Part shown: piece by piece, positions 1 through 64,000 of the stretch
Layout of the letters: the number at the start of each line of letters is the position of its first letter
Position numbering within the stretch: the stretch's first letter is position 1
Source: an uncultured bacterium
Lineage (GTDB): Bacteria > Chloroflexota > Dormibacteria > Aeolococcales > Aeolococcaceae
Length of the DNA: 64,000 nt
Direction of reading: 5' to 3'
Assembly: GCA_963847225.1 (NCBI GenBank)
Contig: CAWJYZ010000003.1
Coordinates: 153,512 to 217,511 of the forward strand
Made by a program: the position numbers and the translations under genes
The notes under the pieces: generated by a model
What the model was told of the DNA's origin: nothing
Databases searched by the model: none
The model's input: the letters and a program-made list of their open reading frames with translations, nothing else

Positions 1-148
1 CGCCGACACCCGGCGCTGGCGGGAGATGGCGGCGCGGAGCTGGGCGATGGCTCGCCCCGATGCCACCGAGCGGGTGGCGGCCCTGCTCCGTGAGCTCGCC
101 GCCAGCCGAGTGCCCCGGGCCGCCGGCGCCGCCCCGGCGCTCCGATGA
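1..148 (+). CDS. murG: UDP-N-acetylglucosamine--N-acetylmuramyl-(pentapeptide) pyrophosphoryl-undecaprenol N-acetylglucosamine transferase, C-terminal end (partial, runs off window start)
   Basis: Frame 2 reads ...ATERVAALLRELAAS...* and ends with TGA at 146-148, overlapping the murC ATG (ATGA). Its position directly upstream of murC matches the usual murG-murC order. Only about 48 aa are visible. Confidence 0.4.
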   Translation, partial: ADTRRWREMAARSWAMARPDATERVAALLRELAASRVPRAAGAAPALR

Positions 149-1605
149 GCAGTCCCCGCCACGTCCACGTCCTGGGGATCTGCGGCTACGCGACGAGCGG
201 GGCGGCGCTCCTCGCTCGGGAGCGGGGGGACTTCGTGACCGGCAGCGACGAGCACGCCTACCCTCCCGTCACCGACATCCTCAACCGGGCGGGGATCCCC
301 TGGGAGAATCACCACGACCCGCGCAACCTCGACCGCTGGGGCCCCCCCGACCTGGTCATCGTCGCCAACGGGGTGCGCACTCACAACGAGGAGTGGCTGG
401 AGGCTGAGCGGCGCGGCATCCCCCAAGAGAGCGAGATGGAGTTCTACGTCTCCCTGTGTGGAGACCGGACGCGCCTCGCGGTCTGCGGCACCCACGGCAA
501 GACGACGACGACGGCGCTCCTCATCCACATGCTCGCGAGTGGCGGCCTCGACCCCGGGTTCCGGCTCGGCTCCCTCTCCCTCGACATGGGCGGGAGCGCC
601 CGCCTCGGCACCGGCCCCTTCGTCTTCGAGGGCGACGAGTACACGACGGCGCCGTGGGATTCCCGTCCCAAGTTCCTGCACACGCATCCCCAGGCCGCCT
701 GCGTGACCCGCCTGGAATGGGACCACCCCGATGTCTACCCGTCCTTCGGTGAATACCGGGAGCCATTTGTGCAGCTGGCGGAGAGCGTTCCGCCGTCAGG
801 TCTCCTCGTCCTCTGCGGCGACGATCCCGAGGCGCTTGCGCTCCGTTCACACGCGCGCTGTCCGGTCGTCGTCTACGGCGAGGCTCCTGGTTGCGACTGG
901 CGGGTGCGGCGCCTGGGCGACGACGGCACCGTGCAGCGCTTCCGCGTCGACTGCCGTGCGCTCAGGATCCCGGAGATCGAGCTCACCTTCCCTGGACGGC
1001 ACAATGCTCTCAACGCCACCAGTGCCCTGGCCCTCGCCCACTTCGCGGGAGCCTCGCTCGACGCCTGCGTCGCCGCCTGCGCGAGCTTCCGGGGTCCGGC
1101 CCGGCGCTTCGAGATCCTGGGCGACGCGGGCGGCGTGACCGTCGTGGACGACTATGCTCACCACCCCACCGAGTGCTGGGCGGCCATCAACGCCGCCCGC
1201 GCCCGCTACGGAGCGCGACGCATCATCGCCGTGCACACGCCGCACACGTATTCGCGCACGCGGACCCTGCTTTCCGAATATGCGCACAGCTTCGATGAGG
1301 CGGACGTGGTGGTGCTCGGTCCCATCGAGATGGCGCGGGAACGGCACCTGCCGGCAACCGTCTCCCCCGCGGACGTCGCCGCTCGGATATCGGGGCGCGC
1401 GGTGCACCTGGTGGAGGACAGCGCCGAGGGCGTCGAGTTGGTGTCGAAGCTGGCGAAATCCGGAGACGTGGTGGTGGTCCTCTCGCTGGGGGGCTTCGAC
1501 AAGATCGCGCGGCGCATCCTCGCGGCGCTGTCGGAGCGGGCAGGTGGGGGAGCTCCTCCCCCCACCCCCCGGGGACGCGCGGGTCCGCGGGGCGCGGTGC
1601 TTTGA
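145..1605 (+). CDS. murC: UDP-N-acetylmuramate--L-alanine ligase
   Basis: 486-aa ORF with the Mur ligase ATP-binding motif GTHGKTTTTALL and N-terminal Rossmann ICGYATSG. It lies within the mur/fts cluster. Confidence 0.9.
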   Translation: MSSPRHVHVLGICGYATSGAALLARERGDFVTGSDEHAYPPVTDILNRAGIPWENHHDPRNLDRWGPPDLVIVANGVRTHNEEWLEAERRGIPQESEMEFYVSLCGDRTRLAVCGTHGKTTTTALLIHMLASGGLDPGFRLGSLSLDMGGSARLGTGPFVFEGDEYTTAPWDSRPKFLHTHPQAACVTRLEWDHPDVYPSFGEYREPFVQLAESVPPSGLLVLCGDDPEALALRSHARCPVVVYGEAPGCDWRVRRLGDDGTVQRFRVDCRALRIPEIELTFPGRHNALNATSALALAHFAGASLDACVAACASFRGPARRFEILGDAGGVTVVDDYAHHPTECWAAINAARARYGARRIIAVHTPHTYSRTRTLLSEYAHSFDEADVVVLGPIEMARERHLPATVSPADVAARISGRAVHLVEDSAEGVELVSKLAKSGDVVVVLSLGGFDKIARRILAALSERAGGGAPPPTPRGRAGPRGAVL

Positions 1606-2504
1606 GCCATGCGTGGCTCACGGAGATCCCGGGGATCCTCCGGGACGAGCCGCTTTCCCGGCACTCTCAATATGGCATCGGGGGGCCGGCGGATTGGTAC
1701 CTCAAGCTCGGCGACGTCTCCCGGCTCGCGACGCTCCTGCGCCGCTGCCACGAGAGCGGCGTGCCGGTGACCGTCATCGGGGCGGGGAGCAACAGCCTCA
1801 TCCTGGACGGCGGCATCCGAGGTCTCGTCGTCGAGCTGCCGCGGGGACGGCTGCGGGAGATCACCGATAGCGTCATCGAGCTTCCCGGCGGGGCCATGAT
1901 GCCGCGCGCCGCGCTCGACTGCGCTCGGCTCGGGATCGGCGGCCTGGAGTTCGGGATCGGGGTCCCCGGCACCTGCGGGGCCTCGGTGCGGGGCAACGCC
2001 GGGGCCTTCGGTAGGGAGGTGAAGGATGCCCTCATCGACTGCGACCTGGTGGCCCCGGACGGCACCTCGGAGCACCTCATCAACCCCGAGCTCGACTTCC
2101 ACTACCGGGATTCACGGCTCAAGCGAGACCTCTCCGGTCACATCGTGACCGCCGCCCGGTTCGGGGTGCGGCGCGAGCTGCCCGCGACGGTGCGGGCTCT
2201 CACCGAGGCCATCCAGGCGGAGCGCCGCGCCACCCAGCCCTACAACGCACGCAGCCTGGGCAGCATGTTCACCAACCCGCCCGGCGACCACGCCGGCCGC
2301 CTCATCGAGATGGCCGGCCTCAAGGGGGCGCGGGTCGGCGCCGCCGAGGTATCGCTGCTGCACGCCAACTTCATCGTCAACACAGGCGGCGCCGCGGCCG
2401 GCGACGTGCAGGAGCTGATCGACCTCATCCAGCGCAGCGTGGCCGAGAAGTCCGGCGTCCATCTCGTCCCCGAGATCGCCATCCTCGGTGAGGTGGCAGG
2501 GTGA
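1602..2504 (+). CDS. murB: UDP-N-acetylenolpyruvoylglucosamine reductase
   Basis: 300 aa with the FAD-binding MurB signature (GIGGPADWYL, GAGSNSLI). The TTG start overlaps the murC stop. Confidence 0.9.
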   Translation: MSHAWLTEIPGILRDEPLSRHSQYGIGGPADWYLKLGDVSRLATLLRRCHESGVPVTVIGAGSNSLILDGGIRGLVVELPRGRLREITDSVIELPGGAMMPRAALDCARLGIGGLEFGIGVPGTCGASVRGNAGAFGREVKDALIDCDLVAPDGTSEHLINPELDFHYRDSRLKRDLSGHIVTAARFGVRRELPATVRALTEAIQAERRATQPYNARSLGSMFTNPPGDHAGRLIEMAGLKGARVGAAEVSLLHANFIVNTGGAAAGDVQELIDLIQRSVAEKSGVHLVPEIAILGEVAG

Positions 2505-3448
2505 GCGGACTGCGCATCGCGGTGGTGTGCGGGGGACCGAGCCCTGAGGCGGAGGTGTCCCGGCTGTCGGCCGCGCAGGTGAGCGCCGCGCTTCGTTCGC
2601 GGGGACACGCGTGCACCACCTTGGAGGTGGACGCCGAGCTGTGGCCGGCACTGCAGGCTGGGAGGTACGACTGCGTCTTCATCGCCGTGCACGGGCGCTT
2701 CGGCGAGGACGGCACGGTGCAGGGGGTCTGCGAGCTGCTCGGGCTGCCCTACATCGGCAGCGGCATCACCGCCACCGCGATCTGCTTCGACAAGGTGATG
2801 GCCAAGCGCCTCTTCCTCGCCGAGGGCCTGTGCACCCCCGCCTGGCTCAGCGTCCCCGCTGTTCCGGACGCTTCTGTCCCCATCGCGGGGCTGATGGAGG
2901 CGGCCGCCGGGGAGCTCGGCTACCCACTGGTGGTGAAGCCCCGTCACGGCGGCTCGACGATCGGCCTGAGCATCGTCCAGGACCCTTCCGAGCTCGTCGA
3001 AGCCCACCGGATCGCCGCCCAACACGGCGAGGTGCTCTGCGAGAGGTTCGTCGCCGGAACCGAGGTCACGGTGGGCGTGGTGAGGGATAATGCACTCCCG
3101 ACCCTCGAGATCATCTCCAACCGCCCCCTCTACGACTATGCAGCGAAATACACCACGGGTCAGAGCCGGCACATCATCCCCGCGCGCCTTCCCGAGGCGC
3201 AGCGCCGCGCCTCACAGGACGCCGCGCTCCGCGCCCATCGCACCCTGGGCTGCCGCGACCTCTCCCGCGTCGATGTCATCGTCTCCTCCCAGGGGACGCC
3301 CTGGGTGCTGGAGGTGAACGCCATCCCCGGGCTCACCGAGCTCTCCCTGCTGCCCGACGCCGCCCGCGCCGCCGGGGTTGCCTTCCCCGAGCTCTGCGAG
3401 GGGCTGGTGCAGCGGGCGCTGGACCGGGCGGCGAGGGGCGGACGGTGA
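2501..3448 (+). CDS. ddl: D-alanine--D-alanine ligase
   Basis: 315 aa with ATP-grasp Ddl motifs (IAVVCGGPSPEAEVS, EVNAIPGLT). The GTG start overlaps the murB stop. Confidence 0.9.
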   Translation: MSGLRIAVVCGGPSPEAEVSRLSAAQVSAALRSRGHACTTLEVDAELWPALQAGRYDCVFIAVHGRFGEDGTVQGVCELLGLPYIGSGITATAICFDKVMAKRLFLAEGLCTPAWLSVPAVPDASVPIAGLMEAAAGELGYPLVVKPRHGGSTIGLSIVQDPSELVEAHRIAAQHGEVLCERFVAGTEVTVGVVRDNALPTLEIISNRPLYDYAAKYTTGQSRHIIPARLPEAQRRASQDAALRAHRTLGCRDLSRVDVIVSSQGTPWVLEVNAIPGLTELSLLPDAARAAGVAFPELCEGLVQRALDRAARGGR

Positions 3449-4437
3449 TCGAAGCCCCGGAGCGGCTCGCCCACCCGGTCGACCCGCGCACCATGCACCG
3501 CGCCCGGGTCCGCGCCGTGGCTTCGGCAATCGCCTCTGACGTCGATCCGATCCGGAAGTTCGAGGCCGGGCGCGAGGTCCCCCTTCGGCGCAGCGCTCGG
3601 CGACGTCGAACTGGGACGGCACCGTCCGCGCCGGCCCCGCGGGGCCGCGACCGCCGCCTCCTCCTCGCGGCGTTCATCCTCGTCGCCGAGGTGGTGACGC
3701 TCGCCGTCCTCCTCACCGGGCCGCTGTTCCGCGTCCACGGGCTGACCGTGACCGGCACCCGCCTTCTCACCACGGAGCAGGTGACGGCGGCGGCGAGGGT
3801 GGGGAGGGGGAGCGTTTTTAGCCTGAATGCCGGCGCCGTATCCGCGCGTGTCAGCCGTCTCCCCTGGGTGCAGTCGGCGAACGTCAGCGTCGCCCTCTCC
3901 GGACGGGTCACCATCGCGGTCACCGAGCGCGCGCCGATGATCCGGGTCGTGCGCGCCGGCCGCGAGTATGCGGTGGCCTCCGACGGGGCTCAGCTTTGGC
4001 TCTCCTCGGCTCAGGAGGAGGCCCTCTCGAATGTGCCCCTCCTCATCGACCTCCGTCCCGCCGCCCTGCGCACGCCGATGAGCGCCTCGCTCGCCGACAC
4101 CCTCGGCCGCGCCGCCCTGGAGCTTCCGCGGCTGCTCGGCGTTCGAGTGGTGGCGTACGAGTGGGGCGCCCAGGCCCAGCTCTCGCTGTGGACCTCGGCG
4201 GGCTGGCAGGCGGTCCTCGGTGACCTCTCCGTCCCGGGCGCGCTCAGCGCGGTACCAGCTCAGCTCGGGGCCCTCAGCGCCCTGCGCTCTGACCTCGACT
4301 TCTCGAACCCCGCCCATCCGCACGTCGGGCGTCCCTTCGGCTACGTCAACCTCGCCGACCCCGCCGCGCCGGCGGTGGGGGGGAGGCCGGGTATCCCCGG
4401 GACGGTGAGCGCGGCCCTGACCTCGACCTCCGCCTGA
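3445..4437 (+). CDS. ftsQ: cell division protein FtsQ/DivIB (POTRA domain)
   Basis: 330 aa. A basic N-terminus is followed by one TM segment (LLLAAFILVAEVVTLAVLL). The POTRA-like region (VTGTRLLTTEQV...NVSVALSGRVTIAVTERAP) sits directly after ddl. Confidence 0.75.
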   Translation: MIEAPERLAHPVDPRTMHRARVRAVASAIASDVDPIRKFEAGREVPLRRSARRRRTGTAPSAPAPRGRDRRLLLAAFILVAEVVTLAVLLTGPLFRVHGLTVTGTRLLTTEQVTAAARVGRGSVFSLNAGAVSARVSRLPWVQSANVSVALSGRVTIAVTERAPMIRVVRAGREYAVASDGAQLWLSSAQEEALSNVPLLIDLRPAALRTPMSASLADTLGRAALELPRLLGVRVVAYEWGAQAQLSLWTSAGWQAVLGDLSVPGALSAVPAQLGALSALRSDLDFSNPAHPHVGRPFGYVNLADPAAPAVGGRPGIPGTVSAALTSTSA

Positions 4438-4529
4438 CCACCCACGCCGGCAGCGCCGAGCCGCGCGGTGCGGAGCGAGGATCAGCCGGGGGATGCACTT
4501 CACCGGGGAATCCATCGACGTCATAGGGT

Positions 4530-4558
4530 TTGACATCAAACGCTTAGATATCTAAAAT
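4530..4558 (+). promoter_or_regulatory. consensus sigma70-type promoter (TTGACA-17 bp-TAAAAT) upstream of the MFS pseudogene
   Basis: TTGACA at 4530-4535, a 17-nt spacer, then TAAAAT at 4553-4558. This sits in an unusually AT-rich stretch of a roughly 70% GC genome. It is followed by a stem-loop (AGCCCTTC...GAAGGGCT at 4559-4588), an AGGAGG ribosome-binding site, and the ATG at 4605. Confidence 0.6.
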
Positions 4559-4604
4559 AGCCCTTCGAGAGCCCCAGCGAGAAGGGCTGCAGGAGGTGAC
4601 GGCC

Positions 4605-5292
4605 ATGACGGGAGTCGTCTCGAGACCGCGGGAGGGGGCGGACCGGCGCCGCTGGTTGGCCCTCGTGTTCATCGCCCTCGCCCAGCTGCTACAGCCCACT
4701 CCAGGCGGGCCTCGCCTTCCTTCCCATGACCGTCGCCTCGCAGTCGGCCTGGCTCATCGCCCGCCGCCTCATGCCGCGGGTGCGGCCGCGCCATCTCGTC
4801 GGTCCCGGGCTCCTCGCCGCCGCCATTGGGATGCTTCTCCTCACCCAGCTGCACGCGGGGAGCGGCTACTTCGCGCAGGTCCTCCCCGCGGAGCTTCTCC
4901 TCGGCGCGGGGCTCTCCTGCGCCATGGTGCCGGCATTCAGCCTCGCCACCCTGGGGGCGGAGATGCGCCAGGCCGGGGTGGCCTCGGCCGCGGTGATGAC
5001 GGCGCAGCAGGTGGGCGGCTCGATCGGCACCGCCCTTCTCAACACGGTCGCCGCGGGCACCACGGCCGCCTATCTGATCGGCCACGGCGCGGGTGCGGCG
5101 GCGCAGCTGACCGCGCTCATCCACGGCTACACGGCGGCCACCGCCTGGGGTGGCGGCTTCCTTCTCGCCGGTGGCGCGGCCGCCCTCCTCCTCATCGACG
5201 CGCCGCGTCCGGCGGCGCAGCATGGGGCGGAGCGGCCGGAGCAGAGGCTCCAGCGCCCGGGTGCGACCGAGGCGCTCCGCGAGTCCGCGTGA
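4605..5292 (+). pseudogene. MFS (DHA2/EmrB-QacA-like) transporter with internal deletion and frame change
   Basis: Frame 0 (4605-about 4695) encodes an MFS N-terminus (RRRWLALVFIALAQLLQ). Frame +1 from about 4700 to 5292 encodes the C-terminal third (LQAGLAFLPMTVASQSAWLIARRLMPRVRP...GGSIGTALLNTVAAG). That C-terminal part aligns closely to the intact paralog at 30530..32059 (LAAGLTFLPQTLAIAVGSQVSSRLIPRLGARP...GGSLGLAVLATLAAD). About 265 aa (TM2 to roughly TM9) are missing. Confidence 0.7.
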
Positions 5293-5311
5293 TCAGGAGG
5301 GAGATGACGTC

Positions 5312-5824
5312 ATGAGCACAGCGCAGAGCTCGCCGGGATCGCGCCGGCCGCTGGGCCGGCGCATCCAGCGGCGCTTCTTCCGCGTCGTCAATATCGGGAT
5401 GCGGCGGATCCTCGGCCTTCCCTTCCGGACGCCGATGAGCGGCCGGCTCATGCTCCTGCATCTCACCGGGCGGAGGACCGGCCGCCTCCACCTCCAGCCG
5501 GTGAGCTACGTCCGTGACGGCGAGACCCTGCTGACCCCGGGGGGAGGGAATTGGAAGCTGAACCTCGTGGAGGGCCAGCCGGTCCCGGTGCAGCTGGAGG
5601 GGAGGGCGCGCACGCTGCGTCCCGAGATGGTCCGCGACGCGGACACGATCGAGCGCCTCCTTGGTGTCATGACCAGGTCCAACCCCATGGTGAGCCGCTT
5701 CGTGGGCATGCGCCGGGGTCCCGACGGCCGCCTGGACCGCGCCGCGCTGGAGCGGGCCATGGCCCACGGGTTCGTCATCGTCCGCTGGCATCCGGAGGCG
5801 GAGGGCACCGGCCCCTCCCGGTGA
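5312..5824 (+). CDS. deazaflavin-dependent nitroreductase family (Ddn/DUF385-like) protein
   Basis: 171 aa from the ATG at 5312, with a GGAGG ribosome-binding site at 5295-5303. The sequence pattern (LLHLTGRRTGRLHLQPVSYVRDGETLLTPGGGNWKLNLVEGQPVPVQLEGRARTL) is typical of small F420/FMN-binding split-barrel nitroreductase-family proteins. The family call is by motif memory only. Confidence 0.5.
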   Translation: MSTAQSSPGSRRPLGRRIQRRFFRVVNIGMRRILGLPFRTPMSGRLMLLHLTGRRTGRLHLQPVSYVRDGETLLTPGGGNWKLNLVEGQPVPVQLEGRARTLRPEMVRDADTIERLLGVMTRSNPMVSRFVGMRRGPDGRLDRAALERAMAHGFVIVRWHPEAEGTGPSR

Positions 5825-6188
5825 TCTCACGGCTGGACACGCCGGGCGGCTGGCCAGTCGGGGAGCTGCCGCGGACGAGATCGTGCGGGCCCTCGGCAGG
5901 CACCTCCGCGTCTACCTGGTGTCGACAAGGTGGTCAGCCGGTCAATGGCTCTGACCTCCGCCCGTTGGCGGGTCGGCTCATTACTTCGCGGCCTTCACGC
6001 GTTGGTTGCAGTAGGTGACATTCCAGTTGCACGTGCCCGACCGCGTCCCGATCACCCGGGGCTGGTTCCTGGGGTGCTCGGCTGGCGTCGCAGTCCAGCG
6101 GTAGTCGGGGAGCCGGCGGGGAGGCCATGGAGCAGAGGGTGGCATCGAGGCGGGGAAGTCACGGGATCGCGGCCGCAGACTGGACCCG

Positions 6189-7076
6189 CTAGCGGCGGCC
6201 CTCCCAGGGCCGCGCCGCGAGCAGAGCCGAGAGGATGGCGCGCGTCGCGGGGGAACGGTTCATGGTGTAGAAGTGGATGCCCGGTGCCCCGGCGCCGAGC
6301 AGCTCCGCGCACTGGAGGGTCGACCAGGCGACGCCCAGATCCATGACGGCGTGGGGGTCGTCGCGGCGCGCCTCGAAGGCGCTGATCAACTCCCCGGGGA
6401 TCTTGACCTGCAGCCGGGCGATGAAGCCGTGAAGCTGCGCAACGCTGGTGATGGGCATGATGCCGGGGATGATGGGGGCGGTGATGCCCGCCTTGCGGGC
6501 GGCGGCCACGAAGTCGAAGTAGGCACGGTTGTCGTAGAACAGCTGGGTGATGAGGTAGGCCATCCCCGCTTCGACCTTCTCGCGCGTCCAGCGCAGCTCA
6601 TCGGCCAGGGAGGTGGTCTCGAGGTGGACCTCCGGATAGCAGGCGCCACCCACGCAGACGTCGTACTGCTCGCGAATGAGGCGGGCCAGCTCGGAGCCGT
6701 GGGACAGCCCATCCGGGACGGGGGTGAAGACCGTCTCACCCCGCGGCGGGTCTCCGCGCAGCGCGAGGACGTTCTCGATGCCGCTGTCGACAATGCGGCG
6801 GAGCACCTCGTGGAGCTCGGCTCGGTTGGCTCCCACACAGGTGAGGTGAGCGACGGGAAGGATGTCGAGCCCGCGGCGGATCCGGGCCACGAGCTCGACC
6901 GTGCGCGTTCGGGTGCTGCCCCCAGCACCATAGGTGACCGAGACGAAACCCGGCTCCAGCTCCCGGAGCTGGGAGATGGTGGTGAAGAGGGCCGTCACGC
7001 CGTCGTCGTCCCGGGGTGGGAAGAACTCGAAGCTGAAGTTGGGACGCCCCTGCCCCAGGAGATCGATCACCCGCAT
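6189..7076 (-). CDS. metF: methylenetetrahydrofolate reductase
   Basis: 295 aa with a full-length MetF fold signature (VSVTYGAGGSTRTRT, LTCVGANRAELHEVL, HFYTMN). Confidence 0.9.
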   Translation of the reverse strand: MRVIDLLGQGRPNFSFEFFPPRDDDGVTALFTTISQLRELEPGFVSVTYGAGGSTRTRTVELVARIRRGLDILPVAHLTCVGANRAELHEVLRRIVDSGIENVLALRGDPPRGETVFTPVPDGLSHGSELARLIREQYDVCVGGACYPEVHLETTSLADELRWTREKVEAGMAYLITQLFYDNRAYFDFVAAARKAGITAPIIPGIMPITSVAQLHGFIARLQVKIPGELISAFEARRDDPHAVMDLGVAWSTLQCAELLGAGAPGIHFYTMNRSPATRAILSALLAARPWEGRR

Positions 7077-7219
7077 GGTCAGGCCATGGTGCCAGAGACG
7101 TCGATCGGGCGTACCCAGATTGACAACAGATCGGCGCGGAGACGGCCAGCTTGCTCGCCACGTACCGTCTTCCCAAGGTCACGGCGCAATTCTGGCGCCT
7201 CTTGCGCTATAATGGCGCT

Positions 7220-7462
7220 ATGGCCACCATTCAGGTGCGTGAGGTCCCGGAGGAAGTCCACCGAACCTACCGAGCGAGAGCCGCAGCTGCCGGGATGAGC
7301 CTGACGGAGTACCTACGGGCCGAGCTCATCCGCAACGCCAGCATGCTCACCCCCGCTGAGGTCGCCGATGAGGTCGACGCTGAGATCCGCCATGAAGGGT
7401 CTGAGGGCTTCGCCGTCCGCTCCTCGGCTCGTATCGTCCGAGCCGATCGCGCCTCACACTGA
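7220..7462 (+). CDS. vapB: type II antitoxin, ribbon-helix-helix (VapB/FitA-like)
   Basis: 80 aa from the in-frame ATG at 7220 (MATIQVREVPEEVHRTYRARAAAAGMSLTEYLRAELIRNAS). A TATAAT sits 6 nt upstream (7208-7213), suggesting a leaderless transcript. A PIN-domain ORF follows immediately. Confidence 0.7.
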   Translation: MATIQVREVPEEVHRTYRARAAAAGMSLTEYLRAELIRNASMLTPAEVADEVDAEIRHEGSEGFAVRSSARIVRADRASH

Positions 7463-7469
7463 CAGAGGA

Positions 7470-7862
7470 GTGGCGGTTCTCGACGCCTCGCTCGTCGTCG
7501 ACGCGCTGGTGGTGTCTGGGGGGGCCGGGTGGCGCGCCAGGAAGGCGCTTCGGGAAGAGGCGGTGCTTCAGGTGCCTGCGATCTTTTCGGCAGAGGTTAC
7601 GTCAGCCCTCCGAGGCTTGCTCCTCCGTGGGGAGCTCAGCCCGATGCGTGTTGGTGCCGCCCGCCGCCGGCTCCGTCGCATTCGAACGGTCCAATATGCC
7701 CTCGAGCCGTTCGCCGATCGAGTGTGGGCGCTCCACGCCAACCTCACTGTCTACGACGCGTGGTACGTCGCCCTCGCCGAGCGCCTGGGAATGGACCTGC
7801 TGACATCCGACCGTCGGCTGGCGTCCGCCCAGGGGCCGCGCTGCCGGGTGCGCGCCATCTGA
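7470..7862 (+). CDS. vapC: PIN-domain toxin VapC
   Basis: The probable GTG start at 7470 lies 8 nt after the antitoxin stop. The N-terminus VAVLDASLVVDAL contains the conserved PIN Asp, and the C-terminal part contains Asp residues (...WYVALAERLGMDLLTSDRRL). The start is uncertain; the ORF track shows an ATG at 7368 that would overlap vapB. Confidence 0.65.
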   Translation: MAVLDASLVVDALVVSGGAGWRARKALREEAVLQVPAIFSAEVTSALRGLLLRGELSPMRVGAARRRLRRIRTVQYALEPFADRVWALHANLTVYDAWYVALAERLGMDLLTSDRRLASAQGPRCRVRAI

Positions 7863-7898
7863 CCGAGCGCCTCGGCGCGTCTGGTAGCGTGACCGACC

Positions 7899-8942
7899 GT
7901 GCGCGCCGTCTACGCCACGGGCTTCGGAGGTGACGAGCCCCTCGCCAACCTCGAGGTGGGCGAGCAGCCCGAGCCGGAGCTCCGCCCCGGCTGGGTGCTG
8001 GTCCGGGTCACCGCCGCCTCGCTCAACCATCACGACCTGTGGACGCTGCGCGGGGTGTCATCGCGACCCCTCACGGCTCCGCAGATCCTCGGCTGTGACG
8101 CGGCCGGTCGCGTCGAGGCCGTCGCCGCTGCGGGGGACGGTGCACCCGCGTCGGGCACGCGCGTCGTCGTCCACAGCGTCATCGGCTGCGGCACCTGTCC
8201 GGCCTGCCGGGCCGGGCAGCCGAATCTCTGCCAGCGGCTGGCCCTGTTGAGCGAGCCGCCCTACGGCGGCGCCCTCGCCGAGCTGGTCGCCGTCCCCGTC
8301 CAGAACCTGGTGCCGCTTCCCGACGCGGTGAGCGACGCCGCGGCCGCCTGCCTGCCGACCGCCTACCTCACCGCCTACCGGATGCTCTTCGTGCGGGCGG
8401 GCCTCCGTCCCGGGATGGCGGTCCTCGTCCAGGGAGCGGGGGGAGGGGTGGCGACCGCCGCCCTCCTCCTCGGCGTCGCCGCCGGGTTGGAGGTGCACGT
8501 CACCTCCCGCGACCCCGGCAAGCGGGATGCCGCGCTCCGCCTCGGGGCCGCCGGCGGCTTCGCCCCCGACGACCGCGATGCCTCTCGGGCCCTGGCCGCC
8601 CGGACGGGCGGCGGGGTCGACGCCGTGATCGAGACGGTGGGGGAGGCCACCTGGGAGCTCAGTCTCCGTTCGGTCCGCCCCGGGGGCACGGTGGTGGTGG
8701 CGGGGGCGACCAGCGGGGCCAACCCCAAGGCGCAGCTGAACCGGATCTACTGGCGGCAGATCACGGTGGCCGGAACCACCATGGGGACGCGCGCGGAGCT
8801 GGAGCGCCTCGTCTCCCTCTGCGCGGCCGGAAGCCTCACCCCCCTCATCGACCGTGAGGTCCCGCTCGCCGATGCCCGCTCCGCCTTCCAGGCCCTCGAG
8901 GCTGGGGAGCAGCGCGGCAAGCTCGTCGTGCGCGTGAGTTGA
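7899..8942 (+). CDS. zinc-binding alcohol dehydrogenase / quinone oxidoreductase (MDR superfamily)
   Basis: 347 aa with a GroES-like N-terminus and a Rossmann motif (LVQGAGGGVATAALLLGVAAGLEV). The catalytic-zinc region is CGTCPAC. GTG start. Confidence 0.8.
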   Translation: MRAVYATGFGGDEPLANLEVGEQPEPELRPGWVLVRVTAASLNHHDLWTLRGVSSRPLTAPQILGCDAAGRVEAVAAAGDGAPASGTRVVVHSVIGCGTCPACRAGQPNLCQRLALLSEPPYGGALAELVAVPVQNLVPLPDAVSDAAAACLPTAYLTAYRMLFVRAGLRPGMAVLVQGAGGGVATAALLLGVAAGLEVHVTSRDPGKRDAALRLGAAGGFAPDDRDASRALAARTGGGVDAVIETVGEATWELSLRSVRPGGTVVVAGATSGANPKAQLNRIYWRQITVAGTTMGTRAELERLVSLCAAGSLTPLIDREVPLADARSAFQALEAGEQRGKLVVRVS

Positions 8943-9005
8943 CCTTTGGACCCGGCTGAGCTGCGGTGTGAGCACATCGCCTGTGCGTGATATCATGCGA
9001 TATCA

Positions 9006-9227
9006 ATGGCTGATGTTCTCGTGCGCGACCTGCCGGAGGAGGTCCTCGCCACGCTCGATCTGCGCGCGGCGCAGCTGGGAATCTCGCGCAGCGAGTACTT
9101 GCGGCGCAGGTTGACTGCGGACGCCACCGCGTCTAGCGGGCCGGTCTTCGTCGAGGACCTGGAGCGCTTTGCGCTGACCTTCGCGGACCTGGCCGACCCT
9201 GAGGTTTTGGCCCAGGCTTGGCGGTGA
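9006..9227 (+). CDS. vapB: type II antitoxin, ribbon-helix-helix (VapB/CopG-like)
   Basis: 73 aa ([36 protein letters not shown]). Two palindromic TGATATCA-like boxes sit immediately upstream at 8988-9005. The reading frame overlaps the downstream PIN gene. Confidence 0.7.
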
Positions 9228-9640
9228 GCACAGGCTGGCTCATCGACAAGTCTGCGCTCGTCCGTCTGCCTGACAGTCCGGATGCGGCCCAATGGGCAAG
9301 GCGAATCGAGCGCGGGATGGTGCGGATCACCACTCTGACCCGGCTCGAGATCGGCTATTCGGCCCGGAGCGCAGCGGATCTGCGATCGGGGTTCCGGCGG
9401 GCTCCCCTCACGACGATGCCGGTGGAGTACCTCACCCCAGCCGTCGAGGGCCGCGCGTTCGAGGTCCTCAGCTTGCTCGCCGACCGCGGGCAACATCGAG
9501 CGCCGTCAATCCCCGACCTGATCGTGAGCGCCGCCGCGGAGCTCGGAGGATTGAGCGTCCTCCACCTGGACAAGGACTTCGAGCTCATTGCCGGGATCAC
9601 GGGCCAACTCATGGAGCGCCTTCAGCTCTCCGCGGTCTGA
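9218..9640 (+). CDS. vapC: PIN-domain toxin VapC
   Basis: 140 aa ([10 protein letters not shown]...[26 protein letters not shown]), a classic PIN toxin architecture. It overlaps the antitoxin by 10 nt. Confidence 0.75.
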
Positions 9641-10002
9641 GCCAGCGGGTCCCGAGGGCGCCCAAGGCCAAATCGCTTGCGCCCTTTGGCCCCCAGTGCT
9701 AGGGTGAACGAGCTTCAGTGGCCCGAGGGGGCCGCGAGCATCGGGCCTCGCCGGGACAGGTGCAGTGGCGGGGCCTTTGCTTTTGCCCGTCGCCGCTCCA
9801 GGAACCCTCCCCGAACCCAGCAGAGATCTCGCCCGGGCCTCCGGCTCTGAATAGCCCCGGAGGCTGACAATTTCGAACAAATTGACGCAATCATTCCCCC
9901 AACATCTTGTGGGCTCCCGTCCGGGCAAACTCCACATCTTGCGGTTTTGCCCCCAAAAAGGCTTCCCTGCGCGTATTGCCCCGGCTATACTCCTGTCCTA
10001 AT

Positions 10003-11280
10003 GTGAGCCGTCCTCGCCACGTCTTCGCACTCGATCTGGGAACAACCAAGGTCTGCTGCGCCGTCGCCGACATCGAGGCTGCCGGGCTGCGCGTCCTGGG
10101 GGTGGGCGAGGCCGTCTCCAAGGGCATCCGCAAGGGCGCCGTCATCGAGATCGACCGGGCGGCCGAGGCGGTCGCCGAGGCCGTCGACCTCGCCGAGCAG
10201 ATGTCGGGCATCGCCATCGATACGGCGGTCGTCGGGCTCGCCGGCGCGCACATCACCTCCCAGAACAGCCGGGGGGTGGTGGCCGTCGCCGCTGGGCGGC
10301 GTGAGGTTGCAGCCCAGGACGTCGGGCGCGCCATCGACGCCGCCCGGGCGGTGTCGGTGCCCAGCGACCGCCGCATCCTCCACGTCCTGCCCCAGCAGTT
10401 CACCATCGATGGCCAGGATGGGGTCCGCGACGCGGTGGGGATGTCGGGAAGCCGCCTGGAGGTCGACGCCCACATCGTGACCGGGGCGCAGACGGCCATC
10501 CAGAATGTTGTCAAGGTCGTCCACAAGGCGGGCCTCGACGTCGACGACCTCGTGCTCCAGGTGCTCGCCTCCGCCGAGGCGGTGGTCGGCGAGGATGAGC
10601 TGGAGCGCGGCGTCGTCGTCGTCGATATCGGAGGCGGCACCACCGATGTCGCCGTCTTCAACCGCGGCAGCATCGTCCATACCGCCGTGCTCCCCGTCGG
10701 GGGCAACCACGTGACCGGCGACCTCGCCGTGGGATTGCGGTGCGATCTCGACACCGCGGAGGTGGTGAAGCGCAGCTTCGGGCACTGCCTCCAGCTCACC
10801 GTCGCGGCCGATGCCGAGGTGACCCTCACTCCCATGGGCTACGACGAGCCGGTCAACGTCCCCCAGCGCTACCTCGCCGAGATCATCGGGCCGCGGGCCC
10901 GCGAGATCGCCCAGCTCATCGCCGCCCAGATCGAGATGGCGGGACCGCCGTCGCAGTTCGCGGGCGGCATCGTGCTGACCGGCGGGGGAGCGTTGCTGCG
11001 TGGCTTCGCCGAGATGACCCAGAGCGTCACCGACCTCCCCGCCCGGGTGGCGGCGCCGCAGGGAGTGAGCGGGATGAACGATGAGATCCAGGGCCCCGAC
11101 CATGCGACGGTGGTCGGGCTGCTGCGCTGGGCGGCGCGTTATCGGGGGGGCCGGATCGGACGCCGCCTGCCCAGCGCCGGGGGCGGTCATGTCGAGCTGC
11201 GCGGGCGGGTACATGCCCCGGCCAGCGCGGCGGAGGCGGTGGGGGCGCGCTTCGGACGCTGGCTCCGAGAGCTCTTCTGA
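10003..11280 (+). CDS. ftsA: cell division protein FtsA
   Basis: Actin-like ATPase: [42 protein letters not shown]. The probable GTG start at 10003 is in frame, and the ORF track extends to 9907. ftsZ lies directly downstream. Confidence 0.9.
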
Positions 11281-11309
11281 AGGATGGAAAGAGGAAAACG
11301 TTTGCCGGG

Positions 11310-12512
11310 ATGGATGAGATGAACGAGAGAGAACGCGAGCTGCGCCGGATGACCCAGGAGTTCATGGCGCGCGGTACGAGCAGCGAGGCGCGGCAGCGCG
11401 AGGAGAGTGCCATGGCCGATCTCGACCGGACCCTCGAAGGCCACGCTCGCATCCGAGTGGTGGGTGTCGGTGGCGGCGGCAGCAACGCCGTCAACCGAAT
11501 GCTGCGCAGCAACCTGCGTGGCGTCGAGTTCATCGCCCTCAACACCGATCATCAGGCTCTCCAGCAGTCCGGGGCGCAGCGCAAGCTGCGCATCGGGGCC
11601 AAGCTCACCCGCGGTCTCGGCGCCGGCGGCGACCCGGAGAAGGGGCGGAACGCGGCGGAAGAGTCTCGCGAGGAGATCGCCAAGGCGGTCTCGGACTCCG
11701 ACATGGTCTTCGTCACCGCCGGGATGGGCGGCGGCACCGGGACCGGGGCCGCTCCCGTCGTCGCCGAGATCGCCAAGGAGACGGGGGCTCTCACCATCGG
11801 TGTTGTCACCAAACCCTTCCGCTTCGAGGGGCTGCGCCGGCAGAAGATCGCCGAGGACGGGATCGCCACTCTTCAGGAGCGTGTCGACACTCTCATCACC
11901 ATTCCCAACGAGCGCCTCATGCAGGTCGTCGACAAGAAGACCTCGATCACCGACGCCTTCAAGGTCGCCGACGACGTGCTCCGTCAGGGCGTCCAGGGCA
12001 TCAGCGACCTCATCGTCTACCCCGGGCTCATCAATCTGGATTTCGCCGACGTCAAGGCGATCATGTCTGGACAGGGCGCGGCCCTCATGGGCATCGGCTT
12101 CGGGACCGGCGACACCCGGGCCGCCGATGCGGCTCGCGACGCGGTGGCCAGCCCCCTGCTGGAGACGACGATCGCCGGCGCCAAGGGGATCCTCCTCAAC
12201 ATCACGGGCGGCAGCGACCTCACCCTGTACGAGGTCAACGAGGCGGCTCAGCTGGTCAGCGAGTCCGCGGACAAGGACGCCCAGATCATCTTCGGGACCG
12301 TTATCGACGAGGCGATGAAGGGCGAGGTCAAGATCACCGTGATCGCCACCGGGTTCACCGGTCAGATCGACGTCCTCGGTGCCCTCGCCTACGAGCCGCA
12401 GGCGCGTCCGGTCAGCGCCGATCGCCCGGTTTTCTCGGCGGCTCCGCGCAGCCCCATGCCGGTGAATCTCGACGATCTGGACATCCCCGCATTTCTCAGG
12501 GATCGCAGGTAG
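11310..12512 (+). CDS. ftsZ: cell division GTPase FtsZ
   Basis: Tubulin signature GGGTGTG with the T7 loop, and a C-terminal DIPAFLR peptide. It has an N-terminal extension of about 35 aa before the core ([15 protein letters not shown]). Confidence 0.95.
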
Positions 12513-12576
12513 TAATCGACAAGTCTGGCTATAATTCGAAGGGCCGCGACAGCAGGTCTCCGTCCGGCTATCGGCG

Positions 12577-13104
12577 ATGAGATGCCCGTTCTGCCAATCC
12601 GTCGACTCCAAGGTGGTGGACTCTCGAGACACGGACTCGGGGGTCCGCCGCCGGCGGGAGTGTCTCAGCTGCGGGAAGCGCTTCACCACCTATGAGAGGA
12701 TCGAGACCGTCCCCCTCTTCGTGATGAAGAAGGATGGCCGGCGCGAAGAATTCAGCCGCTCCAAGCTCCTCGGTGGATTGCTGATCGCCAGCAAGAAGCG
12801 TGACATCGCCCCCGATCAGCTCGAAGCGCTCGTCGACGATGTGGAGAACCGGCTGCGCGGCGAGCACCACACCGAGGTCCCCTCGCAGACGGTGGGGGAG
12901 ATGGTCATGGAGCGGCTGCGGGAGATCGACGAGATCGCCTATGTCCGCTTCGCCTCCGTGTACCGCTCCTTCAAGGACGTGGGCGAGATGCGGGCGGAGA
13001 TCGAGGACATCCTGACCAGTCCGCCTGGCCCCCGCCGCGCCGCTCCCCGTCGCGGCCGGCCGCGCGGCAAGGAGGAGGAGCTGGCCCTCGATCTGGGCAA
13101 GTGA
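12577..13104 (+). CDS. nrdR: transcriptional repressor NrdR
   Basis: MRCPFCQSVDSKVVDSRDTDSGVRRRRECLSCGKRFTTYERIE: a zinc ribbon followed by an ATP-cone, the canonical NrdR pattern. Confidence 0.9.
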   Translation: MRCPFCQSVDSKVVDSRDTDSGVRRRRECLSCGKRFTTYERIETVPLFVMKKDGRREEFSRSKLLGGLLIASKKRDIAPDQLEALVDDVENRLRGEHHTEVPSQTVGEMVMERLREIDEIAYVRFASVYRSFKDVGEMRAEIEDILTSPPGPRRAAPRRGRPRGKEEELALDLGK

Positions 13105-13143
13105 GGACAACCGCGCCCGGGCCGGCGCGGAAGGTCTCCTGAG

Positions 13144-13527
13144 ATGGCGGGAGGCCGGCTTCCCGCTCGGGTGCTCACGGCCCTGGCCGGCCTCGACGAG
13201 GCGCTCGTCAGCTCCCGTTCGGGGTCGCGGGAGGTGACCGTCCCCATGACCGTGGCGGTGACCCCGGAGGGGAGCGTCTACGTCATGACGAGCGCCTTGA
13301 GCCGCAAGGCGCAGCGTTGGGAGCGTGATCCCTGGGTCCGCATCACGGTTCCGGCGACCGGAGAATCTGCCGAGGGACAGGTGGTGCGGGTGCCGCCGGG
13401 AGGGTTGCACGGCGCCGAGGAGGCGCTGATCATCGATCGCTTCGGCAGCGCCGGAGCGGCTACTCCCGAGTCCCTTCGGCAGACCCTCGAGATCGGGACG
13501 CATCTCCTTCTCCGCCTCGAGACCTGA
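13144..13527 (+). CDS. hypothetical protein (possibly PNPOx-like split-barrel)
   Basis: 127-aa ORF with high GC3. No confident family assignment can be made from sequence alone. Confidence 0.4.
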   Translation: MAGGRLPARVLTALAGLDEALVSSRSGSREVTVPMTVAVTPEGSVYVMTSALSRKAQRWERDPWVRITVPATGESAEGQVVRVPPGGLHGAEEALIIDRFGSAGAATPESLRQTLEIGTHLLLRLET

Positions 13528-13679
13528 TGGTGGAGGCAGCGCGCGCCGGCCCCGCTGCTCAAGTTGTGGGGAGAAGGAGAGAGCGGCCTCACGGTCGCTC
13601 CCGCAGAGGAGAGCCGCTGCTCGAGGATGAGATCGACACCGGTGGGTACGGAGGCGATGGCGGCGCCCAGCGCCGCGGC

Positions 13680-14588
13680 TCACCCACGGCGCGTCGGTTC
13701 CGGCGCGGGCGGCGAGGGTACCCGCACGGTGAGCCCGTGGGCCAGAACCGTGACGGTGAGGGATGAGCCCTTCGCCATGACCTCGCCGTCCACCTCGCGG
13801 AGCAGCGGACGGGCAGAGTGAATCTCGACGTGGCGAGCGCGATGGTGCTCGAGGAGGGCGTCGCTGGCCGAGCTTCCGACGATCACCCGCCATCCCACTC
13901 GCGCCCAGCTGGGCAGGTCCGGCGGTGCGAGGATGGCCACATCGAGGAGGCCGTCGTCGAGGCGCGCGCTGCGGAGGATGGCGAAGCCGCCGGGGAGAAG
14001 CCCGGCGTTGCCCACGAAGATCGACCTCGCCCGGCGGCGCAGCTCCGGTCCGCCGTCGAGGCTTATCGAGAAGGCCGTGGCCGGTCCTCCGAGGTGGATC
14101 AATCCGGCCAGCGCGTATCCCACCCAGCCGAGGTGCCCCTTGACGACGGCCGGGGTGCCTCGAACCACCTCGGCATCGAGCCCGATGCCGGCCATGGCGA
14201 CGAAGGCCCGGCCCTCGGCAAGGCCGATATCGATGCGCCGATCGCCTCCCCTCAATGCGGCCTCCAGAGCCGGCCCGAGCCGGCGGGGCAGGCCGAGAGC
14301 CGTCGCCGCGATGTTGGCAGTGCCGAGGGGAACGATGCCGAGCGCGATACCCGTGCCCTGGAGTGCCTCGGCGCAGGCGCGCACGGTGCCGTCCCCGCCG
14401 GCGGCGACGACCAGCTCGGCGCCGGCGGTGATCGCCCGGCGCGTCGCGAGGAGCCCGTCGCGGGGTCGGGTCGTCTCGAGGATGAGCGGCTCCCACCCCG
14501 CCCCGCGCGCCGCGACGCGGCAGGCGCGGCGGAGCCACGCCGGGTCGTCCACCCTGGTGCGGTTGATGACGAAGGCAACACGTGGCAT
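13680..14588 (-). CDS. diacylglycerol kinase catalytic-domain lipid kinase (YegS/BmrU family)
   Basis: 302 aa. The DAGK_cat motif ELVVAAGGDGTVRA is present, together with the ...GIVPLGTANIAATALG loop. Confidence 0.8.
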   Translation of the reverse strand: MPRVAFVINRTRVDDPAWLRRACRVAARGAGWEPLILETTRPRDGLLATRRAITAGAELVVAAGGDGTVRACAEALQGTGIALGIVPLGTANIAATALGLPRRLGPALEAALRGGDRRIDIGLAEGRAFVAMAGIGLDAEVVRGTPAVVKGHLGWVGYALAGLIHLGGPATAFSISLDGGPELRRRARSIFVGNAGLLPGGFAILRSARLDDGLLDVAILAPPDLPSWARVGWRVIVGSSASDALLEHHRARHVEIHSARPLLREVDGEVMAKGSSLTVTVLAHGLTVRVPSPPAPEPTRRG

Positions 14589-14725
14589 GGGGAGCGTCTG
14601 CGGCCGCGCCGCGGCCGGTTTCGACGTTGCCGACGAGTTTGCCGCCTCCGCCAGCGCGACGCCTCCGGACCCGCCGCGGGCGGCACCTTGATGCGGGCCG
14701 CCGCGGCGGGGGGAGGGGGAGAGCC

Positions 14726-16069
14726 TCAGGCGGGCGGACCGGCGGCGAGGGTGATGGACGTCGTGTGCTGCGTCCCGGAGGCGTCCATCCAGCCGAGCTG
14801 GATGGTCTGGTCAGGGTGGTCGCCCTTCAGGGCGGTGGAGAGGTCACCGACGCCGGTGATGGCCGTGCCGTTCACGCTCACGATGACGTCGCCGGCCTGG
14901 AGCCCGGCCCGCGCCGCCGGCGATCCGGGGATCACCTGGGCGATGAGCGCGCCCCCGCTCGGAGATGCCACCGACGGATTCGCGTCCTGCACCTCCACGC
15001 CGATGAGCGGGCCCGAGCCTCCAATGACGACGTTTCCGCTCGCCGCGCCGCTCTGGATCTGATGAACGATGCTCATCGCGGTGTCGATGGGGATGGCGAA
15101 GCCGACGGTGCTGCTGATCCCGGTCCCGGAGGCGACGGGGGCGCCGGAGGAGGAGCCGGCGGTGTCCATGCCCACGACCTTCCCGGCGGCGTCGACGAGC
15201 GGACCTCCGGAGTCCCCGGGAACGATGTCCGCGGCCAGCTGGATGGCGCCGTTGAGCGTCTCCGAGGTGGCGCCGTCGCTCGCCGTCACCGTCTGATCGA
15301 GGGCGGTGACGGTGCCGGCGACGACGGCCGGGCTACCCCCTCGTCCGTAGGCGTTGCCGAGGGCCACCACCTGATCGCCGACCTGGAGGGAGGACGAATC
15401 GCCGATGGGAGCGGCCCTCAAGGTCGGGGCGTTCTCGATCTGGAGGAGAGCCACGTCGTCGGTCGCGTCATAGCCCAGCACCTTGGCCGAGTAGGTCGGA
15501 CCCTGACCGTCCACCTGGGCGGTGATGTTGGTGGCGCCGTCGATCACGTGGTTGTTGGTGAGCACCTCGCCGCTCGAGGTGATGATGATCCCGGTGCCTG
15601 CTGCCGGCGAGCCGTTGATGACGTCCTTGATGTCGACGACAGAGGGGTCGATCGCGGCGGCGATGGTGGAGGCGTTGGCGCTCCCCCCACCGGTGGATGG
15701 CGAGCCGCTCGGGCTCTGCCCTCCCCGCAGGGCCAGGCCGATGCCCGCGCCCACCCCGCCGGCGGCGAGGGCGACCGCCACGCCGCCGGCGAGCATCGCC
15801 GCCAGCAGGCGCCGGCGATGGCGGGGCGGCCGGGGCGCCGCCGCCGGATGGCCCGGCGGCGGTGGATAGGGAGGCGGATAGGGAGGCCCCCAGAAGGGGG
15901 GGCCCCAGGTGGGGGGACCCCAGCTCTGCTCAGGCGGGGACCATGCCGGGGGGTCGCCAGCCCCCGGTGCGGGTGGGGGAGGCGCGGCCCACGATTCCCA
16001 CGCGGCACCGGCGTCGGAGGGCTGGCCGGCGGTCTCGGGCGGTTCGTTGGTGCTCGGTGTCTCAGTCAT
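14726..16069 (-). CDS. htrA: HtrA/DegP-family trypsin-like serine protease with PDZ domain, proline-rich N-terminus
   Basis: Catalytic triad context is present (TNNHVI, DVALLQ, GDSGGPLVD), with a C-terminal PDZ domain. The N-terminal roughly 90 aa are Pro/Trp-rich (PPYPPPYPPPPGHP), followed by a TM helix. Confidence 0.85.
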   Translation of the reverse strand: MTETPSTNEPPETAGQPSDAGAAWESWAAPPPPAPGAGDPPAWSPPEQSWGPPTWGPPFWGPPYPPPYPPPPGHPAAAPRPPRHRRRLLAAMLAGGVAVALAAGGVGAGIGLALRGGQSPSGSPSTGGGSANASTIAAAIDPSVVDIKDVINGSPAAGTGIIITSSGEVLTNNHVIDGATNITAQVDGQGPTYSAKVLGYDATDDVALLQIENAPTLRAAPIGDSSSLQVGDQVVALGNAYGRGGSPAVVAGTVTALDQTVTASDGATSETLNGAIQLAADIVPGDSGGPLVDAAGKVVGMDTAGSSSGAPVASGTGISSTVGFAIPIDTAMSIVHQIQSGAASGNVVIGGSGPLIGVEVQDANPSVASPSGGALIAQVIPGSPAARAGLQAGDVIVSVNGTAITGVGDLSTALKGDHPDQTIQLGWMDASGTQHTTSITLAAGPPA

Positions 16070-16234
16070 CTCTCGTCAACCTCATCTGCATCACGAGACG
16101 AAGCCTAGGAGGGACATGCTTTCAAGCTCATGACGCTGGTGCGGGGGATGGCGCACCGATCGGGGCGCGCGGCGGTTCCGCGGCTCGGGAGGGCGGTCGG
16201 AGGCTGGGTCCGCCACGGGCTCCATCTGGTGGAG

Positions 16235-16993
16235 ATGGCCAGAGGGGAAGCGGCGAGGGATCGGAAGCACGGCGAGCCCGCGAACCCCGAGACTCGGCTC
16301 GTGGAGGCCACGATCGCGGAGCGCCTGGAGGTCGTGCGCGGAGCCATCGCCGCCGCCGCCTCGCGGGCCGGACGTGACCCCGCCTCGATCCGCCTGGTGG
16401 CCGTCACCAAGACCGTGGACCCGGTGCGGATCGCCGCGGCCATCAGCACCGGCGTCACTGAGATTGGCGAGAACCGTGTCCAGGAGGCCCTTTCCAAGCA
16501 GCCGGATGTCGTCCCCGGGGTGCGCTGGCACCTCGTCGGTCACCTGCAGAGCAACAAGGCAGCCCTCGCCGCGCAGCTCTTCGACACGGTCCACTCCCTC
16601 GACGGCGTGCGGGTCGGAGAGGCGCTGGATCGGCGGCGGGAGGCGGGGCGCGACCCCATCGAGGCGCTCGTCGAGGTGGACTACACGGGCATCGCCGGAC
16701 GCACCGGGATCGCTCCGGAGGAAGCGGCCGCGCTCCTGCGCTCTCTCGCCGCCTGCAGCCGCCTCCGCCTCGCTGGCCTCATGACCATCGCGCCCTTCGG
16801 CGACGAGGAGGCAGCGCGTGCAGCCTTCCGCAGCCTTCACCAGCTCCGGGACCGGCTCGAGGTGGAGGTGGAGATGCCCCTGCCCGAGCTCTCCATGGGG
16901 ATGAGCGACGACTTTGAGCTCGCCATCACAGAGGGGGCCACGATGGTCCGCCTGGGCCGGATCATCTTCGGTGAGCGTCCACCGGTAGCGTGA
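16235..16993 (+). CDS. yggS: YggS-family pyridoxal phosphate homeostasis protein
   Basis: PLP-binding alanine racemase-like barrel with the Lys-containing VAVTKT motif and HLVGHLQSNKA. The start is uncertain: ATG at 16235 or GTG at 16301, while the ORF track begins at 16130. Confidence 0.8.
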   Translation: MARGEAARDRKHGEPANPETRLVEATIAERLEVVRGAIAAAASRAGRDPASIRLVAVTKTVDPVRIAAAISTGVTEIGENRVQEALSKQPDVVPGVRWHLVGHLQSNKAALAAQLFDTVHSLDGVRVGEALDRRREAGRDPIEALVEVDYTGIAGRTGIAPEEAAALLRSLAACSRLRLAGLMTIAPFGDEEAARAAFRSLHQLRDRLEVEVEMPLPELSMGMSDDFELAITEGATMVRLGRIIFGERPPVA

Positions 16994-17072
16994 GTCCCCG
17001 TAGGGATCGACGTGATCCTCGGGGGTAGGCGCAGGGGGGCGCAGGCCCCCTGCTCGGTATCCTTGGCCGGCA

Positions 17073-19980
17073 ATGGTCCGCGCAACACGATTCGCCGAGG
17101 TGGATAGCCGCGCGCACCTTCCCGAGGGAGAGCGCGTCATCCTCGATCTCTGGAAGCGCACCGACGTCTTCCGGCGCAGCCTCGAGCTGCGCAAGGACGG
17201 GCCGCCCTATGTCTTCTACGAGGGTCCGCCGACCGCCAACGGAGCGCCGGGGCTCCACCACGTCGAGGCGCGGTCCTTCAAGGACCTCTTTCCCCGCTAC
17301 CACTCCATGCGGGGGCGCTTTGTCGAGCGCAAGGGGGGGTGGGACACCCATGGTCTCCCGGTGGAGCTGGAGGTCGAGCGGAAGCTCGGGATCAATGGGA
17401 AGCGACAGATCGAGGAATACGGCGTGGCCCGCTTCAACGAGCTCTGCCGGCGGTCGGTCCTCGAGTACATCGACGACTGGGAGGCGCTGACCGACCGGAT
17501 GGGCTTCTGGATCGACGTGCGCCATCCCTACCGGACCCTGGACAGCACCTACATGGAATCGGTGTGGTGGAGCCTCAAACAGCTCTGGGAGCGCGACCTC
17601 CTCTATCGGGGCTACAAGGTCGTCCCCTACTGCCCGCGCTGCCAGACCTCCCTCTCGTCGCACGAGCTCTCGCTCGGATACCAGGACGACGTGCCCGATC
17701 CCTCCGTCTACGTCAAGTTCAAGCTCACCGGGGATGACGGGAGCTCGCTGCTCGCCTGGACCACGACCCCCTGGACACTCCCCGGCAACGTGGCCCTCGC
17801 TGTGCACCCGGACGCCGCCTATGTCACGGTGGAGCAGAAAGGGGAGAGGCTGATCCTGGCTCGGGACCGCCTCGAGGTTCTCGAGGGTCCCTACGAGATC
17901 GTCGCCGAGCTGCCGGGACGCGATCTGGTGGGCCGCAGCTATGAGCCTCTCTTCACCGACATGCTGCCCGAGGGCCGGGCCTTCGTCGTCCTCGCCGCCC
18001 CCGAGCTGGTGTCGCTGGAGGAGGGGACCGGCGTGGTGCACACGGCGGCCGCCTACGGGGAGGCGGACCTGGGCCTCTGTCAGCGCGAGGGAATCGCCAT
18101 CCGTCACGTCGTCGGCCTCGACGGCCGTTTCCTGGAGGGACAGAGCCGCTACCGCGGCCTCTTCGTCAAGGAGGCGGACCCCAGGATCGTCGCCGACCTC
18201 CAGGCGGAGGGCCGGCTCTACCGGGCGGGGGAGATCCGCCACTCCTATCCCTTCTGCTGGCGCTGCGACACTCCGCTCCTCTACTACGCGCTCAACTCCT
18301 GGTTCATCCGCACCACGGCCCTCAAGGCCCAGCTCATCGCCAACAACGCGAGCGTGCGCTGGCAGCCGGCCCACGTCCGCGAGGGCCGCATGGGCAACTG
18401 GCTCGAGAACCTCGTCGACTGGAACCTCTCACGGAGCCGCTACTGGGGGACGCCGCTCCCCATCTGGGAGTGCGAGGGCTGCGACGCCAAACGATGCGTT
18501 GGCAGCACCGCTGAGCTCGGCCTCAGCACCGACGACGATCTGCACAAGCCTGGCATCGACGAGGTCACGCTGCCCTGTCCGAGCTGTGGCGGGTTCATGC
18601 GGCGCGTCTCCGACGTCATCGACGTCTGGTACGACAGCGGCGCCATGCCCTTCGCCCAGCACCACTATCCCTTCGAGAACCAGGAGCTTTTCAGCCGCCG
18701 CCTTCCGGCCGACTTCATCTGCGAGGCGATGGACCAGACGCGGGGCTGGTTCTTCTCTCTGCTCGCCGAGAGCACGCTCCTCTTCGCCCAGCCCGCCTAC
18801 CGCAACGTCATCTCGCTGGGCCTGGTGCTGGGCAAGGACGGCCGGCGGATGAGCACGCGCCTGCGCAACGCGCTCGATCCGATGAAGACCCTGGAGGAGT
18901 TCGGCGCCGACGCCACCCGCTGGTATTTCTACAGCGCGGTCACCGCGGGGAGCGACTACAAGGTGGGACCCGAGCTCGTCCGCGACGTGGTCCGCCGCTT
19001 CCTGCTCACCCTCTGGAACACCTACAAGTTCTTCTGCGACTACGCCCGCGTCGACGGTTGGGATCCCGAGGCTCCGGCTCCGCCGGTGCGACAGCGGCCC
19101 GAGCTCGACCGCTGGTGCCTCGCCCGCCTCGGAGAGTGCGTCACCGGGGTTGGCGAGGCCCTCGACGGCTACGACGCCACCCAGGCCACGCGCCTCATCG
19201 AGGCCTACGTCGAGGACCTCTCCAAGTGGTACGTGCGCCGCTCCCGGCGCCGCTTCTGGAAGTCCGCGGAGCCCACGGATGCCGACAAGCGCTCCGCCTA
19301 CGCGACCCTGTACACGGCGCTCACCACCCTGGCGCGGCTCATCGCCCCCTTCATGCCCTTCATCAGCGAGCGCATGCACCGCAACCTCACCGGCCACGAG
19401 AGCGGCGATGCGCTGGCCGGCGCACCCGAACTCGGTGCACCTCACCGACTACCCGGAGGCGGACCTGGCGTGGGCGGACGCGGCGCTGGTCACGGAGATG
19501 GCGAGGCTGCGGCGTCTCGTCGAGGACGGTCTCGGCGCCCGCGAGACGGCGGGCATCGGTGTCCGCCAGCCGCTGCCCCTGGCGACGGTCCGCGGCCGGA
19601 GCTTGCCCGCGGAGCTCGAGGCCATCTTCGCCGAGGAGCTCAACGTCAAGGCCGTCGGCTACGCGACCCCCGGCGAGGGTGAGCACGACTCCGTCACCCT
19701 GGACACAACGATCACCGACGCCCTTCACCTCGAGGGGATCGTCCGCGAAGTGTCGCGCAAGGTCAATGAGCTGCGCCGTCAAGCCGGGCTCGCCCTCGAC
19801 GACCGCATCCAGCTCCTCATCGAGGCTGACGGCGACGTCCGCCGCGCGGTCGAATTCCACCGCCAGCACCTCATGGCGGAGATCCTCGCGACGGCAATCG
19901 ATTTCGGGCGCCGGGAAGCGCTCAGCGAGTGGTCGGGGAAGCTGCGCGGTGAGCCCTGCTGGCTGGGCGTCGTGCGGTGA
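17073..19980 (+). CDS. ileS: isoleucine--tRNA ligase (type 2), reading frame interrupted near 19400-19425
   Basis: HIGH motif PTANGAPGLHH is present. The editing and catalytic core runs in frame 0 to about 19410. The C-terminal anticodon-binding tail (SVHLTDYPEA...DALHLEGIVREV...) continues in frame +1 to 19980. There is a deviant KMSKS motif (RMSTR) at about 18847. Confidence 0.85.
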
Positions 19981-20507
19981 CGGTGGAGGAGCACGCAGCG
20001 CCGGTATCCACCCATCTTCCGCGCCACTCCACCGCGCGGCAGCGCTACCTGGTGATGCTGCCCACCGCCGCCGTCGTCATTGGCCTGGACCACCTCACCA
20101 AGTGGCTCGTCTCCTCGAACCTCGCGGTGGGGCAGTCGGTGCCGGCCACTCGCGCCTTCGTCAACATCCACTACATCCGCAACTCGGGAGCCGCCTTCGG
20201 CATCTTCCCCCAGTTCAGTGCGCTCTACCTCGTGGTGGCGGCGATCGTCGCCGCCTACGTGCTCATCTACGGGCCGCGCATGGGGGGCGGGGGGTTCCGC
20301 CTCCTGGCCCTCGGCTGCCTCCTCGGCGGCGCCATCTCCAACGGCATCGACCGCCTCCTCAACGGCTACGTCGTCGACTTCATCGACTTCCATTTCTGGC
20401 TCTTCCAGATCTTCAACCTCGCCGACCTGGCCATCGTCGGCGCCATCCTGATCCTCGCCATCGACTTCACCTTCCGGGGCGCCGGCGGCAGGGGTTCGGA
20501 AAGGTGA
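19977..20507 (+). CDS. lspA: lipoprotein signal peptidase II
   Basis: 176 aa with the conserved LspA motifs NSGAAFG and FNLADLAIVGA. The GTG start overlaps the ileS stop, and the true start may be Met27 at 20055. Confidence 0.85.
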   Translation: MTVEEHAAPVSTHLPRHSTARQRYLVMLPTAAVVIGLDHLTKWLVSSNLAVGQSVPATRAFVNIHYIRNSGAAFGIFPQFSALYLVVAAIVAAYVLIYGPRMGGGGFRLLALGCLLGGAISNGIDRLLNGYVVDFIDFHFWLFQIFNLADLAIVGAILILAIDFTFRGAGGRGSER

Positions 20508-21406
20508 CGTTGGTGGCCGAGCTGGAGCGGCGTCCCCGGCTCGACGTCTGGCTGGCGCGCGAGCATGGCCTGAGCCGGCATGCCGCCCAGGAGCTCATCG
20601 CCGCCGGGGGCGTTCGGGTCAACGACCGTCCCGCCAACGCCGCCCGGCGCATCTCAGCCGGCGATCGTGTGAGCGTCACGCTCCCCGCCGCGAGGGAGCG
20701 GAGCGCTGCGGTGGAGGGGCCGGAGGTGAGCCTCTCCATCGTCTTCGAGGATGAGTGCCTCGCGGTTGTCGACAAGCCGGCGGGCCTCGTCGTGCATCCC
20801 GCTCCCGGGCACCCGCACGGCACCCTCGCCGACGGTCTGCGCCAGCACGGCGCCACCTGGTCCCTCTGGGGAGGTGTGGAGCGGCCGGGTATCGTCCACC
20901 GTCTGGACCGCGATACCTCGGGGCTCCTCGTCGTCGCCAAGTCGGAGGCGGCCCACCGCAACCTCTCCGCCCAGCTCGAACGGCGCCGCCTGACACGCGC
21001 CTACTGGGCTCTGGTGCATGGCGGCTTCGCCGAAGAGAGCGGCAGCATCGACGCCCCCATCGGCCGCAGCCCCCGCGACCGCAAGAGGATGGCGGTCGTC
21101 GAGACGGGGAGATCGGCGATCACCGACTTCCAGGTGAGCGCCCGCCATCCTCGCACCACCGAGCTGGACGTGCGGCTGCGCAGTGGTCGCACGCATCAGA
21201 TCCGGGTCCATCTGGCCTTCACCGGCCATCCCGTGGTGGGCGATCCCCTCTATGGACGCCGGCGTGACGGAGCGTCGCGACTCGCCCTGCACGCGCGGCT
21301 CCTCCGCTTCACGCACCCCGCTGACGGTCGCGAGCTGTCCTTTTCGTCACCCCTCCCCAGTGAGCTCACGGCCCTTCGCGAAGCGGCGCGGGAGGGCCGG
21401 CTCTGA
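20504..21406 (+). CDS. rluD: RluA-family 23S rRNA pseudouridine synthase (RluD-like)
   Basis: An S4 domain is followed by the catalytic HRLDRDTSGLLVVAK motif and THQIRVHLA. The GTG start overlaps the lspA stop (GTGA). Confidence 0.85.
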   Translation: MTLVAELERRPRLDVWLAREHGLSRHAAQELIAAGGVRVNDRPANAARRISAGDRVSVTLPAARERSAAVEGPEVSLSIVFEDECLAVVDKPAGLVVHPAPGHPHGTLADGLRQHGATWSLWGGVERPGIVHRLDRDTSGLLVVAKSEAAHRNLSAQLERRRLTRAYWALVHGGFAEESGSIDAPIGRSPRDRKRMAVVETGRSAITDFQVSARHPRTTELDVRLRSGRTHQIRVHLAFTGHPVVGDPLYGRRRDGASRLALHARLLRFTHPADGRELSFSSPLPSELTALREAAREGRL

Positions 21407-21408
21407 GC

Positions 21409-22014
21409 ATGGGGAACGCTGTCCAGCGACCGCGGCTCTTTGCCGGACCAGGACGGCTCGTCATCATCTCCGGTCCCAGCGGGGTGGGCAAGGACACCGT
21501 GCTCCGCGAGCTCTTCCGGATCGCGCCCTGGCTCAACTATTCGATCTCCTACACCACGCGGCCCCCACGTCCCGGGGAGGTGGACGGAAAGTCCTACTCC
21601 TTTGTCGATGAGGCGGAGTTCGAGGCCCTGCGCGAGCGCCATGAGTTCCTGGAGTACGCGAGGGTGCACGGCCATTGGTACGGGACCTCGGAGAGACGCG
21701 TCCGAGAGAGCCTGGAACGCGGTGAGGACATCGTGCTCAAGATCGACGTCCAGGGGGCGGCCTGGATCCGCCCCCGGGTCGAGGGGGCCATCTTCATCTT
21801 CCTGCTCCCGCCGAGCCGCGAAGAGCTGCGCCGCCGCCTCGAGGAGCGCGCCACGGAGTCCGCGGAAAGCCTCGAGCTGCGCTGGGCCGCCGCCGAGGCC
21901 GAGCTCGGCGAGCGAGACCGCTACGATCATCGTGTCGTCAATGACGACGTGGAACGCGCCGCCCGCGAGATCCTCGCCATCGTCGAGCACAGCCGGCCGA
22001 AGGAGAGAGCGTGA
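21409..22014 (+). CDS. gmk: guanylate kinase
   Basis: P-loop ISGPSGVGKDT and the guanylate kinase signature YSISYTTRPPRPGEVDGKSY. Confidence 0.9.
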   Translation: MGNAVQRPRLFAGPGRLVIISGPSGVGKDTVLRELFRIAPWLNYSISYTTRPPRPGEVDGKSYSFVDEAEFEALRERHEFLEYARVHGHWYGTSERRVRESLERGEDIVLKIDVQGAAWIRPRVEGAIFIFLLPPSREELRRRLEERATESAESLELRWAAAEAELGERDRYDHRVVNDDVERAAREILAIVEHSRPKERA

Positions 22015-23332
22015 CAGCTGAGGATCAGCCGGTCGGCGGGGAGCTCGAGGGCCGCCGCATCCTCGTCGGGATCGGCGGTAGCGTCGCCGCCTACAAGGCC
22101 GCCGATCTCGTCGTCCTCCTGCGCCGGCGCGGCGCCTCGGTGCGGGTGGCGATGACCCCCTCGGCGACCCGCTTCATCGCCCCCCTCACCCTGCGCAGCC
22201 TCTCCGCCAACCCGGTCGTCGCCGACCTCTTCGAGCCCACCGAGACGGGCCACGGCATGGAGCACCTCTCGCTGGCCCAATGGTCGGAGCTGCTGGTGAT
22301 CGCCGCCGCCTCCGCCAACCTCATCGCGCGTCTCGCCCTCGGCCTGGCCGACGACGCCGTCACCGCCACCGCGCTCGCCTCCCCCGCCCCGCTCCTCATC
22401 GCCCCGGCCATGGAGACGGCGATGTGGGAGCATCCGGCGACAGCGCAGCACGTGGCCACGCTCCGCGACCGGGGAGCGGTCCTGGTCGGTCCGGAGACGG
22501 GCCGGCTGGCGAGTGGCAGGGAGGGCTTGGGACGCATGGCGGACCCCGCGGCAATCCTGGACGCCGCGGTGAGGCTCCTCCGAGAGCGGCTTCCCCCGGC
22601 CTCGTCGTGAGAGCGGTGCCGCGCCCAGCTGCCGCAGGCCGTCCTGGGGACGCCAGCTCGGGCGGCTCTCTCGCCGGCCTCCGTGTCGTCGTGACCGCCG
22701 GCGGCACCCGGGAAGCCATCGATCCGGTGCGCTTCATCGGCAATCGCTCGAGCGGCAAGATGGGCAACGCGCTCGTCGCCGCCTGCCTCGAGGCCGGGGC
22801 CACCGTCGAGCTCATCACGGCGGCTTCTCCTCCGCCCCCCGCCCCAGGCCTTCGGGTGAGCGCCGTGGAAAGTGCGGCCCAGATGCAGCGTGCCGTCTGG
22901 GAGGCCCTGACGCGAGCCGATGTCCTGCTGATGGCGGCCGCCGTCGCCGATTACCGGCCCCGGGAGGTCGCCCCCCGGAAGCTCAAGAAGAGCACCTCTC
23001 CGCTCCGCATCGAGCTGGAGCCCACGGAGGACATCCTCGCCTCCCTCCGTGAGCATCCGCAGCGGGCGGGCAGCCTGGTGGTGGGCTTCGCCGCCGAGAC
23101 CGACGAAGCGGAGGCGAATGCCGCCGCCAAGCTGCGCGAGAAGGGGATCGACCTCATCGTCCTCAATGACGTCTCCCAGCCAGGCATCGGGATGGGCAGC
23201 GACGACAACGCCGTGACGGTCCTGGATGGCGGCGGCGTCGTGGCCGTCACCGGACGGATGCCGAAGGCCGACATCGCACGCCGCCTGGTGGCCCTCGTCG
23301 CCGAGCGCGTGCCGCCCACGGGAGGCGGCTGA
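22011..23332 (+). CDS. coaBC: bifunctional phosphopantothenoylcysteine decarboxylase / phosphopantothenate--cysteine ligase, frame interrupted near 22600
   Basis: The CoaC flavoprotein domain occupies 22011-22610 (ILVGIGGSVAAYKA). The CoaB domain (LRVVVTAGGTREAIDPVRFIGNRSSGKMG) lies in the -1 frame from about 22660 to 23332. A C5 homopolymer at about 22594-22598 is the likely indel site. Confidence 0.8.
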
Positions 23333-23383
23333 GGGGAAGAAGAGGCTGAGGGAGGGGGAGTGTCTTCTCGGAGCGCTTTCGAG

Positions 23384-23410
23384 GAATGAGGAACGCTCTG
23401 TTCCTCATTC
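23384..23410. repeat. perfect 11-bp-stem hairpin GAATGAGGAAC-gctct-GTTCCTCATTC, member of a small palindromic repeat family
   Basis: An exact inverted repeat seen directly in the sequence. The same GTTCCTCAT(T) core recurs twice in tandem at 49619-49677. Confidence 0.7.
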
Positions 23411-23741
23411 GAGCAAGCGCCACCGCAAAGGGCGTGTGCCTCCCGCCCCCCAGCCGTCCGGCGGTGGGCGCGCCGTCGGGAGGGCGGCGTTGATCAGAAG
23501 CACACGCTGGATCGTGGTCACGAAATCGTCGGCGAGCGCCGCCTGCGCGGCCCGACCGAGCGCCGCCGACACGGGGTTCGAACCTCCGCTCGTCGACGGG
23601 CAGCCGGCACGCGCATTGCCGCCGGCCCTCGCGCATGCCAAGATGTAGGGGCTCGAACGGATGCTCCCACAGTTTGTCGTGGCCACTTGGGAAGAGGGCA
23701 GGGTGGGTGGCCTGGGTCCGCCGGATGGGACGAGGTGGAGG

Positions 23742-25836
23742 ATGACGGGGACGCTGGTAGCACCGGCACCGGTGCCGGAGGGCGACACCAGGACGGCCGG
23801 CGAGGGGGCCGCCGACGGGCACGCCACGCCCTCCCCGCGCTACGCGGACGTGGTCCCTGACACCCGCGCCCTCCTGCCCCAGGAGCGCTACACCTACCTG
23901 GTCCCAGAGGGGATGCGGGAGGAGGTCCGGGCTGGCGTGCGCGTTCGAGTGCCATTTGGCCAGCGCACGGTGCCCGGTCTCGTCATTGCGGTCTCGGCCA
24001 GGTCCGACCACACCGAGGTCCGTCCCCTGGACGCCGTCCTCGATCCCGAGCCCCTCCTCGGCGAGAACCTCCTCGGCCTCGCCGAATGGATCGCGGCCCG
24101 CTACTGCGCGCCACTCGCCGAGGTCCTCAAGGCCATGGTGCCCAAGGGTGCGCGCCCCGCTCGACCGCCGAGCGGACGCCGGCGCGGACCGCGCTCGGAG
24201 TCCGCCGCCCTCGCCGCCGCCCGGGCCACCCACCGGCGCAGCCCTCCTCCCAGGCTGACCCCGGCGCAGGCGGCGGCCGCTCGTCCGCTCCTCGAGGCCA
24301 TCGAGGCCGGCGTCCACCGGCGGGTGCTCCTCCACGGGGTGACGGGGAGCGGGAAGACGGAGGTCTACCTCGCCGCCATCGACGCCGCGCTGCGCCGGAG
24401 GAGGCAGGCGATCTGCCTCGTTCCCGAGATCGCCCTCACCCCCCAGATGATCCGCCGCTTCGCGGTCCGGTTTCCGGGCCGCCTGGCCGTCATCCACTCG
24501 GCGCTCACCGACGCCGAGCGCGCGCTCGAATGGTCCCGCGCCCGCACCGGTGGCATCGACGTCGTGGTCGGCTCGCGAAGCGCCGTCTTCGCGCCGCTCC
24601 CTCACCTCGGGGTGGTCGTCGTCGACGAGGAGGACGCCTCGGCCTACAAGCAGGACCGGATCCCGCGCTATCACGCCGTCGACGTCGCCCTCGAGCTGGG
24701 TCGGAGGGCCGGCGCTCCGGTGGTGCTGGGCAGCGCCACCCCTCGGGTGGAGACCTACTTTCAGGCCCACACCGGGGGGCTCGAGCTCACCACCATCGAG
24801 GCGCGGATCACCGGCAGGCCGCTGCCCCCCATCGAGGTGGTCGACCTGCGCGAGGAGCTTCGCGCCGGCAACCGCGGCCCGCTCTCCGAGACGCTCATCC
24901 GCGCCCTGGACCAATGCCGTGCCGAGGGCGGTCAGTCGATCCTCTACCTGAACCGGAGGGGCACCGCGACGGTCGTGCTCTGCCGCTCGTGCGGGGTGCC
25001 GCTGGAGTGCCGGAACTGCAGCGTCTCCCTTGTCTACCACGCCGGTCGGCGGCGCTGCGACTGCCATTACTGCGGCGCCTCGCGCGATCTCCCGGAGCGC
25101 TGTCCGTCCTGCGGCTCGGCGGCGATCCGTGGGCTGGGCATGGGAACGGAGCGGCTAGAGGCGGAGGTCACCGCCCTCTTCCCGGGCATGCGCCTCCTCC
25201 GCATGGACCGCGACACTGTGCAGCGGCGCGACGCGTATTTCGAGATCTACGAACGGTTTCGGGGCGGCCATGCGGACTGCCTCATCGGCACCCAGATGGT
25301 GGCCAAGGGATGGGACCTGGCGCGGGTGCGATTGGTCGGCATCGTCAACGCCGACACCTCGCTCCACTTCCCCGATTACCGGAGCGGCGAGGTGACGTTC
25401 TCCCTTCTGACCCAGGTGGCGGGGCGCGCGGGCCGGGGCGACGAGCCAGCGCGGGTGATCCTGCAGACCTATAGTCCCGAGCACTACGCGGTCCGTCATG
25501 CCGTGTCGCACGATTACCGGGGGTTCGCCCATGATGAGATCCGGGTGCGTCGCGACCACCGCTTTCCCCCCTATGCGCGCCTCGTCACCTGCACCGTCGA
25601 GTCAGGCCGATGACGGCGTCGCCGAGGCCGCCGCGCGGCGGTGCGCCGCGGATCTCTCTGCTATCCTCGGCAGCGGCGCCGGGCTCGACGTCCTCGGCCC
25701 GACCCCCGCCTTCCTGCACCGCCTTCGTGGCCAGCATCGCTGGCAGGTGACGGTGCGGGGGACGGCGATCGAGAGGGCGTTTCGACATCTGCCGAAAGGC
25801 CGCGGCTGGAGCATCGACGTCGACCCCGCCATGTAG
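23742..25836 (+). CDS. priA: primosomal protein N' (replication restart helicase PriA), frame interrupted near 25600
   Basis: The 3'BD N-terminus, Walker A HGVTGSGKTEVYL, and a Cys4 zinc-binding region (CRSCGVPLECRNCSVSLVYH...CDCHYCG...CPSCGS) are all present. The C-terminal tail (AFLHRLRGQHRWQVTVRG...DVDPAM) continues in frame +1 (25498-25836) after a stop at 25613. The start is either the ATG at 23742 or at 23661. Confidence 0.85.
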
Positions 25837-25877
25837 GGGCGGCGATCCTCAGGGGATCCGAGGAGCTGTGCAGCATC

Positions 25878-26399
25878 GTGACCCATCTTCACATCGTCAC
25901 CGTCGACGAGGGCAATCCGGTACTGCGCCGCAAGGCACCGCGCGTGGCACGCGTCGACAACTCCATTCGCCGGCTCATGGACGACATGATGGAGACCATG
26001 GTGGCGGCGCCCGGCGTCGGTCTTGCCGCCCCGCAGGTCGACGTCTCCCTCCGGGTCATCACCCTCAAGGTCGACAACCAGCTCTATCACCTCGCCAATC
26101 CCGAGATCATCAAGCAGCAGGGAGAGCAGACGGGGTACGAGGGATGCCTCTCCATCCCGGGCATGGTCGGTGAGGTCACCCGTGCCGAGAAGGTCGTCTG
26201 CAAGGCGCTCAGCAGAAGCGGCAAGCAGGTGCGTATCAAAGGCAGCGGCCTCCTGGCCCGCGCCATCCTGCACGAGATCGATCACCTCGACGGCATCCTC
26301 TTCACCGACCGGCTCACCGATCCCAGCACGCTGCGCCGGGTCGAGGAGATGACCGATGTCGAGGTGCAGGCGGTGGAGGGGGAGGTCGTGCCGGCATAA
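25878..26399 (+). CDS. def: peptide deformylase
   Basis: The GTG start at 25878 is preceded by AGGAG about 12 nt upstream. Def motifs GVGLAAPQV, EGCLSIPG and HEIDHLDG are present. Confidence 0.85.
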   Translation: MTHLHIVTVDEGNPVLRRKAPRVARVDNSIRRLMDDMMETMVAAPGVGLAAPQVDVSLRVITLKVDNQLYHLANPEIIKQQGEQTGYEGCLSIPGMVGEVTRAEKVVCKALSRSGKQVRIKGSGLLARAILHEIDHLDGILFTDRLTDPSTLRRVEEMTDVEVQAVEGEVVPA

Positions 26400-26516
26400 C
26401 CCTGCCACCGAAGGTCGGCGGGCGGCAGTTCGTCAGCGCGATCCTGCGGCGCAGCGCATCCAGCCGACCTCGGCGCGCACGCGGGCCGGCGCACGCGGCA
26501 AAGTAGCTGCTAGCCC

Positions 26517-27425
26517 ATGAGGATCGTCTTCTGCGGGACCGCCGAGTTCGCGGTGCCGAGCCTTCGAGCCTGCAACGCTCGGCACGAGGTCGTGGCCGCC
26601 GTGACGCAGCCGGCTCGTCGCGGCAGCCGGGGCCGTCCCGCGCCCCGCCCCGTGGCCGATGCCGCGGCGCAGCTCGGCATTGACGTGCTCCAGCCGGAGC
26701 GCATCCGAAGATCGGCCGCCGTCGAGGAGATCCTGAGGCTGGCTGCGGACGTTCTCGTCGTTGCCGCCTACGGACAGATCATCCCCGCCGAGCTCCTCGA
26801 CGGCCATCGCTGGGGCGGCGTCAATGTCCACGCCTCGCTCCTGCCGCGCTGGCGTGGCGCGGCGCCCGTGGCCCGCGCCATCCTCGCCGGTGACAGCGTG
26901 ACCGGGGTCTCGATCATGAGCATGGATGCGGGGCTCGACACCGGCTCCGTCTACACCCAGCGGCGGGTTGCGATCCAGAACCGGGCGACGACGCCGGTGC
27001 TCACCCAGGAGCTGGCGGTCGCCGGGGCCGAGGAGCTGGTCTCGGTGCTCGCCGCCCTCGAACGGGGAAGCGCCACCGCCGCGCCGCAGGCGCAGGAGGG
27101 GGTGAGCTATGCGCCCCGCCTCACGCGCCAGGACGGCCGTCTCGACTGGACGGCACGCACCGCCATCGCCATCGACCGGATGGTGCGGGCGCTCCAGCCC
27201 TGGCCCGGGGTGACCGGCCAGCTCGCCGGAAGCCCGGTTCGGCTGCTGGCCGGGGAGGTCTGCGGGGAGGCGGTGGCGCCGGAGGTCACACCGGGAAGCG
27301 TCGTGCGCACCGAAGGGGAATCGGTGCTGGTGGCCACCGCCGAGGGCATCTATCGGCTCGACACCGTCCAGCCCGCGGGGCGGCGAGTGATGAGCGCGGC
27401 AGCCTTCCTGCGCGGCCGGCGCTGA
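26517..27425 (+). CDS. fmt: methionyl-tRNA formyltransferase
   Basis: MRIVFCGTAEFAVPSL, with the formyltransferase core NVHASLLPRWRGAAP. It follows def. Confidence 0.9.
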   Translation: MRIVFCGTAEFAVPSLRACNARHEVVAAVTQPARRGSRGRPAPRPVADAAAQLGIDVLQPERIRRSAAVEEILRLAADVLVVAAYGQIIPAELLDGHRWGGVNVHASLLPRWRGAAPVARAILAGDSVTGVSIMSMDAGLDTGSVYTQRRVAIQNRATTPVLTQELAVAGAEELVSVLAALERGSATAAPQAQEGVSYAPRLTRQDGRLDWTARTAIAIDRMVRALQPWPGVTGQLAGSPVRLLAGEVCGEAVAPEVTPGSVVRTEGESVLVATAEGIYRLDTVQPAGRRVMSAAAFLRGRR

Positions 27426-27434
27426 GGCAGGGCG

Positions 27435-27911
27435 ATGCCGGCAAGACGACGACCCGAGGACCCGGTCCTCGCGCGCCACCGCCAGGCGAGCCACGAATAT
27501 CACCTGCTCGAGACGTTCGAAGCCGGCGTGGAGCTGGCCGGGACGGAGGTCAAGGCGCTCCGAGCCGGGCTCGCCCAGCTTCGCGAGGGTTACATCCGCA
27601 TCGAGAACGGGGAGGCCTGGCTGGTCGGGGTTCACATCGGCCAATACGCGGCGGGTAACCGCCAGAACCACGATCCCATCCGCCGCCGCCGGCTCCTGCT
27701 CCACGGGCGCGAGATCCGCTACCTCGATCAGCGAGCCCGTCTTGGGGGCTTCACCCTGATTCCGATCCGCCTCTATCTCAAGAACAATCACATCAAGTGC
27801 GAGATCGCCGTGGCGCGCGGCAAGAAGCTGTGGGACAAGCGGGAGGCGATCGCCGCCCGCGACGCTCAGCGCGCCATCGAGAGAGCCACCAGTCGGGCAC
27901 TTCGCGGCTGA
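27435..27911 (+). CDS. smpB: SsrA-binding protein
   Basis: 158 aa with canonical SmpB features (EAGVELAGTEVKALR...GYIRIENGEAWLVGVHI) and the basic C-terminal tail. Confidence 0.9.
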   Translation: MPARRRPEDPVLARHRQASHEYHLLETFEAGVELAGTEVKALRAGLAQLREGYIRIENGEAWLVGVHIGQYAAGNRQNHDPIRRRRLLLHGREIRYLDQRARLGGFTLIPIRLYLKNNHIKCEIAVARGKKLWDKREAIAARDAQRAIERATSRALRG

Positions 27912-27926
27912 TCGAGCCACGAACCG

Positions 27927-29153
27927 TCAGCTGGCCGCCAGGTCCCTCGCAGCGTCGGGGAGCGTCCGCTCCTCAGTGGAGCGGTTGTCGCGGTTGGCCC
28001 GGGTCTCCGGCACCACCCGCGCCGCCAGCTCGTCGATGGCGGCGCGCAGCTCGCGCAATCCCGTGCCGCGGGTCGCCGAGATGCGCAGGGCGCGGCAGCC
28101 GGCGATCTCCTCGAGGCCATCGACGACCGTGTCGAGGTGGGCGGCGTCGCGGCGGTCGCACTTGTTGGCGACGAGGAGTGTCGGCTGATCGCACCCCATC
28201 TGCGCCAGGGTGGTCAGAACGGTCCTGAGCTGGCCGGCGCACTCCGGATGGGAGACGTCGACGATGAGGGCGAGGAGATGTGCGCCCCTCACCTCCTCCA
28301 GGGTGGCGTTGAAGGCTTCGACGAGCTCGGTGGGAAGCGCCTGGATGAAGCCGACGGTGTCGGTGAGGATCAATCGCCGCCCAGAGGCCAGGCTCAGCAG
28401 CCGCGAGGTCGGGTCGAGAGTGGCGAAGAGGAGGTCGTCGGCGAGGACCTCGGAGTTGGTCAGGCGGTTGAGGAGGGTTGACTTGCCGGCGTTGGTGTAG
28501 CCGACGAGGGCGCAGGACGCGAGGGGGACGTCGCTCCGCGCCTGGCGGCGCGTCCGGCGCTGGCGCTCGAGGACCTGCAGCCGCTGGCGAAGCCGGGCGA
28601 TGCGCTGCCGGATGAGCCGGCGGTCGACCTCGATCTGGGTCTCCCCGGGGCCTCCACGCAGGCCCACGCCGCCACGCTGCCGCTCCAGGTGGCTCCAGCC
28701 GCCGGCGAGACGGGGCAGGAGATGTTCCAATTGGGCCATCTCCACCTGAATCTTCCCCTCCGCGGTCACCGCCCGGCGGGCAAAGATGGCGAGGATGACC
28801 TCGGTCCGGTCCAGGACCGGGACACCCCAGCGCTCCTCGAGATTGCGCTGCTGGCGGGGACTGAGGGGATCGTTGACCAGCACCGCCGGGCTCCCCAGCT
28901 CGGCGAGGCGGGCTGCGAGGGCGTCCACCGCCCCGCCGCGGAAGAAGGTCGCGGGATGCGGCTCGCGGACGGCCACCGCGCTGTGCTCGACGACGGTCGT
29001 CCCCAGCGTGCGGGCCAGCTCCTCCAGCTCGTCAAGCTGCACGTCGACGCGCTCGCGCCCTTCGCGCCCCTGGTAGGAGCCGAAGACGGCGACGTCGCGA
29101 AGAAGCTGGCCGATCCCGGGGTCGGCCCCGGTTCGGGGCGAGGTGCGTGCCAT
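27927..29153 (-). CDS. hflX: GTPase HflX
   Basis: An HflX N-domain is followed by G-motifs GYTNAGKSTLLN, DTVGF and NKCD. The start is taken at the internal Met, because the ORF-track N-terminal extension to 29861 is antisense to the phosphatase gene and non-homologous. Confidence 0.85.
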   Translation of the reverse strand: MARTSPRTGADPGIGQLLRDVAVFGSYQGREGRERVDVQLDELEELARTLGTTVVEHSAVAVREPHPATFFRGGAVDALAARLAELGSPAVLVNDPLSPRQQRNLEERWGVPVLDRTEVILAIFARRAVTAEGKIQVEMAQLEHLLPRLAGGWSHLERQRGGVGLRGGPGETQIEVDRRLIRQRIARLRQRLQVLERQRRTRRQARSDVPLASCALVGYTNAGKSTLLNRLTNSEVLADDLLFATLDPTSRLLSLASGRRLILTDTVGFIQALPTELVEAFNATLEEVRGAHLLALIVDVSHPECAGQLRTVLTTLAQMGCDQPTLLVANKCDRRDAAHLDTVVDGLEEIAGCRALRISATRGTGLRELRAAIDELAARVVPETRANRDNRSTEERTLPDAARDLAAS

Positions 29154-29210
29154 CCACCGCCAGGGTACCGTGGGCGCGGACCCGGAAACGCCCCTGGTAC
29201 GGTTGGATGC

Positions 29211-30053
29211 ATGGCGATGCCGGAGGACCTCGTCCTGGTCCGTCACGGCGAGTCCGAGGGTAACCTCGCCGACCGGATGTCTCAGGAAGGCGACGACAGC
29301 GCCTTCACGCCCCAGTTCCGGGCCCGCCACTCCTCGAAGTACCGCCTCACCGAGCTGGGGCGCGAGCAGGCCCGCATCGCCGGCGAATGGCTCCGCGACC
29401 ACATCGGACCTCGCTTCGACCGCTACCTCACCTCCGAGTACGTGCGGGCCATGGAGACGGCCGCGCTCCTCGGTCTCCCCGGCGCCCTCTGGCAGGCCGA
29501 GTTCTACCTGCGCGAGCGCGACGCGGGAAGCCTCGACTCCCTGGCCACCGACGAGAAGTTCCGGCGCTTCCCAGAGGCCATGCAGGAGCGCGACCGCGAC
29601 GCCTTCTACTGGAGACCGCCGGGCGGCGAATCCCTCGCCGAAGTGTCGCTGCGCGTTGACCGGGTGCTCGACACCTTGCGCCGCGGCCCCACCGCGGAGC
29701 GAGCCATCATCGTCTGCCACGGTGAGGTGATGCGCGCCTTCCGGGTGCGCATCGAGCGCCTCCCCCAGCATCGCTACATCGAGCTGCACGCGCCGCTGGA
29801 CAGCCGCGACCAGTTCCACAACTGCCAGATCCTCCACTACACGCGTCGCGATCCCGCGCACCCCGAGCGGATCTCCGACTACCTCGCTTGGATGCGTTCG
29901 GTCTGTCCTTGGGATCCGAGCCTCTCCCGGAATGTCTGGACGCCGGTGACGCGGCCCCGCTACACCAACAGCGAGCTGCTTGACCTCGCCGAGCGGACGC
30001 CCCGGCTTCTCGCCGGCCCCCCGTTGGCGGAGGTGGAGTCGGCGATCCCCTGA
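29211..30053 (+). CDS. histidine phosphatase family (phosphoglycerate mutase-like) protein
   Basis: It starts MAMPEDLVLVRHGESEGN, carrying the RHG catalytic motif. Length is 281 aa. Confidence 0.7.
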   Translation: MAMPEDLVLVRHGESEGNLADRMSQEGDDSAFTPQFRARHSSKYRLTELGREQARIAGEWLRDHIGPRFDRYLTSEYVRAMETAALLGLPGALWQAEFYLRERDAGSLDSLATDEKFRRFPEAMQERDRDAFYWRPPGGESLAEVSLRVDRVLDTLRRGPTAERAIIVCHGEVMRAFRVRIERLPQHRYIELHAPLDSRDQFHNCQILHYTRRDPAHPERISDYLAWMRSVCPWDPSLSRNVWTPVTRPRYTNSELLDLAERTPRLLAGPPLAEVESAIP

Positions 30054-30083
30054 GCGCCCAGGCGGGAGGCGGATCGGTCCGGC

Positions 30084-30470
30084 TCAGGCGGGGGGCAGCT
30101 CGGGGTCGGGCGCCGCCAGGATGGCGTCGACCAGCCCGGGGAAGCGAAGGTCGAGGCCCTCGCGATCAAGACTGGTCATGCGCCGGGTGCCCTCCTCTCG
30201 CTGCGTGACGATGCCCGCGGCGCGGAGCACGTGCAGGTGGTGGCTCATCGTCGACTTGCTGATGGGGAGCCTGAGAGCGCCGCAGGGGCATTCGTCGCCA
30301 GAGGCGAGGCGCCGGACGATGGCGAGGCGCATGGGATCGGCCAGGGCCTGAAGCACCCCGACGACGCCGGGATGGAGGGGCGGAGAGGCTGCCCCAGCGT
30401 TCCCCTCCCCGGCTGCGACCGGAAGCGGGTCCGTCTGGAGGCCAGGTCCGCCTAGAAGTTTGACATCCAT
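30084..30470 (-). CDS. ArsR/SmtB-family transcriptional regulator
   Basis: The winged HTH (LQALADPMRLAIVRRLASGDECPCGALRLPISKSTMSHHLHVLRAAGIV) contains a Cys pair in the metal-sensing position. The start is taken at MDVKLL (128 aa). It is divergent from the MFS transporter. Confidence 0.75.
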   Translation of the reverse strand: MDVKLLGGPGLQTDPLPVAAGEGNAGAASPPLHPGVVGVLQALADPMRLAIVRRLASGDECPCGALRLPISKSTMSHHLHVLRAAGIVTQREEGTRRMTSLDREGLDLRFPGLVDAILAAPDPELPPA

Positions 30471-30503
30471 CGAACTATATCGTACGATCCGCATCGAACT
30501 ATA
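30468..30503. promoter_or_regulatory. putative ArsR operator: two 12-bp direct repeats CATCGAACTATA flanking the 10-bp palindrome ATCGTACGAT in the arsR/MFS divergent intergenic region
   Basis: Read directly from the sequence. This is the AT-richest 36 bp of the locus. Direct repeat 1 overlaps the arsR start codon, and a GGGAGAG ribosome-binding site for the MFS gene follows. Confidence 0.5.
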
Positions 30504-30529
30504 GCAGGACGCGGTAGGGAGAGAGCCAG

Positions 30530-32059
30530 ATGGGGCAGGCGAGCTTCGGGGGGCGACGGCTTCGGACCGGTGGCAAGGGTGCGGGGGAGAGGACGGCACG
30601 CGGCGGGAGCTGGCCCCGGCTTCTGGCCCCCCAGTGGGTCGTCCTCCTCCTCGTCTGTCTCGGCCAGTTCCTGGTCATCCTTGACCTCTCGGTGGTGAAC
30701 GTGGCCCTGCCCTCGATTCGCAGAGACCTCGGTTTCACCGCCGACGGCCTGCAGTGGGTGGTCAACGCCTACGCGCTCACCTTCGCCGGCTTCCTCCTCC
30801 TCGCCGGCCGGGGAGCGGACCGCTTCGGGCGGCGCCGCCTCCTCCTCGCGGGGCTCGCCCTCTTCTCCCTGGCGAGCCTCCTCGACGGCCTGGCGTCGAC
30901 CCAGTGGGAGCTGGTGGCCGCGCGGGCCCTGCAGGGCTTTGGTGGGGCCATCCTCACCCCGGCCACGCTCACCATCCTGATCGCCACCTACCCCGAGGGG
31001 CGGGCGCGAGCTCGGGCTCTCGGGATCTGGAGTGGGGTGGCCGCGGCGGGCGGCGCCGCCGGGGCGCTCCTCGGCGGAGTCATCACCCAGTACCTGAGCT
31101 GGCGCTGGATCTTCTTCATCAACCTGCCGATCGGCATCGTGGTGCTGGTGCTCGCCAGCCTGGTGATCGCCGAGACCTTCGGCGACCTGCGCGGCCGCCA
31201 CCTGGACCTGGGCGGGGCGATCAGCGTCACCGGGGGCCTCTCCGCGCTGGCCTGGGGTATCGCCCGCAGTCAGGCGGCCGGATGGGAGGCCCCCGACGTC
31301 CTGGGCGCCTTCGCCGCCGGGCTCGCCCTTCTCGCCCTCTTCGTCTTCATCGAGGCGCGCCTGGCCCGGGTGCCGCTCGTCCCTCTGCGGCTGTTCCGGT
31401 CCCGTTCGGTCACCGGGGCGAACCTCGTGTCCTTTGGGCTCGGCGCGGCGCTCTTCGCCATCTGGTACTTCCTCTCCCTGTACCTGCAGCAGGTGCGCGG
31501 CTTGACGCCGCTGGCGGCAGGGCTGACGTTCCTGCCCCAGACGCTGGCCATCGCCGTCGGCTCCCAGGTCAGCTCCCGGCTCATCCCGAGGCTGGGGGCG
31601 CGGCCCTTCCTGGTGGGCGGTCCGCTGCTCGGCGTGGCCGGCCTGCTCTGGCTGGCCCAACTCTCCGTGTCCCCGGCGATCTGGTCGGCGGTGCTGATCC
31701 CGGGGGCTCTCCTCACCTTCGGTGCTGGGCTCACCTTCCCGGCCGTCACCATCGCCGCCACGTCGGGCGTGCCTCGCGGAGAGGCTGGCCTGGCCAGCGG
31801 CGTCGTCAACACCAGCCGGCAGGTGGGCGGTTCGCTGGGATTGGCGGTGCTGGCCACTCTCGCCGCCGACCACAGCGCCGCCCTCGCCGCGGCCGGCAGC
31901 GCCGCCCCGGTCGCCCTCACCGGGGGCTACACCCTGGGGCTCGTCGTCGCGGCGGGCGTCGCTCTGGCCACCGCGCTGGCCGGGCTCGTGGTGCCGGGGA
32001 TCGGTCGGCCCGCCCGGCAGGAGAGGCCGATCGGTGAGGTGCAGGAGGCGGCCGCCTGA
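30530..32059 (+). CDS. MFS transporter, DHA2 (EmrB/QacA) 14-TM family
   Basis: 509 aa with about 14 predicted hydrophobic segments and the MFS signature GRGADRFGRRR. It is likely regulated by the adjacent ArsR. Confidence 0.85.
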   Translation: MGQASFGGRRLRTGGKGAGERTARGGSWPRLLAPQWVVLLLVCLGQFLVILDLSVVNVALPSIRRDLGFTADGLQWVVNAYALTFAGFLLLAGRGADRFGRRRLLLAGLALFSLASLLDGLASTQWELVAARALQGFGGAILTPATLTILIATYPEGRARARALGIWSGVAAAGGAAGALLGGVITQYLSWRWIFFINLPIGIVVLVLASLVIAETFGDLRGRHLDLGGAISVTGGLSALAWGIARSQAAGWEAPDVLGAFAAGLALLALFVFIEARLARVPLVPLRLFRSRSVTGANLVSFGLGAALFAIWYFLSLYLQQVRGLTPLAAGLTFLPQTLAIAVGSQVSSRLIPRLGARPFLVGGPLLGVAGLLWLAQLSVSPAIWSAVLIPGALLTFGAGLTFPAVTIAATSGVPRGEAGLASGVVNTSRQVGGSLGLAVLATLAADHSAALAAAGSAAPVALTGGYTLGLVVAAGVALATALAGLVVPGIGRPARQERPIGEVQEAAA

Positions 32060-32369
32060 CGCTCAGGGAGCCAGGTGGGCGGGAACCGGAGCGACGGGAG
32101 GCGGGTGGTCAGAGGCCGCGGCCTTCAGACGTCGACCGGCGCGAAGCGGGCGGCGAAGCGGCGCAGTGCCGCGGGCTCTTCCACGCTCGCGTCGCCGCCG
32201 AGGCGGTCACGCCCTGCCCCGAGATGTACCACCCGCTCGTGCACGTCCGGAAGCGGTCGCCGGCGCGCTACGAGCGCTGGCTCGCCGACGCCGTCGTGAG
32301 CGGGCTCCTGCCGCCGAGCTAGTCAGCCGAGCCGGCCGGCTCACGCCGCCCAGTCGAATCTGTGCGCCG

Positions 32370-32746
32370 TGGTGGAGCCGAGGGGAATCGAACCCCTGTC
32401 CGAAACCGCGTTCCGCGTGACCTCTACGAGCGTAGTCCCGGTTTTGCTCTCACTCTCGGCGCGCCCTGGGACCAGGCTCGCCGGGAGCCAGCCGCGGTGA
32501 GCGTCCCGGCCGGCGCCGCGGCGCCACCGGCCGGCGAGACCGCTGGTATTTACGTCGGCTCAGGCCCCCGCGGTCGAGGGACCCGACGACGTCAGGCCGT
32601 GGCCTGAGCTTTTTCTCGTTCTACCGCTTACGCGGCGAGGGCGAGAGCAGGTGCGTCGTTCGCACGTATTGTTTTCCCGGTTTTACGAGCCCGGGGCTCG
32701 GCCCGCCATCACACGACCCACGATCCCGTCGAATCCATACGGCCCC
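32370..32746 (-). ncRNA. ssrA: transfer-messenger RNA (tmRNA, ssrA); encoded tag (A)NDAPALALAA
   Basis: The minus-strand 5' end GGGGCCGUAUGGAUUCGACGGG matches the tmRNA 5' consensus. The 3' end ...GGACAGGGGUUCGAUUCCCCUCGGCUCCACCA has a T-arm plus an acceptor stem pairing with GGGGCCG, and CCA is encoded. The internal ORF GCG AAC GAC GCA CCU GCU CUC GCC CUC GCC GCG UAA translates to a tag ending in ALAA. smpB lies 4.5 kb upstream. Confidence 0.85.
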
Positions 32747-32808
32747 GTGAGCACGGCAGCCCGATGGCTGCTGCCGACAGGGAGATGATAGCCGTCCGCC
32801 GGGGTCGG

Positions 32809-33432
32809 TCAAACTGCCGGCTGGCCAGCAGCCCGCCGCGCCGCCTCCTCCAGGCGCTGGCGATATGCCTCCCACCAGCCGGCGTCCACGGGTGGGAGGT
32901 TTTCGCTGCCGGCCTTCCAGCCGACGGCGCCATCGATCATCTCTCGGACGATGTCGGCCTGACCGGCGTGCCGGTTCGTCTCAGCGATCACGTGCACCAG
33001 GATCCGGTTCAGGGTCACCCCCTTGCCGGGCTTCCACCAGGTCACGTCGCCGATGGCCTCGAGGGGAAGCGCCTCGATGGTGGCGTCGGAGTGCGCCCAG
33101 ACCCGCCGGTAGAGATCGAGGATCTCCTCCCGGAACTCGTCGGCGGTCGCCCACATGTCGGCGTTGGGCTCTGCCCCGGCCGCGTACCAGGGGAACCGCT
33201 CCATGTAGGGGACGCCGTCGAATGGCCGGCCGAAGGTCTCGCCGAGGTAGCCGGCCTCGACGCTCGCCACGTGCTTCACGAGGCCGAGCAGGTTGGTGCC
33301 CGTGGGCACCATGGGCCGGCGCACGTCGTACTCGGAGAGGCCGTCGAGCTTCCACAGGAGGGTCTCGCGCGCCTCCCGCAGGTAGCGGTGCAGATCCTCC
33401 TTGGCGCCCGTCGCCGTCATGGAACGCACCAT
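32809..33432 (-). CDS. DinB/DUF664-family protein (four-helix-bundle metalloenzyme-like)
   Basis: 207 aa with the conserved DUF664 pattern (LHRYLREARETLLWKLDGLSEYDVRRPMVPTGTNLLGLVKHVASVEAGY...ILVHVIAETNRHAGQADIVREMIDG). Confidence 0.65.
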   Translation of the reverse strand: MVRSMTATGAKEDLHRYLREARETLLWKLDGLSEYDVRRPMVPTGTNLLGLVKHVASVEAGYLGETFGRPFDGVPYMERFPWYAAGAEPNADMWATADEFREEILDLYRRVWAHSDATIEALPLEAIGDVTWWKPGKGVTLNRILVHVIAETNRHAGQADIVREMIDGAVGWKAGSENLPPVDAGWWEAYRQRLEEAARRAAGQPAV

Positions 33433-33459
33433 ACCGCTAGCTCCGCGGCTTCCGGGATC

Positions 33460-34407
33460 TCAGCTCGCACCGGCGCTCCCGAGCGCGGCGAGACGGGCCT
33501 CGGTGATGCGGATCGCCTCCGGGTTGGTGTCGACGCTGAGGTGGCGCCGGCCCAGCGCCTTGGCCGCCACCGCCGCCGTTCCCGAACCGCCGAAGAAGTC
33601 GGCGACGAGATCGCCGGGGCGGCTGGAGGCGAGGACGATGCGCTGCAGAAGGCGGAGCGGCTTCTGCGTCGGGTAGCCGGTGCGCTCCCGGCCGCTGGTG
33701 GGCACGATGGTCATCCACCAGACGTCGGTGGGAAGCTTCCCCCGCGCCGCCTTCTCGGGGGTCACCAACCCGGGGGCGAGATAGGGGAGGCGGTCGACCG
33801 CCTCGCGATTGAAGATCCATCTCTCCCCTCTCGCGTACCAGAGGATGTTGTCGTGCTTGCGGGGCCAGCGGTCCCGCCCCCGGCCGCCGTAGTCGTAGGC
33901 CCAGATGATCTCGTTGAGGAAGCGCTCGGAGCCGAAGACCTCGTCGAGAAGGAGGCGGACGTGGTGCACGGCATGATGGTCGAGGTGCACATAGATCGAG
34001 CCATGCTCGGCCAGAACGCGGCGCATGGCGACGAACCGCGGGGCCAGGAAGGCGAGGTAGGCGTCGAGGTCCAGGTCGTCGCGGTACTCGTGAGTGGAGA
34101 CGGTCTCCCAGCGGTAGGTCCGCCCGCCGAAGCCCACCCGGGTGCGCTCCCCGGCACCGGTGCGGATGGAGGCGAGCCGCTGCCGCTGCCTCGTGCCGAA
34201 GGGCGGGTCGACGTAGATGAGGTCGACGCAGCCATCCGACAGCGCCTCCAGCACCTCGAGGTTGTCGGCGAGGAAGACGCCCTCGGGGGCCTGTCCCTCT
34301 TGCGGGGCTCCTCCACAGGGTGCGGGCTCCCCCACAACAACCCTGGGATCGTCACCGATCGACACAACCTCGGGATCATCGCCAATCGGCGTTGGTTGAC
34401 GGTTCAA
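33460..34407 (-). CDS. site-specific DNA methyltransferase (beta-class N6-adenine/N4-cytosine, DPPF motif), no adjacent restriction enzyme
   Basis: Motif IV VDLIYVDPPF is near the N-terminus, and motif I DFFGGSGTAAVAAKALGRRHLSVD is near the C-terminus, which is the beta-class order. The N-terminal roughly 40 aa contain a tandem peptide repeat (IGDDPEVVSIGDDPRVVVG). Confidence 0.8.
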   Translation of the reverse strand: MNRQPTPIGDDPEVVSIGDDPRVVVGEPAPCGGAPQEGQAPEGVFLADNLEVLEALSDGCVDLIYVDPPFGTRQRQRLASIRTGAGERTRVGFGGRTYRWETVSTHEYRDDLDLDAYLAFLAPRFVAMRRVLAEHGSIYVHLDHHAVHHVRLLLDEVFGSERFLNEIIWAYDYGGRGRDRWPRKHDNILWYARGERWIFNREAVDRLPYLAPGLVTPEKAARGKLPTDVWWMTIVPTSGRERTGYPTQKPLRLLQRIVLASSRPGDLVADFFGGSGTAAVAAKALGRRHLSVDTNPEAIRITEARLAALGSAGAS

Positions 34408-34457
34408 CTACATGGGTATACGCTTGGGGTCCAGATCCGCCCGCCCCGGAGAGCCCC

Positions 34458-35426
34458 ATGCCTGCTGTCACGACCCCCGACATCCTCACCCTGCCACGCG
34501 TCCCTGAACCGGACCACTCCACGCAGCGCCCCCGCCCCGTCCTCTCCGTCACCTCCGCCCCCAGCGGGCTGGAGGGGGAGGGCTTCCCGGTGCGGCGGGC
34601 CTTCGCCGGCGTTGACCTCACCGCCCTCGATCCCTTCGTGCACATGGACCAGATGGGAGAGGTCCAGTACGCGCCGGGCGAGCCGAAGGGCACGCCCTGG
34701 CACCCGCACCGTGGCTTCGAGACGGTGACGTACATGATCGACGGCACCTTCCGACACCGGGACTCGACGGGTGGGGGAGGGCTGATCACCAACGGCGCCA
34801 CCCAGTGGATGACGGCGGGAGCGGGCATCCTTCATATCGAGCAGCCCCCGGAGGAGCTGGTGGCGAGCGGAGGGCTCTTCCACGGCATCCAGCTGTGGGT
34901 CAACCTGCCCGCCGCCAAGAAGTGGGTGCCGGCGCGCTACCAGGACATTGGCGCCCAGCGGGTGACCCTCCTCGCCTCCCGCGATGGCGCGACGCTGGTC
35001 CGGGTCATCGCCGGCGAGGTCGCCGGATACGACGGCCCGGGCATCACCCACACCCCGATCGCCCTGGTGCACGCCACCCTGGCCCCGGGAGCCGTGCTCG
35101 AGCTGCCCTGGAACCCCGGCTTCAACGCCCTCGCCTACGTCCTCGCCGGAGCGGGCACGGTGGGGGCTGACGGGGTGGCCCCGGCCCGGATGGGACAGCT
35201 CGCGGTGTTCGGGTCCGGCGATTTCATCACGGTGGCCGCGGCGGAGCGCCAGGAGAGCCGTTCCCCGGAGCTCGACGTCCTGCTCCTCGGCGGCGAGCCG
35301 ATCAAGGAGCCGGTGGCGCACTATGGCCCCTTCGTCATGAACAGCCGCGACGAGCTCCTCCAAGCCTTCGAGGACTATCGTGCCGGGCGCTTGGGGACCA
35401 TACCGGCCGACGCCATCACGGTCTGA
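34458..35426 (+). CDS. pirin-family (bicupin) protein
   Basis: The ATG at 34458 has a GGAGAG ribosome-binding site. The cupin metal-binding motif HPHRGFETVTYMIDG is present. Length is 322 aa. Confidence 0.85.
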   Translation: MPAVTTPDILTLPRVPEPDHSTQRPRPVLSVTSAPSGLEGEGFPVRRAFAGVDLTALDPFVHMDQMGEVQYAPGEPKGTPWHPHRGFETVTYMIDGTFRHRDSTGGGGLITNGATQWMTAGAGILHIEQPPEELVASGGLFHGIQLWVNLPAAKKWVPARYQDIGAQRVTLLASRDGATLVRVIAGEVAGYDGPGITHTPIALVHATLAPGAVLELPWNPGFNALAYVLAGAGTVGADGVAPARMGQLAVFGSGDFITVAAAERQESRSPELDVLLLGGEPIKEPVAHYGPFVMNSRDELLQAFEDYRAGRLGTIPADAITV

Positions 35427-35859
35427 GCCGAGGGCGGCTGGCGGCCTCCAGGAAGCGGGAGACCGCTCCGCCCACCTCCCGCTCCGCCCTCTCGAGGTCC
35501 TTGAGGGCGGTGGCTCGCTGCGCCGCCTTCCAGCCGTCCCAGGCGATGGGGATGAGCTCGAGCTGGGCGAGCACCGTCTGCATCGCCGCGCGCACGTCGT
35601 GGCGGGCGTTGCCGAGCTCGTCCGGAGCACCACCCGGCGGCCGGAGCGAGGCCGGATGCGTCTCAAATCGGCGCAGCGACGCCAAAGCGCGCGCACCGGT
35701 CGTGGAGAGACGGTCCGCGTCCTCCCGGGGGCCGGGGGCGGGTCCGTCGACCGCCGCCCGGGCGCTGACCACCGCCCGCTCCAGCTCGACCGTATCCGAC
35801 ACGGGCCGATTGTGCCAGTCCTTCACGCCCGAACCGGGGCGGCGCGGGTGGTGGGACAC
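35416..35859 (-). CDS. hypothetical protein
   Basis: 147-aa ORF with strong GC3 bias and a predicted helical fold. It is convergent with the pirin gene. Confidence 0.45.
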   Translation of the reverse strand: MSHHPRRPGSGVKDWHNRPVSDTVELERAVVSARAAVDGPAPGPREDADRLSTTGARALASLRRFETHPASLRPPGGAPDELGNARHDVRAAMQTVLAQLELIPIAWDGWKAAQRATALKDLERAEREVGGAVSRFLEAASRPRLRP

Positions 35860-35912
35860 AAGCCGGTTCTCATCTTGTCCGCGAGCCCCGGCGAAGGCCT
35901 ACGCTACGGAGG

Positions 35913-36512
35913 ATGCCTCTCTTTCGCGCGCGCCCGGAGCTGCCCGCATCGATCCGGACGCGCCCCGGCCGACTCCGCCGCTGGCTCATCCCCGGGTTGG
36001 GCGCCATCACCCCGGTGGGGCTGATCGTCGTCAACATCGCCGTCTTCATCGTCAAGAATCTCGCCGCCTTCCGCTGGACCATCACCATCCTTGCCTTTGT
36101 CAGCGGGATGATGCTGAACGGCTGGATCGGCCTCAAGATCTACCGGCTCCTCCAGCAGCGCTGGCGCAACAGCTTCCTGGTCTCCGAGATGAACCAGGAC
36201 ATCGTTCTGATCGGGGGCATGGCGGTGATCATCGCGGCATCCTTCATCACCGCGCTCTTCTGCTACCTCGGCCTCGCCAGCGAGAAGAACCTGCCCAACC
36301 CGGAGACCTTCCTCACGGGGCTTTTCGCCATCGCCGTGCCGTTTGCCCTCCAGTTCATCTTCCAGGGCCTCCTCGGCAGGCGGCGGCAGGGCGGTCCGTC
36401 GAGCGGGGAGCCTGACGGACCGGTCCCCGCGGCCCGGGGGCCCCTCGCCAGCCGTCCCCTCCCGCCCCCGCCTCCACCGCCCTTCTCCCGGGCGCCAGAG
36501 CGACGACGCTGA
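35913..36512 (+). CDS. hypothetical membrane protein (about 4 TM) with Pro-rich C-terminus
   Basis: 199 aa with hydrophobic segments (AITPVGLIVVNIAVFIV, ITILAFVSGMMLNGWIGL, IVLIGGMAVIIAASFITALF, LTGLFAIAVPFALQFIF). Confidence 0.5.
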   Translation: MPLFRARPELPASIRTRPGRLRRWLIPGLGAITPVGLIVVNIAVFIVKNLAAFRWTITILAFVSGMMLNGWIGLKIYRLLQQRWRNSFLVSEMNQDIVLIGGMAVIIAASFITALFCYLGLASEKNLPNPETFLTGLFAIAVPFALQFIFQGLLGRRRQGGPSSGEPDGPVPAARGPLASRPLPPPPPPPFSRAPERRR

Positions 36513-36524
36513 ACCGGGCTCGCT

Positions 36525-36971
36525 TCAGGCTCCGGGCTCGGCGGCGCCCCCGCCCCCGATCCTCAGCGCTGTCAGCGACTCTCTGATCGTCTCCGCGGCC
36601 CGGTCCATCTCCCGCGGGTCCGGGTTGTGGTTCTGCTGCGCGAAGTCGAGATGGTGCAGGGAGTGGATGGGGACGAGGTGGACGTGCACGTGGGGCACCT
36701 CGAGGCCAGCGAGCATCAGCCCCACCTTGACTGGTCGGAAGCCGTGCTGCAGGGCCCGGCCCAGATCCTGGGAGACGCTCATCAGGTGGGTCAGAAGGGC
36801 GGCGTCGAGGTCCAGCCAGTGGTCCACCTCGCGGCGCGGCACCACCAGGGTGTGGCCCGGCCGGAGCGGACGGTTGGAGAGGAAGGCGACACAGAGGGCG
36901 TCCTTCCAGACGAAGCGAGCGGACAGCTCGCCGGCGATGATGCGGCTGAACACGCTCGGCACGCCTGCCAT
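36525..36971 (-). CDS. HIT-family (histidine triad) hydrolase
   Basis: 148 aa. The HIT motif HVHVHLVP is present, with an N-terminal IIAGELSARFVWKDALCVAF segment. Confidence 0.8.
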   Translation of the reverse strand: MAGVPSVFSRIIAGELSARFVWKDALCVAFLSNRPLRPGHTLVVPRREVDHWLDLDAALLTHLMSVSQDLGRALQHGFRPVKVGLMLAGLEVPHVHVHLVPIHSLHHLDFAQQNHNPDPREMDRAAETIRESLTALRIGGGGAAEPGA

Positions 36972-37014
36972 TGTGCCCGGTGCCGGCCGGTGAGCCGGGG
37001 CCGGGAAGGCGAAG

Positions 37015-37140
37015 GTCAGGCGTCCGAGGTCTGCTGCCGCGCTTTCTTGACCTCCTCGCGGCGCTGCGCCTTGTGGGTCGACGGCGCGCGCGGCTTCTTG
37101 GGCTGGCGCTTGGGTGCGCCACGGGTCTTCTCGCCTGCCA
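37015..37140 (-). CDS. small basic protein (41 aa, MAGEKTRGAPKRQPKKPRAPSTHKAQRREEVKKARQQTSDA)
   Basis: Unlisted short ORF between the HIT and GalT-like genes. It shows GC3 bias and is Lys/Arg-rich. No ribosome-binding site is evident. Confidence 0.3.
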
Positions 37141-37169
37141 TGGGCGAAGTCTAGCTTTAGGCTTCGGAC

Positions 37170-38174
37170 ATGGAGCTGAAGCGTGAGATCCATCACTCCG
37201 AGATCCTCGACCCCCGGCTCGACTTCGCGGCGTCGCGCACCCCCGTGGAGACCCGCTGGGATCCTCTTCTCGGCTACCCTGCGCGCCTCGTGCGGAGCCT
37301 CAGCCCGCTTCTGCCCCGATCCACCTTCGACCTCAAGGCGCTGGCGGCGAGCACCCGCGAGACCTGCCCCTTCTGCCCGGAGCGGGTCATGTCGGCGACG
37401 CCCCGGCTCGTCCCCGCCATCCACCCCGAGGGACGGATCCACCGCGGGGAAGCTCTTCTCTTTCCCAACCTCCTCACCTACGCCAAGCACAGCTCCGTCT
37501 CCGTCTACTCGCCGGAGCGGCACAGCCTTCCCCTCGAGGAGATGACCGGGCGCCTCATGGCTGACAACCTCGCCACCCAGGTCACGTTCGTCCGTGCGGT
37601 CGCGGCCCATGACGCCTCGGCGCTCTGGGCCTCCGTCAATGCCAACCATCTGCCGCCCTCGGGGAGCTCGCTCTTCCACCCTCATCTGCAGGGGAGCGTC
37701 GACCCGACGCCGTCCACCCTGCAGGTGATGCTCGCCAGCGTCCCCAGGGAGCGGATCGAGATGTACGTTGCCACGGAGCGGCGCCTCGGCGAGCGCTTCA
37801 TCGCCGACACCGGAAGAGTGCGGTGGCTGGCGAGCTTCGCTCCCATCGGCTTCCACGAGGTCCGCGCCGTCGTTCCCGGCCATCTCTCGCCGGCGCAGTT
37901 CGATGAGGCTCTGGTGGAGGAGCTCGGCGCCGGCATTGCGGCGGTCTTGAACCTGTATGCGGAGATGGGGCAGCAGAGCTTCAACATGGCGCTGCTGGGC
38001 GCGCCTCCGGATGGGCGTGACACCATGCTCACGCTCCGGATGGTGTGCCGCGCCAACCCTGGCACCGTCTACCGCTCCGACGTCACGTACTCGGAGCGCC
38101 TGCACTGGCAGGCCGCGGTCGACACGTCGCCGGAGGAGCTCGCCGAGCGCGCTCGGGCGCGATTCTCTCGTTGA
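37170..38174 (+). CDS. GalT-like nucleotidyltransferase (HIT superfamily branch III; galactose-1-phosphate uridylyltransferase / ApnA phosphorylase-like)
   Basis: 334 aa with the zinc-site CPFCP and the active-site HPHLQGS (HxHxQ) motif. Confidence 0.7.
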   Translation: MELKREIHHSEILDPRLDFAASRTPVETRWDPLLGYPARLVRSLSPLLPRSTFDLKALAASTRETCPFCPERVMSATPRLVPAIHPEGRIHRGEALLFPNLLTYAKHSSVSVYSPERHSLPLEEMTGRLMADNLATQVTFVRAVAAHDASALWASVNANHLPPSGSSLFHPHLQGSVDPTPSTLQVMLASVPRERIEMYVATERRLGERFIADTGRVRWLASFAPIGFHEVRAVVPGHLSPAQFDEALVEELGAGIAAVLNLYAEMGQQSFNMALLGAPPDGRDTMLTLRMVCRANPGTVYRSDVTYSERLHWQAAVDTSPEELAERARARFSR

Positions 38175-38314
38175 GCGATGGTGCTGTCCGGGATCAGCGC
38201 GGGAGCGGGCCGCCCGCAGGGATACCGATGGGTGTCGTCAGACGACAGGGGCTCTCAGGGTTCTGGGGCCCATGTTCTCGGCGGACCTGAGCACACCGTT
38301 TCCGGCCTTTTGTT

Positions 38315-38374
38315 AAGGTCACGTTTAAGGTCATGAGGTCCCCGAGGTGACCTTAAACGTGACCTTGTTTTTTC
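38315..38374 (+). terminator. intrinsic terminator: 19-bp perfect inverted repeat AAGGTCACGTTTAAGGTCA / TGACCTTAAACGTGACCTT, 14-nt loop, then GTTTTTT
   Basis: Read directly from the sequence. The arms occupy 38315-38333 and 38348-38366, and the T-run is at 38367-38374. It sits between the convergent GalT-like and dnaK genes. Confidence 0.6.
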
Positions 38375-38447
38375 CCGGAAACACACGCGCCTCGCCCGAC
38401 CCGTTGGCAGGATCCTCGATTCCCTGACCCGGCGTCGAGCCGCCCGC

Positions 38448-40364
<1,917 letters not shown>

Positions 40365-40491
40365 ACTGCTGGGTCCCTCCAGAACTCGATTGAATGGGTG
40401 CTCGCGGCGCTCGCGCCGCCAAGCACGGTCCGGATATACCGCGGACGCCCTCCATGCTAAACCGCGCGGCATGGGGGTACCGTGGGAGGCC

Positions 40492-40842
40492 ATGGCGGAG
40501 GTCCCCGCGGCCGGTGCCCTGGAGATCCGGCTCGCCGAGCTGCGCAAGCGCGCCGACGAGGACTTCCTGCGGCCGTCCGCGGCCCGGCCTCCGGGCCGTC
40601 ACCAGATCGACATCACCGAGCTGGGCCTGCGGGTGGCCATGACCAGAGCCCGCTATCCCAACCGGGCGGATGGGGTGGAGATGTACGCCGTGACCCTGAG
40701 CCGCCTGGCTCTCGACCATGCCCCCGCGGAGCCCGAGGTGCGCGCCGTCCTGGAGGCCGCCTTCGGGGCGGGGGCGGCGGAGGCGGTGGAGCGGAGCGGC
40801 GGAGGACCGCTGGTGCGCATGTTCCGCTTGCCCGCCGGCTGA
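40492..40842 (+). CDS. hypothetical protein
   Basis: 116-aa ORF from the ATG at 40492. It shows GC3 bias. No family assignment could be made. Confidence 0.45.
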
Positions 40843-40847
40843 GCTTG

Positions 40848-40916
40848 CAGCCCTCCGCCGGCTCCGCGGCATACGCGTCGGCGCCGATGAGCGGCACGAA
40901 GCGGCACGGGCCGAGG
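40848..40916. repeat. roughly 69-bp duplicated copy (about 93% identical) of the pcm 3' coding end (41068-41136)
   Basis: CAGCCCTCCGCCGGCTCC(G/T)CGGCATACGCGTCGGCGCCGAT(G/C)AGCGG... is present at both loci. Copy 1 is non-coding and lies just after a stop codon. Confidence 0.7.
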
Positions 40917-41066
40917 CCCCGCGCGGCAGGCCCCGCGGGGACCCCTTGTCAATAGGGGGCACTGCGGCCCCCTCGCGCCGGATGGCAAAGCCACACGGCG
41001 CTCACCCCCAGCTCGGCGGGACTCCCCGCCGGGCGCCGCGCTTCGCGCGGCTGAGGACCTCGGCCT

Positions 41067-41711
41067 TCAGCCCTCCGCCGGCTCCTCGGCATACGCGTCG
41101 GCGCCGATCAGCGGGACGAAGCGGCAGGGGCCGAGGTCCTCCGTCACCCAGCCGTCCTGGGCGGCGCGGAGGCGGATCAGCTCCTCGCCGTCCGGCCCGA
41201 TGTGGATGGGGACGACGAGGCGCCCGCCGGGGCGGAGCTGGCGGGCGAGCAGGACGGGGAGGCGGGGCGCGGCGGCGCCGACGGCGATGGCGTCGAAGGG
41301 GGTGCGATCGGGGAGACCTAGGCTGCCGTCGGCGGCGACCACCTCGACGTCGATGCCGAGGCGGCCGAGGCGCCGGGCCGCGGCGTCGGCGAGGGCGGGG
41401 ATGCGCTCCACGCTGATGACCCGCGCACCGCAGGCGGACATCACCGCGGCCTGATACCCGCTGCCGGTGCCGATGTCCATGGCGACGTCCCCCGGACGCA
41501 GCTCGAGGGCCTCGACGATGACTGCCACCATGAGGGGCTGGGAGATGGTCTGGCCCTCGCCGATGGGCAGCGCCCGGTCGGCGAAGGCCTCCTCCCGATC
41601 CGCCGGGAGGACGAACTCCTCGCGGGGCACCGCGGCCATGGCGGCGAGGACGCGCTCGTCGCTCACCCCGCCGGCGCGGAGCCTCTCCATCATGGCTGCC
41701 GCGGTGACCAC
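41067..41711 (-). CDS. pcm: protein-L-isoaspartate O-methyltransferase
   Basis: 214 aa with the SAM motif VAMDIGTGSGYQAAVMS and the PIMT signature GQTISQPLMVAVIVEAL. Confidence 0.85.
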   Translation of the reverse strand: MVTAAAMMERLRAGGVSDERVLAAMAAVPREEFVLPADREEAFADRALPIGEGQTISQPLMVAVIVEALELRPGDVAMDIGTGSGYQAAVMSACGARVISVERIPALADAAARRLGRLGIDVEVVAADGSLGLPDRTPFDAIAVGAAAPRLPVLLARQLRPGGRLVVPIHIGPDGEELIRLRAAQDGWVTEDLGPCRFVPLIGADAYAEEPAEG

Positions 41712-41771
41712 GTTCTCGTGGTACCACTCGGCGCAGGCGGCCGCCAGGGGAGAGGGGCCCGCCGGGTGTCG

Positions 41772-42026
41772 TTACGCGGAGGGTGGCCCCGGATAGTCGT
41801 CGGGCCGGTACTCGCGGTGCCCGGTGGCGGCGTCGTGCCAGACGCGCATCCTCCGCCCGGTGTCGGGGTCGAGAAACACCTCACTGGTGGGCTCGGCCGC
41901 GCTGGGGGGCGCTCCGCGCGCCGTCCGCGCCCCGCCCCGGTAGCGGTCCCAGCCGAAGATGGCGATGATCGCTCCTCCGACCACCACCACCAGGACAATG
42001 ATGAGGACGACGGCCGTGCTCGACAC
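41772..42026 (-). CDS. small membrane-anchored hypothetical protein
   Basis: 84 aa with an N-terminal TM helix (VVLIIVLVVVVGGAIIAIFGW). Confidence 0.4.
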   Translation of the reverse strand: MSSTAVVLIIVLVVVVGGAIIAIFGWDRYRGGARTARGAPPSAAEPTSEVFLDPDTGRRMRVWHDAATGHREYRPDDYPGPPSA

Positions 42027-42041
42027 TCAGTTCCTCGCCGT

Positions 42042-42383
42042 TCAGGGCGCGGGCGGCGGCGCCTCCACCCACTCGATCACCCGGGCCGTGCCGTAGGCCA
42101 CGATCTCGCTCATCGACTTGCCCATCTCGGTGGAGTCGAACCGCATCATGGTGACCGCGTTGGCGCCCATGGCCGTGGCGTTCTCCACCATGCGGTCGAG
42201 CGCCTGGCGGCGGGCATCCTCGTTGAGCTTGACGTAGGCGCCGATCTCGCCGCCGGCCAGACTCTTCAAGCCGGCGGCGATATTGCCGCCGATGCTTCGC
42301 GAGCGCACGGTGAGGCCGAAGACCTGGCCCAGGGTGCGCACCACTCGGGTGCCGGGGATGTTCTCGGTTGTGGTGACGATCAT
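42042..42383 (-). CDS. ybjQ: YbjQ-family (UPF0145) protein
   Basis: 113 aa from MIVTTTENIPG, the hallmark YbjQ N-terminus. The ...GANAVTMMRFD motif is also present. Confidence 0.75.
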   Translation of the reverse strand: MIVTTTENIPGTRVVRTLGQVFGLTVRSRSIGGNIAAGLKSLAGGEIGAYVKLNEDARRQALDRMVENATAMGANAVTMMRFDSTEMGKSMSEIVAYGTARVIEWVEAPPPAP

Positions 42384-42820
42384 CGGGCCGGAGGATACGC
42401 CTCCAAGTCGAGGTCTGGGGGAGGTTGCCCGGGCAGCTTCCAGACGATGAAGCCCTTGTCCCAGCGGCGGTGGAACTCGTTGGCGGCGTCGACGGCCTCC
42501 GCGAGGTGAGCCTTGAACAGGGCGGCGTCCTCGGCAGCCACCGCGGCCAGCAGGGGATCGACCCGGGCGTGGAGGAACTCGGCGATGTCGTCCGCGTATT
42601 TGGGGCGGGTGAGGGTACAGAGCTGGAAGAGCTTGCGCATCTCGCTGAGCTGCCAGCGGGCGAGGCGCCAGCGCTCCGCTTGGGCCGCGTGGGCGGCGCG
42701 CCACAGGCGGTTGGCGATCTCCGGCATGAGCCGGGCGAGCCCCGGCTGCAGCCGGGTGAGGTCCTCGGGGCTCAGCATCACGGGATTGGGCCGCGCGCCT
42801 CCAGCGGCGGGGTCTGCCAT
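42380..42820 (-). CDS. hypothetical protein (helical), translationally coupled to ybjQ
   Basis: 146 aa from MADPAAGGARPN. There is a 4-nt ATGA overlap with the ybjQ start, and GC3 bias is present. Confidence 0.5.
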   Translation of the reverse strand: MADPAAGGARPNPVMLSPEDLTRLQPGLARLMPEIANRLWRAAHAAQAERWRLARWQLSEMRKLFQLCTLTRPKYADDIAEFLHARVDPLLAAVAAEDAALFKAHLAEAVDAANEFHRRWDKGFIVWKLPGQPPPDLDLEAYPPAR

Positions 42821-42921
42821 GGCGGCCGAGTGTATCGGTGGCGGTTCACGGTGCGGCAACCTCCTGTCTCCGCCTCCCGGGGGTCCGCCGTCCCCCGCCA
42901 GCGGAACCGAAAGGCCGAGGG

Positions 42922-44412
42922 ATGCGTATCGACGGTATGGACCACCTGGGCGACCCCCCCAGGGGGAGGATCTCCCGCGCCGCTCTGTCGCTTGTCGCCG
43001 CCGTCGTCGCCGGAGCGGGGGTGACCGGGGCGGTTCTCGCCACCCATCGCGCACCGGCCGCCACCGCGTCGAGCGCCTCCCCGCCGCCCCGCCTCGGGGC
43101 GGCGATGGCTGACGACCCGGCAGCCGGTGACGTCGTCCTCTTCGGCGGGCAGGGAGCCTCCGGTCTTCTCGGCGACACCTGGCTCTGGAACGGCTCCTCC
43201 TGGTCACAGGCACGGCCGGCGCACCGCCCGCCCCCGCTCTACGAAGCGCAGATGGCCTGGGATCCGAAGAGCCGCCGCGACATCCTCCTCGGCGGCATCG
43301 GCGGGTCGACAGCGGCCTGCCGGTCACCGCTCCCTCCCGGCGAGGCCGCGGGGTTCCCCGGGCTCGTCTGCCCTCCGCTCCAGGAGGTCTGGGCTTGGGA
43401 CGGCAGCGACTGGACCCGGCTCCGCCTCGGTCCGCTGGGCGGCCACCCCCTGGGCGGCGCGGAGATGGCGACCGACCCCGGGCAGGGAAGCATCGTCCTC
43501 CTGACCGCGTCCGCCGCGGTTTCGTCCGGGGGCGGCTCCGGAGGCCGCGCGTCGGCGCCAGCCGCCACGGCTCTTCCTCGTGAACACGCCTGCCCGCTGA
43601 TACCGACCGGCGCCCCACCCGCCTCCAGCCCGAGTGGCTGCGCGCCGCTTCCCTGCTACACCTCCGGCAGCGCGGCAGTGGTTTGCCGGTCCCTGCCCAC
43701 TCTCCCTTCGTCACCCACCCAGCCGACTCCGCCCGCACAGCCGATCCAGCCCACCACCCTGACCTGGACGTTCGACGGCACCTCCTTCCAGGAGGCCTCC
43801 ACGGGCGGGACCGCCGGAGGGGGGCCGCCCCTGGGCGGTCACCTGGTGTGGTTCAGCTCCATCAGCCGTCTCGCCGACCTCGCCTGGGAACCCCTGCCAA
43901 TGATGGGGGCCGTGGTCCAGCCGGACATCGCCTGCGTCGAGGGCCGGCCTTGCCCTGGGCGGCCGAGGGCGGTGTGGGAGTGGGACGGCAGCAGGTGGAC
44001 CGACCACCCGCTGGCCCGCGGCGCCACCGGCCTCCCCGCCGTGGTGGCGGCTGCCGCCGACACCGGCCACGGGGGCGCGCTGGCCCTCGATGGCACCGGC
44101 ACGACCTGGGTCTCGATTGACCCGGCGGCCGGGTGGACCAGGGCTGGGACGGCGCACGGCCCTGGAGCCCGGGACGGCGAGGCCCTCGCCGATGACCCGA
44201 GCAGTGGCGCCGTCCTCCTCTTCGGCGGGGCGGTGATCGGGGCCCCGAGCCGCGGCGGGATGGCCGGCGACACCTGGAGCTGGAACGGCAGCTCCTGGAG
44301 CCACCGCGAAGGCGCGGCCCCATCGCCGGCCCCGGAGGTCACCGGGGCCCCGGCGGTCCCGCCGACGTCGCTCTCGAGCTCGCCGGGGTTGCAGCTCACT
44401 CCTCCCGCCTGA
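42922..44412 (+). CDS. membrane-anchored Kelch-repeat (beta-propeller) protein
   Basis: An N-terminal TM helix (ALSLVAAVVAGAGVTGAVLA) is followed by at least four repeats of the form DPxxGxVVLFGG...GDTWxWNGSxW, which is Kelch-type. A Pro/Thr-rich linker separates two repeat groups. Confidence 0.7.
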   Translation: MRIDGMDHLGDPPRGRISRAALSLVAAVVAGAGVTGAVLATHRAPAATASSASPPPRLGAAMADDPAAGDVVLFGGQGASGLLGDTWLWNGSSWSQARPAHRPPPLYEAQMAWDPKSRRDILLGGIGGSTAACRSPLPPGEAAGFPGLVCPPLQEVWAWDGSDWTRLRLGPLGGHPLGGAEMATDPGQGSIVLLTASAAVSSGGGSGGRASAPAATALPREHACPLIPTGAPPASSPSGCAPLPCYTSGSAAVVCRSLPTLPSSPTQPTPPAQPIQPTTLTWTFDGTSFQEASTGGTAGGGPPLGGHLVWFSSISRLADLAWEPLPMMGAVVQPDIACVEGRPCPGRPRAVWEWDGSRWTDHPLARGATGLPAVVAAAADTGHGGALALDGTGTTWVSIDPAAGWTRAGTAHGPGARDGEALADDPSSGAVLLFGGAVIGAPSRGGMAGDTWSWNGSSWSHREGAAPSPAPEVTGAPAVPPTSLSSSPGLQLTPPA

Positions 44413-44469
44413 GACGGAGATCGTTCCCGGTCAGAGGCGTCGAGGGTCCCACGAGCGGCCGCTCTGTGC

Positions 44470-45006
44470 TTGGATCGGCGGGTGGCCCAGAGCTTCACGG
44501 TCGCCGCGCTCGAGGACCCGGACGACCGCACCGTTCACCGCCTCCTGGTCCAACTGTCGCTCGAAGAGCAGGAGGTCTACGACCACCCGAAGGAGACGAG
44601 GGCGGAGATCTCCGGCCGCACCGGACCGCTCAGCGCGCGGTTCGCCGGGGAGAACGTCGTCTTCGTGGCGAGAGGCGGCGGTGGACGGCCGATCGGCCTC
44701 TGCTGGTGTGTTCTCTTCGATCCCGGCACCGGGCTCGAGGGGGAGGTCGCCGAGCTTTACGTCGAGCCGGAGGCGCGGGGGCAGGGCGTCGCGACGGCGC
44801 TGGTCGGGGAGGCGAAGCGTCTCTTCGTCGAGCGGGGCGTCACCTTCGCCGCGGTCTGGACCCACCCGGGCAATGCCGCCGCCCTCGGGGTCTACCGGCA
44901 CCACGGCTTCGCTCCCACGGAGCAGGTCGTGCTCACCTGGCTGCCCCTGCCGGATCCCGAGCAGCTCGGCCCGGGGCGGGCGCGCGGGGATAATCAGGCG
45001 CCGTGA
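44470..45006 (+). CDS. GNAT-family N-acetyltransferase
   Basis: The acetyl-CoA binding motif is RGQGVATALVGEAKRLFVERG. The ORF begins at a TTG. Confidence 0.75.
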   Translation: MDRRVAQSFTVAALEDPDDRTVHRLLVQLSLEEQEVYDHPKETRAEISGRTGPLSARFAGENVVFVARGGGGRPIGLCWCVLFDPGTGLEGEVAELYVEPEARGQGVATALVGEAKRLFVERGVTFAAVWTHPGNAAALGVYRHHGFAPTEQVVLTWLPLPDPEQLGPGRARGDNQAP

Positions 45007-45290
45007 CACTCTCCCGCGACGAGGTCGCCCACGTCGCCATGCTGGCTCGCCTCGGCCTCGACGAGGGGGAGCTCGAGACCTTCCGCGAGCAGCTCGATGC
45101 CATCCTCGGCCACATGGAGGTCCTGCAGCGCGTCGACGTCTCCCGGGTCGGGGAGACCGCCCAGGTGGGAGGGTTGCTCAACGCCTGGCGTGACGACATT
45201 CGGGAGGACTGCCTTCCTGCGGAGGTCGCCCTGGCCAACGCCCCCCGGCGCCGCGGCCAGCACTTCGAGGTGGGGGCCATCCAGGAATGA
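45003..45290 (+). CDS. gatC: Asp-tRNA(Asn)/Glu-tRNA(Gln) amidotransferase subunit C
   Basis: 95 aa starting [23 protein letters not shown]. The GTG start overlaps the GNAT stop, and the gene precedes gatA. Confidence 0.85.
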
Positions 45291-46756
45291 CGATCGCCGG
45301 CCTGGCCCGCAGCCTGCGCAGCGGGGAGACCACGCCCGAGGCGCTCGCGGCCCAGGCACGCGCCACCTTGGAGAGCGTCGCCGGGCTCAACGCCGTCCTG
45401 CGCCATCCCGACCCCGTCACGGCCCGGCAGGTGGAGCGCGCCGCCCGCCTTCTCGCCGAGTCACCCGACCAGGCCGGGCCCCTCTGCGGCATCCCCTTCG
45501 CCTACAAGGACGTCCTCTGCCTGGAGGGGGTGGAGACGACCGCCGGGTCGCGCATCCTGCAGGGGTTCGTCCCGCCCTACACGGCGACGGCGCTGGTCCG
45601 CCTCCTCGACGCCGGGGCCGTGCCGGTGGCGGTCACGAACTGCGACGAGTTTGCCATGGGGTCCTCCAACGAGAACTCCGCGTACGGAGCGGTGGGCAAT
45701 CCCTGGGACCCCGAGCGGGTCCCCGGGGGGTCGAGCGGAGGCAGCGCCGCGGTCGTCGCCGCAGGTGTGCCGTTCAGCCTCGGCACCGACACCGGAGGTT
45801 CCATCCGCCAGCCGGCGTCGCTCTGCGGTGTCACCGGCTTCAAGCCGACCTACGGGCGTGTCTCGCGCTACGGGCTCATCGCTTTCGCCTCGTCCCTCGA
45901 CCAGATCGGCCCATTGGCCCGCTCCGTGGAGGACGCCGCGCGGGTCTTCGCGGTCATCGCCGGGCACGACCCCCGGGACAGCACCTCGTCGCCGGCGCCG
46001 GTCGAGCCGGTGGAGCCGGAGCTCGAGAGCGGCGTCACCGGCATGCGGCTCGGCATCCCGCGCGAGTACATGGCCGAGGGCCTGGAGCCGGGGGTGCGCG
46101 CCGCGGTCGAGGCCGCCCTCCAGGAGCTCGAGCACCTCGGAGCCAGGCTCGAAGAGATCTCGCTCCCGAGCACCGAGGCGGCGCTCAGCACCTACTACAT
46201 CATCGCTCCCGCCGAGTGCTCGGCGAACCTCTCGCGCATGGACGGGGTGCGCTTCGGTCTCCATGAGGACCGGCCGTCGCTCACCGACACCTACCTGGCG
46301 ACGCGCGGCCGGGGATTCGGACCCGAGGTGAAGCGGCGGGTCATGCTCGGCACCTACGCGCTCTCCAGCGGCTACTACGACGCCTATTACCGGAAGGCGC
46401 AGAAGGTGCGGACGCTCATCGCGGATGAATTCGATCGCGCTTTCGAGCGCGTGGACGCGATCGTCTCCCCGACCTCGCCCAACGTCGCGTTCCCGCAAGG
46501 GGCGAGGAGCGACCCGTACTCCATGTACCTCTGCGACGTGCTGACCCTGCCCGTCAACCTCGCCGGTCTGCCCGGAATCTCGGTGCCCTGTGGCTTCAGC
46601 GCCACGCCGGACGGGGCCAGCGCCGGCGACGGGCTGCCCGTCGGCCTGCAGGTCATCGGTCCCCGCTTCGGCGACGCGACGGTGCTGCGTGTCGCTCGCG
46701 CCTACCAGGCGGCGACGCGCTGGCATGAGGCGCTGCCGCCGGCGGTGGCTCGCTGA
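45287..46756 (+). CDS. gatA: Asp-tRNA(Asn)/Glu-tRNA(Gln) amidotransferase subunit A
   Basis: Amidase signature [14 protein letters not shown], together with the catalytic Ser-cisSer-Lys context. Confidence 0.95.
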
Positions 46757-46823
46757 TGGCGACAGTCGGGGGGCTCAGCCCCCCAACGGCCCCCCGCGGA
46801 CTCGAGTCGTCCACCGGCCGGCG

Positions 46824-48291
<1,468 letters not shown>

Positions 48292-48308
<17 letters not shown>

Positions 48309-49581
48309 GCCGGTCGCGCTCCGGGCCGGGAGCCGGCTCCGTGTGCGCTGCGAGCGGATGGTCCAGGGCGGGCTGTGCCTGGCCCACGCCGACGGCGTGA
48401 CCCTCATGGTCGACGGGGGCATTCCCGACGAGCTGGTCGACGTCTCGCTGACCTTTCGCAAGGGGAGGACCTGGTTCGGCGCTGTCGAGCGGGTTCTCGA
48501 GGCCTCCCCGGACCGCGCCGTCCCGCCCTGCCCCTACGTTCCCGAGTGCGGCGGCTGCCAGCTCCAGCACATCGCCTACCCGCGCCAGCTCGACCTCAAG
48601 CGCGACATCCTGCTCGACGCCCTGCGCCGGGCCCGCGTTGCCATCCCGGAGCCGCGCCTCCATGGGATGACGGACCCCTGGCGGTACCGCTGGCGTGGCG
48701 AGTTCCACGTCATCCCCGGGAAGGACGGCGTGGCGCGCGCCGAGCTCGGCTTCAACCGCGCTCGGAGCTGGCGCAAGGTGGCCGTCGACGACTGCCGCAT
48801 TCACCACCCGTCGATCTCGCGGTCGCTGCCAGTGCTCCGCGAACTCGTGCGCCGGGCGGCATCGGATGCCGCCACCGTCCTTCACGTCACCGCCGGAGAA
48901 GATGGGGAGGAGCTCCTGTTGCGCACGAAGCCGGCATCGGCTCTCGACCGTCGCGCCCTCGACGAGATGGCCGCGAGCCTGCCGACATCGCCGAGATGGA
49001 GCACCGATCTCACCACCCTGCACTGGCGGGGAAGGACATTCCGGGTGGCACCGGAGTCCTTCATCCAGGTGAGCTGGGGTCAGCTCGACCTCCTCTACGG
49101 AAGCGCCCTCGTGGCCCTCGGCAGCGTGCGCGATGCGCGCGTCGTCGATGCGTACGCTGGAGTCGGCGTGCTCAGCACCGTCCTGGCCGCCGAGGCTCGT
49201 GAGGTGATCTGCATCGAGAACAACCGCAGCGCCGTGCACATGGGTCGCCTCAATGCTCGGATCAACGGCGTCGACGGCCGTCTCCGCTACGTCCTCGCGT
49301 CGGTGGAGGAGGCCCTGCCGCGGATCGCCGCCGAGGCGCCGGTGGACGGTCTCCTCCTCGACCCGCCGCGCGCCGGCTGCGACGCCCGGGTCACTGCCTG
49401 GCTGGCCCTCACCGGCCCGGCGCGGGTGGTCTACGTCTCCTGCGACCCTGCGACCTTGGCCCGCGACCTCCACCTCCTGGTCGCCTCCGGGCCTTACGCG
49501 GTGGAGTCCCTCGACCTCGTGGACATGTTCCCGCAGACCCACCACATCGAAACGGTGGTGAGCCTCTCCCGGACCGGCTGA
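48292..49581 (+). CDS. rlmD: 23S rRNA (uracil-C5)-methyltransferase RlmD/RumA family (TRAM + [4Fe-4S] + SAM MTase)
   Basis: A TRAM-like N-terminus is followed by the Cys cluster [14 protein letters not shown] and a C-terminal MTase with the DPPRAG motif. Confidence 0.8.
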
Positions 49582-49618
49582 CCTCGGGGGCACACCCGTG
49601 CTGGCGCGGGCGCTGCGC

Positions 49619-49677
49619 GGAACGAGGAAAGCTCCGTTCCTCATCAATTGAACGAGGAATGGTTCGTTCCTCATTAG
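49619..49677. repeat. two tandem diverged copies of the GAA(C/T)GAGGAA-N5-GTTCCTCAT(T) palindromic element
   Basis: GGAACGAGGAAAGCTCCGTTCCTCATC, then GAACGAGGAATGGTTCGTTCCTCATTA. The same element occurs as a perfect hairpin at 23384-23410. Both copies lie in a convergent intergenic region (rlmD and dedA). Confidence 0.65.
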
Positions 49678-49814
49678 GCGTATGGGGTCCTGAGATGGGT
49701 GGCACACTGCGACGCCTTTGCGCTGGCTCAGCGAGGGTTGGGGCGATCCAGGCTCCAGTGGCGTGAGGCGGTGAGCAGCCAGTCACCTGTCGCGCCAGGG
49801 CATGAGCTGAAGCT

Positions 49815-50939
49815 CTAGCGGGGGAACGGTCTGGCCGGCTCCCAAGCCTCCGTCGGAGACGGCGAGGTTGCGATCATCGGTGTGCCTTCCAGCTCAGCCT
49901 CCGCCGTGGCCCTTCCCCCACGCCGCCGGCCCAGCGCCCTGAGCCGGGCGCGGCCGCGCACCCGGAAATAAAGGACGTCGAGGAGGCGCTCGCCGGCCGT
50001 CCGGCCACCGGCGCTGCGCCGGCTCAGGGCGGTGTAGAAGAGGGCCACCGCGGCGACCACCGTCAGGGGCTCGAAGATGCCCTCGGCGGGAATGAGGGGA
50101 AGGCGCGGGATGCGCAGGTGGAGGATGGGCAGGACGATGAGATCGATGCCGGCGACGAGGGTGGCCACGATCCCGGCGTCGGTCGCCGCCGCCACCACGT
50201 ACCGGTAGATGGGGCGCATCCGGGAGAACGGTCCCGGGTACTCCCGGTCGCGGTTGGTGGGCGCCCGGCTGAGGGCCCGCCAGGCCAAGAACGACAGAAC
50301 GATGAAGACGGCCCCGCTCAGCACGAGGTTCTGAATGTCGCCGAGGAAGTGGATGACCGGGATCCCGGCGACGAATCCGATGCCCATGGTCAGCGCGGCC
50401 CAGATGACGACGGCCGGGACATTGCCGCGCAGGAATCGTCCGGGGGGCACCTGTCCGGCCCCGGCGGCAAGGCTCACGTAGACGCGGATGCCGGGAATGA
50501 GCCGGCCCACGAGGATTTGGGGCGCCGACGCCCCGGAGGCCCGCCGCACGGCCCGCTCGTAGTGCCGCGCCGCGCGCAGCCGGCGGGCGATGGTCTGGAG
50601 GTGGGTGGGGCCGGTCACCCGAGCCCAGCTGTAGCCGGTGAAGGACCCGGCGAGCAGGGCGAGAATGGCGAGGGGAGGGAACTCGACCGGGCTCAGCCCT
50701 CCGGATGCGATGAGAAGGCCGCCCAGCATGAGCAGCACCTCGTTGGGGGTGATGAAGAGGGGGACCCCGGCCTCGTCGATGAGGAGAAGGGAGCAGATGA
50801 GCACGGTGGCCGCGATACCGTGCAGCCCGGTGAGCAGGCCGACGCTGATGTCGGCGGTCACGAGGCCGGAGGCGGGGCCGGCCAAGCCATGAGGGCGGCG
50901 GCCCAGCCCGAAGGGAGACGACGACGTATGCGGTGGCAC
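49815..50939 (-). CDS. DedA/VTT-domain family membrane protein with additional C-terminal membrane domain
   Basis: 374 aa, multi-TM. The DedA core is LLIDEAGVPLFITPNEVLLMLGGLL...GRLIPGIRVYVSLAAGAGQV. Confidence 0.7.
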   Translation of the reverse strand: MPPHTSSSPFGLGRRPHGLAGPASGLVTADISVGLLTGLHGIAATVLICSLLLIDEAGVPLFITPNEVLLMLGGLLIASGGLSPVEFPPLAILALLAGSFTGYSWARVTGPTHLQTIARRLRAARHYERAVRRASGASAPQILVGRLIPGIRVYVSLAAGAGQVPPGRFLRGNVPAVVIWAALTMGIGFVAGIPVIHFLGDIQNLVLSGAVFIVLSFLAWRALSRAPTNRDREYPGPFSRMRPIYRYVVAAATDAGIVATLVAGIDLIVLPILHLRIPRLPLIPAEGIFEPLTVVAAVALFYTALSRRSAGGRTAGERLLDVLYFRVRGRARLRALGRRRGGRATAEAELEGTPMIATSPSPTEAWEPARPFPR

Positions 50940-51019
50940 ACGCTCACGTCCCGAGAATACGGCCGCCGCGCCGCATGCGAGCGCCTTTCCGCGTGCTAAC
51001 GTACGTGCGTTCGAGGAGG

Positions 51020-54000
51020 ATGGCGGCCGGGGAGATGACCGGGGAGGCGGCGGAGAGCGGTGCGCGCGAGGTTCGCGGAGAGCCCGGCGAAGCGGGATTC
51101 GTCCATCTCCACACCCACAGCGAATACTCGCTGCTCGACGGGGCCGCGCGCATCACCGACCTGGTGCGGCGAGCGGTGGAGATGGGCCAGCCGGCCATCG
51201 CGGTCACCGACCACGGTGTCCTCTACGGCGCCGTCGACCTCTACACGGAGGCAATGGCGGCCGGGATCAAGCCGATCATCGGCTGCGAGACGTACATGGC
51301 GCCGCGGTCGCACCGGGACAAGGAGGGGCGGGCCGACCGCGACCCGCACCACCTCGTCCTCCTGGCCCAGGACGCCGAGGGCTGGCGCAACCTGCTGGCG
51401 CTGGTCAGCAGGGCGCACCTCGAGGGCTACTACTACAAGCCGCGCATCGACAAGGCGCTTCTCGCCGAGCACAGCCGGGGCCTCATCTGCCTCTCCGGCT
51501 GCTTGGGCGGCGAGCTTCCTCAGACCATCCTGAGCGGCGACCTCGCTGCCGCTGAACGGGTGGCCCGGGAGCATGCCGAGATCTTTGGGGCGGATTCGTA
51601 CTTCCTGGAGCTGCAGGACCATGGCATGGCCGAGGAGGCGGCGGTTCGCGAGGGCCTCCTCACCATCGCGCGCCGGACCGGGCTGCCGCTCCTATGCACC
51701 AATGACTCGCACTACATCGATCCTGAGGACGCCGACGCCCACGACATCCTCCTCTGCCTCCAGACGGGCTCCCGGCGCGACGACGAGAAGCGCTTCCGCT
51801 TCTCTGGCCCCCACTACTACCTGGCCAGCGGCCAGGAGATGCACGCTCGCTTCCAGGCCTTCGGGGAGGCGGCGGCCAACACCCTGGAGGTCGCCCGTCG
51901 CTGCGACTGGAAGCTGGAGCTGGGCAGCCATCACCTCCCGGCGTACTCGCCCATCCCCCCCGGGCAGGATGCCGACTCCTACCTCGCCGAGCTCTGCGAG
52001 CAGGGTCTGCGGGAGCGCTATGGGGCCGGCCCCCCCCAGGTGGCCCGCGAGCGCCTCGCCATGGAGCTGGACGTCATCCGCCAGACGGGGTTCGCCGCCT
52101 ACTTCCTCATCGTCTGGGACCTCATCCGGGCGGCTCGCGGCGAAGGGGTGGTGGTCGGCCCGGGGCGGGGCAGCGCCGCCGGGTCGCTGGTCGCCTACAC
52201 GCTGCGCATCACCAACGTCGACCCGCTGCGCTACGGCCTGATCTTCGAGCGCTTCCTCAACGCGGAGCGCGTCGAGATGCCGGACATCGACATCGACTTC
52301 GATGATCGCCGGCGTGACCGCGTCCTCCAGTACGTCACCCAGAAGTACGGACAGGACCGGGTGGCGCAGATCATCACCTTCGGGACGATGGCGGCGCGGG
52401 CCGCGATCCGTGACGTCGGCCGGGTCCTCGACGTCCCTCTTCCCGACGTGGACCGGCTCGCCAAGCTGGTGCCGGCGACGATCGGCATCACCCTGGAGCG
52501 GGCGCTCTCGGAGTTGCGCGACCTCCACGACGTCTATGCGGGTGAGGACTGGGCCAAGAACACCATCGATATCGCCCGGCGCCTGGAAGGCATCTCGCGC
52601 AACGCGTCGACGCACGCCGCCGGGGTTGTGATCGGCGCTGAGCCGCTCGCCGGCATCGTGCCCCTCGGACGTTCAACCTCGGGCAGCGAGGGCGTGGTCA
52701 CCCAGTTCGACATGAAGGGTGTGAGCCGCATCGGCCTCCTCAAGATGGACTTCCTGGGACTGGCCAACCTCACCGTCATCCAGGAGGCGGTCGAGAACAT
52801 CGAGCGGACGCGCGGCATCCGCATCGATATCGACGCCATCCCCCTGGACGACCCCGCAACCTACGAGCTGCTGGGACGCGCCGATACCCATGGTGTCTTC
52901 CAGCTCGAGGCCACCCTAGGCAAGCGAATCCTCATCGACATGCAGCCTCGCTCCCTGGAGGACCTGGCCGCCGCCAACGCTCTCATCCGCCCCGGGCCCC
53001 TGGAGGGCAAGGTCGTCGACCTCTACATCCGGCGCCGCCGCGGCGAGGAGCCTATCACCTACCTGCTCCCCGAGATGGAGCCGATCCTGGCCGAAACGTT
53101 CGGAACCATGATCTACCAGGACCAGGTCATGAAGATCGCTTCCCAGGTGGCCGGCTTCAGCCTGGGCGAGGCCGACATCCTGCGCTCCGCGATGGGCAAG
53201 AAGGACAAGCTCAAGATGGCCCAGCAGCGCGAGAAGTTCCTGCTCGGAGCGGAGGCGCGGGGCGTAGCCGAGGCCACCGCCGCGGAGCTCTTTGACCTCA
53301 TCGGCTTCTTCGCGGGCTATGGCTTCAACAAGGCGCATGCGATGTGCTACGGCCTCATCGGCTACCAGACCGCCTACCTCAAGGCCAACTATCCGCTGGA
53401 GTTCATGGCCGCTCTGCTCAACAGCCGGGCGGGCGATTTCGACAAGTTGAAGCAGACCATCCTCGACGCCCAGGCGCGCGGTCTCACCGTGGTGCTGCCG
53501 GACGTCAACCGCAGCGAAGCGAACTTCGCGGTCGGTGACGCCCAGCGCGGCGAGATCCTCTATGGGCTGCGCCACATCAAGAATGCCGGAGAGCGTGTCA
53601 TCGAGCAGCTCGTCGAAGAGCGCCGTAACGGGGGACCCTACCTGAACCTCTACGACCTCTCACTCCGAGTGGGAGGACGCGACCTCAACCGGAGGGTGAT
53701 GGAGGCCTTGATCCGCAGCGGGGCCTGCGATTCATTGGGCGAGCGCGCCACCCTGCTCGCCACCCTCGACCGGGCCATGGACCAGGCGGCCCAGGTCCGC
53801 CGCGAGCGCGAGCTCGGCCAGGCCTCGCTCTTCGGGGAGAGCCCCGAGGCGGGGAATGGGGCGCCCGCCTTCACCGACGGCTTTGGCTCCGTCGCCCCGG
53901 TTCCTCCCCTCGCCGCCGACGAGCGGCTGCGCTGGGAGCGCGAGCATCTCGGCATGTATCTCAGCGACCACCCGCTGCGCCGTATCGCCGACCGCCTGTC

Positions 54001-54664
54001 GGCGCGGGTCGACACTCCGATCGGGGAGCTCGGCGCGCACCTCGACGGCATGTACGTCCAGGTCGGGGGGGCCATCCGCGAACTGCGCGCCTTCATCCCG
54101 CGGCGGAGCACCACCGGGCAGCGCATGGCCTTCATGACCCTGGAGGACCTCTCGGGCGCCTGTGAGGTGGTGGTCTTCGCGCGTACCTTCGAAGACTGCG
54201 TGGAGCTGCTCGTCCCTGACCGCGTCGTGGTCGTGCGCGGCCGAGTGCAGGCGGGGCGTGGCCCCGCCCTGCCCACTCCGTCGGCCAACGGGAACGGCTC
54301 TGGCGAGGAGGAGGACTCGCACGAGAGCGAGCCGGTGAGCGTCATCGCCGAGAGTGTGTACGACCTCGACGACGTTCGCCTCGCCGCCTGGCGCAGCGAC
54401 AGCCGGGTGCGGCTCCGGCTGAGCCAGGGCCAGGAGGCGCTTCTCCCCGCGCTGCGCTCCCTCATCGAGCGCTATCCAGGCGACTCCCCGGTGAGCCTGC
54501 AGTCGGCTCGGGGCGATGCCGTCGACGAGGTGAGCCTTGGCGAAGCGTGGACGGTGCAGCCCGGGCCGCCCCTGGAGCGCGCCGTGGAGTCCCTGCTCGG
54601 CGAGGGCTCCTACCGCGTCGAGGTGGACCGGCGGCGTGTCCCCGAGGGAGGGAGGCGCCGCTAA
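51020..54664 (+). CDS. dnaE: DNA polymerase III subunit alpha
   Basis: The PHP domain begins FVHLHTHSEYSLLDGA, and the polymerase core and OB domain follow. Length is about 1215 aa. The start is ambiguous between the ATG at 51020 and the ATG at 51035, both next to a GAGGAGG. Confidence 0.95.
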   Translation: MAAGEMTGEAAESGAREVRGEPGEAGFVHLHTHSEYSLLDGAARITDLVRRAVEMGQPAIAVTDHGVLYGAVDLYTEAMAAGIKPIIGCETYMAPRSHRDKEGRADRDPHHLVLLAQDAEGWRNLLALVSRAHLEGYYYKPRIDKALLAEHSRGLICLSGCLGGELPQTILSGDLAAAERVAREHAEIFGADSYFLELQDHGMAEEAAVREGLLTIARRTGLPLLCTNDSHYIDPEDADAHDILLCLQTGSRRDDEKRFRFSGPHYYLASGQEMHARFQAFGEAAANTLEVARRCDWKLELGSHHLPAYSPIPPGQDADSYLAELCEQGLRERYGAGPPQVARERLAMELDVIRQTGFAAYFLIVWDLIRAARGEGVVVGPGRGSAAGSLVAYTLRITNVDPLRYGLIFERFLNAERVEMPDIDIDFDDRRRDRVLQYVTQKYGQDRVAQIITFGTMAARAAIRDVGRVLDVPLPDVDRLAKLVPATIGITLERALSELRDLHDVYAGEDWAKNTIDIARRLEGISRNASTHAAGVVIGAEPLAGIVPLGRSTSGSEGVVTQFDMKGVSRIGLLKMDFLGLANLTVIQEAVENIERTRGIRIDIDAIPLDDPATYELLGRADTHGVFQLEATLGKRILIDMQPRSLEDLAAANALIRPGPLEGKVVDLYIRRRRGEEPITYLLPEMEPILAETFGTMIYQDQVMKIASQVAGFSLGEADILRSAMGKKDKLKMAQQREKFLLGAEARGVAEATAAELFDLIGFFAGYGFNKAHAMCYGLIGYQTAYLKANYPLEFMAALLNSRAGDFDKLKQTILDAQARGLTVVLPDVNRSEANFAVGDAQRGEILYGLRHIKNAGERVIEQLVEERRNGGPYLNLYDLSLRVGGRDLNRRVMEALIRSGACDSLGERATLLATLDRAMDQAAQVRRERELGQASLFGESPEAGNGAPAFTDGFGSVAPVPPLAADERLRWEREHLGMYLSDHPLRRIADRLSARVDTPIGELGAHLDGMYVQVGGAIRELRAFIPRRSTTGQRMAFMTLEDLSGACEVVVFARTFEDCVELLVPDRVVVVRGRVQAGRGPALPTPSANGNGSGEEEDSHESEPVSVIAESVYDLDDVRLAAWRSDSRVRLRLSQGQEALLPALRSLIERYPGDSPVSLQSARGDAVDEVSLGEAWTVQPGPPLERAVESLLGEGSYRVEVDRRRVPEGGRRR

Positions 54665-54691
54665 AGTCCAGGCGGCCGATCGCCGCAGCGA

Positions 54692-55273
54692 TCATAGGAC
54701 GGCGAGCGGCAGGATGAGATTGGTGAAGATGACGTCCACGGCGATGAACAGCACGATGTAGGTCGCGAGGGCCACGAGCGCGGCGACATCGAAGGTGCGA
54801 CTGTAGGTGGTGATGCCTTCGAACGGCTGGCAGAAGGGCTGAGACAGCTCGCGAATGGCGCGGCTCATCGGGTGCCACCGGTCGACCTGGAAGAGGGCCA
54901 GAAGGAGGCGCACGAGGACGAGGACGACGATGATGGCGAGGATGATGAGGAGAAGCTGCTGCAGGACATAGACGACGGTGTAGGGGACCGAAGCTCCCTC
55001 GCCGATGGAGGTCGAGAGCGCGCTGAAGAGTGCCGCGCCGGTGAGGGTGGCGATGATGGCCAACACCGGCGCGAGATCGAGCCTTCCTCCGGCGATGGGC
55101 AGCAGACCGCGAAATGGCGAGACCACCGGGGTGGCGATGCCGCGGATCACGCGCACAAAAGGGTTGAGGGGATCGAGGCCGGGGATCCACGACAGGATGG
55201 CGTCAGCGATCAGGACGAGGACCAGAAGATCCAGCAGCCGGGCGATGAGAAGGAGGAGATTGCTGACGAGCAC
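54692..55273 (-). CDS. yggT: YggT-family membrane protein (two YggT repeats)
   Basis: 193 aa. The YggT motif (LIADAILSWIP...NPFVRVIRGIATPVVSPFR) is repeated twice (...VDRWHPMSRAIRELSQPFCQPFE). Confidence 0.75.
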   Translation of the reverse strand: MLVSNLLLLIARLLDLLVLVLIADAILSWIPGLDPLNPFVRVIRGIATPVVSPFRGLLPIAGGRLDLAPVLAIIATLTGAALFSALSTSIGEGASVPYTVVYVLQQLLLIILAIIVVLVLVRLLLALFQVDRWHPMSRAIRELSQPFCQPFEGITTYSRTFDVAALVALATYIVLFIAVDVIFTNLILPLAVL

Positions 55274-55352
55274 GTTCCGAGTATAGGCAGGGACTCTCCA
55301 GGCCTAGCCCGCCATCATCCCGCGCGCCGGGCGCGCCGCTGCAGTGCGGGTG

Positions 55353-55724
55353 TCAGTTCCAATCGGTCGGATACACGAGGTGGGGGAGGGGAAGCGACGC
55401 CTCCCGAGCGGCGTCGTCTCGCTCCGCCTGTGCGACGTCACGGAAGTTGCGGCTCGGCCGAGAATTCTGGGTCGGCTCCACGAAGCCGAGAACGGTGGGC
55501 GGCTCGCCCGTCGGGTCCAGGGTGGACCAATCGACCTCGATGACACGCCAGTCTTGCTCATCGACCCGGATCGTCTCCCCGTCGCTCAGATCATCGGCGT
55601 CGATGCAGGCGGCGCCGAAATCGGAGTCGCCGGCATCCAGCTTGGTCACATCGGCGAGGAGGAAGCGGAACACGCCCCCAGGGTAGCGGGATGTCACGGC
55701 CGGCGCCAGCCCGGAGATGGCCAC
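55353..55724 (-). CDS. hypothetical protein (acidic)
   Basis: 123-aa ORF with GC3 bias, between lgt and yggT on the same strand. Confidence 0.4.
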   Translation of the reverse strand: MAISGLAPAVTSRYPGGVFRFLLADVTKLDAGDSDFGAACIDADDLSDGETIRVDEQDWRVIEVDWSTLDPTGEPPTVLGFVEPTQNSRPSRNFRDVAQAERDDAAREASLPLPHLVYPTDWN

Positions 55725-55774
55725 CCTTCCGCCGGCGCCGGGCCGCGGCCCCGGACGCCACCGTGCCGCGCCGC

Positions 55775-56755
55775 TCAGGAGGCGGGCTCGCCGCCTCCGC
55801 CGTCCACGCCGCCGCCCTCCGGGTCACGGCGGGCCGCCGCGGCGGTTACCTCCAGGGCCGCGGCCGTCACCCCCTCCGCGTCGGCGGGGACCCCGGCGGG
55901 CGCACCCTCCGAGGCCGGGCTGGGCGCCGGGCGCAGGGCCGCGCTCCGCCTCCACAGGAGGATGAGTGTCGGCATCCCGATCACGAAGGCGACGATGGCG
56001 GTGAGCTGCAGCTCCTTCATGCCCAGCCACACGATGGGCTCCGATTCGCGGACGAAGTCGAGCCCGAACTGGCTGATCGCATAGAGAGCGAAATAGGTGA
56101 TGAAGAGCACACCGGGGCGCACGCCGCGGCGGCGCAGAAGCAGGAGAGCGATGAGGATCACGATGGTCGCCAATCCCTCGTAGGCGCCTGCGGGCTGATA
56201 GGCGGTGCAGCTTCCGGGGACGCACAGGCTGTAGTGCACCTGCGCGGTGCTCTGCAGCACGGCGTTGGGATTGGTATACGCGGTGGCCCAGGGCAGGTTG
56301 CTCGGACCGCCCAAGATGTCGCCGTTGATCACGTTGCCGATGCGGCCGATGGGCTGGCCCACGACGGCGAAGAGCGCCCCGGCGTCGACGACGCTCCAGA
56401 GCGGAAGGTGCCAGCGCCAACCGAGGAACAGGATGGTCAGGGTGGCGGCGACGAGGGCGCCGTAGAACGCCATCCCCCCGTTCCAGACGGCGATCCAGTC
56501 GAGCGGCGTTCTCATCGCGGAGAGGGTTTGGACGTCGTAGTAGAGGCGGGCGCCGATGAGGCCGAAGAGGATGGCCCAGCCGGCGAGGCGCTCGACCTGG
56601 TCGAGGCTGGCGCCCCGCTTCAGCATGTGCGGGCGCGCCCCGAACTGGTAGGCGACGATGAAGGCGACGACATAGAGGATCCCGTACCAGTGCACGGAGA
56701 GGGATCCGAGGTTGAAGGCGACCGGGGAGATCCCGATCTTGATGATGGCCAGCAT
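55775..56755 (-). CDS. lgt: prolipoprotein diacylglyceryl transferase
   Basis: Lgt signature GQPIGRIGNVINGDILG, with H-103 and Y-235-like contexts, and multiple TM segments. It has a Pro/Ala-rich C-terminal tail of about 60 aa. Confidence 0.9.
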   Translation of the reverse strand: MLAIIKIGISPVAFNLGSLSVHWYGILYVVAFIVAYQFGARPHMLKRGASLDQVERLAGWAILFGLIGARLYYDVQTLSAMRTPLDWIAVWNGGMAFYGALVAATLTILFLGWRWHLPLWSVVDAGALFAVVGQPIGRIGNVINGDILGGPSNLPWATAYTNPNAVLQSTAQVHYSLCVPGSCTAYQPAGAYEGLATIVILIALLLLRRRGVRPGVLFITYFALYAISQFGLDFVRESEPIVWLGMKELQLTAIVAFVIGMPTLILLWRRSAALRPAPSPASEGAPAGVPADAEGVTAAALEVTAAAARRDPEGGGVDGGGGEPAS

Positions 56756-56757
56756 GG

Positions 56758-57288
56758 CTACTGATGATGCCCCGCTGGGCTGGTCGCGCGCACCTCAAGG
56801 AGGCGGTAGCCGCGCTTCGAGGTCAGCCTCGTGCTCGAATAGCCCAGATCCCGCAGGCGTTCGGCGAGGGAGTCGGCGCCCAGATGCCGCTGCACGACGA
56901 GGTACCCTGCCCCCCCGGGCTCGAGGCGACCGAGCCAGCCCGTGAGGAGGGGAAGGAGGGCCGGCCGGCCCACCCGTATGGGCGGGTTGCTGTAGAGGGC
57001 GGCGAAGCGGAGCCTCGGGTCCACCTCCTCGGGGCGGCAGGCCTCCACGTTCGGAGTGGCGTTCTGCATGGCGTTGAAACGCGTCAACTCCAGCGCCCTC
57101 TCGTTGACGTCGACGGCGACCACCCGAGCGCCGGGGCTGCGCCGGGCCAGGGCCACGGCGATCACCCCGTGGCCGCAGCCGAGGTCGAGGAGGATGCCGG
57201 TGGGTGGAGGTAGCGGCGCCTCGCGGAGGAGGATCTCCGTGCCGGGATCGAGGCCCCGGGTGGCGAACACGCCACGATCGGTGCGCAA
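56758..57288 (-). CDS. class I SAM-dependent methyltransferase, 'methyltransferase small domain' (RsmC/YbxB-like)
   Basis: RTDRGVFATRGLDPGT...LDLGCGHGVIAVALA...YSNPPIRVG matches the small-MTase family. It begins at a TTG, and the frame stays open upstream with homolog-like sequence (QHYFSAAPIAPSAPETVRVHLLDQTVV) but no canonical start. Confidence 0.7.
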   Translation of the reverse strand: MRTDRGVFATRGLDPGTEILLREAPLPPPTGILLDLGCGHGVIAVALARRSPGARVVAVDVNERALELTRFNAMQNATPNVEACRPEEVDPRLRFAALYSNPPIRVGRPALLPLLTGWLGRLEPGGAGYLVVQRHLGADSLAERLRDLGYSSTRLTSKRGYRLLEVRATSPAGHHQ

Positions 57289-57395
57289 GACGACGGTCTG
57301 GTCGAGGAGGTGGACCCGGACGGTCTCCGGCGCCGAAGGGGCGATCGGCGCGGCGGAGAAGTAATGCTGGGGAGGCCGGGGATGGGGCAGCCCGG

Positions 57396-59258
57396 CTACC
57401 GCCGCGGCGAGGGAAGGGCGAAGCTGCGCGCCACCGCGGCGACGGCGTCGAGGTAGGAGCGCCGGGTGGCCGGCCGGAGGAGGTCGACGTCGACCTCCAT
57501 GCCCTCGGCGAGGTGGGCGTCCCAGGGAACCTTGACCACGGCCCGGCAGCGCTTGGCGAAATGCTGGACCACGGAGCGAAGCTCCTTGCCGCGGTCCTTG
57601 CGCACCTGGTTGATGACCACCACGGCGTCGCTCACCAGGTCGTGGTAGCCGTGCTCATCGAGCCAGTCGAGGGTGAGGCTGGAGGCGCGCGAGGCGTCGA
57701 TCCCGGGCGCGGCGCAGAGCACGATCTGGTCGGCCATGCGGAGGATCCCCTGCGTCGCGGAGTCCAGGATGCCGGTCCCCGTGTCCATGAGGATGAGGTT
57801 GTAGTGGTGCTCGAGAACGTGCAGCACCTCGCGGTACTCGGCCTCCCCCAGGGCCACGCTGATGGTCGGGTCGTCGTCGGAAGCGAGCACCTCGAGCCGG
57901 GTCGGTGACTGGCTCGTGAAGCTCCGCATGTCGCTGTAGCGCTGGATGCGGTCGACGGCGCGGAGAAGCTGGGTGACGGTGGCGTCGGTCTGACGGTTCA
58001 CCCGGTAGGCCAGCGAACCGGCATCGGGGTTGGCATCGAGGGCCACCACCCGATCGCCGCGATGGGTGGCGAAGGTGTGGCCGAGCATGAGGGTCGTGGT
58101 GGTCTTGCCGATGCCTCCCTTGCGGGACACGATGGCGATGCGGCGGCAGGTGGCGATCGGCGTCTTGGCGACGGTGATGAGCTCGCGCTCGCGGCGCTCG
58201 TCCAGCCCCGGGCCGGGGGTGATCCCCCCGAAGGTGAGGAGGCGGATGGTGCGCCGCCATCCCCGGGTGGCGGGAGCCACCCGCGCGGGGCGCACCCGGT
58301 CGGGGGCGAAATCGTGCGCCGTGCCGGGTGGCGCCGGAGCCGGGCGCACGAGAGCCGGCTCGGGGTCGGGAGCGAAGGAGGAGAGGCGGCCGCTCCTCGC
58401 CGGGGCGGCCCGCTGCGGTGTGGCCAGGGCGGGTCCGGGGAGTGGTCGCCAGGCCGCGGGCGTCGGAGCCGGGCGGCTCGACGCCGGGGCCGGGCGCCCC
58501 CCGTTGGAGGCGGGGCTCGCCGGCTGCGCGGCAGGGGCGGCGCCGCTGCGCGCCAACGGGATGCCCGGGGGTATGCCGTTGCGACCGGGCGACGGAGGGG
58601 CGGCGGGTGCGCTGCCCAGTGCCGGCTGGACACCCGGGCCTGCGCTGCCGCGAGCCTCAGGCTGCGCCGCCAGAGATGGAACCGGACGAGCCCCCGGTGG
58701 GGTGGCGGAGGGAGCGCTGACCGGAGGCGCAGGCCGTGCTCCGGGAGGCACTCCGGGCTGCGCGGTCGGCCGGGGGATCTCTGGGGGTCTCTGGCGGGCG
58801 GCCGCGGGTGGCGCGCCCTCGACGGGGGGCCAACTCGGGGAGGCGGGGGCCCTGGCTGGCGGAGCAGTGCTCGGCACGGCGGGACGATCCAGTCGGGGGG
58901 GCGCCGGGCCCGCCGCGCCGGGCTGGGCGCGGAGGTACCAGGGCGGGGTGCCGTTGGGGGAGCTCGAGCTCCGAGCGGGCGGTGCCGAGGGGGTTGCCGG
59001 GCGGGGGGCCGGTTTGACGGCTCCAGACCGACCGTCGGCGCGCGGTGCGGCGGCGCTCCCAGCCGGCTCCGCTGCAGCCCCCGGCTGGACCGGCTCGGCG
59101 ACGCCGTCCGCGTCGACCTTGGCGGCGCCACCGGCTCCCTCTGGGCCGTCGCCGCGACGGGGGTGGCCGACGATCTCCACGGGATCGGGCGACGCGGCAG
59201 GGGGCGATGGCACCGAGGTCGTCGGCTTCGTCTCCCCGGCGTTCTTCTCTGTCACCAC
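57396..59258 (-). CDS. ParA/MinD-family P-loop ATPase with roughly 330-aa Pro/Ala-rich N-terminal region
   Basis: The C-terminal roughly 290 aa carry deviant Walker A IAIVSRKGGIGKTTTT, Walker B LILMDTG, and a ParA/MinD fold. The N-terminal part is low-complexity P/A/S-rich. The start is uncertain: a GTG at about 59255-59258 after an AGAGGAGAGG ribosome-binding site, or the ATG at 59333. Confidence 0.75.
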   Translation of the reverse strand: MVTEKNAGETKPTTSVPSPPAASPDPVEIVGHPRRGDGPEGAGGAAKVDADGVAEPVQPGAAAEPAGSAAAPRADGRSGAVKPAPRPATPSAPPARSSSSPNGTPPWYLRAQPGAAGPAPPRLDRPAVPSTAPPARAPASPSWPPVEGAPPAAARQRPPEIPRPTAQPGVPPGARPAPPVSAPSATPPGARPVPSLAAQPEARGSAGPGVQPALGSAPAAPPSPGRNGIPPGIPLARSGAAPAAQPASPASNGGRPAPASSRPAPTPAAWRPLPGPALATPQRAAPARSGRLSSFAPDPEPALVRPAPAPPGTAHDFAPDRVRPARVAPATRGWRRTIRLLTFGGITPGPGLDERRERELITVAKTPIATCRRIAIVSRKGGIGKTTTTLMLGHTFATHRGDRVVALDANPDAGSLAYRVNRQTDATVTQLLRAVDRIQRYSDMRSFTSQSPTRLEVLASDDDPTISVALGEAEYREVLHVLEHHYNLILMDTGTGILDSATQGILRMADQIVLCAAPGIDASRASSLTLDWLDEHGYHDLVSDAVVVINQVRKDRGKELRSVVQHFAKRCRAVVKVPWDAHLAEGMEVDVDLLRPATRRSYLDAVAAVARSFALPSPRR

Positions 59259-59395
59259 CTCTCCTCTGGGCAACCCCTGGCGAGTGTAGCGTGTCGAAAC
59301 TACGAAATGGCGCAGCCGATCCGGCCTCGGCAACGCAGCCTCGGATACCTTCTGGGCGCGACGGTACTCCGCTTCCGCGAGAATGTCGATCCCAC

Positions 59396-59911
59396 ATGGC
59401 GCGTGCCATCGTTCTTCTCGGCCTCATGGGAAGCGGCAAGACCACGGCGGGGAGGCTCCTCGCCAGGCGTCTCGGCCGCCCCTTCGTCGATGGCGACGCC
59501 CGTCTGCAGGTGGTGACCGGAAGGACGGCAGCCGAGATTGGCGAGGAGCGCGGCATCGAGGTCCTCCATCACCTCGAGGTCGAGGTGCTGGCGAGAAGCC
59601 TGAGCGCCCGCCCTGCGCCGGTCATCGCCGCTGCCGCGGCGGTGGTCCTCGACCCAAAGGTCTTGAGCCTCCTCGCCGACGCCTGGTCGGTGTGGCTGCG
59701 CGCCGACGTCAGTGAGCTCGCCGGGCGGCTGCAGGGCGTCCATGACCACCGTCCACTTCCCGGGGGCGACCTCCTGGGGATGCTTCGCGAGATGGCCCGC
59801 ATTCGCGACCCCCTCTACGCCAGCGTCGCCGACCTGACCGTGGACGCCCGGCACACCACCCCGGCGGCGATCGTGCGCCGGATCCTCGAGGCCATGCCCG
59901 CCGGCGTCTGA
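59396..59911 (+). CDS. aroK: shikimate kinase
   Basis: 171 aa. The start MARAIVLLGLMGSGKTTAGRLLARRLGRPFVDGD (P-loop) is the shikimate kinase N-terminal pattern. Confidence 0.85.
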   Translation: MARAIVLLGLMGSGKTTAGRLLARRLGRPFVDGDARLQVVTGRTAAEIGEERGIEVLHHLEVEVLARSLSARPAPVIAAAAAVVLDPKVLSLLADAWSVWLRADVSELAGRLQGVHDHRPLPGGDLLGMLREMARIRDPLYASVADLTVDARHTTPAAIVRRILEAMPAGV

Positions 59912-60092
59912 GGCCCGGCAGTTGTCCGCCCCAACTCTTAAGCGGTGCCGCCCTGCTTCTTCATCCGCGGATGCCCAAGCTGTGGGTGTCGATCCGACAC
60001 CCCTCTCCGTGCAGCACCCGGGCCGGACCTGCCGGTCCGGGTGTTTGTGAGCCAGGATGCGGCGCCCACGCCCGGGCTGTATCGTCCCGGCT

Positions 60093-61334
60093 ATGACGGG
60101 CACGGCCACCCTGGCACTGATGAGCGTCGCCGAGGCGAGAGCACGGCTCCTCGAGCTCGTCGGCGCGCGTGTGACCGAGGAGGAGCAGGTCCCCCTGGGC
60201 GAGGCCGGAGGGAGGGTTCTCGCCCGCGCGGTGACGGCCGCCTGGCCGATCCCGGGCTGCGACAACTCGGCGATGGATGGCTACGCGGTGCGCGCGGCCG
60301 ACTGCGGCGGGGCCAGCCAGGCGGAGCCGCTGCGCCTTGCCGTGAGCGGCGAGGCACGCACCGGAGCCCCGCTCCGCCGCCTCCCCGCGGGGACGGCGAT
60401 GGCCATCGCCACGGGCGGCCCCATCCCCGACGGCGCCGACTCCGTGATTCCTGTGGAGGAGACACGTGAGGACGGTCCGGACAGGGTGCTCATCCTGGCC
60501 GTCCCGCGGGCGGGCGACCACGTCCGCCGCGCTGGAGGGGATGCGCCGGCGGGGACGGCTCTCGTGCCGCCGGGCCGGCGGCTGCGCCCGGTGGATCTCG
60601 CCGCCTGCGCCGCGGCGGGGGCGGCATCTGTCTGGGTACGCCGCCGGCCGCGGGTGGCCCTTCTCTCCGGCGGCGACGAGCTGGTGCCGCTGGGAGCGAC
60701 CCCCGCCCCGCATCAGGTCACGGACAGCAATTCGGTGATGCTGGCCGCGTCGGTGCGAGCAGCCGGCGGGGAGGTCGTCCCCCTGGGCATCGCCGGTGAT
60801 TCACCCGATGAGGTGCGCCGCCGGCTGGCCGGAACCGCGGGCTGCGACCTCGTCCTCACCAGCGCCGGGGTGAGCGTGGGCCGGCACGACCACGTCCGCG
60901 AGGTCGTCAGCGAGCTGGGCCGGGTCGAGGCCTGGAGGATCGCGATGCGCCCCGGCAAGCCGCTCCTCATCGGCACCCTGGGGGAGATCCCCCTGCTCGG
61001 CCTCCCCGGAAACCCGGCCAGCAGTGCGGTGACCTTCGAGCTCTTCGGGAGGACGGCCATCCTCGCCCTGCAGGGATGCTCGCGGCCGGATCGGCTGCGG
61101 GTCGCGGTGCGTGCCGGGGAGACGATGGATGCGCCGGCTCACCTCGAGACGTACCTCCGCGTGCACCTCGCCGACGGCGAGGACGGCGTTCCGGTGGCGA
61201 CGCTGAGTGGGGCGCAGACGTCGTCGATGCTGCATTCGCTCGCCGGCGCGGATGCGCTGCTCATCGTTCCCGCCGGGATGGGTCGGGTTGAGCGGGGGCG
61301 GCTGCTGGCCGCCATGGTGCTCGACGGATGGTGA
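60093..61334 (+). CDS. moeA: molybdopterin molybdotransferase
   Basis: MoeA domains are present, with GCDNSAMDGYAV, the MogA-like SGGVSVG motif, and a C-terminal MoeA domain. The start is either the ATG at 60093 or at 60120. Confidence 0.85.
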   Translation: MTGTATLALMSVAEARARLLELVGARVTEEEQVPLGEAGGRVLARAVTAAWPIPGCDNSAMDGYAVRAADCGGASQAEPLRLAVSGEARTGAPLRRLPAGTAMAIATGGPIPDGADSVIPVEETREDGPDRVLILAVPRAGDHVRRAGGDAPAGTALVPPGRRLRPVDLAACAAAGAASVWVRRRPRVALLSGGDELVPLGATPAPHQVTDSNSVMLAASVRAAGGEVVPLGIAGDSPDEVRRRLAGTAGCDLVLTSAGVSVGRHDHVREVVSELGRVEAWRIAMRPGKPLLIGTLGEIPLLGLPGNPASSAVTFELFGRTAILALQGCSRPDRLRVAVRAGETMDAPAHLETYLRVHLADGEDGVPVATLSGAQTSSMLHSLAGADALLIVPAGMGRVERGRLLAAMVLDGW

Positions 61335-62602
61335 CCAGCCCGGGGGTGCGGGTGCGCTGCTTCGGTGCCCTGCGCGACCGCCTCGGCGCGGAGCGGCTGG
61401 TGCAGGAGCCGGTGCGCACCGTCCTGGAGCTGTGGACGGTGATTACCCGTGATGCGCCCCAGATTCGCGACGCGCGCCAGCATGTTCGCGTGGCCCGCAA
61501 CCTCGCCTACTGCGATTGGGAGACCGCGCTCGAGAGCGGCGACGAGGTGGCCTTCATGCCGCCCGTCGCCGGTGGGGCGGTGGAAGCGCGCCCCGGTCCC
61601 CTGATCCGCACCGCTCTCGTCGACGAGCCGATCGACGCCGCCCGGCTCACCGCCGAGCTCCGCTCCGACGTCGACGGGGCGATCGCCAGCTTCCTCGGCG
61701 TCGTCCGCGGGTCGACGGATGGGACGGCGGTGTCGCGCCTCGACTATGAGGCCTACCCGGAGATGGCGGGCCGGGAGCTCCGCCGCATCGCCGAGGCGGT
61801 CGCCGCCCGACACGCCCTGAGCGGGCTGGCGCTCGTCCACCGCGTGGGATCGCTGGAGGTCGGGGCGGTGAGTGTCGCGGCCGTGGCTGCCGCTCCCCAT
61901 CGGGGCGCCGCCCTGGACGCCTGCCGGGAAGGGATCGAGATGGTGAAGCGCGACCTGCCGATGTGGAAGCGCGAGCACCGCTCCGACGGCGCGGTGTGGG
62001 TTGACGCTCGCGAGCTCGACCCCGCGTCCACGAAGAGCGGTCCCGGGCCGAGCCATGCCGGCTCGGAAACCGCCGACGGCGGCGCACGGCTCACCCATGT
62101 CGACGGAACCACTGGCGTGCACATGGTCGACGTCAGCGATCGTGCTCCCAGCCTGCGCGAGGCGACCGCCGAGGCGGCGGTGCGCTTCAGCTCCTCCGCC
62201 ACCCTGCAGGCGCTTCGGGAGGGCTCTGCGAAGGGCGACGTTCTGGCTACCGCCCGTTTGGCGGGGATCATGGGAGCCAAGCGGACCCCGGAGCTCATCC
62301 CCCTCTGCCATCCGCTGCCGATCACGCACGTCGACGTGCGCTGCGAACCCGACCCAGCGCTGCCGGGGGTGCGCATCACCGCGTCGGCGCGCTGCGTCGC
62401 CGCGACCGGTGTGGAGATGGAGGCGCTGACGGCGGCGGCCGTCGCCTCGCTCACCGTGATCGACATGCTGAAGGCCGTCGATGCCTGGATCGCCGTGGAA
62501 TCCGTGCAGCTCCTGGCCAAGAGCGGCGGACGCAGCGGGACCCGCCGCCGGCCGGTCACACCGGCACCTCCACCACCGGATCCGGCGCCCGCGGAGGCCT
62601 GA
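61328..62602 (+). CDS. moaDEC: single-ORF fusion MoaD (ThiS-fold, ...FMPPVAGG) - MoaE (molybdopterin synthase large subunit) - MoaC (cyclic pyranopterin monophosphate synthase)
   Basis: The first roughly 83 aa end in the GG typical of MoaD. Residues about 90-230 carry MoaE motifs (GAIASFLGVVRG, EAYPEMAGRELRRIAE, VHRVGSLEVG, MWKREHRSDG). Residues about 265-424 carry MoaC motifs (LTHVDGTTGVHMVDVS, ELIPLCHPLPITHVDV, TGVEMEAL). All three parts lie in one frame with no stops. Confidence 0.8.
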   Translation: MVTSPGVRVRCFGALRDRLGAERLVQEPVRTVLELWTVITRDAPQIRDARQHVRVARNLAYCDWETALESGDEVAFMPPVAGGAVEARPGPLIRTALVDEPIDAARLTAELRSDVDGAIASFLGVVRGSTDGTAVSRLDYEAYPEMAGRELRRIAEAVAARHALSGLALVHRVGSLEVGAVSVAAVAAAPHRGAALDACREGIEMVKRDLPMWKREHRSDGAVWVDARELDPASTKSGPGPSHAGSETADGGARLTHVDGTTGVHMVDVSDRAPSLREATAEAAVRFSSSATLQALREGSAKGDVLATARLAGIMGAKRTPELIPLCHPLPITHVDVRCEPDPALPGVRITASARCVAATGVEMEALTAAAVASLTVIDMLKAVDAWIAVESVQLLAKSGGRSGTRRRPVTPAPPPPDPAPAEA

Positions 62603-62606
62603 GGCC

Positions 62607-63128
62607 GTGGCGGAGCGGACCTGGCGAGCCGCGGTCATCACCGTCAGCGACAGTCGCGCCGCCCACCGCATCGCCGGGGACGAGAGCGGCGATCTGATCG
62701 CCGAGCGCCTGGCCCTGCTCCCCGCCGAGGTGGTGTCGCGCTCCACCGTTCCGGACAGCATCGACAGGATCCAGCGGGCCGTGGAGGACACCGGGAGAGG
62801 CGCCGACCTCATCCTGCTCTCAGGCGGCACCGGTCTCGGTCCGCACGACGTGACGCCTCAGGCTATTGGACCGCTCCTCGACTACGAGGTGCCGGGGATG
62901 GCCGAGGCGATACGGGCCGCGGGCCTTCGAAGCACGCCGCGGGCGATGCTGTCCCGCCAGGTGGTGGGGGTGATGGGCCGGCGTCTCATCATCGCTCTTC
63001 CGGGCAGTCCGCGCGGGGTGGGGGAGGGCCTCGACGCGGTCTGGCCCGCACTCCCTCACGCTCTCGCCCTGCTCGCCGGCGAGACAGCGCATGCGCCGGG
63101 CGGCGCGGCGAGCACCCCGGCATCCTGA
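62607..63128 (+). CDS. moaB: MogA/MoaB-family molybdenum cofactor biosynthesis protein
   Basis: The GTG start at 62607 has a GGAGG ribosome-binding site 9 nt upstream. MogA/MoaB fold motifs are present (ITVSDS, LILLSGGTGLGPHD). Confidence 0.8.
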   Translation: MAERTWRAAVITVSDSRAAHRIAGDESGDLIAERLALLPAEVVSRSTVPDSIDRIQRAVEDTGRGADLILLSGGTGLGPHDVTPQAIGPLLDYEVPGMAEAIRAAGLRSTPRAMLSRQVVGVMGRRLIIALPGSPRGVGEGLDAVWPALPHALALLAGETAHAPGGAASTPAS

Positions 63129-63207
63129 GATCTGGTTCCGAAGGCCAGGCGCTCGGCGCCGACGGGTCGCGGAGTCGCTGGGCTTCGCGCAGTGTTGGGG
63201 GGCGGCG

Positions 63208-64000
63208 TCAGCCGCCGATATACGACATCTCGATGTGCTCGAGCGGCGCGCGGAGGTTGGCCCGAAGCTCCGAGTAGCGGTCATCCCGACCCTGCCAGCG
63301 CCGGGCGACGATGGCGCGCAGCTCCGCGTCATCGGCGCCGCGGCGCAGCGGCTCACGGAGGTCGAGGCCGGCGGTGGCGAAGAGGCAGGTGTAGAGCTTG
63401 CCGTCGGAGCCGAGCCGAGCTCGAGTGCAGTCGCCGCAGAAGGGCACGGTCACCGAGGCGATGATCCCCAGCTCCCCCCTGCCGTCGGCGAAGCGGTAGC
63501 GGCGGGCCACCGCCCCGGGCTCCCGGTCCTCCACCACGAGAGGGTGGATCCGTTCCACGGTGGCGAGGATCTCCTCCGCGGAGACGACGTCGTCGCGGCG
63601 CCAGTCGTTGGAGGTGCCGACATCCATGTACTCGATGAAGCGCAGCTGGAGCCCGCGGGAACGCGCGTAGTCGACGAGGGGAAGGATGGCGGTGTCGTTC
63701 CGACCACGCTGCACGACGCAGTTCAGCTTGACGGGGGCGAGGCCGGCGTCGACCGCTGCATCGATTCCCGCCAGCACCGTCTCGAGTGGCACCGCCGTAT
63801 CGCTCATCGCCGCGAACACCGCCGGATCGAGCGAATCGAGGCTCACCGTCACCCTCTGCAGCCCCGCCTCCCGGAGATCCCGGGCGTGGCGCGCCAGGAG
63901 GGCCCCGTTGGTGGTGAGGGCGAGGTCCTCGAGCTCGAGGCGGCTGAGACCGGCGACGATGTCGAGCAGATCGCGGCGCAACAGCGGCTCTCCCCCGGTG
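63208..64000 (-). CDS. moaA: GTP 3',8-cyclase MoaA, C-terminal part (gene continues beyond window end)
   Basis: The MoaA C-terminal domain is present, with the second [4Fe-4S] Cys motif CGDCTRARL and the typical LTTNG and RFIEYMDVG motifs. The N-terminal radical-SAM part lies beyond 64000. Confidence 0.85.
   Translation of the reverse strand, partial: TGGEPLLRRDLLDIVAGLSRLELEDLALTTNGALLARHARDLREAGLQRVTVSLDSLDPAVFAAMSDTAVPLETVLAGIDAAVDAGLAPVKLNCVVQRGRNDTAILPLVDYARSRGLQLRFIEYMDVGTSNDWRRDDVVSAEEILATVERIHPLVVEDREPGAVARRYRFADGRGELGIIASVTVPFCGDCTRARLGSDGKLYTCLFATAGLDLREPLRRGADDAELRAIVARRWQGRDDRYSELRANLRAPLEHIEMSYIGG

Follow-up and report, generated by a model that had tools for sequence, protein, structure and literature searches.

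The dcw cluster of Candidatus Dormibacteria was very probably broken after ftsQ before the sampled lineages diverged, with metF and an MDR oxidoreductase gene (adh) as old occupants of the gap and with other genes gained later and independently in the spacers around them; this judgement applies to the break and the gains jointly, and 'ancestral' here means within the sampled Dormibacteria. The window, a 64,000-nucleotide stretch of a Candidatus Dormibacteria genome, carries between ftsQ and ftsA a block that a sequence-only reading had taken as a whole for an insertion splitting the two genes. This view is contradicted by the relatives, where metF (69 of 70) and adh (66 of 70) occupy the same place and strand.

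Gene content of the ftsQ-ftsA interval

The identities of the genes in the block and its flanks were confirmed from ORF coordinates and matches to Pfam and NCBIfam profiles (Table 1). As the sequence-only reading had described, murC, murB, ddl and ftsQ are contiguous, with stops and starts overlapping by 4 nt at each junction, and ftsQ closes this transcription unit. The gene positions it gave also agree with ours, from the end of ftsQ at 4437 to the GTG start of ftsA at 10003. In an alignment of 76 loci the codon at the latter position is GTG or TTG throughout, and indels with lengths that are not multiples of three lie upstream of it; these two observations rule out the TTG at 9907 as the start of ftsA. 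The block therefore spans 4438-10002, or 5565 bp. A gap of 29 nt separates ftsA from ftsZ, which directly follows ftsA in the relatives too.

Table 1. Features of the block and of the flanking dcw genes, in window coordinates. Profile scores are followed by the model cut-off in parentheses.
Feature	Position	Strand	Evidence or character
murC	145-1605		overlaps murB by 4 nt
murB	1602-2504		overlaps ddl by 4 nt
ddl	2501-3448		overlaps ftsQ by 4 nt
ftsQ	3445-4437	+	POTRA_1, E=1.7e-10
promoter motif TTGACA-N17-TAAAAT	4530-4558	+	sigma-70-type, in front of MFS remnant
DHA2-family MFS pseudogene	4605-5292	+	internally deleted, frameshifted
Ddn-like gene (F420H2_quin_red / FDOR-A family)	5312-5824	+	Pfam PF04075, 27 bits (22)
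metF (methylenetetrahydrofolate reductase)	6189-7076	-	NCBIfam equivalog TIGR00676, 319.2 bits (293.7); convergent with ftsQ
vapB1 (FitA-like RHH antitoxin)	7220-7462	+	Pfam PF22513, E=1.4e-8
vapC1 (PIN-domain toxin)	7470-7862	+	Pfam PIN, E=3.7e-10, 40.9 bits (23.6)
adh (MDR oxidoreductase; zinc-ADH / quinone-oxidoreductase-like)	7899-8942	+	Pfam ADH_N and ADH_zinc_N
vapB2 (VapB antitoxin)	9006-9227	+	NCBIfam NF050181, 102 bits (60); FitA-like RHH domain
vapC2 (PIN toxin)	9218-9640	+	Pfam PIN, 33.1 bits (23.6)
candidate sRNA element	9677-9790	+	small transcription-unit-like, conserved class-wide, about 80 nt, single-copy
conserved non-coding region directly upstream of ftsA	9899-10002	+	76-locus alignment
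ftsA	10003-11280	+	GTG start; Pfam FtsA, SHS2_FTSA
ftsZ	11310-12512		Pfam Tubulin, FtsZ_C

Gene order in related genomes

An FtsA-based scan with one genome per GTDB species supplied the relatives, 80 loci in all; FtsA identity was 66-92%, and nearly all of them carry the label Dormibacteria or Dormibacterota. Genes were mapped by tblastn, and synteny was counted over the 70 loci that show both ftsQ and ftsA; individual loci are given below as L numbers. The order ftsQ(+) metF(-) adh(+) ftsA ftsZ nrdR recurs in almost all the mapped loci. Of the 70, 69 have a minus-strand metF in the ftsQ-ftsA interval (identity 47-80%), 66 have a plus-strand adh between metF and ftsA (58-78%), and 65 have both; at least four lineages (L009, L011, L014, L071) have lost adh. 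Synteny was the comparison that the sequence-only reading had itself proposed, and the outcome is the one it had named as refuting an insertion: ftsQ abuts ftsA in none of the 70 relatives. In the relatives examined the two genes are never closer than 1.4 kb, against 5.6 kb in the window. Their separation is thus old and shared across the lineage, and metF and adh are, as read from this synteny, ancestral residents of the interval within the sampled Dormibacteria. For adh, no NCBIfam model reaches its cut-off.

Spacers and their cargo

In a typical relative the spacers ftsQ-metF, metF-adh and adh-ftsA measure about 200, 50 and 250 bp; those of the window measure 1751, 822 and about 1060 bp. 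The additions are the MFS pseudogene and Ddn-like gene in the ftsQ-metF spacer, VapBC-1 in the metF-adh spacer and VapBC-2 in the adh-ftsA spacer. None of these six accessory genes has a tblastn match at E<=1e-5 in any of the 80 Dormibacteria loci, and a blastn search with 4438-6188 matched none of them, so that the promoter motif at 4530-4558 also has no counterpart there. These results support the toxin-antitoxin (TA) pairs and the MFS/Ddn pair as accessory genes confined to this genome among those sampled. The description of the block as accessory DNA thus stands for the TA pairs, the pseudogene and the Ddn-like gene, and falls for the metF/adh backbone, which the relatives share.

Many other lineages also have these three spacers widened, by cargo unrelated to that of the window. 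We find a Phd/PIN pair on the opposite strand of the metF-adh spacer (L002-L007, L068), an L,D-transpeptidase (L004), a full-length MFS gene only 30% identical to that of the window (L042), a PNPOx-like gene (L056), phosphodiesterases (L023, L027), two DUF222-HNH genes (L053), a DUF4328 gene (L066) and, in L073, a stretch of about 9 kb that includes amylase-family and permease genes. The spacers so behave as sites permissive for incoming DNA. Even the nearest relatives (FtsA at most 92% and FtsQ at most 56% identical) are too distant to date the individual insertions, and the search found no genome of the same species with empty sites.

The MFS remnant consists of an N-terminal TM1 stub of 29 residues (4605 to about 4690) and a C-terminal third in another frame (about 4691-5292); of the 485 positions in the DHA2/EmrB profile it covers no more than 310-410. 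The deletion was measured against the nearest homologue of full-length type (L084 5275-6732), which starts ...RWLALGFIALAQLMVALDATIV; the stub in the window has RRWLALVFIALAQLL, after which a frameshifted jump leads to YSPLQAGLAFLP, at about residue 306 of about 485. Around 270 residues are missing by this comparison, and the remnant is not a full-length, single-frame DHA2 (EmrB/QacA-type) transporter of about 485 residues; it is the internally deleted pseudogene that had been suspected from the sequence. The promoter in front of it, which had been called textbook, is borne out as a motif, with 11 of 12 matches and no second occurrence in 5.8 kb, where shuffles give 0.2. The Ddn-like reading frame, preceded by an AGGAGG ribosome-binding site, looks intact. 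It matches the F420H2_quin_red domain of the Ddn/FDOR-A deazaflavin-dependent nitroreductases (PF04075, TIGR00026) above the Pfam gathering score; it differs from them in scoring 28.8 bits with NCBIfam TIGR00026, under the cut-off of 46.35, and in an N-terminal extension of about 40 residues.

The expectation of two VapBC pairs flanking the oxidoreductase gene was confirmed by RHH and PIN matches at both sites, and both are predicted VapBC type II modules. In each the antitoxin lies upstream on the same strand, with a gap of 8 nt in pair 1 and an overlap of 4-10 nt in pair 2. A TATAAT at 7208-7213, 6 nt before the vapB1 ATG, gives pair 1 a leaderless-type layout; the vapC1 start was placed from the N-terminus VAVLDASLVVD, and its stop lies 37 nt before adh, with which VapBC-1 is probably co-transcribed. 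The public gene call for vapC2 has 138 aa and starts at 9224, overlapping the vapB2 stop by 4 nt. VapC2 belongs to a very large family, with members 74-80% identical in unrelated contexts, one of them beside phage-integrase genes. VapC1 and VapC2 show no relatedness (E=7.5), so the two pairs are not a duplication. As in the chromosomal VapBC type II modules expanded in Mycobacterium tuberculosis, an RHH antitoxin directly precedes a PIN toxin. VapB2 passes the NCBI mycobacterial-type VapB equivalog model, whereas VapB1 (28 bits with the curated VapB equivalog model, cut-off 60) and both VapC proteins match known VapBC only at the domain level.

Composition, mobility marks and assembly

Both edges of the block are locally AT-richer, as had been noted, with 62% GC at 4438-4595 and 58% at 9796-10002 against a window mean of 71%. 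The proposed check of composition and codon usage does not clearly mark the block as foreign. GC3 is 0.92 for the MFS and Ddn-like genes and 0.90-0.92 for metF and adh, as in the flanks; in the TA genes it is 0.74-0.84, where the window background is 0.858 +/- 0.062, a weak deviation of at most 2 SD. Codon usage in the MFS and Ddn-like genes is fully native, so their source may be another place in this genome or a related donor rather than a foreign one. We found no tRNA gene in 1-16000, no domain of an integrase or transposase in the ORFs that were scanned by profile, and no flanking repeats, insertion scars or target duplications, only short chance repeats.

Two Logan contigs (run ERR11594399, different assembler), probably from the same read set as the source genome, are identical without gaps to 2695-6471 and 8152-10408; they span both outer junctions, and 6472-8151 (metF-VapBC1-adh) was not recovered from this second assembly. 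Misassembly at the block junctions is unlikely.

The right edge of the block

The right edge (9641-9990), which had been described as AT-richer and promoter-like, is both, and contains a conserved promoter motif; it does not hold as an insertion scar, as it consists of native DNA with two class-wide conserved non-coding elements. The first, at 9677-9790, is found in 71 of the 80 relatives, in two of them inverted (L018, L022). Its putative promoter is of the extended -10 type, with TTGCGC at -35 (9677-9682), TG at 9697-9698 and TAGGGT at -10 (9700-9705), and TGn-TAnnnT is invariant among the relatives. Two hairpins follow, P1 (9718-9735) and P2 (9743-9776) with an invariant AGGUGCAG loop, and then a weakly U-rich tail. 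In the alignment 97.5% of cells are paired, six pairs show compensatory change, and none of 500 shuffles reaches the covariation score; the single-sequence fold z-score is -0.53 and the U-tract is weak. The element has no match in Rfam 15, where a scan of 4300-10200 at E<=1 gave only a spurious miRNA match elsewhere. We give an even chance to its being a previously undescribed Dormibacteria small-RNA gene, retained class-wide in the spacer before ftsA whichever way it points; if so, ftsAZ or other genes may be its targets, reached through the AGGUGCAG loop. The second element, at 9899-10002, carries ACATCTTGYGG twice, at a distance of 32 nt, and a GGCTAYACT 11-15 nt before the ftsA start codon, and is presumed to be the ftsAZ promoter or regulatory region.

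Proposed history and alternative explanations

We propose that in the ancestral layout metF lay convergently between ftsQ and ftsA, joined in most lineages by an MDR oxidoreductase gene running in the same direction as the division genes, with ftsA-ftsZ served by their own conserved upstream region. Transcription would already have to stop after ftsQ and restart before ftsA, so that the three spacers (ftsQ>|<metF, metF<|>adh, adh>|>ftsA) could accept DNA without polar effects on the division genes; this absence of polar effects is our suggested reason for their permissiveness. They would have been filled repeatedly and independently in different lineages. This genome would have gained a module of promoter, MFS and Ddn-like gene, now decaying, with the pump short of about 270 codons and the reductase frame intact; VapBC-1 would have entered the metF-adh spacer, and VapBC-2 would have inserted between adh and the conserved small-RNA-like element. 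The direction of these changes, gain here rather than loss elsewhere, and the expression of any gene of the block are what we infer.

The TA pairs, the pseudogene and the strong AT-rich promoter could also be read as one acquired and decaying mosaic island of 5.5 kb inserted between an originally adjacent ftsQ and ftsA, an adjacency that textbooks give as common in other phyla. We hold this to be very improbable, as metF and adh keep their position in a clade where no relative has ftsQ and ftsA adjacent, their GC3 in the window is like that of the flanks, no integrase, tRNA or flanking repeat was found, and the right edge is conserved across the class. That the junctions join unrelated contigs through an error of assembly or binning is more improbable still: the source appears to be a metagenome-assembled genome, and assemblers can be misled by short repeats and TA genes, but the Logan contigs match at 100% without gaps across both outer junctions, which also speaks to the concern over a chimeric assembly raised in the sequence-only reading, and more than 65 independent assemblies share the backbone order.

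Differential loss, with the TA pairs and MFS/Ddn module ancestral here and lost in every other sampled lineage, would fit the native codon usage of the MFS and Ddn-like genes, the visible decay of the MFS gene, by which loss operates at the locus, and the distantly related MFS genes in the same spacer of L042, L046 and L069. It would require loss many times over in separate lineages, the nearest relatives (L080, L068, L073) among them; the L042 gene is too different to be an orthologue, and the different TA pair in the metF-adh spacer of a close clade points to independent gains, so we give this reading a slim chance. Somewhat less improbable, though still unlikely, is a selected coupling in which metF and the oxidoreductase gene are kept beside ftsA through co-regulation of one-carbon or redox metabolism with division, a reading that can coexist with repeated filling of the spacers of an old split. 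Synteny persists down to 66% FtsA identity despite rapid spacer turnover, which speaks for coupling; however, metF lies on the opposite strand, so it cannot be co-transcribed with ftsQ or ftsA, adh is gone from at least four lineages, and up to 9 kb is tolerated between adh and ftsA.

Comparison with known dcw clusters

The canonical dcw cluster, for example that of Escherichia coli, ends ftsQ-ftsA-ftsZ. The window shares with it the contiguous, overlapping murC-murB-ddl-ftsQ and the adjacent ftsA-ftsZ, and differs in the separation of ftsQ from ftsA, here as in every relative examined. The cluster has been described as bordered by ftsZ and ftsA (PMC10608941). In B. subtilis, non-division genes also lie, lineage-wide, between the gene for the FtsQ homologue DivIB and ftsA, and ftsA-ftsZ are adjacent as here. 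The intervening genes of B. subtilis are co-directional and described as part of one operon; in Dormibacteria, by contrast, the first of them, metF, runs towards ftsQ, which must interrupt the transcription unit, and the intervening genes are metabolic enzymes whose spacers also collect TA modules.

Gene content between ftsQ and ftsA

The window has a GC content of 71%, and every gene that the sequence-only reading had listed between ftsQ and ftsA is present in it. The ftsA start, which that reading had placed at about 10003, is upheld as the GTG at 10003 by an alignment of 76 loci, in which the site is always GTG or TTG; the TTG at 9907, which opens the longest ORF, is ruled out by upstream insertions and deletions that are not multiples of three. 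The "textbook promoter" before the MFS (transporter) gene is likewise borne out as a motif: TTGACA-N17-TAAAAT occurs nowhere else in 5.8 kb, against 0.2 sites expected from shuffled sequence.

Coordinates of features in the window and in the loci and contigs used for comparison (L handles)
Feature	Position	Strand	Remarks
murC	145-1605		overlaps murB by 4 nt
murB	1602-2504		overlaps ddl by 4 nt
ddl	2501-3448		overlaps ftsQ by 4 nt
ftsQ	3445-4437		last of the murC-murB-ddl-ftsQ run
Promoter motif	4530-4558		TTGACA-N17-TAAAAT
MFS remnant	4605-5292		two frames
Ddn-like gene	5312-5824		F420H2_quin_red, 27 bits (Pfam cut-off 22); below NCBIfam cut-off
Unassigned	5825-6188		364 bp, GC 0.70
metF	6189-7076	minus	passes equivalog cut-off
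VapBC-1	7220-7462, 7470-7862		RHH antitoxin, PIN toxin
adh	7899-8942		MDR-superfamily oxidoreductase
VapBC-2	9006-9227, 9218/9224-9640		VapB, PIN toxin
Element (a)	9677-9790		candidate small RNA
Element (b)	9899-10002		non-coding
ftsA	10003		GTG start
ftsZ	11310-12512		3' of ftsA
nrdR	12577-13104		beyond ftsZ
L010 ORF	1167-7493		2108 residues, ftsQ-metF spacer
L053 DUF222 + HNH endonuclease genes	6240-7496, 8427-9683		tandem, 418 residues each, adh-ftsA spacer
L084 MFS homologue	5275-6732
L019 divergent upstream dcw part	3300-6534
L069 element (a)	9810-9904
L022 element (a)	9831-9926	minus
L018 element (a)	9830-9927	minus

The stretch between the stop codons of the Ddn-like gene and metF carries no assigned gene, has a near-average GC content and resembles the spacer of no relative; it may be what is left of another gene. 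A perfect TATAAT lies 6 nt before the vapB1 ATG (7220), within 7208-7222, with no ribosome-binding site, and this spacing would be typical of leaderless mRNAs. In an exact-sequence look-up the MFS remnant and vapB2 were present in the record, while metF, vapC2 (from its TTG start) and vapB1 were absent, probably owing to different start codons in the public gene calls.

A chimeric assembly had been raised as a possible source of the arrangement. The outer junctions speak against it: the Logan contigs of run ERR11594399 that carry the MFS remnant and vapB2 are 100% identical, with no gap, to 2695-6471 and 8152-10408 of the window, respectively, so that both junctions are reproduced by a second assembler. 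These contigs and the source genome probably derive from the same read set, and the interval 6472-8151 was not recovered in them.

The interruption of the dcw cluster is shared across the sampled Dormibacteria

Each GTDB species was represented by one genome in an FtsA-based scan, which yielded 80 loci whose FtsA is 66-92% identical; almost all of them bear the label Candidatus Dormibacteria or Dormibacterota. All 15 window proteins were placed on these loci by tblastn. Our synteny counts rest on the 70 loci in which ftsQ and ftsA are both visible. Between these two genes, metF is found on the minus strand in 69/70 loci (47-80% identical to the window protein) and the MDR oxidoreductase on the plus strand in 66/70 (58-78%), with both present in 65; ftsQ adjoins ftsA in none of the 70. 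The sequence-only reading had proposed that an insertion split an adjacent ftsQ-ftsA pair, unless close relatives proved to have the same gene order; for the backbone of the block they do, and a single insertion as the cause of the split is to be given up. The break in the dcw cluster is old and lineage-wide, with a backbone of metF and the oxidoreductase and with native elements upstream of ftsAZ.

In four loci (L009, L011, L014 and L071) the oxidoreductase is missing and metF alone lies between ftsQ and ftsA, indicating that adh is dispensable here and that metF is the steadier resident; element (a) is still present in L009 and L071. The more distant clades (L015-L065) have a ddl only ~30% identical to that of the window and an extra murC-like gene (24-28% identical) between ddl and ftsQ, and the upstream part of the dcw cluster thus also varies between clades. 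A metagenome scan with FtsQ returned one relative only, the locus L081 (33% identical), whose murC-murB-ftsQ-ftsZ order is without ftsA and hence unusable as an FtsA outgroup.

Three small additions seen in no other sampled genome

The MFS remnant, the Ddn-like gene and the four VapBC genes have no tblastn match (E<=1e-5) in the 80 loci, and blastn likewise finds nothing in the relatives' loci for the window's ftsQ-metF and metF-adh spacers. The ftsQ-metF spacer is typically ~200 bp in relatives and 1751 bp in the window, the surplus being the promoter, the MFS remnant and the Ddn-like gene; the metF-adh spacer measures 822 bp with VapBC-1, against a typical ~50 bp, and the adh-ftsA spacer ~1060 bp with VapBC-2, against a typical ~250 bp. 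Among the sampled genomes, these three small additions, a decaying MFS/Ddn module and two VapBC modules, occur only here. The view of the block as acquired or decaying DNA is supported for them, but not for the metF/adh backbone.

The same three spacers are swollen by unrelated cargo, from 0.5 kb up to 9 kb, in other lineages. In the clade made up of L002-L007 and L068, a Phd/PIN pair encoded on the opposite strand occupies the metF-adh spacer. In the ftsQ-metF spacer we find an L,D-transpeptidase (L004), a PNPOx-like protein (L056), a single long ORF (L010) and a full-length MFS gene (L042); the MFS genes in this spacer of L042, L046 and L069 are only 30% identical to the window remnant and were rejected as orthologues. 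The adh-ftsA spacer contains phosphodiesterases (L023, L027), a DUF4328 gene (L066), amylase-family genes with a permease (L073) and the tandem genes of L053, which look like a selfish HNH element that would have landed in the same hot spot. Many evenly spaced antisense ORFs of ~73 residues accompany the L010 ORF and suggest an internally repetitive giant protein. The operon is already broken at these spacers, which would, we infer, explain why insertions are tolerated.

Composition separates the additions only in part. GC3 is 0.858 +/- 0.062 over 41 long window genes, 0.87-0.92 in the flanking dcw genes, metF and adh, and 0.92 in the MFS remnant and the Ddn-like gene; the toxin-antitoxin genes, at 0.74-0.84, deviate weakly. 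The compositional contrast expected of foreign DNA is thus seen faintly in the VapBC genes, whereas the MFS/Ddn module looks native and, like metF and adh, resembles the flanks. There are no tRNA genes as integration sites in 1-16000, the search for repeats flanking the three inserts, or for duplicated target sites, gave short chance matches typical of 71% GC DNA and nothing more, and no integrase or transposase domain occurs among the ORFs scanned. VapBC-2 sits between adh and element (a), and the end of the acquired DNA falls near 9660 rather than at 9990. The right border that had been drawn at 9641-9990, as locally AT-richer and promoter-like, instead takes in two class-wide conserved non-coding elements.

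The VapBC-1 and VapBC-2 antitoxins share an RHH N-terminus (49% identity over 41 residues), and no relationship was found between VapC1 and VapC2; with unrelated toxins, duplication of one pair into the other is rejected. The family of VapC2 is very large and includes proteins 74-80% identical to it; the neighbourhoods of two of these are unrelated contexts, one adjoining phage-integrase genes.

The MFS fragment matches only positions 258-347 of 347 in Pfam MFS_1, the last third, and positions 310-410 of 485 in the DHA2/EmrB model. The frame from 4605 reads MTGVVSRPREGADRRRWLALVFIALAQLL, followed by unrelated sequence, and a second frame reads YSPLQAGLAFLPMTVASQ... up to the stop at 5292. A protein search gave hundreds of DHA2-type MFS proteins, the best homologue on a long contig (L084) being 57% identical; it begins ...IQGRWLALGFIALAQLMVALDATIV, and YSPVQAGLAFLP comes about 270 residues further on. 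By this alignment, the window copy retains the beginning of TM1 and the final third of the protein, joined out of frame with about 270 residues gone, which agrees with its earlier description: judged from its sequence, the gene is an internally deleted pseudogene. The L084 homologue is itself broken by a single in-frame stop (...VYACT*AVSAGW...), so that it is one more copy in decay or else contains a sequencing error. The same contig carries a different DHA2 MFS gene directly followed by an F420H2_quin_red gene, plus a divergent MarR gene; as that MFS is 26% identical to the window MFS and the F420H2_quin_red gene gives no hit with the window's Ddn-like gene, it offers a loose parallel only and not a known MFS-Ddn operon.

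Conserved elements upstream of ftsA

Element (a), ~80 nt in size, was found in 69 loci by nhmmer; a covariance model detects a single copy in the window and recovers the element in 71/80 loci, in every case within the spacer 5' of ftsA, while a second copy is absent from the 1.45 Mb covered. Its alignment has a variable -35-like hexamer, a 17-nt spacer and an invariant G-T-G..A...T, matching TGn-TAnnnT, the signature by which extended -10 promoters are known. Two hairpins follow; the second is 10-13 bp long, its loop contains AGGUGCAG without variation, and its tail is moderately U-rich. Over 70 sequences, 97.5% of cells are standard pairs, falling to 36-61% in slid controls, and compensatory changes occur in 6/15 pairs; the covariation score was reached by 0/500 shuffles, a control that ignores relatedness. 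Frequent G-U pairs agree with the plus strand. The single-sequence fold is no more stable than shuffles (z = -0.53, on a GC-rich background), and the case for the element thus rests on covariation and synteny.

A reading of element (a) as an obligate 5' leader or attenuator of ftsA is disfavoured by the inversion of the whole element relative to ftsA in L018 and L022, and by L048, L057, L066 and L075, where 0.7-1.8 kb separate it from ftsA, with ORFs in between in L066 and L075. Inversion and distance argue for an independent small gene, and we regard element (a) as a candidate new small RNA.

Element (b), ~105 nt directly 5' of the ftsA GTG, is kept down to the most distant loci. It contains ACATCTTGYGG twice, at a distance of 32 nt, and GGCTAYACT, which precedes the start codon by 11-15 nt (its TAYACT box is at 9986-9991) and has no assignable -35 box; element (b) is presumably the ftsAZ promoter or a regulatory, regulator-binding region. 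No Rfam family matches either element.

Implications and relation to known dcw clusters

For annotation, the locus shows how a pseudogene and toxin-antitoxin pairs inside a conserved operon can mimic a recent island, where synteny reveals an old break with later, small mobile modules. In the three spacers, nature offers a set of insertions that arose independently at shared sites, useful for learning where toxin-antitoxin modules and small cargo land without cost. As ftsA-ftsZ would be transcribed independently of the mur-ftsQ genes, the conserved upstream DNA, including the candidate small RNA, is the place to seek division control in this uncultured soil lineage. That candidate is the newest item here; the overall pattern is an ordinary kind of genome evolution, and our understanding of dcw clusters and VapBC systems is unchanged.

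In a taxonomic study of Chloroflexota (PMC10608941), Dormibacteria rank as a class of that phylum, and ftsA and ftsZ are given as the border of the usual dcw cluster. Full-text searches (Dormibacterota with ftsZ; ftsQ with ftsA and metF) found no description of the ftsQ-metF-ftsA order of Dormibacteria. Bacillus subtilis sets a precedent for genes lodged between the FtsQ homologue and ftsA, as it has co-directional ones between divIB and ftsA. The arrangement in Dormibacteria differs in that the first of the intervening genes runs convergently to ftsQ and in that the resident genes encode metabolic enzymes.

Follow-up and report, generated by a model that had tools for sequence, protein, structure and literature searches.

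Between ftsQ and metF, the window (the whole 64,000-nt stretch of DNA that was analysed) carries a strong promoter, the two ends of a DHA2-type MFS transporter gene and a gene for a reductase-like protein. The features are listed below in window coordinates. Several of them were defined by comparison with L005, the metagenome-assembled genome (MAG) MFD09222.bin.3.133.

3445–4437, plus strand: ftsQ, the last gene of murC-murB-ddl-ftsQ and the left flank of the islet, with a POTRA_1 FtsQ-type domain
4438–4512, no strand: 75-bp spacer at which the left breakpoint of the marR loss would lie, with no detectable marR remnant
4513–4528, no strand: degenerate marR-proximal third site CATCGACGTCATAGGG (consensus catcgATATCTAAgNg), from alignment to L005 and a partial consensus match
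4529–4555, plus strand: putative MarR operator core TTTGACATCAAACGCTTAGATATCTAA, comprising sites B and A
4530–4558, plus strand: predicted sigma-70-type promoter, TTGACA, 17 nt, TAAAAT, 11 of 12 matches
4591–4596, plus strand: Shine-Dalgarno sequence AGGAGG, 8 nt before the ATG at 4605
4605–4689, plus strand: N-terminal DHA2 MFS remnant, 28 codons and 1 nt, covering the cytoplasmic N-terminus and the first half of TM1
4605–5315, plus strand: ORF from the retained ATG in the frame that ribosomes would read, 29 native and 207 out-of-frame codons
4689–4690, plus strand: deletion junction ...CAGCTG-C-TACAGC..., from alignment to L005
4690–5292, plus strand: C-terminal remnant, 200 codons and TGA, covering TM10–TM14 and the tail, in frame +1 with respect to the start codon at 4605
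5295–5300, plus strand: Shine-Dalgarno sequence AGGAGG of the reductase gene
5312–5824, plus strand: intact gene of 170 aa for an F420H2-dependent quinone-reductase-like protein (deazaflavin-dependent nitroreductase family), PF04075
6189–7076, minus strand: metF, the right flank, convergent with ftsQ (PF02219 MTHFR, E = 1.5e-84)

The flanks of the islet are ordinary for the group. A Mur ligase, MurB and Ddl are encoded upstream of ftsQ in the window, every related Dormibacterota locus has an FtsQ homolog after ddl, and a FitA-like/PIN pair comes after metF in the window. The relatives were collected by a ddl-based search of reference genomes and belong to Candidatus Dormibacterota, with Ddl 72–77% identical in the best hits. 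In 13 of the 20 related loci that have both genes, ftsQ and metF lie less than 450 bp apart, and the remaining loci carry inserts of up to 7.4 kb. As the two genes mostly adjoin in relatives, the MFS and reductase genes form an accessory islet. In L005, whose Ddl and MetF are 77% and 78% identical to those of the window, the same interval holds a glycosyltransferase gene, a divergent marR, a near-full-length MFS gene and a reductase homolog. The MFS gene of L005 has a 1-nt frameshift, which may be a long-read error, and its reductase homolog has an in-frame deletion of 147 nt in the core. Remnants of the other L005 islet genes (the glycosyltransferase gene and a 239-aa ORF) were not found in the window. 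With the reductase gene damaged in L005 and the MFS gene damaged in the window, the decay of the islet appears to have taken a different course in each lineage.

From the ATG at 4605, frame 0 contains 28–29 codons of a DHA2-type MFS transporter. The translation, MTGVVSRPREGADRRRWLALVFIALAQL(L), agrees with the N-termini of homologous DHA2 genes, as in L004 (RRWVALAFIALAQLM), and the motif RRWLALVFIALAQL is common to the remnant and the N-termini of L003, L004 and L005. From 4690 the transporter sequence is found in frame +1, reading YSPLQAGLAFLP...RESA* (in another excerpt, YSPLQAGLAFLPMTVASQ...RESA) to the stop codon at 5290–5292. This is the arrangement that had been described in the earlier note, with an MFS N-terminus in frame 0 and a C-terminal part in frame +1, and we place the switch at 4689/4690 and assign the last 200 codons to the second frame.

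The C-terminal part had also been described as aligning residue-for-residue with an intact DHA2 paralog at 30530 in the window. The remnant does align to residues 326–506 of the gene at 30530–32059 (E = 1e-16), but with 41% identity and 15 gap positions. It is closer to another DHA2 subgroup, with 55–65% identity to its members, and the closest homologs found in this range include those in L004 and L003, with the N-termini RRWVALAFIALAQLMAALDATIV. The proposed decaying paralog is thus supported as a pseudogene, but its relation to the 30530 gene is not that of a recent paralog.

DHA2 transporters have fourteen helices, arranged as two six-helix bundles and a two-helix insert. Profile searches with the joined MFS remnant covered only the last third of the MFS profiles: positions 232–347 of 347 in Pfam MFS_1 (PF07690), with a score of 31.2 against a threshold of 33.4, and positions 287–410 of 485 in TIGR00711 (EmrB/DHA2), with 50.7 bits where the cut-off is 230. 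With the same two profiles, scores of 185 and 245 bits were obtained for the intact MFS gene at 30530–32059. The homology of the remaining parts and the shared RRWLALVFIALAQL indicate that the remnant descends from a DHA2 transporter, yet it fails every functional test of membership in the family. No full-length match above the curated cut-off was obtained, the frame changes by +1 at 4689/4690 instead of running uninterrupted from start to stop, and hydropathy mapping gives TM10–14 only in place of the fourteen-helix fold. Compared with the 14-TMS drug:H+ antiporters of the EmrB/QacA/LfrA type, the 28 N-terminal and 200 C-terminal codons clearly go back to a gene of this kind, whereas half of TM1 through TM9 is absent and what follows lies out of frame.

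The breakpoint could be located by aligning the DNA to L005, as the earlier note had proposed for homologs in general. Window positions 4650–4688 correspond to L005 14305–14343 (32 of 39 nt identical), and the sequence from 4690 onward corresponds to L005 from 15172 onward, with 70% nucleotide identity over L005 15172–15660. One C, at 4689, sits between the two aligned blocks. The breakpoint is thus 14343/15172 in L005 and 4689/4690 in the window, and 827 nt (L005 14344–15170) are missing, a number of the form 3n+2. As L005 is about 65% identical in protein, the exact junction is approximate and the length of the deletion should be read as 827 nt plus or minus a few nt, but of the form 3n+2. 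Hydropathy mapping on a homolog of 485 codons places residues 33–306 in the lost part, which runs from the C-terminal half of TM1 through TM9 and leaves TM10–14. At the junction, CAGCTGCTACAGC, there is neither a repeat nor a homopolymer, and microhomology, judged from L005, is at most 2 nt.

Since 827 is of the form 3n+2, a single deletion accounts for both the missing helices and the +1 offset, and we conclude that the deletion and the frameshift in the MFS gene are one event. The earlier estimate of a deletion of about 800 bp is thereby upheld, while the additional frameshift that went with it is not needed. Likewise, the loss does extend through TM9 as had been suggested, but it starts with the second half of TM1 rather than at TM2. 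The lesion is a disabling one relative to the positional ortholog in L005, which has the same flanking genes. In this the gene resembles unitary bacterial pseudogenes that arose by out-of-frame internal deletion, with homology on both sides, a break in the frame and the upstream signals kept. What the window adds to this type is only the intact second gene of the operon, which may keep the promoter under selection. A pseudogene formed by internal deletion, as a case of ordinary gene decay, is the best and a supported reading, and with half of TM1 through TM9 gone and the remaining codons out of frame we take the MFS pump to be dead.

Upstream of the remnant the control signals are nearly perfect. 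The predicted promoter consists of the -35 hexamer TTGACA (4530–4535) and the -10 hexamer TAAAAT (4553–4558), and its spacer of 17 nt falls within the 16–18 nt of sigma-70 promoters. A Shine-Dalgarno sequence follows, for which L005 has a homologous CAGGAGG before the start codon. The description of this region as a near-consensus promoter with a ribosome binding site therefore stands. No other such site is present in the first 12 kb, where 0.3 would be expected, and it is the sole site with 11 of 12 matches on either strand of the 64 kb, where about zero are expected (100 simulations). The stretch from 4520 to 4560 has a GC content of 34% compared with 71.1% in the window. Such a promoter had been called striking at about 70% GC, but the explanation is a mundane one, as the promoter appears to be a copy of a conserved MarR cassette. 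A hairpin at 4559–4588 spans the predicted transcription start and is not conserved in L005. A structured RNA or riboswitch in the leader was also considered and rejected, as a search against Rfam gave only the tmRNA in the window.

The promoter hexamers are interleaved with inverted repeats of the type TTAG-N4-CTAA. Site B, TTTGACATCAAA at 4529–4540, contains the -35 hexamer, and site A, the perfect palindrome TTAGATATCTAA at 4544–4555, overlaps the -10 hexamer. Window positions 4513–4555 align to L005 14106–14148 with 33 of 43 nt identical, in the intergenic DNA bounded by the start of the marR ORF. The degenerate third site aligns to L005 14106–14121, which includes the ATG (14106–14108) of the longest marR ORF; the true start of marR in L005 may be a GTG slightly upstream, as in other cassettes.

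Metagenome contigs were scanned with the 27-mer TTTGACATCNAACNNTTAGNNATCTAA, whose 23 fixed bases are the positions common to the window and L005. Exact matches were found in 93 soil-metagenome stretches, and the 80 loci examined gave 72 unique cassettes. A divergent gene of the MarR family lies about 40 nt upstream in 58 of the 70 unique cassettes in which this could be tested. These genes belong to PF01047, their nearest solved structures include SlyA, and their JGI label is the SlyA KO name. The first gene downstream of the 72 cassettes encodes an ABC ATPase (30), an SDR (13), a DHA2 MFS transporter (9), a reductase homolog (8) or a glyoxalase (3), among others. In most copies this gene is of the detoxification or efflux type. 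The consensus derived from 70 unique cassettes, catcgATATCTAAgNgTTTGACATCTAACNNTTAGATATCTAA, reaches past the fixed bases, so that the conservation across independent loci is not confined to the positions of the query. It consists of three related 12-mers at a spacing of 15 bp. In about half of the cassettes a start codon follows the -10 hexamer after 5–9 nt, and these look leaderless. The third site is absent from solo metagenome cassettes. A search of related loci totalling about 1.4 Mb, with up to 5 mismatches, gave no cassettes beyond those of the window and L005. Taken together, the comparisons identify the promoter as one copy of a MarR operator/promoter cassette that is widely conserved, TTTGACATCTAAC-NN-TTAGATATCTAA.

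The closest parallel that we found is the operator of MepR from S. aureus. A palindromised oligonucleotide of this operator, GTTAG-N4-CTAAC, contains the 12-mer TTAGATATCTAA, and at mepR and mepA repeats of this form cover the -35, the -10 and the transcription start, with abutting sites and the efflux-pump gene divergent from the regulator gene (PMC3936728). The window has the same half-site and spacing, and its sites likewise overlap both promoter hexamers. Because the cassette is conserved and TTAGATATCTAA matches the MepR core, the perfect TTGACA can be seen as part of a family-wide operator site. The two systems differ in several respects. MepR comes from a different phylum, and the cassette regulators are SlyA-like by profile and PDB comparison and only distantly related to it; MepR uses one or two sites where the cassette, known from sequence, has three at 15-bp spacing and is often leaderless; and the regulator gene is absent from the window. 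By its sequence, then, the control region of the window would qualify as an operator of the MepR/SlyA type in all respects except the adjacent regulator.

The absence of the regulator was examined further. L005 has an adjacent divergent marR and the window has none, and a tblastn search with two MarR proteins found no MarR homolog at the locus or elsewhere in the 64 kb. The spacer at 4438–4512 was considered as a possible marR remnant and rejected, as its alignment to the marR of L005 scored 23 against 20.0 ± 2.7 for shuffled sequences. In addition, the part of the cassette consensus upstream of -17, which comprises the marR start codon and its -10, is unmatched in the window. The third site is still present here in degenerate form, yet it is absent from the solo cassettes, which suggests that the window was once linked to marR. 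We conclude from these comparisons that the divergent marR has been lost at this locus, and the window looks like a formerly marR-linked cassette from which marR was removed by a second deletion.

The gene that follows the MFS remnant is in good condition. It starts 19 nt downstream of the MFS stop codon and has a Shine-Dalgarno sequence of its own. The protein scores 27 bits with PF04075 (cut-off 22) and 28.8 bits with TIGR00026, which is below the cut-off of that profile. Compared with F420H2-dependent quinone reductases and Ddn-like nitroreductases, it passes PF04075 and, like its counterparts in L003 and L005, follows an MFS gene; in those two loci the pair lies near a MarR gene. By the profile scores it is a divergent member of the group, and its enzymatic role is a predicted one. 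The homologs found directly behind the cassette in 8 of the 72 metagenome copies are 50–61% identical to it. The promoter thus probably still drives this intact reductase gene.

We propose that ftsQ and metF here enclose what is left of a small islet for detoxification and efflux, of the form marR-MFS-reductase, and that its promoter still serves the reductase gene. We give this reading a probability of about 85%. The original order would have been a divergent marR, a DHA2 MFS efflux pump and the F420H2-dependent reductase-like gene. One deletion, of about 0.82 kb, would have taken out MFS codons ~29–305 and left the remaining 200 codons out of frame, leaving no functional transporter. Another would have removed the divergent marR together with its own -10, with a breakpoint just left of 4513. 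The survivors would be the two intact TTAG-N4-CTAA sites of the MarR type, interleaved with TTGACA and TAAAAT, followed by the Shine-Dalgarno sequence and the start codon. RNA polymerase would still fire at this promoter, and transcription would run through the dead MFS gene into the reductase gene. More speculatively, the promoter may now be either unrepressed and constitutive or subject to repression in trans, by a MarR paralog able to act on the near-identical operator. The pristine state of the promoter and ribosome binding site could reflect either a need for reductase expression or the recency of the deletion. An annotation would accordingly list the strong promoter with the operon, probably as that of the reductase gene, and not with the transporter.

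In a different account, the promoter serves nothing and is merely too young to have decayed, the whole islet including the reductase gene being on its way out. The divergent decay of the islet in L005, where the reductase gene has lost part of its core and the MFS gene is nearly intact, is in line with this, as are the absence of the islet from most relatives and the fact that marR and an intact third operator site are already gone from the window. Against it, the reductase gene of the window is full length, carries a Shine-Dalgarno sequence and scores above the Pfam threshold. Sites A and B are intact beside a degenerate neighbour. Furthermore, the -10 hexamer TAAAAT matches TATAAT at 5 of 6 positions and thereby exceeds those of all 72 metagenome cassettes and of L005, which match at 3–4 of 6 positions, and this is not what drift alone would be expected to produce. 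We regard a promoter without any remaining client as possible but doubtful.

Translation of the remnant was considered in both frames. The native part of the ORF from 4605 comprises 28 certain codons and a CTA codon across the junction, and its TGA stop codon (5313–5315) overlaps the ATG of the reductase gene at 5312 (ATGA). In five other genes the same shifted frame contains 1–4 stops per 170–509 codons, or about 0.7 per 100. We did not retain this frame-0 ORF as meaningful, since about one in four such frames would be expected to stay open over 207 codons.

In the other frame, the public record, in which the sequence is part of a 1.46-Mb contig, annotates 4726–5292 as a CDS of 188 aa (P0001). 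The C-terminal fragment could in principle be a working gene for a five-helix membrane protein, expressed from this ORF or as a fusion. Its condition would allow this. The GC3 of the fragment is 0.91, like that of real genes, its 200 codons contain no extra stop or frameshift, and the residues conserved in the family are largely kept, with changes in 2 of 37 conserved columns compared with a mean of 2.6 in homologs. Relative-rate tests of the Tajima type, comparing the fragment with L005 and using eleven outgroups, gave chi-square values of 0.03–2.4, none of them significant. A signal of decay in the fragment was therefore not supported by either the conserved-column or the relative-rate tests. 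The absence of visible decay fits a recent deletion; it would fit continued selection on the fragment too.

The signals for expression and the expected fold speak against a working fragment. The ATG at 4726 has no Shine-Dalgarno sequence before it, and ribosomes that start from the strong Shine-Dalgarno sequence and the ATG at 4605 would read the other frame, down to 5315. The whole N-terminal domain is missing, and so is TM9, with which the C-terminal six-helix bundle begins. Five of fourteen helices would not be able to form an MFS domain. The low TIGR00711 score of the remnant is in agreement with this. A truncated expressed product, which had been put forward as an alternative to decay, is thus unlikely, and we consider a functional role of the fragment to be highly improbable. 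The 188-aa “MFS” CDS in the public record would then be better annotated as a pseudogene fragment.

One further observation had seemed to favour a working fragment. Another genome, L001, has a similarly 5′-truncated homolog (P0021), which starts within 2–3 codons of the same motif, and we considered whether an ancient deletion is shared between the two, with the fragment starting at PL(Q/E)AGLAFLP. The region upstream of P0021 in L001 showed no similarity to MFS N-termini, with scores at the shuffle mean, so that the N-terminal remnant of the window has no counterpart there. P0002, the nearest full-length-like relative of P0021 (about 75–80% identical as judged by eye), is intact across the breakpoint. 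Together these two results imply that the truncations in L001 and in the window are independent events, and we rejected the shared deletion. As L001 was chosen for its shortness, the coincidence of the start positions carries little weight.

That the deletion, or the 1-nt offset alone, is an artefact of assembly or sequencing that conceals an intact or in-frame gene is very improbable: the genome is a metagenome-derived assembly, and a 1-nt frameshift, possibly a long-read error, is present in the copy of L005, a related MAG, but the Logan contig L002 (run ERR11594399) is 100% identical to window 2695–6471, that is, over 3,777 bp including the junction, CAGCTGCTACAGC offers neither a homopolymer nor a repeat common to the two sides on which an assembly could collapse, and no sequencing platform is known to produce a loss of 827 nt as an error. 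L002, which also encodes the 188-aa protein (P0001), is an independent k-mer assembly, probably made from the same reads as the window, so that an intact allele carried by a minority of the population would still be compatible with it. Given the identity of L002 and the junction without repeat or homopolymer, misassembly at the MFS junction is unlikely and the deletion is best taken as genuine.

If the cassette is viewed together with its many relatives, a broader suggestion can be made, which we put forward only tentatively. The window might hold an orphan copy of a large, undescribed soil-bacterial system, in which a three-site MarR operator resembling those of SlyA and MepR, combined with a bidirectional and often leaderless promoter, has been reused nearly base for base upstream of genes for ABC exporters, SDRs, MFS pumps, glyoxalases and F420-dependent reductases. 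In the window the cassette would then have been kept, with its -10 sharpened to TAAAAT, for control of the reductase gene in trans by paralogous MarR proteins after the loss of marR and the pump.

As a by-product of the analysis, the conserved MarR cassette provides a testable operator and promoter architecture for Dormibacterota-like soil bacteria. Very few representatives of this group have been cultured, and we know of no experimentally mapped promoters from them. Apart from the promoter at 4530, the window contains only two sites with 10 of 12 matches. One immediately precedes the tmRNA gene and the other the intact MFS gene at 30530, suggesting that consensus-type promoters are used in this organism.

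The putative MarR operator/promoter cassette is a bidirectional element of ~45 bp with the consensus catcgATATCTAAgNgTTTGACATCTAACNNTTAGATATCTAA. Its copies are located as follows:
window, 4513-4558
L005 (the related Dormibacterota locus), 14106-14151
L085-L177, 93 soil-metagenome stretches

The metagenome copies are conserved nearly base for base, and the genes behind them are diverse and belong to detoxification and efflux. About half of the copies look leaderless in layout. The SlyA-like MarR subfamily that accompanies the cassette is large, comprising >5,600 sequence clusters (E <= 1e-20).

The −10 hexamer of the window copy, TAAAAT (4553-4558), matches TATAAT at 5/6 positions. In 72/72 unique metagenome cassettes and in L005 this hexamer is of the TAA(T/G/C)(C/G/T)T type, with just 3-4/6 matches. 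Judged from this comparison, TAAAAT may be an up-promoter change peculiar to the window genome, or it may have arisen by chance.

Elsewhere on the + strand of the window, TTGACA-17-TAnnnT has a single further match, TTGACA/TACGAT (10/12, 30460-30488), which closely precedes the intact DHA2 gene at 30530 and lies within or beside a divergent regulator ORF. A second promoter-like site, TTGACC-16-TATCAT (10/12 consensus), is found on the − strand at 32812. The adjoining features are:
30084-30599, − strand, ArsR/HTH_20-family regulator ORF, divergent from the DHA2 gene
32370-32746, − strand, tmRNA gene (Rfam RF00023, 161.6 bits)

The regulator and the DHA2 gene are probably a separate, intact regulator-pump pair. 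The site at 32812 is immediately upstream of the tmRNA gene, which speaks for sigma-70-type consensus promoters being in use in this organism.

The MFS gene is also damaged in the L005 islet, where it carries a 1-nt frameshift at ~15445, and the core of the reductase homolog (15773-16186) is short by 147 nt, i.e., 49 codons, in frame. Either islet decay takes different courses in the window and L005 lineages, or the long-read L005 MAG contains indel errors. The closest MFS homologs on long contigs, L003 4275-5732 and L004 1768-3224, are both broken as well, near codon 229-245, the former by an in-frame nonsense codon (CAG to TAG) and the latter by a frameshift. Both MFS genes are preceded by a conserved gene for a ~190-aa membrane protein, as well as by a MarR or TetR gene in divergent orientation. 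These disruptions may reflect sequencing error, or a selection bias from the choice of short matches. L003 has an additional, intact trio of MFS, F420H2_quin_red and MarR (1083-3632).

A third contig, L001, carries a shorter homolog, with a divergently oriented TetR gene at a distance of 151 bp:
L001 5849-6540, C-terminal MFS fragment, 179 aa

Its homology starts <=2-3 codons from the window breakpoint (PLEAGLAFLP). Since no N-terminal MFS remnant was detectable at this locus, the truncation is probably independent of the window deletion.

In the public record, the pseudogene fragment at window 4726-5292 is carried as a protein-coding gene of 188 aa (P0001), and neither the N-terminal remnant nor the frame break is included.

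The convergent ftsQ/metF junction varies among Dormibacterota (loci L005-L030 and L071), with gaps from 57 bp to 7.4 kb (the largest in L011) and inserts of ~1.6-2.3 kb in L019, L021 and L025. Directly past metF, the window has two overlapping ORFs:
7151-7462, + strand, FitA-like ribbon-helix-helix antitoxin ORF
7368-7862, + strand, PIN-domain ORF

By their predicted domains, these look like a VapBC-type toxin-antitoxin pair.

Follow-up and report, generated by a model that had tools for sequence, protein, structure and literature searches.

The ileS gene of this uncultured bacterium cannot be read in one frame, which raises the question whether the sequence carries a one-base error, whether the gene is truly broken, or whether the cell makes its IleRS across a genuine shift. 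The window, by which we mean the whole 64-kb stretch of DNA that was analysed, has 71% G+C, and the features discussed here are collected in Table 1.

The frame break and its position

An earlier note on this DNA had placed the IleS core in frame 0 and the conserved C-terminus in frame +1 up to 19980, and structure alignments, the phase of third-position G+C (GC3) and tblastn HSPs all agree with this arrangement. The frame-0 product is similar to the T. thermophilus enzyme (1ile, E=1e-263) and to IleRS2 of Priestia megaterium (PmIleRS2; 8c8u, E=7e-244), and solved IleRS structures align with it only up to residues 773-775 (..ERMHRNLT). The frame +1 translation, taken from 19396, matches the C-terminus of IleRS2 from residue 769 of 8c8u (KSVHLADYP) onwards, with E=5e-15. 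At about 19400 the GC3 signal switches phase, from 0.97 at positions p%3==2 before to 0.95 at p%3==0 after. When the protein repaired by deletion of one base was used as a tblastn query, two abutting HSPs were obtained in adjacent frames, 17073-19430 and 19426-19977.

Frame 0 ends its recognizable part in ..GDALAGAP, and the frame +1 C-terminus runs from NSVHLTDYP to GVVR and the stop; its 184 codons are open without internal stop and have a third-position G+C of 0.91. In the region of the frame-0 tail, the high third-position G+C belongs to the other frame. This Gly/Arg-rich tail (19431-19682) matched no family in Pfam, in keeping with its earlier description as nonsense. The ileS frame break is far above chance, and its exact site is codon 786, base 19428. 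This base lies inside the interval 19395-19430 that had been proposed for the shift, but the codon number of about 780 given with it has to be corrected. The expectation that the anticodon-binding region would lie downstream of the shift held in part: in the repaired protein, Anticodon_1 occupies residues 679-836 and so extends across the junction, and the far C-terminus is PF19302.

Table 1. Features of the ileS locus and of a methyltransferase gene, in window positions
Feature	Position	Strand	Remarks
ORF, IleRS	17073..19682	+	frame 0, 869 aa
Overlapping ORF with SVHLTDYPEADLAW...	19150..19980	+	frame +1
ileS codons 1-785	17073..19427	+	frame 0; catalytic core and CP1 editing domain, then the N-terminal part of the anticodon-binding domain
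Extra base G	19428..19428	+	between CCC (Pro785) and AAC (Asn786), from the comparison with L081
ileS codons 786-968 and stop	19429..19980	+	frame +1; rest of Anticodon_1, ARD2 without the INS insertion, ARD3/PF19302 C-terminal domain
Spurious frame-0 read-through tail (ELGAPHRLPGGGPG...)	19428..19682	+	84 codons, stop at 19680-19682
Frame +1 ATG (MRWPAHPNSVHL...)	19408..19410	+	7 codons 5' of SVHL; would start a 190-aa product
Substitution, window A versus L081 C (Asp versus Ala)	19688	+	the other of the two differences from L081; the A belongs to a GACTC (GANTC) site
lspA (signal peptidase II)	19977..20507	+	PF01252; 4-nt overlap with the ileS stop, conserved ileS-lspA arrangement
Beta-class N6/N4 DNA methyltransferase	33460-34407	-	PF01555 151 bits; M.RsrI E=7e-24; CcrM E=7e-20

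An intact ileS in a second assembly and in relatives

With the exact LspA product as a handle, a Logan contig of 2,074 nt (L081) was retrieved from run ERR11594399. It is 99.9% identical to window positions 19208-21282 over 2,075 nt, with two differences in all, of which the first is the G at 19428. At this site the window reads CCCGAACTCGG and L081 reads CCC-AACTCGG; the wider junction is GCACCCGAACTCGG in the window versus GCACCC-AACTCGG in L081. Without the G, L081 encodes ...GDALAGAPNSVHLTDYP... without a change of frame as far as the stop: its translation runs as ...FISERMHRNLTGHESGDALAGAPNSVHLTDYPEADLAW...CWLGVVR, the junction reading as ...HESGDALAGAPNSVHLTDYP...GVVR, and the ATG at 19408 lies out of frame inside this continuous ORF. 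Codon 786 is AAC in L081 and GAC in most homologues, and either Asn or Asp may be the true residue. Neither junction allele was found among JGI metagenome contigs.

Four more contigs of ERR11594399 were retrieved via SmpB, Gmk, YggS and an F420H2-quinone-reductase-like protein. These contigs (corresponding to 15544-17186, 21305-24201, 25960-28509 and 2695-6471; 10.9 kb) match the window at 100% identity, so that the two reconstructions, compared over 12.9 kb, differ by one indel (19428) and one substitution (19688) and by nothing else. The ERR11594399 contigs and the window thus represent the same strain, with an intact ileS in one of its two reconstructions. Should both assemblies derive from one set of long reads, L081 would be an independent check on the assembler and not on the technology.

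The relatives agree with L081. All 16 aligned homologues are continuous at the junction (..G[HFY]E.G.....[AVH][PA][DN]SVHLTDYP..), with the same spacing as in the repaired protein, and of the roughly 30 ileS loci of Dormibacterota taken from GTDB species representatives, among which the window's own genome does not figure, not one is shifted at the 19428 site. A few of these loci are broken at other positions, namely L025 and L031, which are from Microflora Danica nanopore MAGs, and L019 and L032. Beyond the shift, identity between the window and its nearest homologues is still 69-75%. C-terminal divergence exceeds N-terminal divergence by a factor of 1.36 +/- 0.19 for pairs that include the window sequence versus 1.48 +/- 0.19 for intact homologues; since the former lies within the range of the latter, there is no relaxed constraint after the shift.

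Because the second assembly of the same organism lacks the extra G and reads straight through, we regard the shift as an error and not as biology. The G at 19428 is very probably a sequencing, assembly or consensus error in an ordinary, intact type-2 ileS gene of a Candidatus Dormibacterota bacterium. The earlier note had likewise preferred an assembly indel with one base too many, and this reading is strengthened by L081 and by the length of the repaired protein, 968 aa, which is that of the nearest homologues. The most likely source of the error is a long-read assembly; the megabase size of the source contig (1,460,957 bp) suggests that long reads were used.

The principal alternative is that the strain itself carries the G as a frameshift mutation, which would cut IleRS after residue 785; this could be a null allele of recent origin or a segregating variant. 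The anticodon-reading C-terminus would then be lost, and the cell would have to survive by means of a second ileS or carry the mutation as a transient deleterious variant. The G is, after all, present in the sequence as given, and since L081 differs at 19688 as well, two slightly different haplotypes may coexist. Two IleRS types are known to occur together in one bacterium, and the search for a second copy spanned 64 kb of the genome; tblastn found no second ileS in this window. Against a real mutation stand the single lesion, the undiminished conservation and codon bias downstream of it, and the conserved ileS-lspA context that is common to relatives. Neither accumulated disabling lesions nor relaxed downstream constraint were seen in ileS. 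An intact version occurs in the same population, in an assembly that is otherwise 100% identical over 10.9 kb, and the location of both L081 differences at GANTC motifs, together with the breaking of Logan contigs at such motifs (see below), points to a technical cause. A real mutation is therefore unlikely, and the suggestion of a true pseudogene backed by a second ileS finds no support in a gene with one lesion, no excess downstream divergence and no second copy in the window.

It is much less probable that the shift is real and is bypassed, whether by +1 slippage of tRNA-Pro on CCC-G or by synthesis of a split IleRS from the ATG at 19408. In formal terms, CCC with a following G is a slippery P-site, where a slip would restore ...APNSVHL..., as encoded by L081; the frame +1 ATG is the only element on which separate expression of a C-terminal part could rest. 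However, the shift is conserved in no relative (about 30 loci, 16 aligned proteins), and the same population has a plain in-frame gene. As in programmed +1 frameshifting of the prfB type, a +1 shift would be needed to obtain a full-length protein from the sequence as written. Unlike in prfB, the window shift is unconserved, an in-frame allele exists in the same population, and the site, CCC GAA, has neither an in-frame stop nor an upstream Shine-Dalgarno-like GGAGG stimulator. The downstream RNA folds no better than shuffled sequences (z = 0.26), and the site matches no Rfam family.

Naturally split aminoacyl-tRNA synthetases exist, an example being the alpha/beta LeuRS of Aquifex. The window resembles such systems in having separate ORFs for the catalytic body and for the C-terminal tRNA-binding part. 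It differs in that junk read-through makes these ORFs overlap over more than 250 nt, that a conserved start or RBS is lacking and that the relatives have fused genes. With its 84 junk codons the frame-0 ORF overruns the presumed second gene, unlike what would be expected of an evolved split, and the 190-aa product is absent from the protein collection. A genuine G with the sole IleRS still being made, through CCC-G slippage or as a two-piece enzyme from the ATG at 19408, would mean that an uncultured phylum has an essential synthetase that is recoded or split, and we give this hardly any credence.

The repaired protein as a type-2 IleRS

Deletion of one base gives a protein of 968 aa that scores 865.6 bits against the ileS equivalog model TIGR00392 (cut-off 621.4), with a match over residues 11-839 that spans the junction at 786. 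Its closest proteins, among 5.8 billion, are IleRS of Candidatus Dormibacterota (Dormibacteria) with lengths of 959-988 aa; the best homologue, P0001, shares 82% identity and is also 968 aa long, and another, P0003, shares 80%. The truncated 869-aa ORF is present in the same protein collection as a singleton, which comes from the 1,460,957-bp contig archived at NCBI and ENA.

The C-terminal architecture is that of the type-2 enzymes, with PF19302 at residues 867-953, where IleRS1 has a zinc-binding domain, and with alignment of the C-terminus to PmIleRS2 residues 769-845 and 900-999. The nearest structures are those of the T. thermophilus and P. megaterium IleRS2, and the next-best NCBIfam models are those of MupA and MupB, resistant IleRS2 enzymes, both of which scored under their cut-offs. 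The editing-site peptide WTTTPWT is present. With the equivalog cut-off passed and with GLHH in place of HXGH, the protein resembles the IleRS2 enzymes with a GXHH motif described by Brkic et al. (2023, PMC10485003). From its sequence we assign the GLHH-bearing window protein to the type-2 IleRS. The GXHH variant of the HIGH motif is known to be functional only in IleRS2; in this swapped form, known for a subset of IleRS2, catalysis is tolerated and hyper-resistance to mupirocin is obtained (PMC10485003).

The signature motifs deviate from the canonical ones. The HIGH motif is GLHH (17250-17261), and G-x-H occurs at this site in 115 of the 120 best homologues, with A-x-H in three more. The KMSKS loop is RMSTR (18846-18860), which is also found in P0003, whereas P0001 has KMSTR. 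Counts at this site among the best homologues are KMSKS 82, KMSKR 21, KMSKH 4, KMSKT 3, KMSTR 2 and RMSTR 2, and the series from KMSKS to RMSTR follows relatedness to the window protein. Decay of the gene can be dismissed as an explanation of these motifs, since GXHH occurs throughout the lineage and the nearest relatives show a gradation through KMSKR, KMSTR and RMSTR.

Differences from the described GXHH enzymes are the RMSTR loop, which the window protein has in common only with its closest relatives, and the INS subdomain (PmIleRS2 residues 851-925), which is mostly gone: the alignment skips about 846-899, and the repaired protein has 968 aa versus 1032 aa. INS is an optional element of about 80 residues that has been lost independently several times in prokaryotic IleRS2 (2026 preprint). 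Its absence here is a lineage trait, as shown by the length of the homologues. The residues aligned with PmIleRS2 R964 and L969 in the G34-reading pocket are kept in the frame +1 part, and the R964A mutation abolishes charging in PmIleRS2 (2026 preprint). For these reasons a real truncation would be severe.

GANTC sites and the proposed cause of the error

We propose that the error arose as follows. The junction is probably a GACTC (GANTC) site, as homologues mostly have CCC GAC TCG GTG (P-D-S-V) at this position. Reads may be G/A-ambiguous there, through N6-adenine methylation or through a G/A strain polymorphism, and a consensus step that keeps both bases (GA) would add one nucleotide. The cell itself would produce a normal 968-aa IleRS. 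The pattern at GANTC suggests the methylation-linked variant of this error, but the outcome would be no different if the consensus had merged a G/A polymorphism between strains.

Both differences from L081 lie at GACTC (19688) or at a putative GACTC (19428, where the window has G-A-ACTC and L081 has A-ACTC). Moreover, L025, a nanopore MAG of the same phylum, shows a change of GACTC to GAACTC elsewhere in ileS: its frameshift, about 95 codons upstream, coincides with the same 12-mer as in the window, CGAACTCGGTGC, and relatives have ATC GAC there. This 12-mer is not a deterministic error motif, as a third copy (L031:1595) is unshifted. L081 ends inside the GACTC at 21279-21283, and the contig L083 starts 22 nt past that site and ends inside the GAGTC at 24198-24202. 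Thus, two of the ten Logan contig ends lie inside GANTC sites, for which P is about 0.002 as a post hoc estimate based on 92 sites in 64 kb. These 92 sites are fewer than the 169 expected from a mononucleotide model or the 312 expected from a first-order Markov model. The 12.9 kb of compared sequence contain 10 further GANTC sites, at which both assemblies agree; this agreement and the unshifted L031 copy mean that the link to the motif is statistical and not deterministic. The beta-class methyltransferase encoded at 33460-34407, which may act at GANTC, is counted in favour of methylation.

The window shares several features with indel errors known from long-read (nanopore) MAGs: a single inserted base that splits a conserved gene into two ORFs in adjacent frames, a megabase source contig, and the position of both the insertion and the only other discrepancy at GANTC, one of them putative. 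MFD metagenomes sequenced by nanopore only were polished once with Medaka to cut indel errors, and bacterial methylation is reported to raise A-to-G and G-to-A errors in nanopore reads. Published methylation-linked errors differ from the present case, as they are mostly A/G substitutions and not insertions. A further point against an artefact is that the inserted G is unlike a homopolymer-length error, the commonest type of long-read indel.

The biological weight of the shift is small, since the organism almost certainly has a normal ileS. For annotation the consequences are more tangible: the genome would be given an ileS pseudogene or a truncated 869-aa protein without the tRNA-reading domain, and a miscalled ileS could depress estimates of completeness or lead to unfounded reports of gene loss in Dormibacterota. 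The points worth keeping are the GANTC-linked error pattern and the non-canonical IleRS2 motifs, and only these. If confirmed, the GANTC discrepancies, the contig breaks and the twin frameshift in L025 would amount to a motif-specific and probably methylation-linked error mode, which would be worth screening for in long-read MAG catalogues.

Other apparent frame changes in the window

The whole window was scanned with a GC3-periodicity HMM and by segments, and several further apparent frame changes came up. The change in coaC/coaB (22011-23332) is a real split into two genes with a GTGA overlap, identical in L083 and common to the closest relatives. Those at fmt/smpB, at a Kelch-like/GNAT pair, at hflX/histidine phosphatase and at nrdR/PPOX are plain neighbouring genes, and a short MFS gene (4726-5292) is identical in L085. 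A stretch without coding signal (58249-59541) is the Pro/Ala-rich N-terminal region of a ParA-like ATPase. When all 61 GAANTC/GANTTC sites in the window were checked for a phase switch, a switch within a gene was seen only at 19428. The assembly is not generally error-prone: errors of this kind are rare, with roughly one indel per 13 kb compared. In an all-against-all tblastn frameshift screen of window positions 13-24 kb and 32 Dormibacterota loci, 19428 was the sole well-supported shift in the window, with 26 queries behind it.

Possible read errors at GANTC sites

The window and the Logan contigs (run ERR11594399), which represent a second assembly of the same population, differ at two bases, both of which lie at GANTC or putative GANTC sites, and such sites also hold two Logan contig ends. 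Another ileS frameshift, found in the nanopore MAG L025 (L025:5088-5099), occurs at a GANTC or putative GANTC site as well, within a 12-mer (CGAACTCGGTGC) that is identical to that of the window. This coincidence of the differences, the contig ends and the L025 frameshift suggests motif-specific read errors, possibly linked to 6mA. GANTC is rarer than expected in the window, with 92 sites observed versus 169-312 expected. The window also encodes a putative beta-class N6/N4 DNA methyltransferase, a homologue of M.RsrI and CcrM. A gene of the DinB/MST family adjoins the methyltransferase gene, and no adjoining restriction enzyme gene was recognised. The ileS gene is also broken in other Dormibacterota MAGs, at positions different from that in the window (see table).

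Sequence features of the isoleucyl-tRNA synthetase

The class I motif HXGH is replaced by GLHH in the window's IleRS, and GXHH is present throughout the lineage; this variant was already described in IleRS2 enzymes with hyper-resistance to mupirocin (PMC10485003). In place of KMSKS the window's enzyme has RMSTR; both RMSTR and KMSTR have lost the second lysine, and they are confined to the window and the three relatives closest to it. Most of the INS subdomain (residues 851-925 in PmIleRS2, the Priestia megaterium enzyme) is missing from this Dormibacterota IleRS2, which after repair of the frame measures 968 aa versus 1032 aa for PmIleRS2. This is consistent with the recurrent loss of INS reported in a 2026 preprint.

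Other unusual reading frames

The coaC and coaB genes lie in different frames and overlap by 4 nt (GTGA, 22607-22610). The split is common to the window and its closest relatives and is identical in the independent Logan contig L083; among the more distantly related Dormibacterota, many carry coaBC as one fused frame. The short MFS-like product is equivalent to the C-terminal half of a transporter of the DHA2 type, and a TM1-like start (MTGVVSRPREGADRRRWLALVFIALAQLL) is located upstream in another frame. The gene looks like the remnant of a transporter gene with an internal deletion; it is identical in the independent Logan contig L085. The ParA/MinD-like ATPase carries a Pro- and Ala-rich N-terminal region of ~400 aa that is devoid of codon-position signal and appeared non-coding in the composition scan.

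Coordinates of the features discussed (window numbering unless a locus is named)
Feature	Position	Strand	Remarks
MFS-like gene	4726-5292 (region 4605-5292)	+	188 aa
GLHH, IleRS	17250-17261		replaces HXGH
RMSTR, IleRS	18846-18860		replaces KMSKS
INS-loss region	19429-19980		repaired IleRS residues ~846-870
GANTC or putative GANTC sites	19425-19433, 19687-19691, 21279-21283, 24198-24202		
coaC and coaB	22011-23332	+	two genes
Putative DNA methyltransferase	33460-34407	-	PF01555, DPPF motif
ParA/MinD-like ATPase	57396-59423	-	
ileS, L032 (fen_879)	L032:2671, 3848, 4069		three indels
ileS, L019	L019:4426-4483		~97 codons missing
ileS, L031 (nanopore)	L031:~4795		one extra base, within GGACCCG

Follow-up and report, generated by a model that had tools for sequence, protein, structure and literature searches.

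A palindromic gene-end repeat in a Dormibacterota genome, most probably a new REP-like hairpin element

A palindromic repeat is present in three known copies at two gene ends in the genome of an uncultured soil bacterium of the Candidatus Dormibacterota. The repeat is real, non-random and lineage-specific, and it is most probably a new REP-like hairpin element in a phylum for which no such element has been described. All results refer to a contiguous stretch of DNA of 64 kb (the window), in which the AT-rich palindrome of 27 bases occurs once in the gap behind coaB (site 1) and twice in tandem in the gap between an rlmD-like gene and a dedA-like gene (site 2). Dormibacterota are an abundant soil phylum, which is known almost entirely from metagenome-assembled genomes, and there is hardly any knowledge of non-coding DNA, 3'-end formation and mobile elements in this group. 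In the literature no work on repeats in Dormibacterota was found, and the only papers containing the sequence of the repeat are unrelated ones on eukaryotes or methods, where it apparently represents oligonucleotides.

Sequence of the repeat and its statistical support

An earlier note on this DNA had described a family of palindromes with three copies at two loci, and this family is indeed present, including a perfect 11-bp stem at 23384-23410. The tandem, diverged copies of site 2 were also found, although the coordinates given for them, 49619-49677, were off by one base at each end (49620-49676). The three copies are:

23384-23410, copy 1 (site 1): GAATGAGGAAC-GCTCT-GTTCCTCATTC, perfect 11-bp arms with a 5-nt loop
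49620-49646, copy 2a (site 2): GAACGAGGAAA-GCTCC-GTTCCTCATCA
49650-49676, copy 2b (site 2): GAACGAGGAAT-GGTTC-GTTCCTCATTA

Copies 2a and 2b are separated by a spacer of 3 nt, giving a period of 30 nt, and the pairwise identities among the three copies are 22/27, 21/27 and 23/27. In both copies of site 2 the innermost arm pair is lost and therefore the conserved design consists of 10-bp arms (GAAYGAGGAA/TTCCTCATY) around a variable centre of 7 nt, which reads CGCTCTG, AGCTCCG and TGGTTCG in copies 1, 2a and 2b, respectively. Over all copies, the unit of about 27 bp has arms of 10-11 bp, GAAYGAGGAA(N) and (N)TTCCTCATY, and a variable centre of 5-7 nt.

When the window was searched for GAGGAA-N7-TTCCTC with at most 1 mismatch, 3 matches were obtained where 0.08 are expected, and none of 100 shuffled sequences reached 3. 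The longer pattern ATGAGGAA-N7-TTCCTCAT with up to 3 mismatches returned the same 3 matches (0, 1 and 1 mismatches) against 0.07 expected, and the next-best matches in the window carry 4 mismatches. A covariance model built from the three window copies scored copy 1 with 44.5 bits, copy 2a with 42.1 bits and copy 2b with 32.1 bits; the next match in the window reaches 15 bits and lies within the priA coding sequence. Among the perfect short-loop hairpins of the 64 kb, copy 1 is the longest and the sole one with AT-rich arms. With a GC content of 44-52% (about 48%) in the copies against 71% in the window, the repeat is compositionally foreign to the host genome.

In an independent Logan assembly of run ERR11594399, 3448 of 3449 bases match the window positions 47679-51127 and the doublet is identical, which shows that the repeat is not an assembly artefact. 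No other dispersed repeat families were found in the window. The left flanks of the copies read TTTCGAG, GCGCG and CAATT and the right flanks GAGCA, ATT and GGCGT; direct reading revealed no motif common to the flanks of the three copies and no target-site duplication at either site.

Outside the window, the strict pattern GAAYGAGGAA-N6-GTTCCTCAT, which matches all three window copies, was used for wider scans. In 185,579 species genomes (596 Gb; the host species is not among them) it hit 12 loci, each in a different lineage, which is about the chance rate. The JGI metagenomes yielded 16 loci on 16 contigs, mostly of low GC content and none of them homologous to the window, and the viral contigs yielded 1 locus, likewise not homologous. 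These scans did not detect multiple copies in any genome or contig of the Dormibacterota. Multiple matching loci were restricted to tandem arrays of 42-nt units in one contig (L009) and four similar metagenome contigs, which are compared with the window repeat below.

A chance similarity of unrelated hairpins would agree with the existence of just two loci and with the near-chance number of strict-pattern matches in unrelated phyla. It would, however, have to account for 3 matches where 0.07-0.08 are expected, for the result of the shuffling and for the clear gap between the copies with 0-1 mismatches and a noise that begins at 4 or more. We therefore consider chance very improbable, and the AT-richness of the repeat in a genome with 71% GC makes a chance match even less likely.

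Gene context of the two sites

The genes next to the two sites were assigned by Pfam and by comparison with homologs:

22011-22610, coaC, a separate ORF (Pfam PF02441)
22607..23332, + strand, coaB with DFP domain, start approximate (Pfam PF04127)
23661..25833, + strand, priA, downstream of copy 1 (Pfam; tblastn of homologs)
48343..49581, + strand, rlmD-like RNA (uracil-5) methyltransferase gene (Pfam PF05958; P0121 100% identical, 412 aa)
49815..50939, - strand, gene for a DedA/VTT-domain membrane protein, convergent on the doublet (Pfam PF09335; homologs)

The homologs of PriA, the RlmD-like and the DedA-like protein were found exclusively in soil metagenomes and in MAGs of Candidatus Dormibacterota. 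P0121 and P0241, both 100% identical, belong to the 1.46-Mb contig of the window's own genome. The reading frame of priA shifts near 25598. Its start ATG and leader are conserved in an alignment with the closest relative, L013.

Site 1 begins 51 nt past the coaB stop (23332) and ends 250 nt short of the priA start (23661). The earlier note had placed it downstream of coaBC; the place is correct, but coaC and coaB are two genes rather than a fused coaBC and are likewise separate in relatives. Site 2 begins 38 nt past the stop of the rlmD-like gene (49581), and 138 nt separate the end of copy 2b from the convergent DedA/VTT gene, whose stop is at 49815. Thus all copies are intergenic and located at gene 3' ends, as had been proposed, and they start 38-51 nt past stop codons of the + strand. 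As only 10.3% of the window is non-coding, the finding that all 3 copies lie in non-coding DNA has a probability of about 0.011 by chance when the 2 loci are counted as independent. The similarity between the two gaps is limited to the element of about 29 nt, so that a small autonomous unit fits better than a duplicated segment.

Coding functions of the elements were considered as read-through of coaB or rlmD, as an ORF of 35 aa starting from an ATG in the hairpin and as an upstream mini-ORF of 9 codons. All of these were rejected, because no common frame is kept at the two sites and an ATG is absent from copies 2a and 2b.

A Pfam scan of the approximately 38 ORFs of the window identified exclusively housekeeping or metabolic genes (including murC-like, MTHFR, HtrA, the ileS block, lspA, gmk, coaC, coaB, priA, fmt, smpB, hflX, MFS, dnaK, PCMT, gatCAB, dnaE, yggT, lgt, a ParA-like ATPase and Moa/Moe), and no transposase, RAYT, IS200-type transposase, integrase, resolvase, other mobile-element protein or LexA was detected among them. 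At the Rfam gathering thresholds the tmRNA at 32370-32746 is the sole match in the window, and permissive Rfam scans of both gaps gave only noise. There are no tRNA genes in the window; as none was found in the coaB-priA gap (GGGGTTCGAACCTCC) either, this sequence was rejected as a relic of a tRNA or as an integration site. BLAST searches against plasmids and phages gave no match. The GC skew of the window contains no origin, terminus or switch signal, and an origin-, terminus- or parS-like role of the repeat was discarded on this ground.

Folding of the hairpins and the question of termination

Folding energies were calculated for both sites, as had been suggested. As RNA, copy 1 is predicted to fold with -15.6 kcal/mol (z = -7.1). 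At site 1 the predicted hairpin is extended to 23373-23420 by pairing of GCGCTT (23373-23378) with AAGCGC (23415-23420) beyond an internal loop, and the minimum-free-energy folds of 23360-23435 reach -34.1 kcal/mol (z = -3.0) and -35.4 kcal/mol (z = -4.2) on the two strands. According to the predictions this extension is confined to site 1, as the flanks of site 2 are dissimilar.

Since each unit is palindromic, the doublet of site 2 may fold as a single long hairpin, for which -39.8 kcal/mol (z = -1.6) on the + strand and -33.3 kcal/mol (z = -3.5) on the - strand are predicted from this one doublet. The substitutions found in the arms of copies 2a and 2b consist of transitions, which appear as C.A/A.C on the + strand and as G.U on the - strand, the strand of the dedA mRNA; in copy 2a they affect arm positions 2 and 4, which are mismatched on the + strand and form G.U pairs on the - strand. 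In line with this, the fold of the - strand is the better one (z = -3.5 vs -1.6). That pairing is preserved on the strand of the dedA mRNA points weakly to selection acting on the RNA, although with two independent substitutions it has a P of about 0.25 under neutrality and is not significant.

Bidirectional terminators were another option of the earlier note. In the classical sense this option has to be dropped, because none of the copies is followed by a T/U-tract (the tails are GAGCAAGCG, AATTGAAC and GGCGTATGG). A terminator scan at both sites also returned no terminator-like site. At least one classical terminator is present in the window:

38315-38372, 19-bp stem followed by GTTTTTT

This leaves the idea that the palindromes are dedicated stop signals without a T-tract, in which a factor would recognise the double-stranded RNA stem and which would act bidirectionally between convergent genes. 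The concept follows the TRIT ('Tuberculosis Rho-independent terminator') motif, a sequence-conserved palindromic hairpin at gene ends of a high-GC genome (Gardner et al., 2011, PMC3152330). The stable hairpins 38-51 nt past the stop codons agree with such a function, and as hairpins with a T-tract are rare in the window another mode of 3'-end formation is plausible. However, hairpins without a U-tract did not cause termination by the purified mycobacterial RNA polymerase in vitro, even in the presence of NusA and NusG (PMC3993855), and the genome owns at least one canonical hairpin with T-tract, the one at 38315-38372. Furthermore, the element is present at 2 of the many gene ends of the window while most convergent or co-directional ends do without it, the same gene ends in relatives carry unique GC-rich hairpins instead, and on the + strand the stems of site 2 are weakened by the C.A mismatches. 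A dedicated stop signal of this kind is therefore rather improbable.

Comparison with relatives

About 135 kb of non-redundant Dormibacterota DNA, comprising orthologous and neighbouring loci, were searched for the repeat. No copy was found in this DNA by word search, and the best scores of the covariance model on it were 14.5 and 12.1 bits with E >0.1.

The gene content of the coaB/priA junction is different in every relative examined and ranges from 0 to 6 genes, with six genes in L014, two in L015 and three in L019. In L013, whose PriA is 92% identical, an MFS transporter gene lies directly upstream of priA, and the DNA resembles that of the window only from the coding region of priA onward. 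The rlmD/dedA junction is likewise variable, with 0 to 3 genes or with dedA absent. In L041 and L044 an unrelated gene of 167-169 aa takes the place of dedA, in L046 asnA and an SBP gene are found between dedA and rlmD, and in L048 the junction holds three small genes. In L045, whose DedA is 87% identical, another convergent gene overlaps the dedA stop. Gene order is kept in relatives from gatCAB to rlmD and from dnaE via yggT to lgt, and rlmD/dedA is the only variable junction in the otherwise conserved gatCAB-lgt block. As the gene content of both junctions differs between relatives, both sites sit in dispensable DNA.

The gene-end gaps of the relatives contain GC-rich hairpins, each of them unique in sequence. 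A tblastx comparison of the gaps with the genes inserted in relatives gave only compositional noise of high-GC DNA and was disregarded.

The variable junctions raise the question of site-specific recombination. In this case the palindromes would be core sites or scars with inverted 10-bp arms and a 7-bp overlap, marking the insertion or loss of cassettes. Tyrosine-recombinase core sites (lambda att, loxP, dif) fit such a 10-7-10 architecture, and both sites coincide with junctions of variable gene content. This coincidence has to be set against the fact that any selfish or neutral repeat can survive in long variable junctions. No integrase, resolvase or transposase is encoded in the window, neither site has a tRNA or tmRNA, and the insertions in relatives consist of common genes for metabolism or membrane proteins, which are not flanked by copies of the palindrome. 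In addition, the three central regions differ, which would prevent recombination between the sites. Recombination sites are accordingly an improbable explanation.

Several described site types were compared with the repeat and rejected. Integron attC sites have the form R'' RYYYAAC ... R' GTTRRRY, span 57-141 bp and contain extrahelical bases; here GAGGAAC and GTTCCTC violate the YYY/RRR positions and the unit has only 27 bp. The dif site of the Xer system has 28 bp (11-6-11) and occurs once per chromosome, close to the terminus, while the repeat has three copies with a centre of 5-7 nt and the window shows no switch of GC skew. CRISPR repeats were rejected on the basis of the architecture.

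Possible protein-binding sites

The repeat might also serve as a binding site for a dimeric, sequence-specific DNA-binding protein, for instance a transcription factor or, with sites of the parS/Noc type, a protein of the nucleoid or of chromosome organisation. The inverted half-sites would then have 10 bp and a spacing of 7 bp, and site 2 would be a double site. The strongly conserved arms around a varying centre, which are typical of protein operators, the low copy number and the 30-bp period of the double site, about three helical turns, are all in line with this. The positions fit less well: site 2 lies between convergent gene ends, where there is no promoter to control, and at site 1 the element ends 250 nt before priA, whose conserved leader is located elsewhere. 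A promoter scan of both sites gave no promoter-like hexamers. No gene for a regulator or a ParB-like protein is adjacent, and the ParA/MinD-like ATPase of the window (57396-59333) is conserved in relatives that do not have the motif. Relatives keep the flanking genes without the site, which would be unusual for a conserved operator, and the GC skew contains no signal of an origin or terminus. Taking both sides together we regard a binding site as unlikely.

The earlier note had also pointed to a resemblance between a GAAC-N5-GTTC core and the LexA Cheo box. This core is present in site 1, where copy 1 shares the inverted tetramers GAAC...GTTC with the Cheo box, but it is not conserved in site 2, where the left tetramers are GAAA in copy 2a and GAAT in copy 2b. 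The resemblance does not hold for LexA itself: the spacing is N5 instead of N4, the left GAAC is missing in two of three copies, the copies lie at gene 3' ends and not at promoters, and GAAC-N4-GTTC does not occur at all in the 64 kb. Apart from priA, which is 250 nt away, no SOS gene is adjacent. A LexA site can practically be dismissed.

Discussion

The gene-end hairpin of REP type, one of the options in the earlier note, turned out to be the best fit. The reading as a lineage-specific REP-like extragenic palindrome, which forms stem-loops in 3' UTRs, comes close to an even chance in our judgement. It is based on the extragenic position at gene ends, the palindromic structure, the occurrence as singlet and doublet and a composition unlike that of the host. 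In addition, the element is absent from the orthologous DNA of relatives and located in dispensable junctions. Features of this kind have been reported for populations of REPs and REPINs (PMC3116915). The reading is weakened by the number of copies, since just three at two loci are known from the 64 kb and REP families normally comprise tens to hundreds, and by the lack of a RAYT among the approximately 38 ORFs of the window, of a flank motif and of a target duplication.

For a REP-like element the following course of events can be proposed. Copies of the unit would have been placed directly behind genes, in non-coding DNA that is dispensable: a single one at one locus and, at the other locus, one that was then duplicated locally in tandem. 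By the precedent of REPs, the copying agent might be a single-copy Y1 transposase (RAYT) encoded elsewhere in the genome. The unit would be transcribed within the 3' UTRs of coaB and of the rlmD-like gene and/or dedA, where the stem-loops may guard the 3' ends against exonucleases or help to stop read-through.

The number of copies in the complete genome is of importance for the interpretation. If there are many, the repeat would be the first REP-like family for the phylum and could be used as a marker in strain typing and in work on the persistence of such elements in very GC-rich genomes. If there are few, located at junctions of gene flux, a role in recombination or protein binding would be indicated. 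In either case the practical consequence is small, and no long-standing open question is affected.

Comparison with known systems

With canonical intrinsic terminators the window repeat has in common a stable stem-loop shortly past the stop codon. In contrast to these, its stem is AT-rich instead of GC-rich, and one sequence is reused at different genes.

The similarity to the TRIT motif is closer, as both are conserved palindromic hairpins without a U-tail at gene termini of a high-GC genome of Gram-positive type and both are potentially bidirectional. TRIT has 147 copies, most of them bidirectional, is restricted to Mycobacterium and overlaps the end of the coding sequence, with a position of about -8 counted from the stop codon (PMC3152330). 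By this description the window copies, which start at +38 to +51 and belong to Dormibacterota, are set apart from it.

Further look-alikes come from the pattern scans. In the GC-rich contig L034 the arm word is centred in a long hairpin of TGARGAA/TTCCTCA heptads with 5 heptads per arm, which occupies the whole gap between two convergent genes and has folding energies of -40.7 to -43.4 kcal/mol. L009 (labelled Acidobacteria), L026, L029, L035 and L036 carry tandem arrays of 42-nt units, about 10 of them in L009, and each unit contains a hairpin AATGAGGAAT-GGACT-GTTCCTSAT; a second, G-rich hairpin also belongs to these arrays. As in the window repeat, these hairpins have the arm word (A)ATGAGGAA ... 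TTCCTCAT(T) around a centre of 5-7 nt. Copy 2b (GAGGAATGGTTCGTTCCTCATTAGG) resembles the L009 unit (GAGGAATGGACTGTTCCTGATTAGG), L034 lies between convergent genes like site 2, and copy 1 can be read as heptads as well (CGAGGAA.TGAGGAA.C ... G.TTCCTCA.TTCGAGC). However, the look-alikes are apparently acidobacterial and thus belong to another phylum, they are built as heptads or 42-nt arrays, and only the arm is common to them and the window repeat. As these contigs were selected by the pattern and share only the arms, we treat them as analogues and not as demonstrated relatives, and convergence or chance is a plausible explanation of the likeness. In a wider interpretation, the palindrome would indicate a mobile or recombination system hitherto undescribed in Dormibacterota and would mark the few junctions of cassette flux, perhaps as part of a cross-phylum family of heptad hairpins with a shared enzyme; this interpretation is speculative and has little probability.

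The closest parallel is found in the REP and REPIN elements. Enterobacterial and pseudomonad REPs have a conserved 5' tetranucleotide of the GTAG type beside the hairpin, and no such tetranucleotide is present in the flanks of the three window copies. REP/REPIN elements are mobilised by RAYT transposases (Bertels and Rainey, 2011, PMC3116915), and REP families typically differ between related strains (PMC3116915). The RAYT gene is present in a single copy and as a rule has REPs at its sides, REPs are imperfect palindromes of about 20-40 nt, and in a REPIN two of them in inverted orientation form a hairpin. In Pseudomonas the next-neighbour distances of REP doublets peak at 71 and 110 bp (PMC3116915), whereas the units of the window doublet are 3 bp apart. 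The window repeat also differs from REPs in that 3 copies are known from the 64 kb, in that the window encodes no RAYT and in that it is an AT-rich element in a GC-rich genome. Like REPs and REPINs, it is a short (27-nt) imperfect palindrome with all copies extragenic, located at gene ends and between convergent genes, which occurs as a singlet and as a close doublet that may form a longer hairpin and is specific to its lineage.

Terminator-like hairpin next to dnaK and neighbouring genes

The clearest canonical-looking intrinsic terminator of the window lies at 38315-38372. It is a perfect 19-bp inverted repeat, AAGGTCACGTTTAAGGTCA-N14-TGACCTTAAACGTGACCTT, followed by GTTTTTT and placed between the 3' ends of a gene on the + strand and dnaK. 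Internally, AAGGTCA occurs twice as a direct repeat, and by its appearance the site resembles a canonical intrinsic terminator. The genes of this region are listed below.

Annotated genes around the terminator-like hairpin
32370-32746, - strand: tmRNA gene (Rfam, 161.6 bits)
37170-38174, + strand: gene upstream of the inverted repeat
38448-40547, - strand: dnaK
41067-41711: PCMT gene (protein-L-isoaspartate methyltransferase)

The tmRNA encodes the tag peptide ANDAPALALAA, and smpB (27435-27911) is located about 4.5 kb from the tmRNA gene. At the PCMT gene a 77-nt direct repeat was found (40843-40919 and 41063-41139), the copies of which are 91% identical and spaced by 220 nt. The second of these copies shares sequence with the 3' end of the gene, and the repeat may represent a partial local duplication.

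Gene structure of coaC/coaB and priA

The first copy of the palindrome is flanked by coaB and priA. The segment 22011-23332 does not hold a fused coaBC: the flavoprotein domain (coaC) and the DFP domain (coaB) each have an ORF of their own, and the two ORFs overlap in different frames. Because this split recurs in the gene calls of several Dormibacterota relatives, it appears, as judged from these calls, to be a feature of the clade and not an error.

At the 5' end of priA (23661-23830) both the start ATG and the leader show conservation in the closest relative. Right behind its first few residues the encoded PriA carries an additional segment of about 50 amino acids, which is absent in all homologs examined. 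At the 3' end of the gene (25560-25840) the reading frame shifts near 25598, and the final 80-90 residues or so of PriA homologs match 25564-25833 in a different frame. The shift reflects a sequencing indel or else a real frameshift or pseudogene.

AT-rich promoter-like islands

Upstream of an MFS transporter gene (30530-32059) an AT-rich island (30450-30504) includes TTGACA and two copies of the direct repeat CATCGAACTATA and probably represents a promoter together with its operator. In relatives an ArsR-type HTH_20 gene is found at the position of this island. A further AT-rich segment (8980-9022), which contains the near-repeat GTGATATCATGCGATATCAATGG and is possibly a toxin-antitoxin promoter with operator, is followed after about 200 nt by a PIN-domain (VapC-like) gene (9218-9640). 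Another promoter-like AT-rich island (4509-4574) precedes the ORF 4726-5292. The similarity of this ORF to the MFS_1 profile is limited to profile positions 258-347, the C-terminal third; a transporter gene may have been truncated here, or a further frameshift may be present.

Similar hairpins and arrays in other contigs

Scans with the palindrome pattern also retrieved contigs outside the window, which are treated as analogues selected by pattern. In L009, a contig labelled Acidobacteria, a 42-nt unit is repeated in tandem about 10 times (78% matches) over 308-740, and ORFs traverse both strands of this array. Each unit consists of a AATGAGGAAT-GGACT-GTTCCTSAT hairpin and a GGGGAAAGCCC segment, and the units fold strongly (z = -5 to -7). 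The same unit occurs in four metagenome contigs (L026, L029, L035 and L036). In the soil contig L034 (68% GC) a single long hairpin (150-232), built from about five TGARGAA heptads opposite about five TTCCTCA heptads, fills the entire gap between two convergent genes, with a folding energy of -41 to -43 kcal/mol (z = -5 to -7).

Follow-up and report, generated by a model that had tools for sequence, protein, structure and literature searches.

We found that priA in the window (the whole 64-kb stretch of DNA analysed here; G+C 71%) is broken by one surplus base next to a GAGTC motif, and that ileS, with a lesion 6.2 kb from that of priA, is broken in a similar way. Very probably priA is intact in the organism, a member of Candidatus Dormibacterota, and the deposited extra base is a consensus error of a Nanopore-only assembly at GA(C/G)TC, with the same holding for ileS and with N6-adenine methylation as the most likely reason. 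One spurious base at 25598/25599, at GAGTC, would thus have shifted the last 79 codons of priA into the +1 frame and produced a false stop at 25611, while in ileS an error of the same kind would have turned GACTC into GAACTC at 19428. It is likely that basecalls are heterogeneous around the first G of the motif, probably because of N6-adenine methylation of GA(C/G)TC, and that the polished consensus then keeps two bases for one. Accurate reads would be expected to show CCGTGAGTC at the priA site and CCCGACTC at the ileS site.

The features of the priA region are:

23742–25597, plus strand: main reading frame of priA, supported by domain matches and by a 623-aa product in a public protein collection.
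25598–25599, plus strand: surplus base of priA and actual point of the frameshift, located by blastn against L082, assembled by Logan, and L083, a contig from a JGI metagenome.
25599–25603, plus strand: GAGTC motif, which abuts the surplus base directly.
25611–25613, plus strand: premature TGA in priA, the product of the frame error.
25600–25836, plus strand: C-terminal domain of priA (PF18074) in the +1 frame (codon starts mod 3 = 1), ending with TAG at 25834–25836.

The initial annotation had placed the stop of the main PriA ORF at 25613 and its canonical C-terminus in the +1 frame up to 25836, and both statements were confirmed. The ORF 23661–25613 (23661 is the first ATG; the public gene call begins at 23742) translates into a PriA-like protein with the C-terminal end ARLVTCTVESGR (also given as RFPPYARLVTCTVESGR), followed by the TGA. 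The +1 ORF 25498–25836 encodes AFLHRLRGQHRWQVTVRG...WSIDVDPAM and its stop (the end is also given as AFLHRLRGQHRWQVTVRGTAIERAFRHLPKGRGWSIDVDPAM), and the last ~79 codons of priA sit in this frame. The GC content of third codon positions changes phase at ~25600, the Viterbi path through codon usage switches frame at 25602/25603, and the piece 25603–25833 matches positions 16–95 of the 95 positions of the PriA_C profile (PF18074, E 1.3e-10). The main frame holds PriA_3primeBD, DEAD/ResIII, Zn_ribbon_PriA and Helicase_C in Pfam, that is, the N-terminal 3′-DNA-binding domain (PF17764, E 2.6e-24) and the superfamily 2 helicase core with its inserted Cys-rich zinc ribbon. As deposited, PriA_C is not contiguous with the helicase core, lying after the stop in the other frame; with one base removed, it is. 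This frame pattern is not that of a chance ORF.

The lesion could be placed exactly. In each of the alignments with L082 and L083 (88% DNA identity) there is a one-base gap at window position 25598, where both relatives have CCGT-GAGC and the window has CCGTCGAGT (in longer form, CACCTGCACCGT-GAGC against CACCTGCACCGTCGAGT); the deposited bases 25594–25603 are CCGTCGAGTC. Removal of either C25598 or G25599 restores Val-Ser, and the product then reads TCTVSQADDGVAEAAARR, which agrees residue for residue and in length with TCTVSHADD and TCTVSNPDD of the relatives. The surplus base lies 13 nt upstream of the TGA, and since homology of the +1 frame to the relatives begins there, the frame changes at 25598 and not at the TGA. 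Its context is CCGT[C]GAGTC (inserted base in brackets), with no homopolymer run.

Among the sequences compared, the interruption of priA is confined to this one. The truncated 623-aa product comes from a single contig of 1,460,957 bp in the public protein collection, where its cluster also contains two intact PriA proteins of 674 aa, those of L082 and L083. Of the Dormibacterota genome loci, all 21 in which this region is present have a continuous priA ORF through the junction. In 23 JGI metagenome loci, PriA and IleS, both in repaired form, give a single-segment alignment across their respective junctions, and PF18074 is listed for all of the best 120 database homologues of PriA (query coverage 90–99%, mostly ~95%). 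Overall, priA is uninterrupted in more than 150 relatives, none of which has the lesion. Database homology searches with the repaired PriA returned no near-identical fragment, the public protein collection contains no tail ORF beginning at 25498 or 25573, a search of JGI metagenomes for exact patterns of either priA version gave no match, and PriA relatives found there by a protein-guided scan are at most 87% identical. Since no other sequence of the same strain across 25598 was thus found in the protein collection, the homology searches or the JGI metagenomes, the priA call is based on comparison with relatives and on the analogous case of ileS. Two further observations concern this region in the relatives. 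In the closest relative (L083, 4210–5119), coaB and priA are separated by a minus-strand gene for a 248-aa methyltransferase, which the window lacks (23418–23839). The 1,979-bp metagenome contig L103 (WNFI01104099.1) has PriA segments on opposite strands around 490–500, which suggests an inverted chimeric assembly.

The features of the ileS break are:

17073–19427, plus strand: N-terminal 785 codons of ileS, with tRNA-synt_1 and with Anticodon_1 broken off at position 92 of its 148-position profile.
19428–19433, plus strand: frameshift point of ileS, GAACTC, which is the conserved GACTC plus a surplus base, by comparison with relatives and with Logan contig L084.
19431–19980, plus strand: C-terminal part of ileS in the +1 frame, with a DUF5915 domain.

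One extra base is present at 19428–19430, in the context CCC[G]AACTC (or GA[A]CTC, a change of one base to two), the deposited bases 19425–19433 being CCCGAACTC. L084 reads CACCCAACTCGG at 19428, against CACCCGAACTCGG in the window; it lacks the extra base and keeps IleS in frame. Because five relatives have GACTC (Asp-Ser) at the site, ileS most likely reads CCCGACTCGG in reality; the window would then carry one surplus base, and the k-mer contig a G-to-A miscall. GAACTC is also found at the homologous site in two Nanopore MAG loci, L008 and L018, so that the site is broken alike in three independent assemblies, the window included.

L084 is one of five Logan contigs (de Bruijn, or k-mer, assembly of run ERR11594399, which we infer to be Nanopore data) that match the window over 13,377 bases. 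There are only three differences in this length, at 19428, 19688 and 42260. L084 equals the window over 2,074 bases but for one base change and the absent extra base of ileS. At 19688, the window has GACTC and the Logan contig GCCTC; five relatives have an acidic residue there, favouring the window version. At 42260, the window has GACTC and the Logan contig AACTC. All three differences fall in GACTC-type sites, while GANTC makes up less than 0.5% of the compared bases, and 2 of the 10 contig ends lie inside GACTC/GAGTC. This is the pattern that heterogeneous basecalls at one motif would give.

We analysed related loci for breaks of the same kind by a protein-guided scan, in which frameshift junctions were located with proteins from short-read relatives. 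Eighteen junctions were found in 7 loci from Microflora Danica (MFD) MAGs of related Dormibacterota species (nine in L010, four in L018, three in L008, one each in L001 and L014, none in L005 and L011), which with the two of the window makes 20 in 176 kb of Nanopore-MAG loci. In contrast, ten short-read loci (206 kb) had none, the sole flags being at the priA/def gene boundary. The frameshift sites were recorded at 154, 518, 2638 and 6237 in L008, 2281 in L014 and ~655 in L001, besides nine in L010 and four in L018. The MFD MAGs were assembled with Flye and one round of Medaka from Nanopore reads only, without short-read polishing (PMC12313526), and the window probably comes from a Nanopore-only MAG as well, judging by the 1.46-Mb length of its source contig and its ENA provenance.

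The junctions are strongly associated with one motif. GA(C/G)TC, GAA(C/G)TC or GA(C/G)TTC occurs in 12 of the 20, against 1.3–1.8 expected, an enrichment of ~7- to 10-fold that was reached in 0 of 20,000 random placements. Base-level alignments show GA[A]GTC, GA[A]CTC or GAGT[T]C in place of the GAGTC or GACTC of short-read relatives; the form of the priA error is [C]GAGTC, as opposed to the commoner GA[A]STC. (The hexamer ratio (GAANTC+GANTTC)/GANTC proved too noisy as an index of error, TTC and GAA being common codons.) The same lesion at the same motif in the assemblies of only one technology marks a systematic error, not independent mutations. Nanopore assembly errors at methylation motifs are documented, GANTC included, with GANTC/CcrM in Brucella as a case (PMC12392509). 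Our observations resemble these and other published errors (for example, Lohde et al., Genome Res 2024, PMC11610573; PMC12392509) in the recurrence at one short motif, in the occurrence, among relatives, in Nanopore-only, Medaka-polished assemblies and not in short-read ones, and in the presence of a beta-class adenine methyltransferase gene, a candidate, in the window. They differ in that the published errors are mostly substitutions, whereas here 1-nt insertions (GA[A]STC or [C]GASTC) break genes, and in that the motif is GA(C/G)TC only; also, unlike in the published cases, we infer both the methylation and the platform of this assembly.

The methyltransferase gene in question is:

33460–34407, minus strand: beta-class adenine DNA methyltransferase (PF01555), a candidate modifier of the error-prone motif.

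Its best solved relatives are M.RsrI and CcrM. The protein has a DPPF motif followed by an FGGSGT motif, and the gene has a TTG start. It appears to be solitary: it lies between a mycothiol-S-transferase/DinB-like gene and a pirin gene, and no restriction enzyme gene is evident adjacent to it. GANTC is scarce in the window, with 92 sites against ~312 expected for this motif alone from a first-order Markov model; restriction avoidance or codon bias could account for this.

The initial annotation had attributed the breaks to systematic indel errors of long reads in a MAG, such as homopolymer errors. The first part of this holds, given the 18 breaks in Nanopore MAGs against none in short-read loci, the absence of the extra ileS base from L084 and the source contig of 1.46 Mb. 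The homopolymer cause was not borne out, as the contexts CCC[G]AACTC and CCGT[C]GAGTC are both tied to GA(C/G)TC, which argues for an error specific to the motif or to its methylation. Generic long-read indels, random or homopolymer-length and unrelated to motif or methylation, are accordingly an improbable source of the two insertions. They would share with the present case that single-base indels truncate ORFs in a long-read MAG. In their favour, 8 of the 20 Nanopore-MAG junctions, one of them in a CCCC run, lack a GA(C/G)TC-type motif, which shows that errors of other kinds occur as well, and the window itself offers only two sites, each with a ~1% chance of adjacency to the motif. However, neither insertion lengthens a homopolymer, one or both bases beside each inserted base are different from it, and the two sites adjoin the same 5-nt motif; the pooled enrichment, the three assemblies struck at one GACTC site of ileS and the confinement of every window-versus-Logan difference to GACTC-type sites also speak against generic errors.

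We likewise consider it unlikely that the mutations are real, priA and, separately, ileS being recent pseudogenes or frameshifted alleles in the sampled population. The deposited consensus contains the base, and no accurate reads contradict it at 25598. Nevertheless, such mutations would require the loss of two indispensable genes within 6 kb while 60 other genes of the window look intact. The tail of priA retains its coding signature and a close amino-acid similarity to PriA of the nearest relatives, and its lesion is found in no relative. The ileS lesion is absent from the k-mer assembly of a run that holds the same sequence, and where it recurs, at the homologous site in other species, the assemblies are all from Nanopore reads. 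If the extra base were real, PriA could come from +1 recoding close to the UGA at 25611, or consist of a shortened helicase and a C-terminal domain made separately, which we regard as very improbable; recoding of the GA[A]CTC insertion in ileS would then be common to several Dormibacteria. That programmed +1 ribosomal frameshifting, or two polypeptides, yields a functional PriA from the split gene is barely credible. With a shift at CGA-UGA-C, the product would be as long as in the relatives, and a +1 shift beside an in-frame UGA in an essential gene is superficially like that of prfB. Unlike prfB, however, priA has no CUU-UGA-type slippery context or other slippery run at the junction, and none of the more than 150 orthologues needs recoding. 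Similarity in the +1 frame, with matches of Ser and Asp-Asp, already starts 13 nt upstream of the UGA, and the start codons of the +1 ORF occur only further upstream, where the sequence has no homology in that frame. Transcriptional slippage in priA was rejected, there being neither conservation nor a slippery or homopolymeric tract. A consensus error at GA(C/G)TC in both genes thus remains the preferred reading.

A third frame error, in coaBC, had also been proposed within the same ~8 kb. The genes at this place are:

22011–22610, plus strand: coaC (phosphopantothenoylcysteine decarboxylase; 199 aa), which ends at a conserved TGA of its own (TIGR00521 positions 1–180 of 392).
22607–23332, plus strand: coaB, phosphopantothenate–cysteine ligase, 241 aa (DFP 1–186 of 186; TIGR00521 positions 183–390).

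No single ORF in the window spans the decarboxylase and ligase domains, as it would in a fused CoaBC (dfp). The GTG start of coaB at 22607 overlaps the coaC stop (GTGA). The position of the coaC TGA is kept in the closest relative, where genes of 199 and 227 aa are called separately. In ~33 related loci, mostly from short-read assemblies, coaC has its own stop and coaB follows in varying frames, often with a conserved TTG start or with an ATG directly after the coaC stop. Window positions 21305–24201, including the junction, are 100% identical in an independent k-mer assembly, Logan contig L085, in which coaB is called at 1303–2028. Judged from these comparisons, the arrangement is a genuine gene fission, and it looks lineage-specific, so the proposed frame error in coaBC falls away and two genes are broken, not three, priA and ileS, each by a single extra base. 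The split is seen throughout this Dormibacterota class (window 22011–23332; L001–L019, L027, L083, L087–L107) with varying arrangements of start and stop (GTGA overlap, TTG 14 nt before the stop, TGA-ATG). Fused coaBC was seen only in more distant loci (L020–L026), and thus persists in more distant Dormibacterota, unlike in the window. Separate coaB and coaC genes are known from Streptococcus/Enterococcus (NCBIfam coaC_strep, coaB_strep), and the two adjacent window ORFs, which divide TIGR00521 into 1–180 and 183–390, are alike in this respect; they differ from the streptococcal stand-alone models in being closest to the fused coaBC model.

To cover the rest of the window, the whole of it was segmented with a codon model, and each suspicious change of frame was checked by Pfam coverage and inspection of the ORFs. 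This frame scan and the Pfam coverage revealed no other frameshift in the 64 kb, so that the visible rate is two per 64 kb. Full domain coverage was found for murC, murB, ddl, ftsQ, ftsA, ftsZ, nrdR, htrA, lspA and rluD, and also for gmk, def, fmt, smpB, hflX, dnaK, gatCAB, dnaE, lgt and the molybdopterin genes. Candidate frameshifts were rejected at 4587/4689 and 56761/57415 after Pfam and ORF inspection, at 13725/14741 (separate DAGK and HtrA genes), at 27933/29209 (divergent hflX and phosphatase gene), at 33472 (the methylase with its TTG start) and in 41.7–42.8 kb (three small separate genes). The advice in the initial annotation to lower trust in the other start and stop calls of the window is therefore overstated. 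The residual risk of error is concentrated at the 47 GAGTC/GACTC sites of the window, where substitution errors are possible.

Several other genes of the window deserve mention. Two pairs of a FitA-like ribbon-helix-helix protein and a PIN-domain protein (VapBC-type toxin–antitoxin) lie at 7127–7859 and 9006–9637, with an alcohol dehydrogenase gene between them. A 410-aa ORF at 61328–62557 is a triple fusion of ThiS/MoaD, MoaE and MoaC, and sits in a molybdopterin cluster with moeA, a mogA-like gene and moaA nearby. The only match of the 200-aa ORF at 4690–5289, below the Pfam cut-off, is to the C-terminal third of MFS_1 (profile positions 235–347); the ORF may be what is left of a transporter, or may encode a small membrane protein unrelated to it.

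For annotation, priA and ileS are best treated as intact; the breaks would be without biological consequence, and neither a pseudogene call for these two genes nor a 'missing' C-terminal domain of PriA should be recorded for this genome. The apparent frameshift in coaBC should not be 'repaired', the split being, on the present comparisons, genuine. Public Nanopore-only MAGs of Dormibacterota appear to share the same error signature, GA(C/G)TC with one base added or miscalled, which can be searched for and corrected, and which hints at methylation of this motif across the class.
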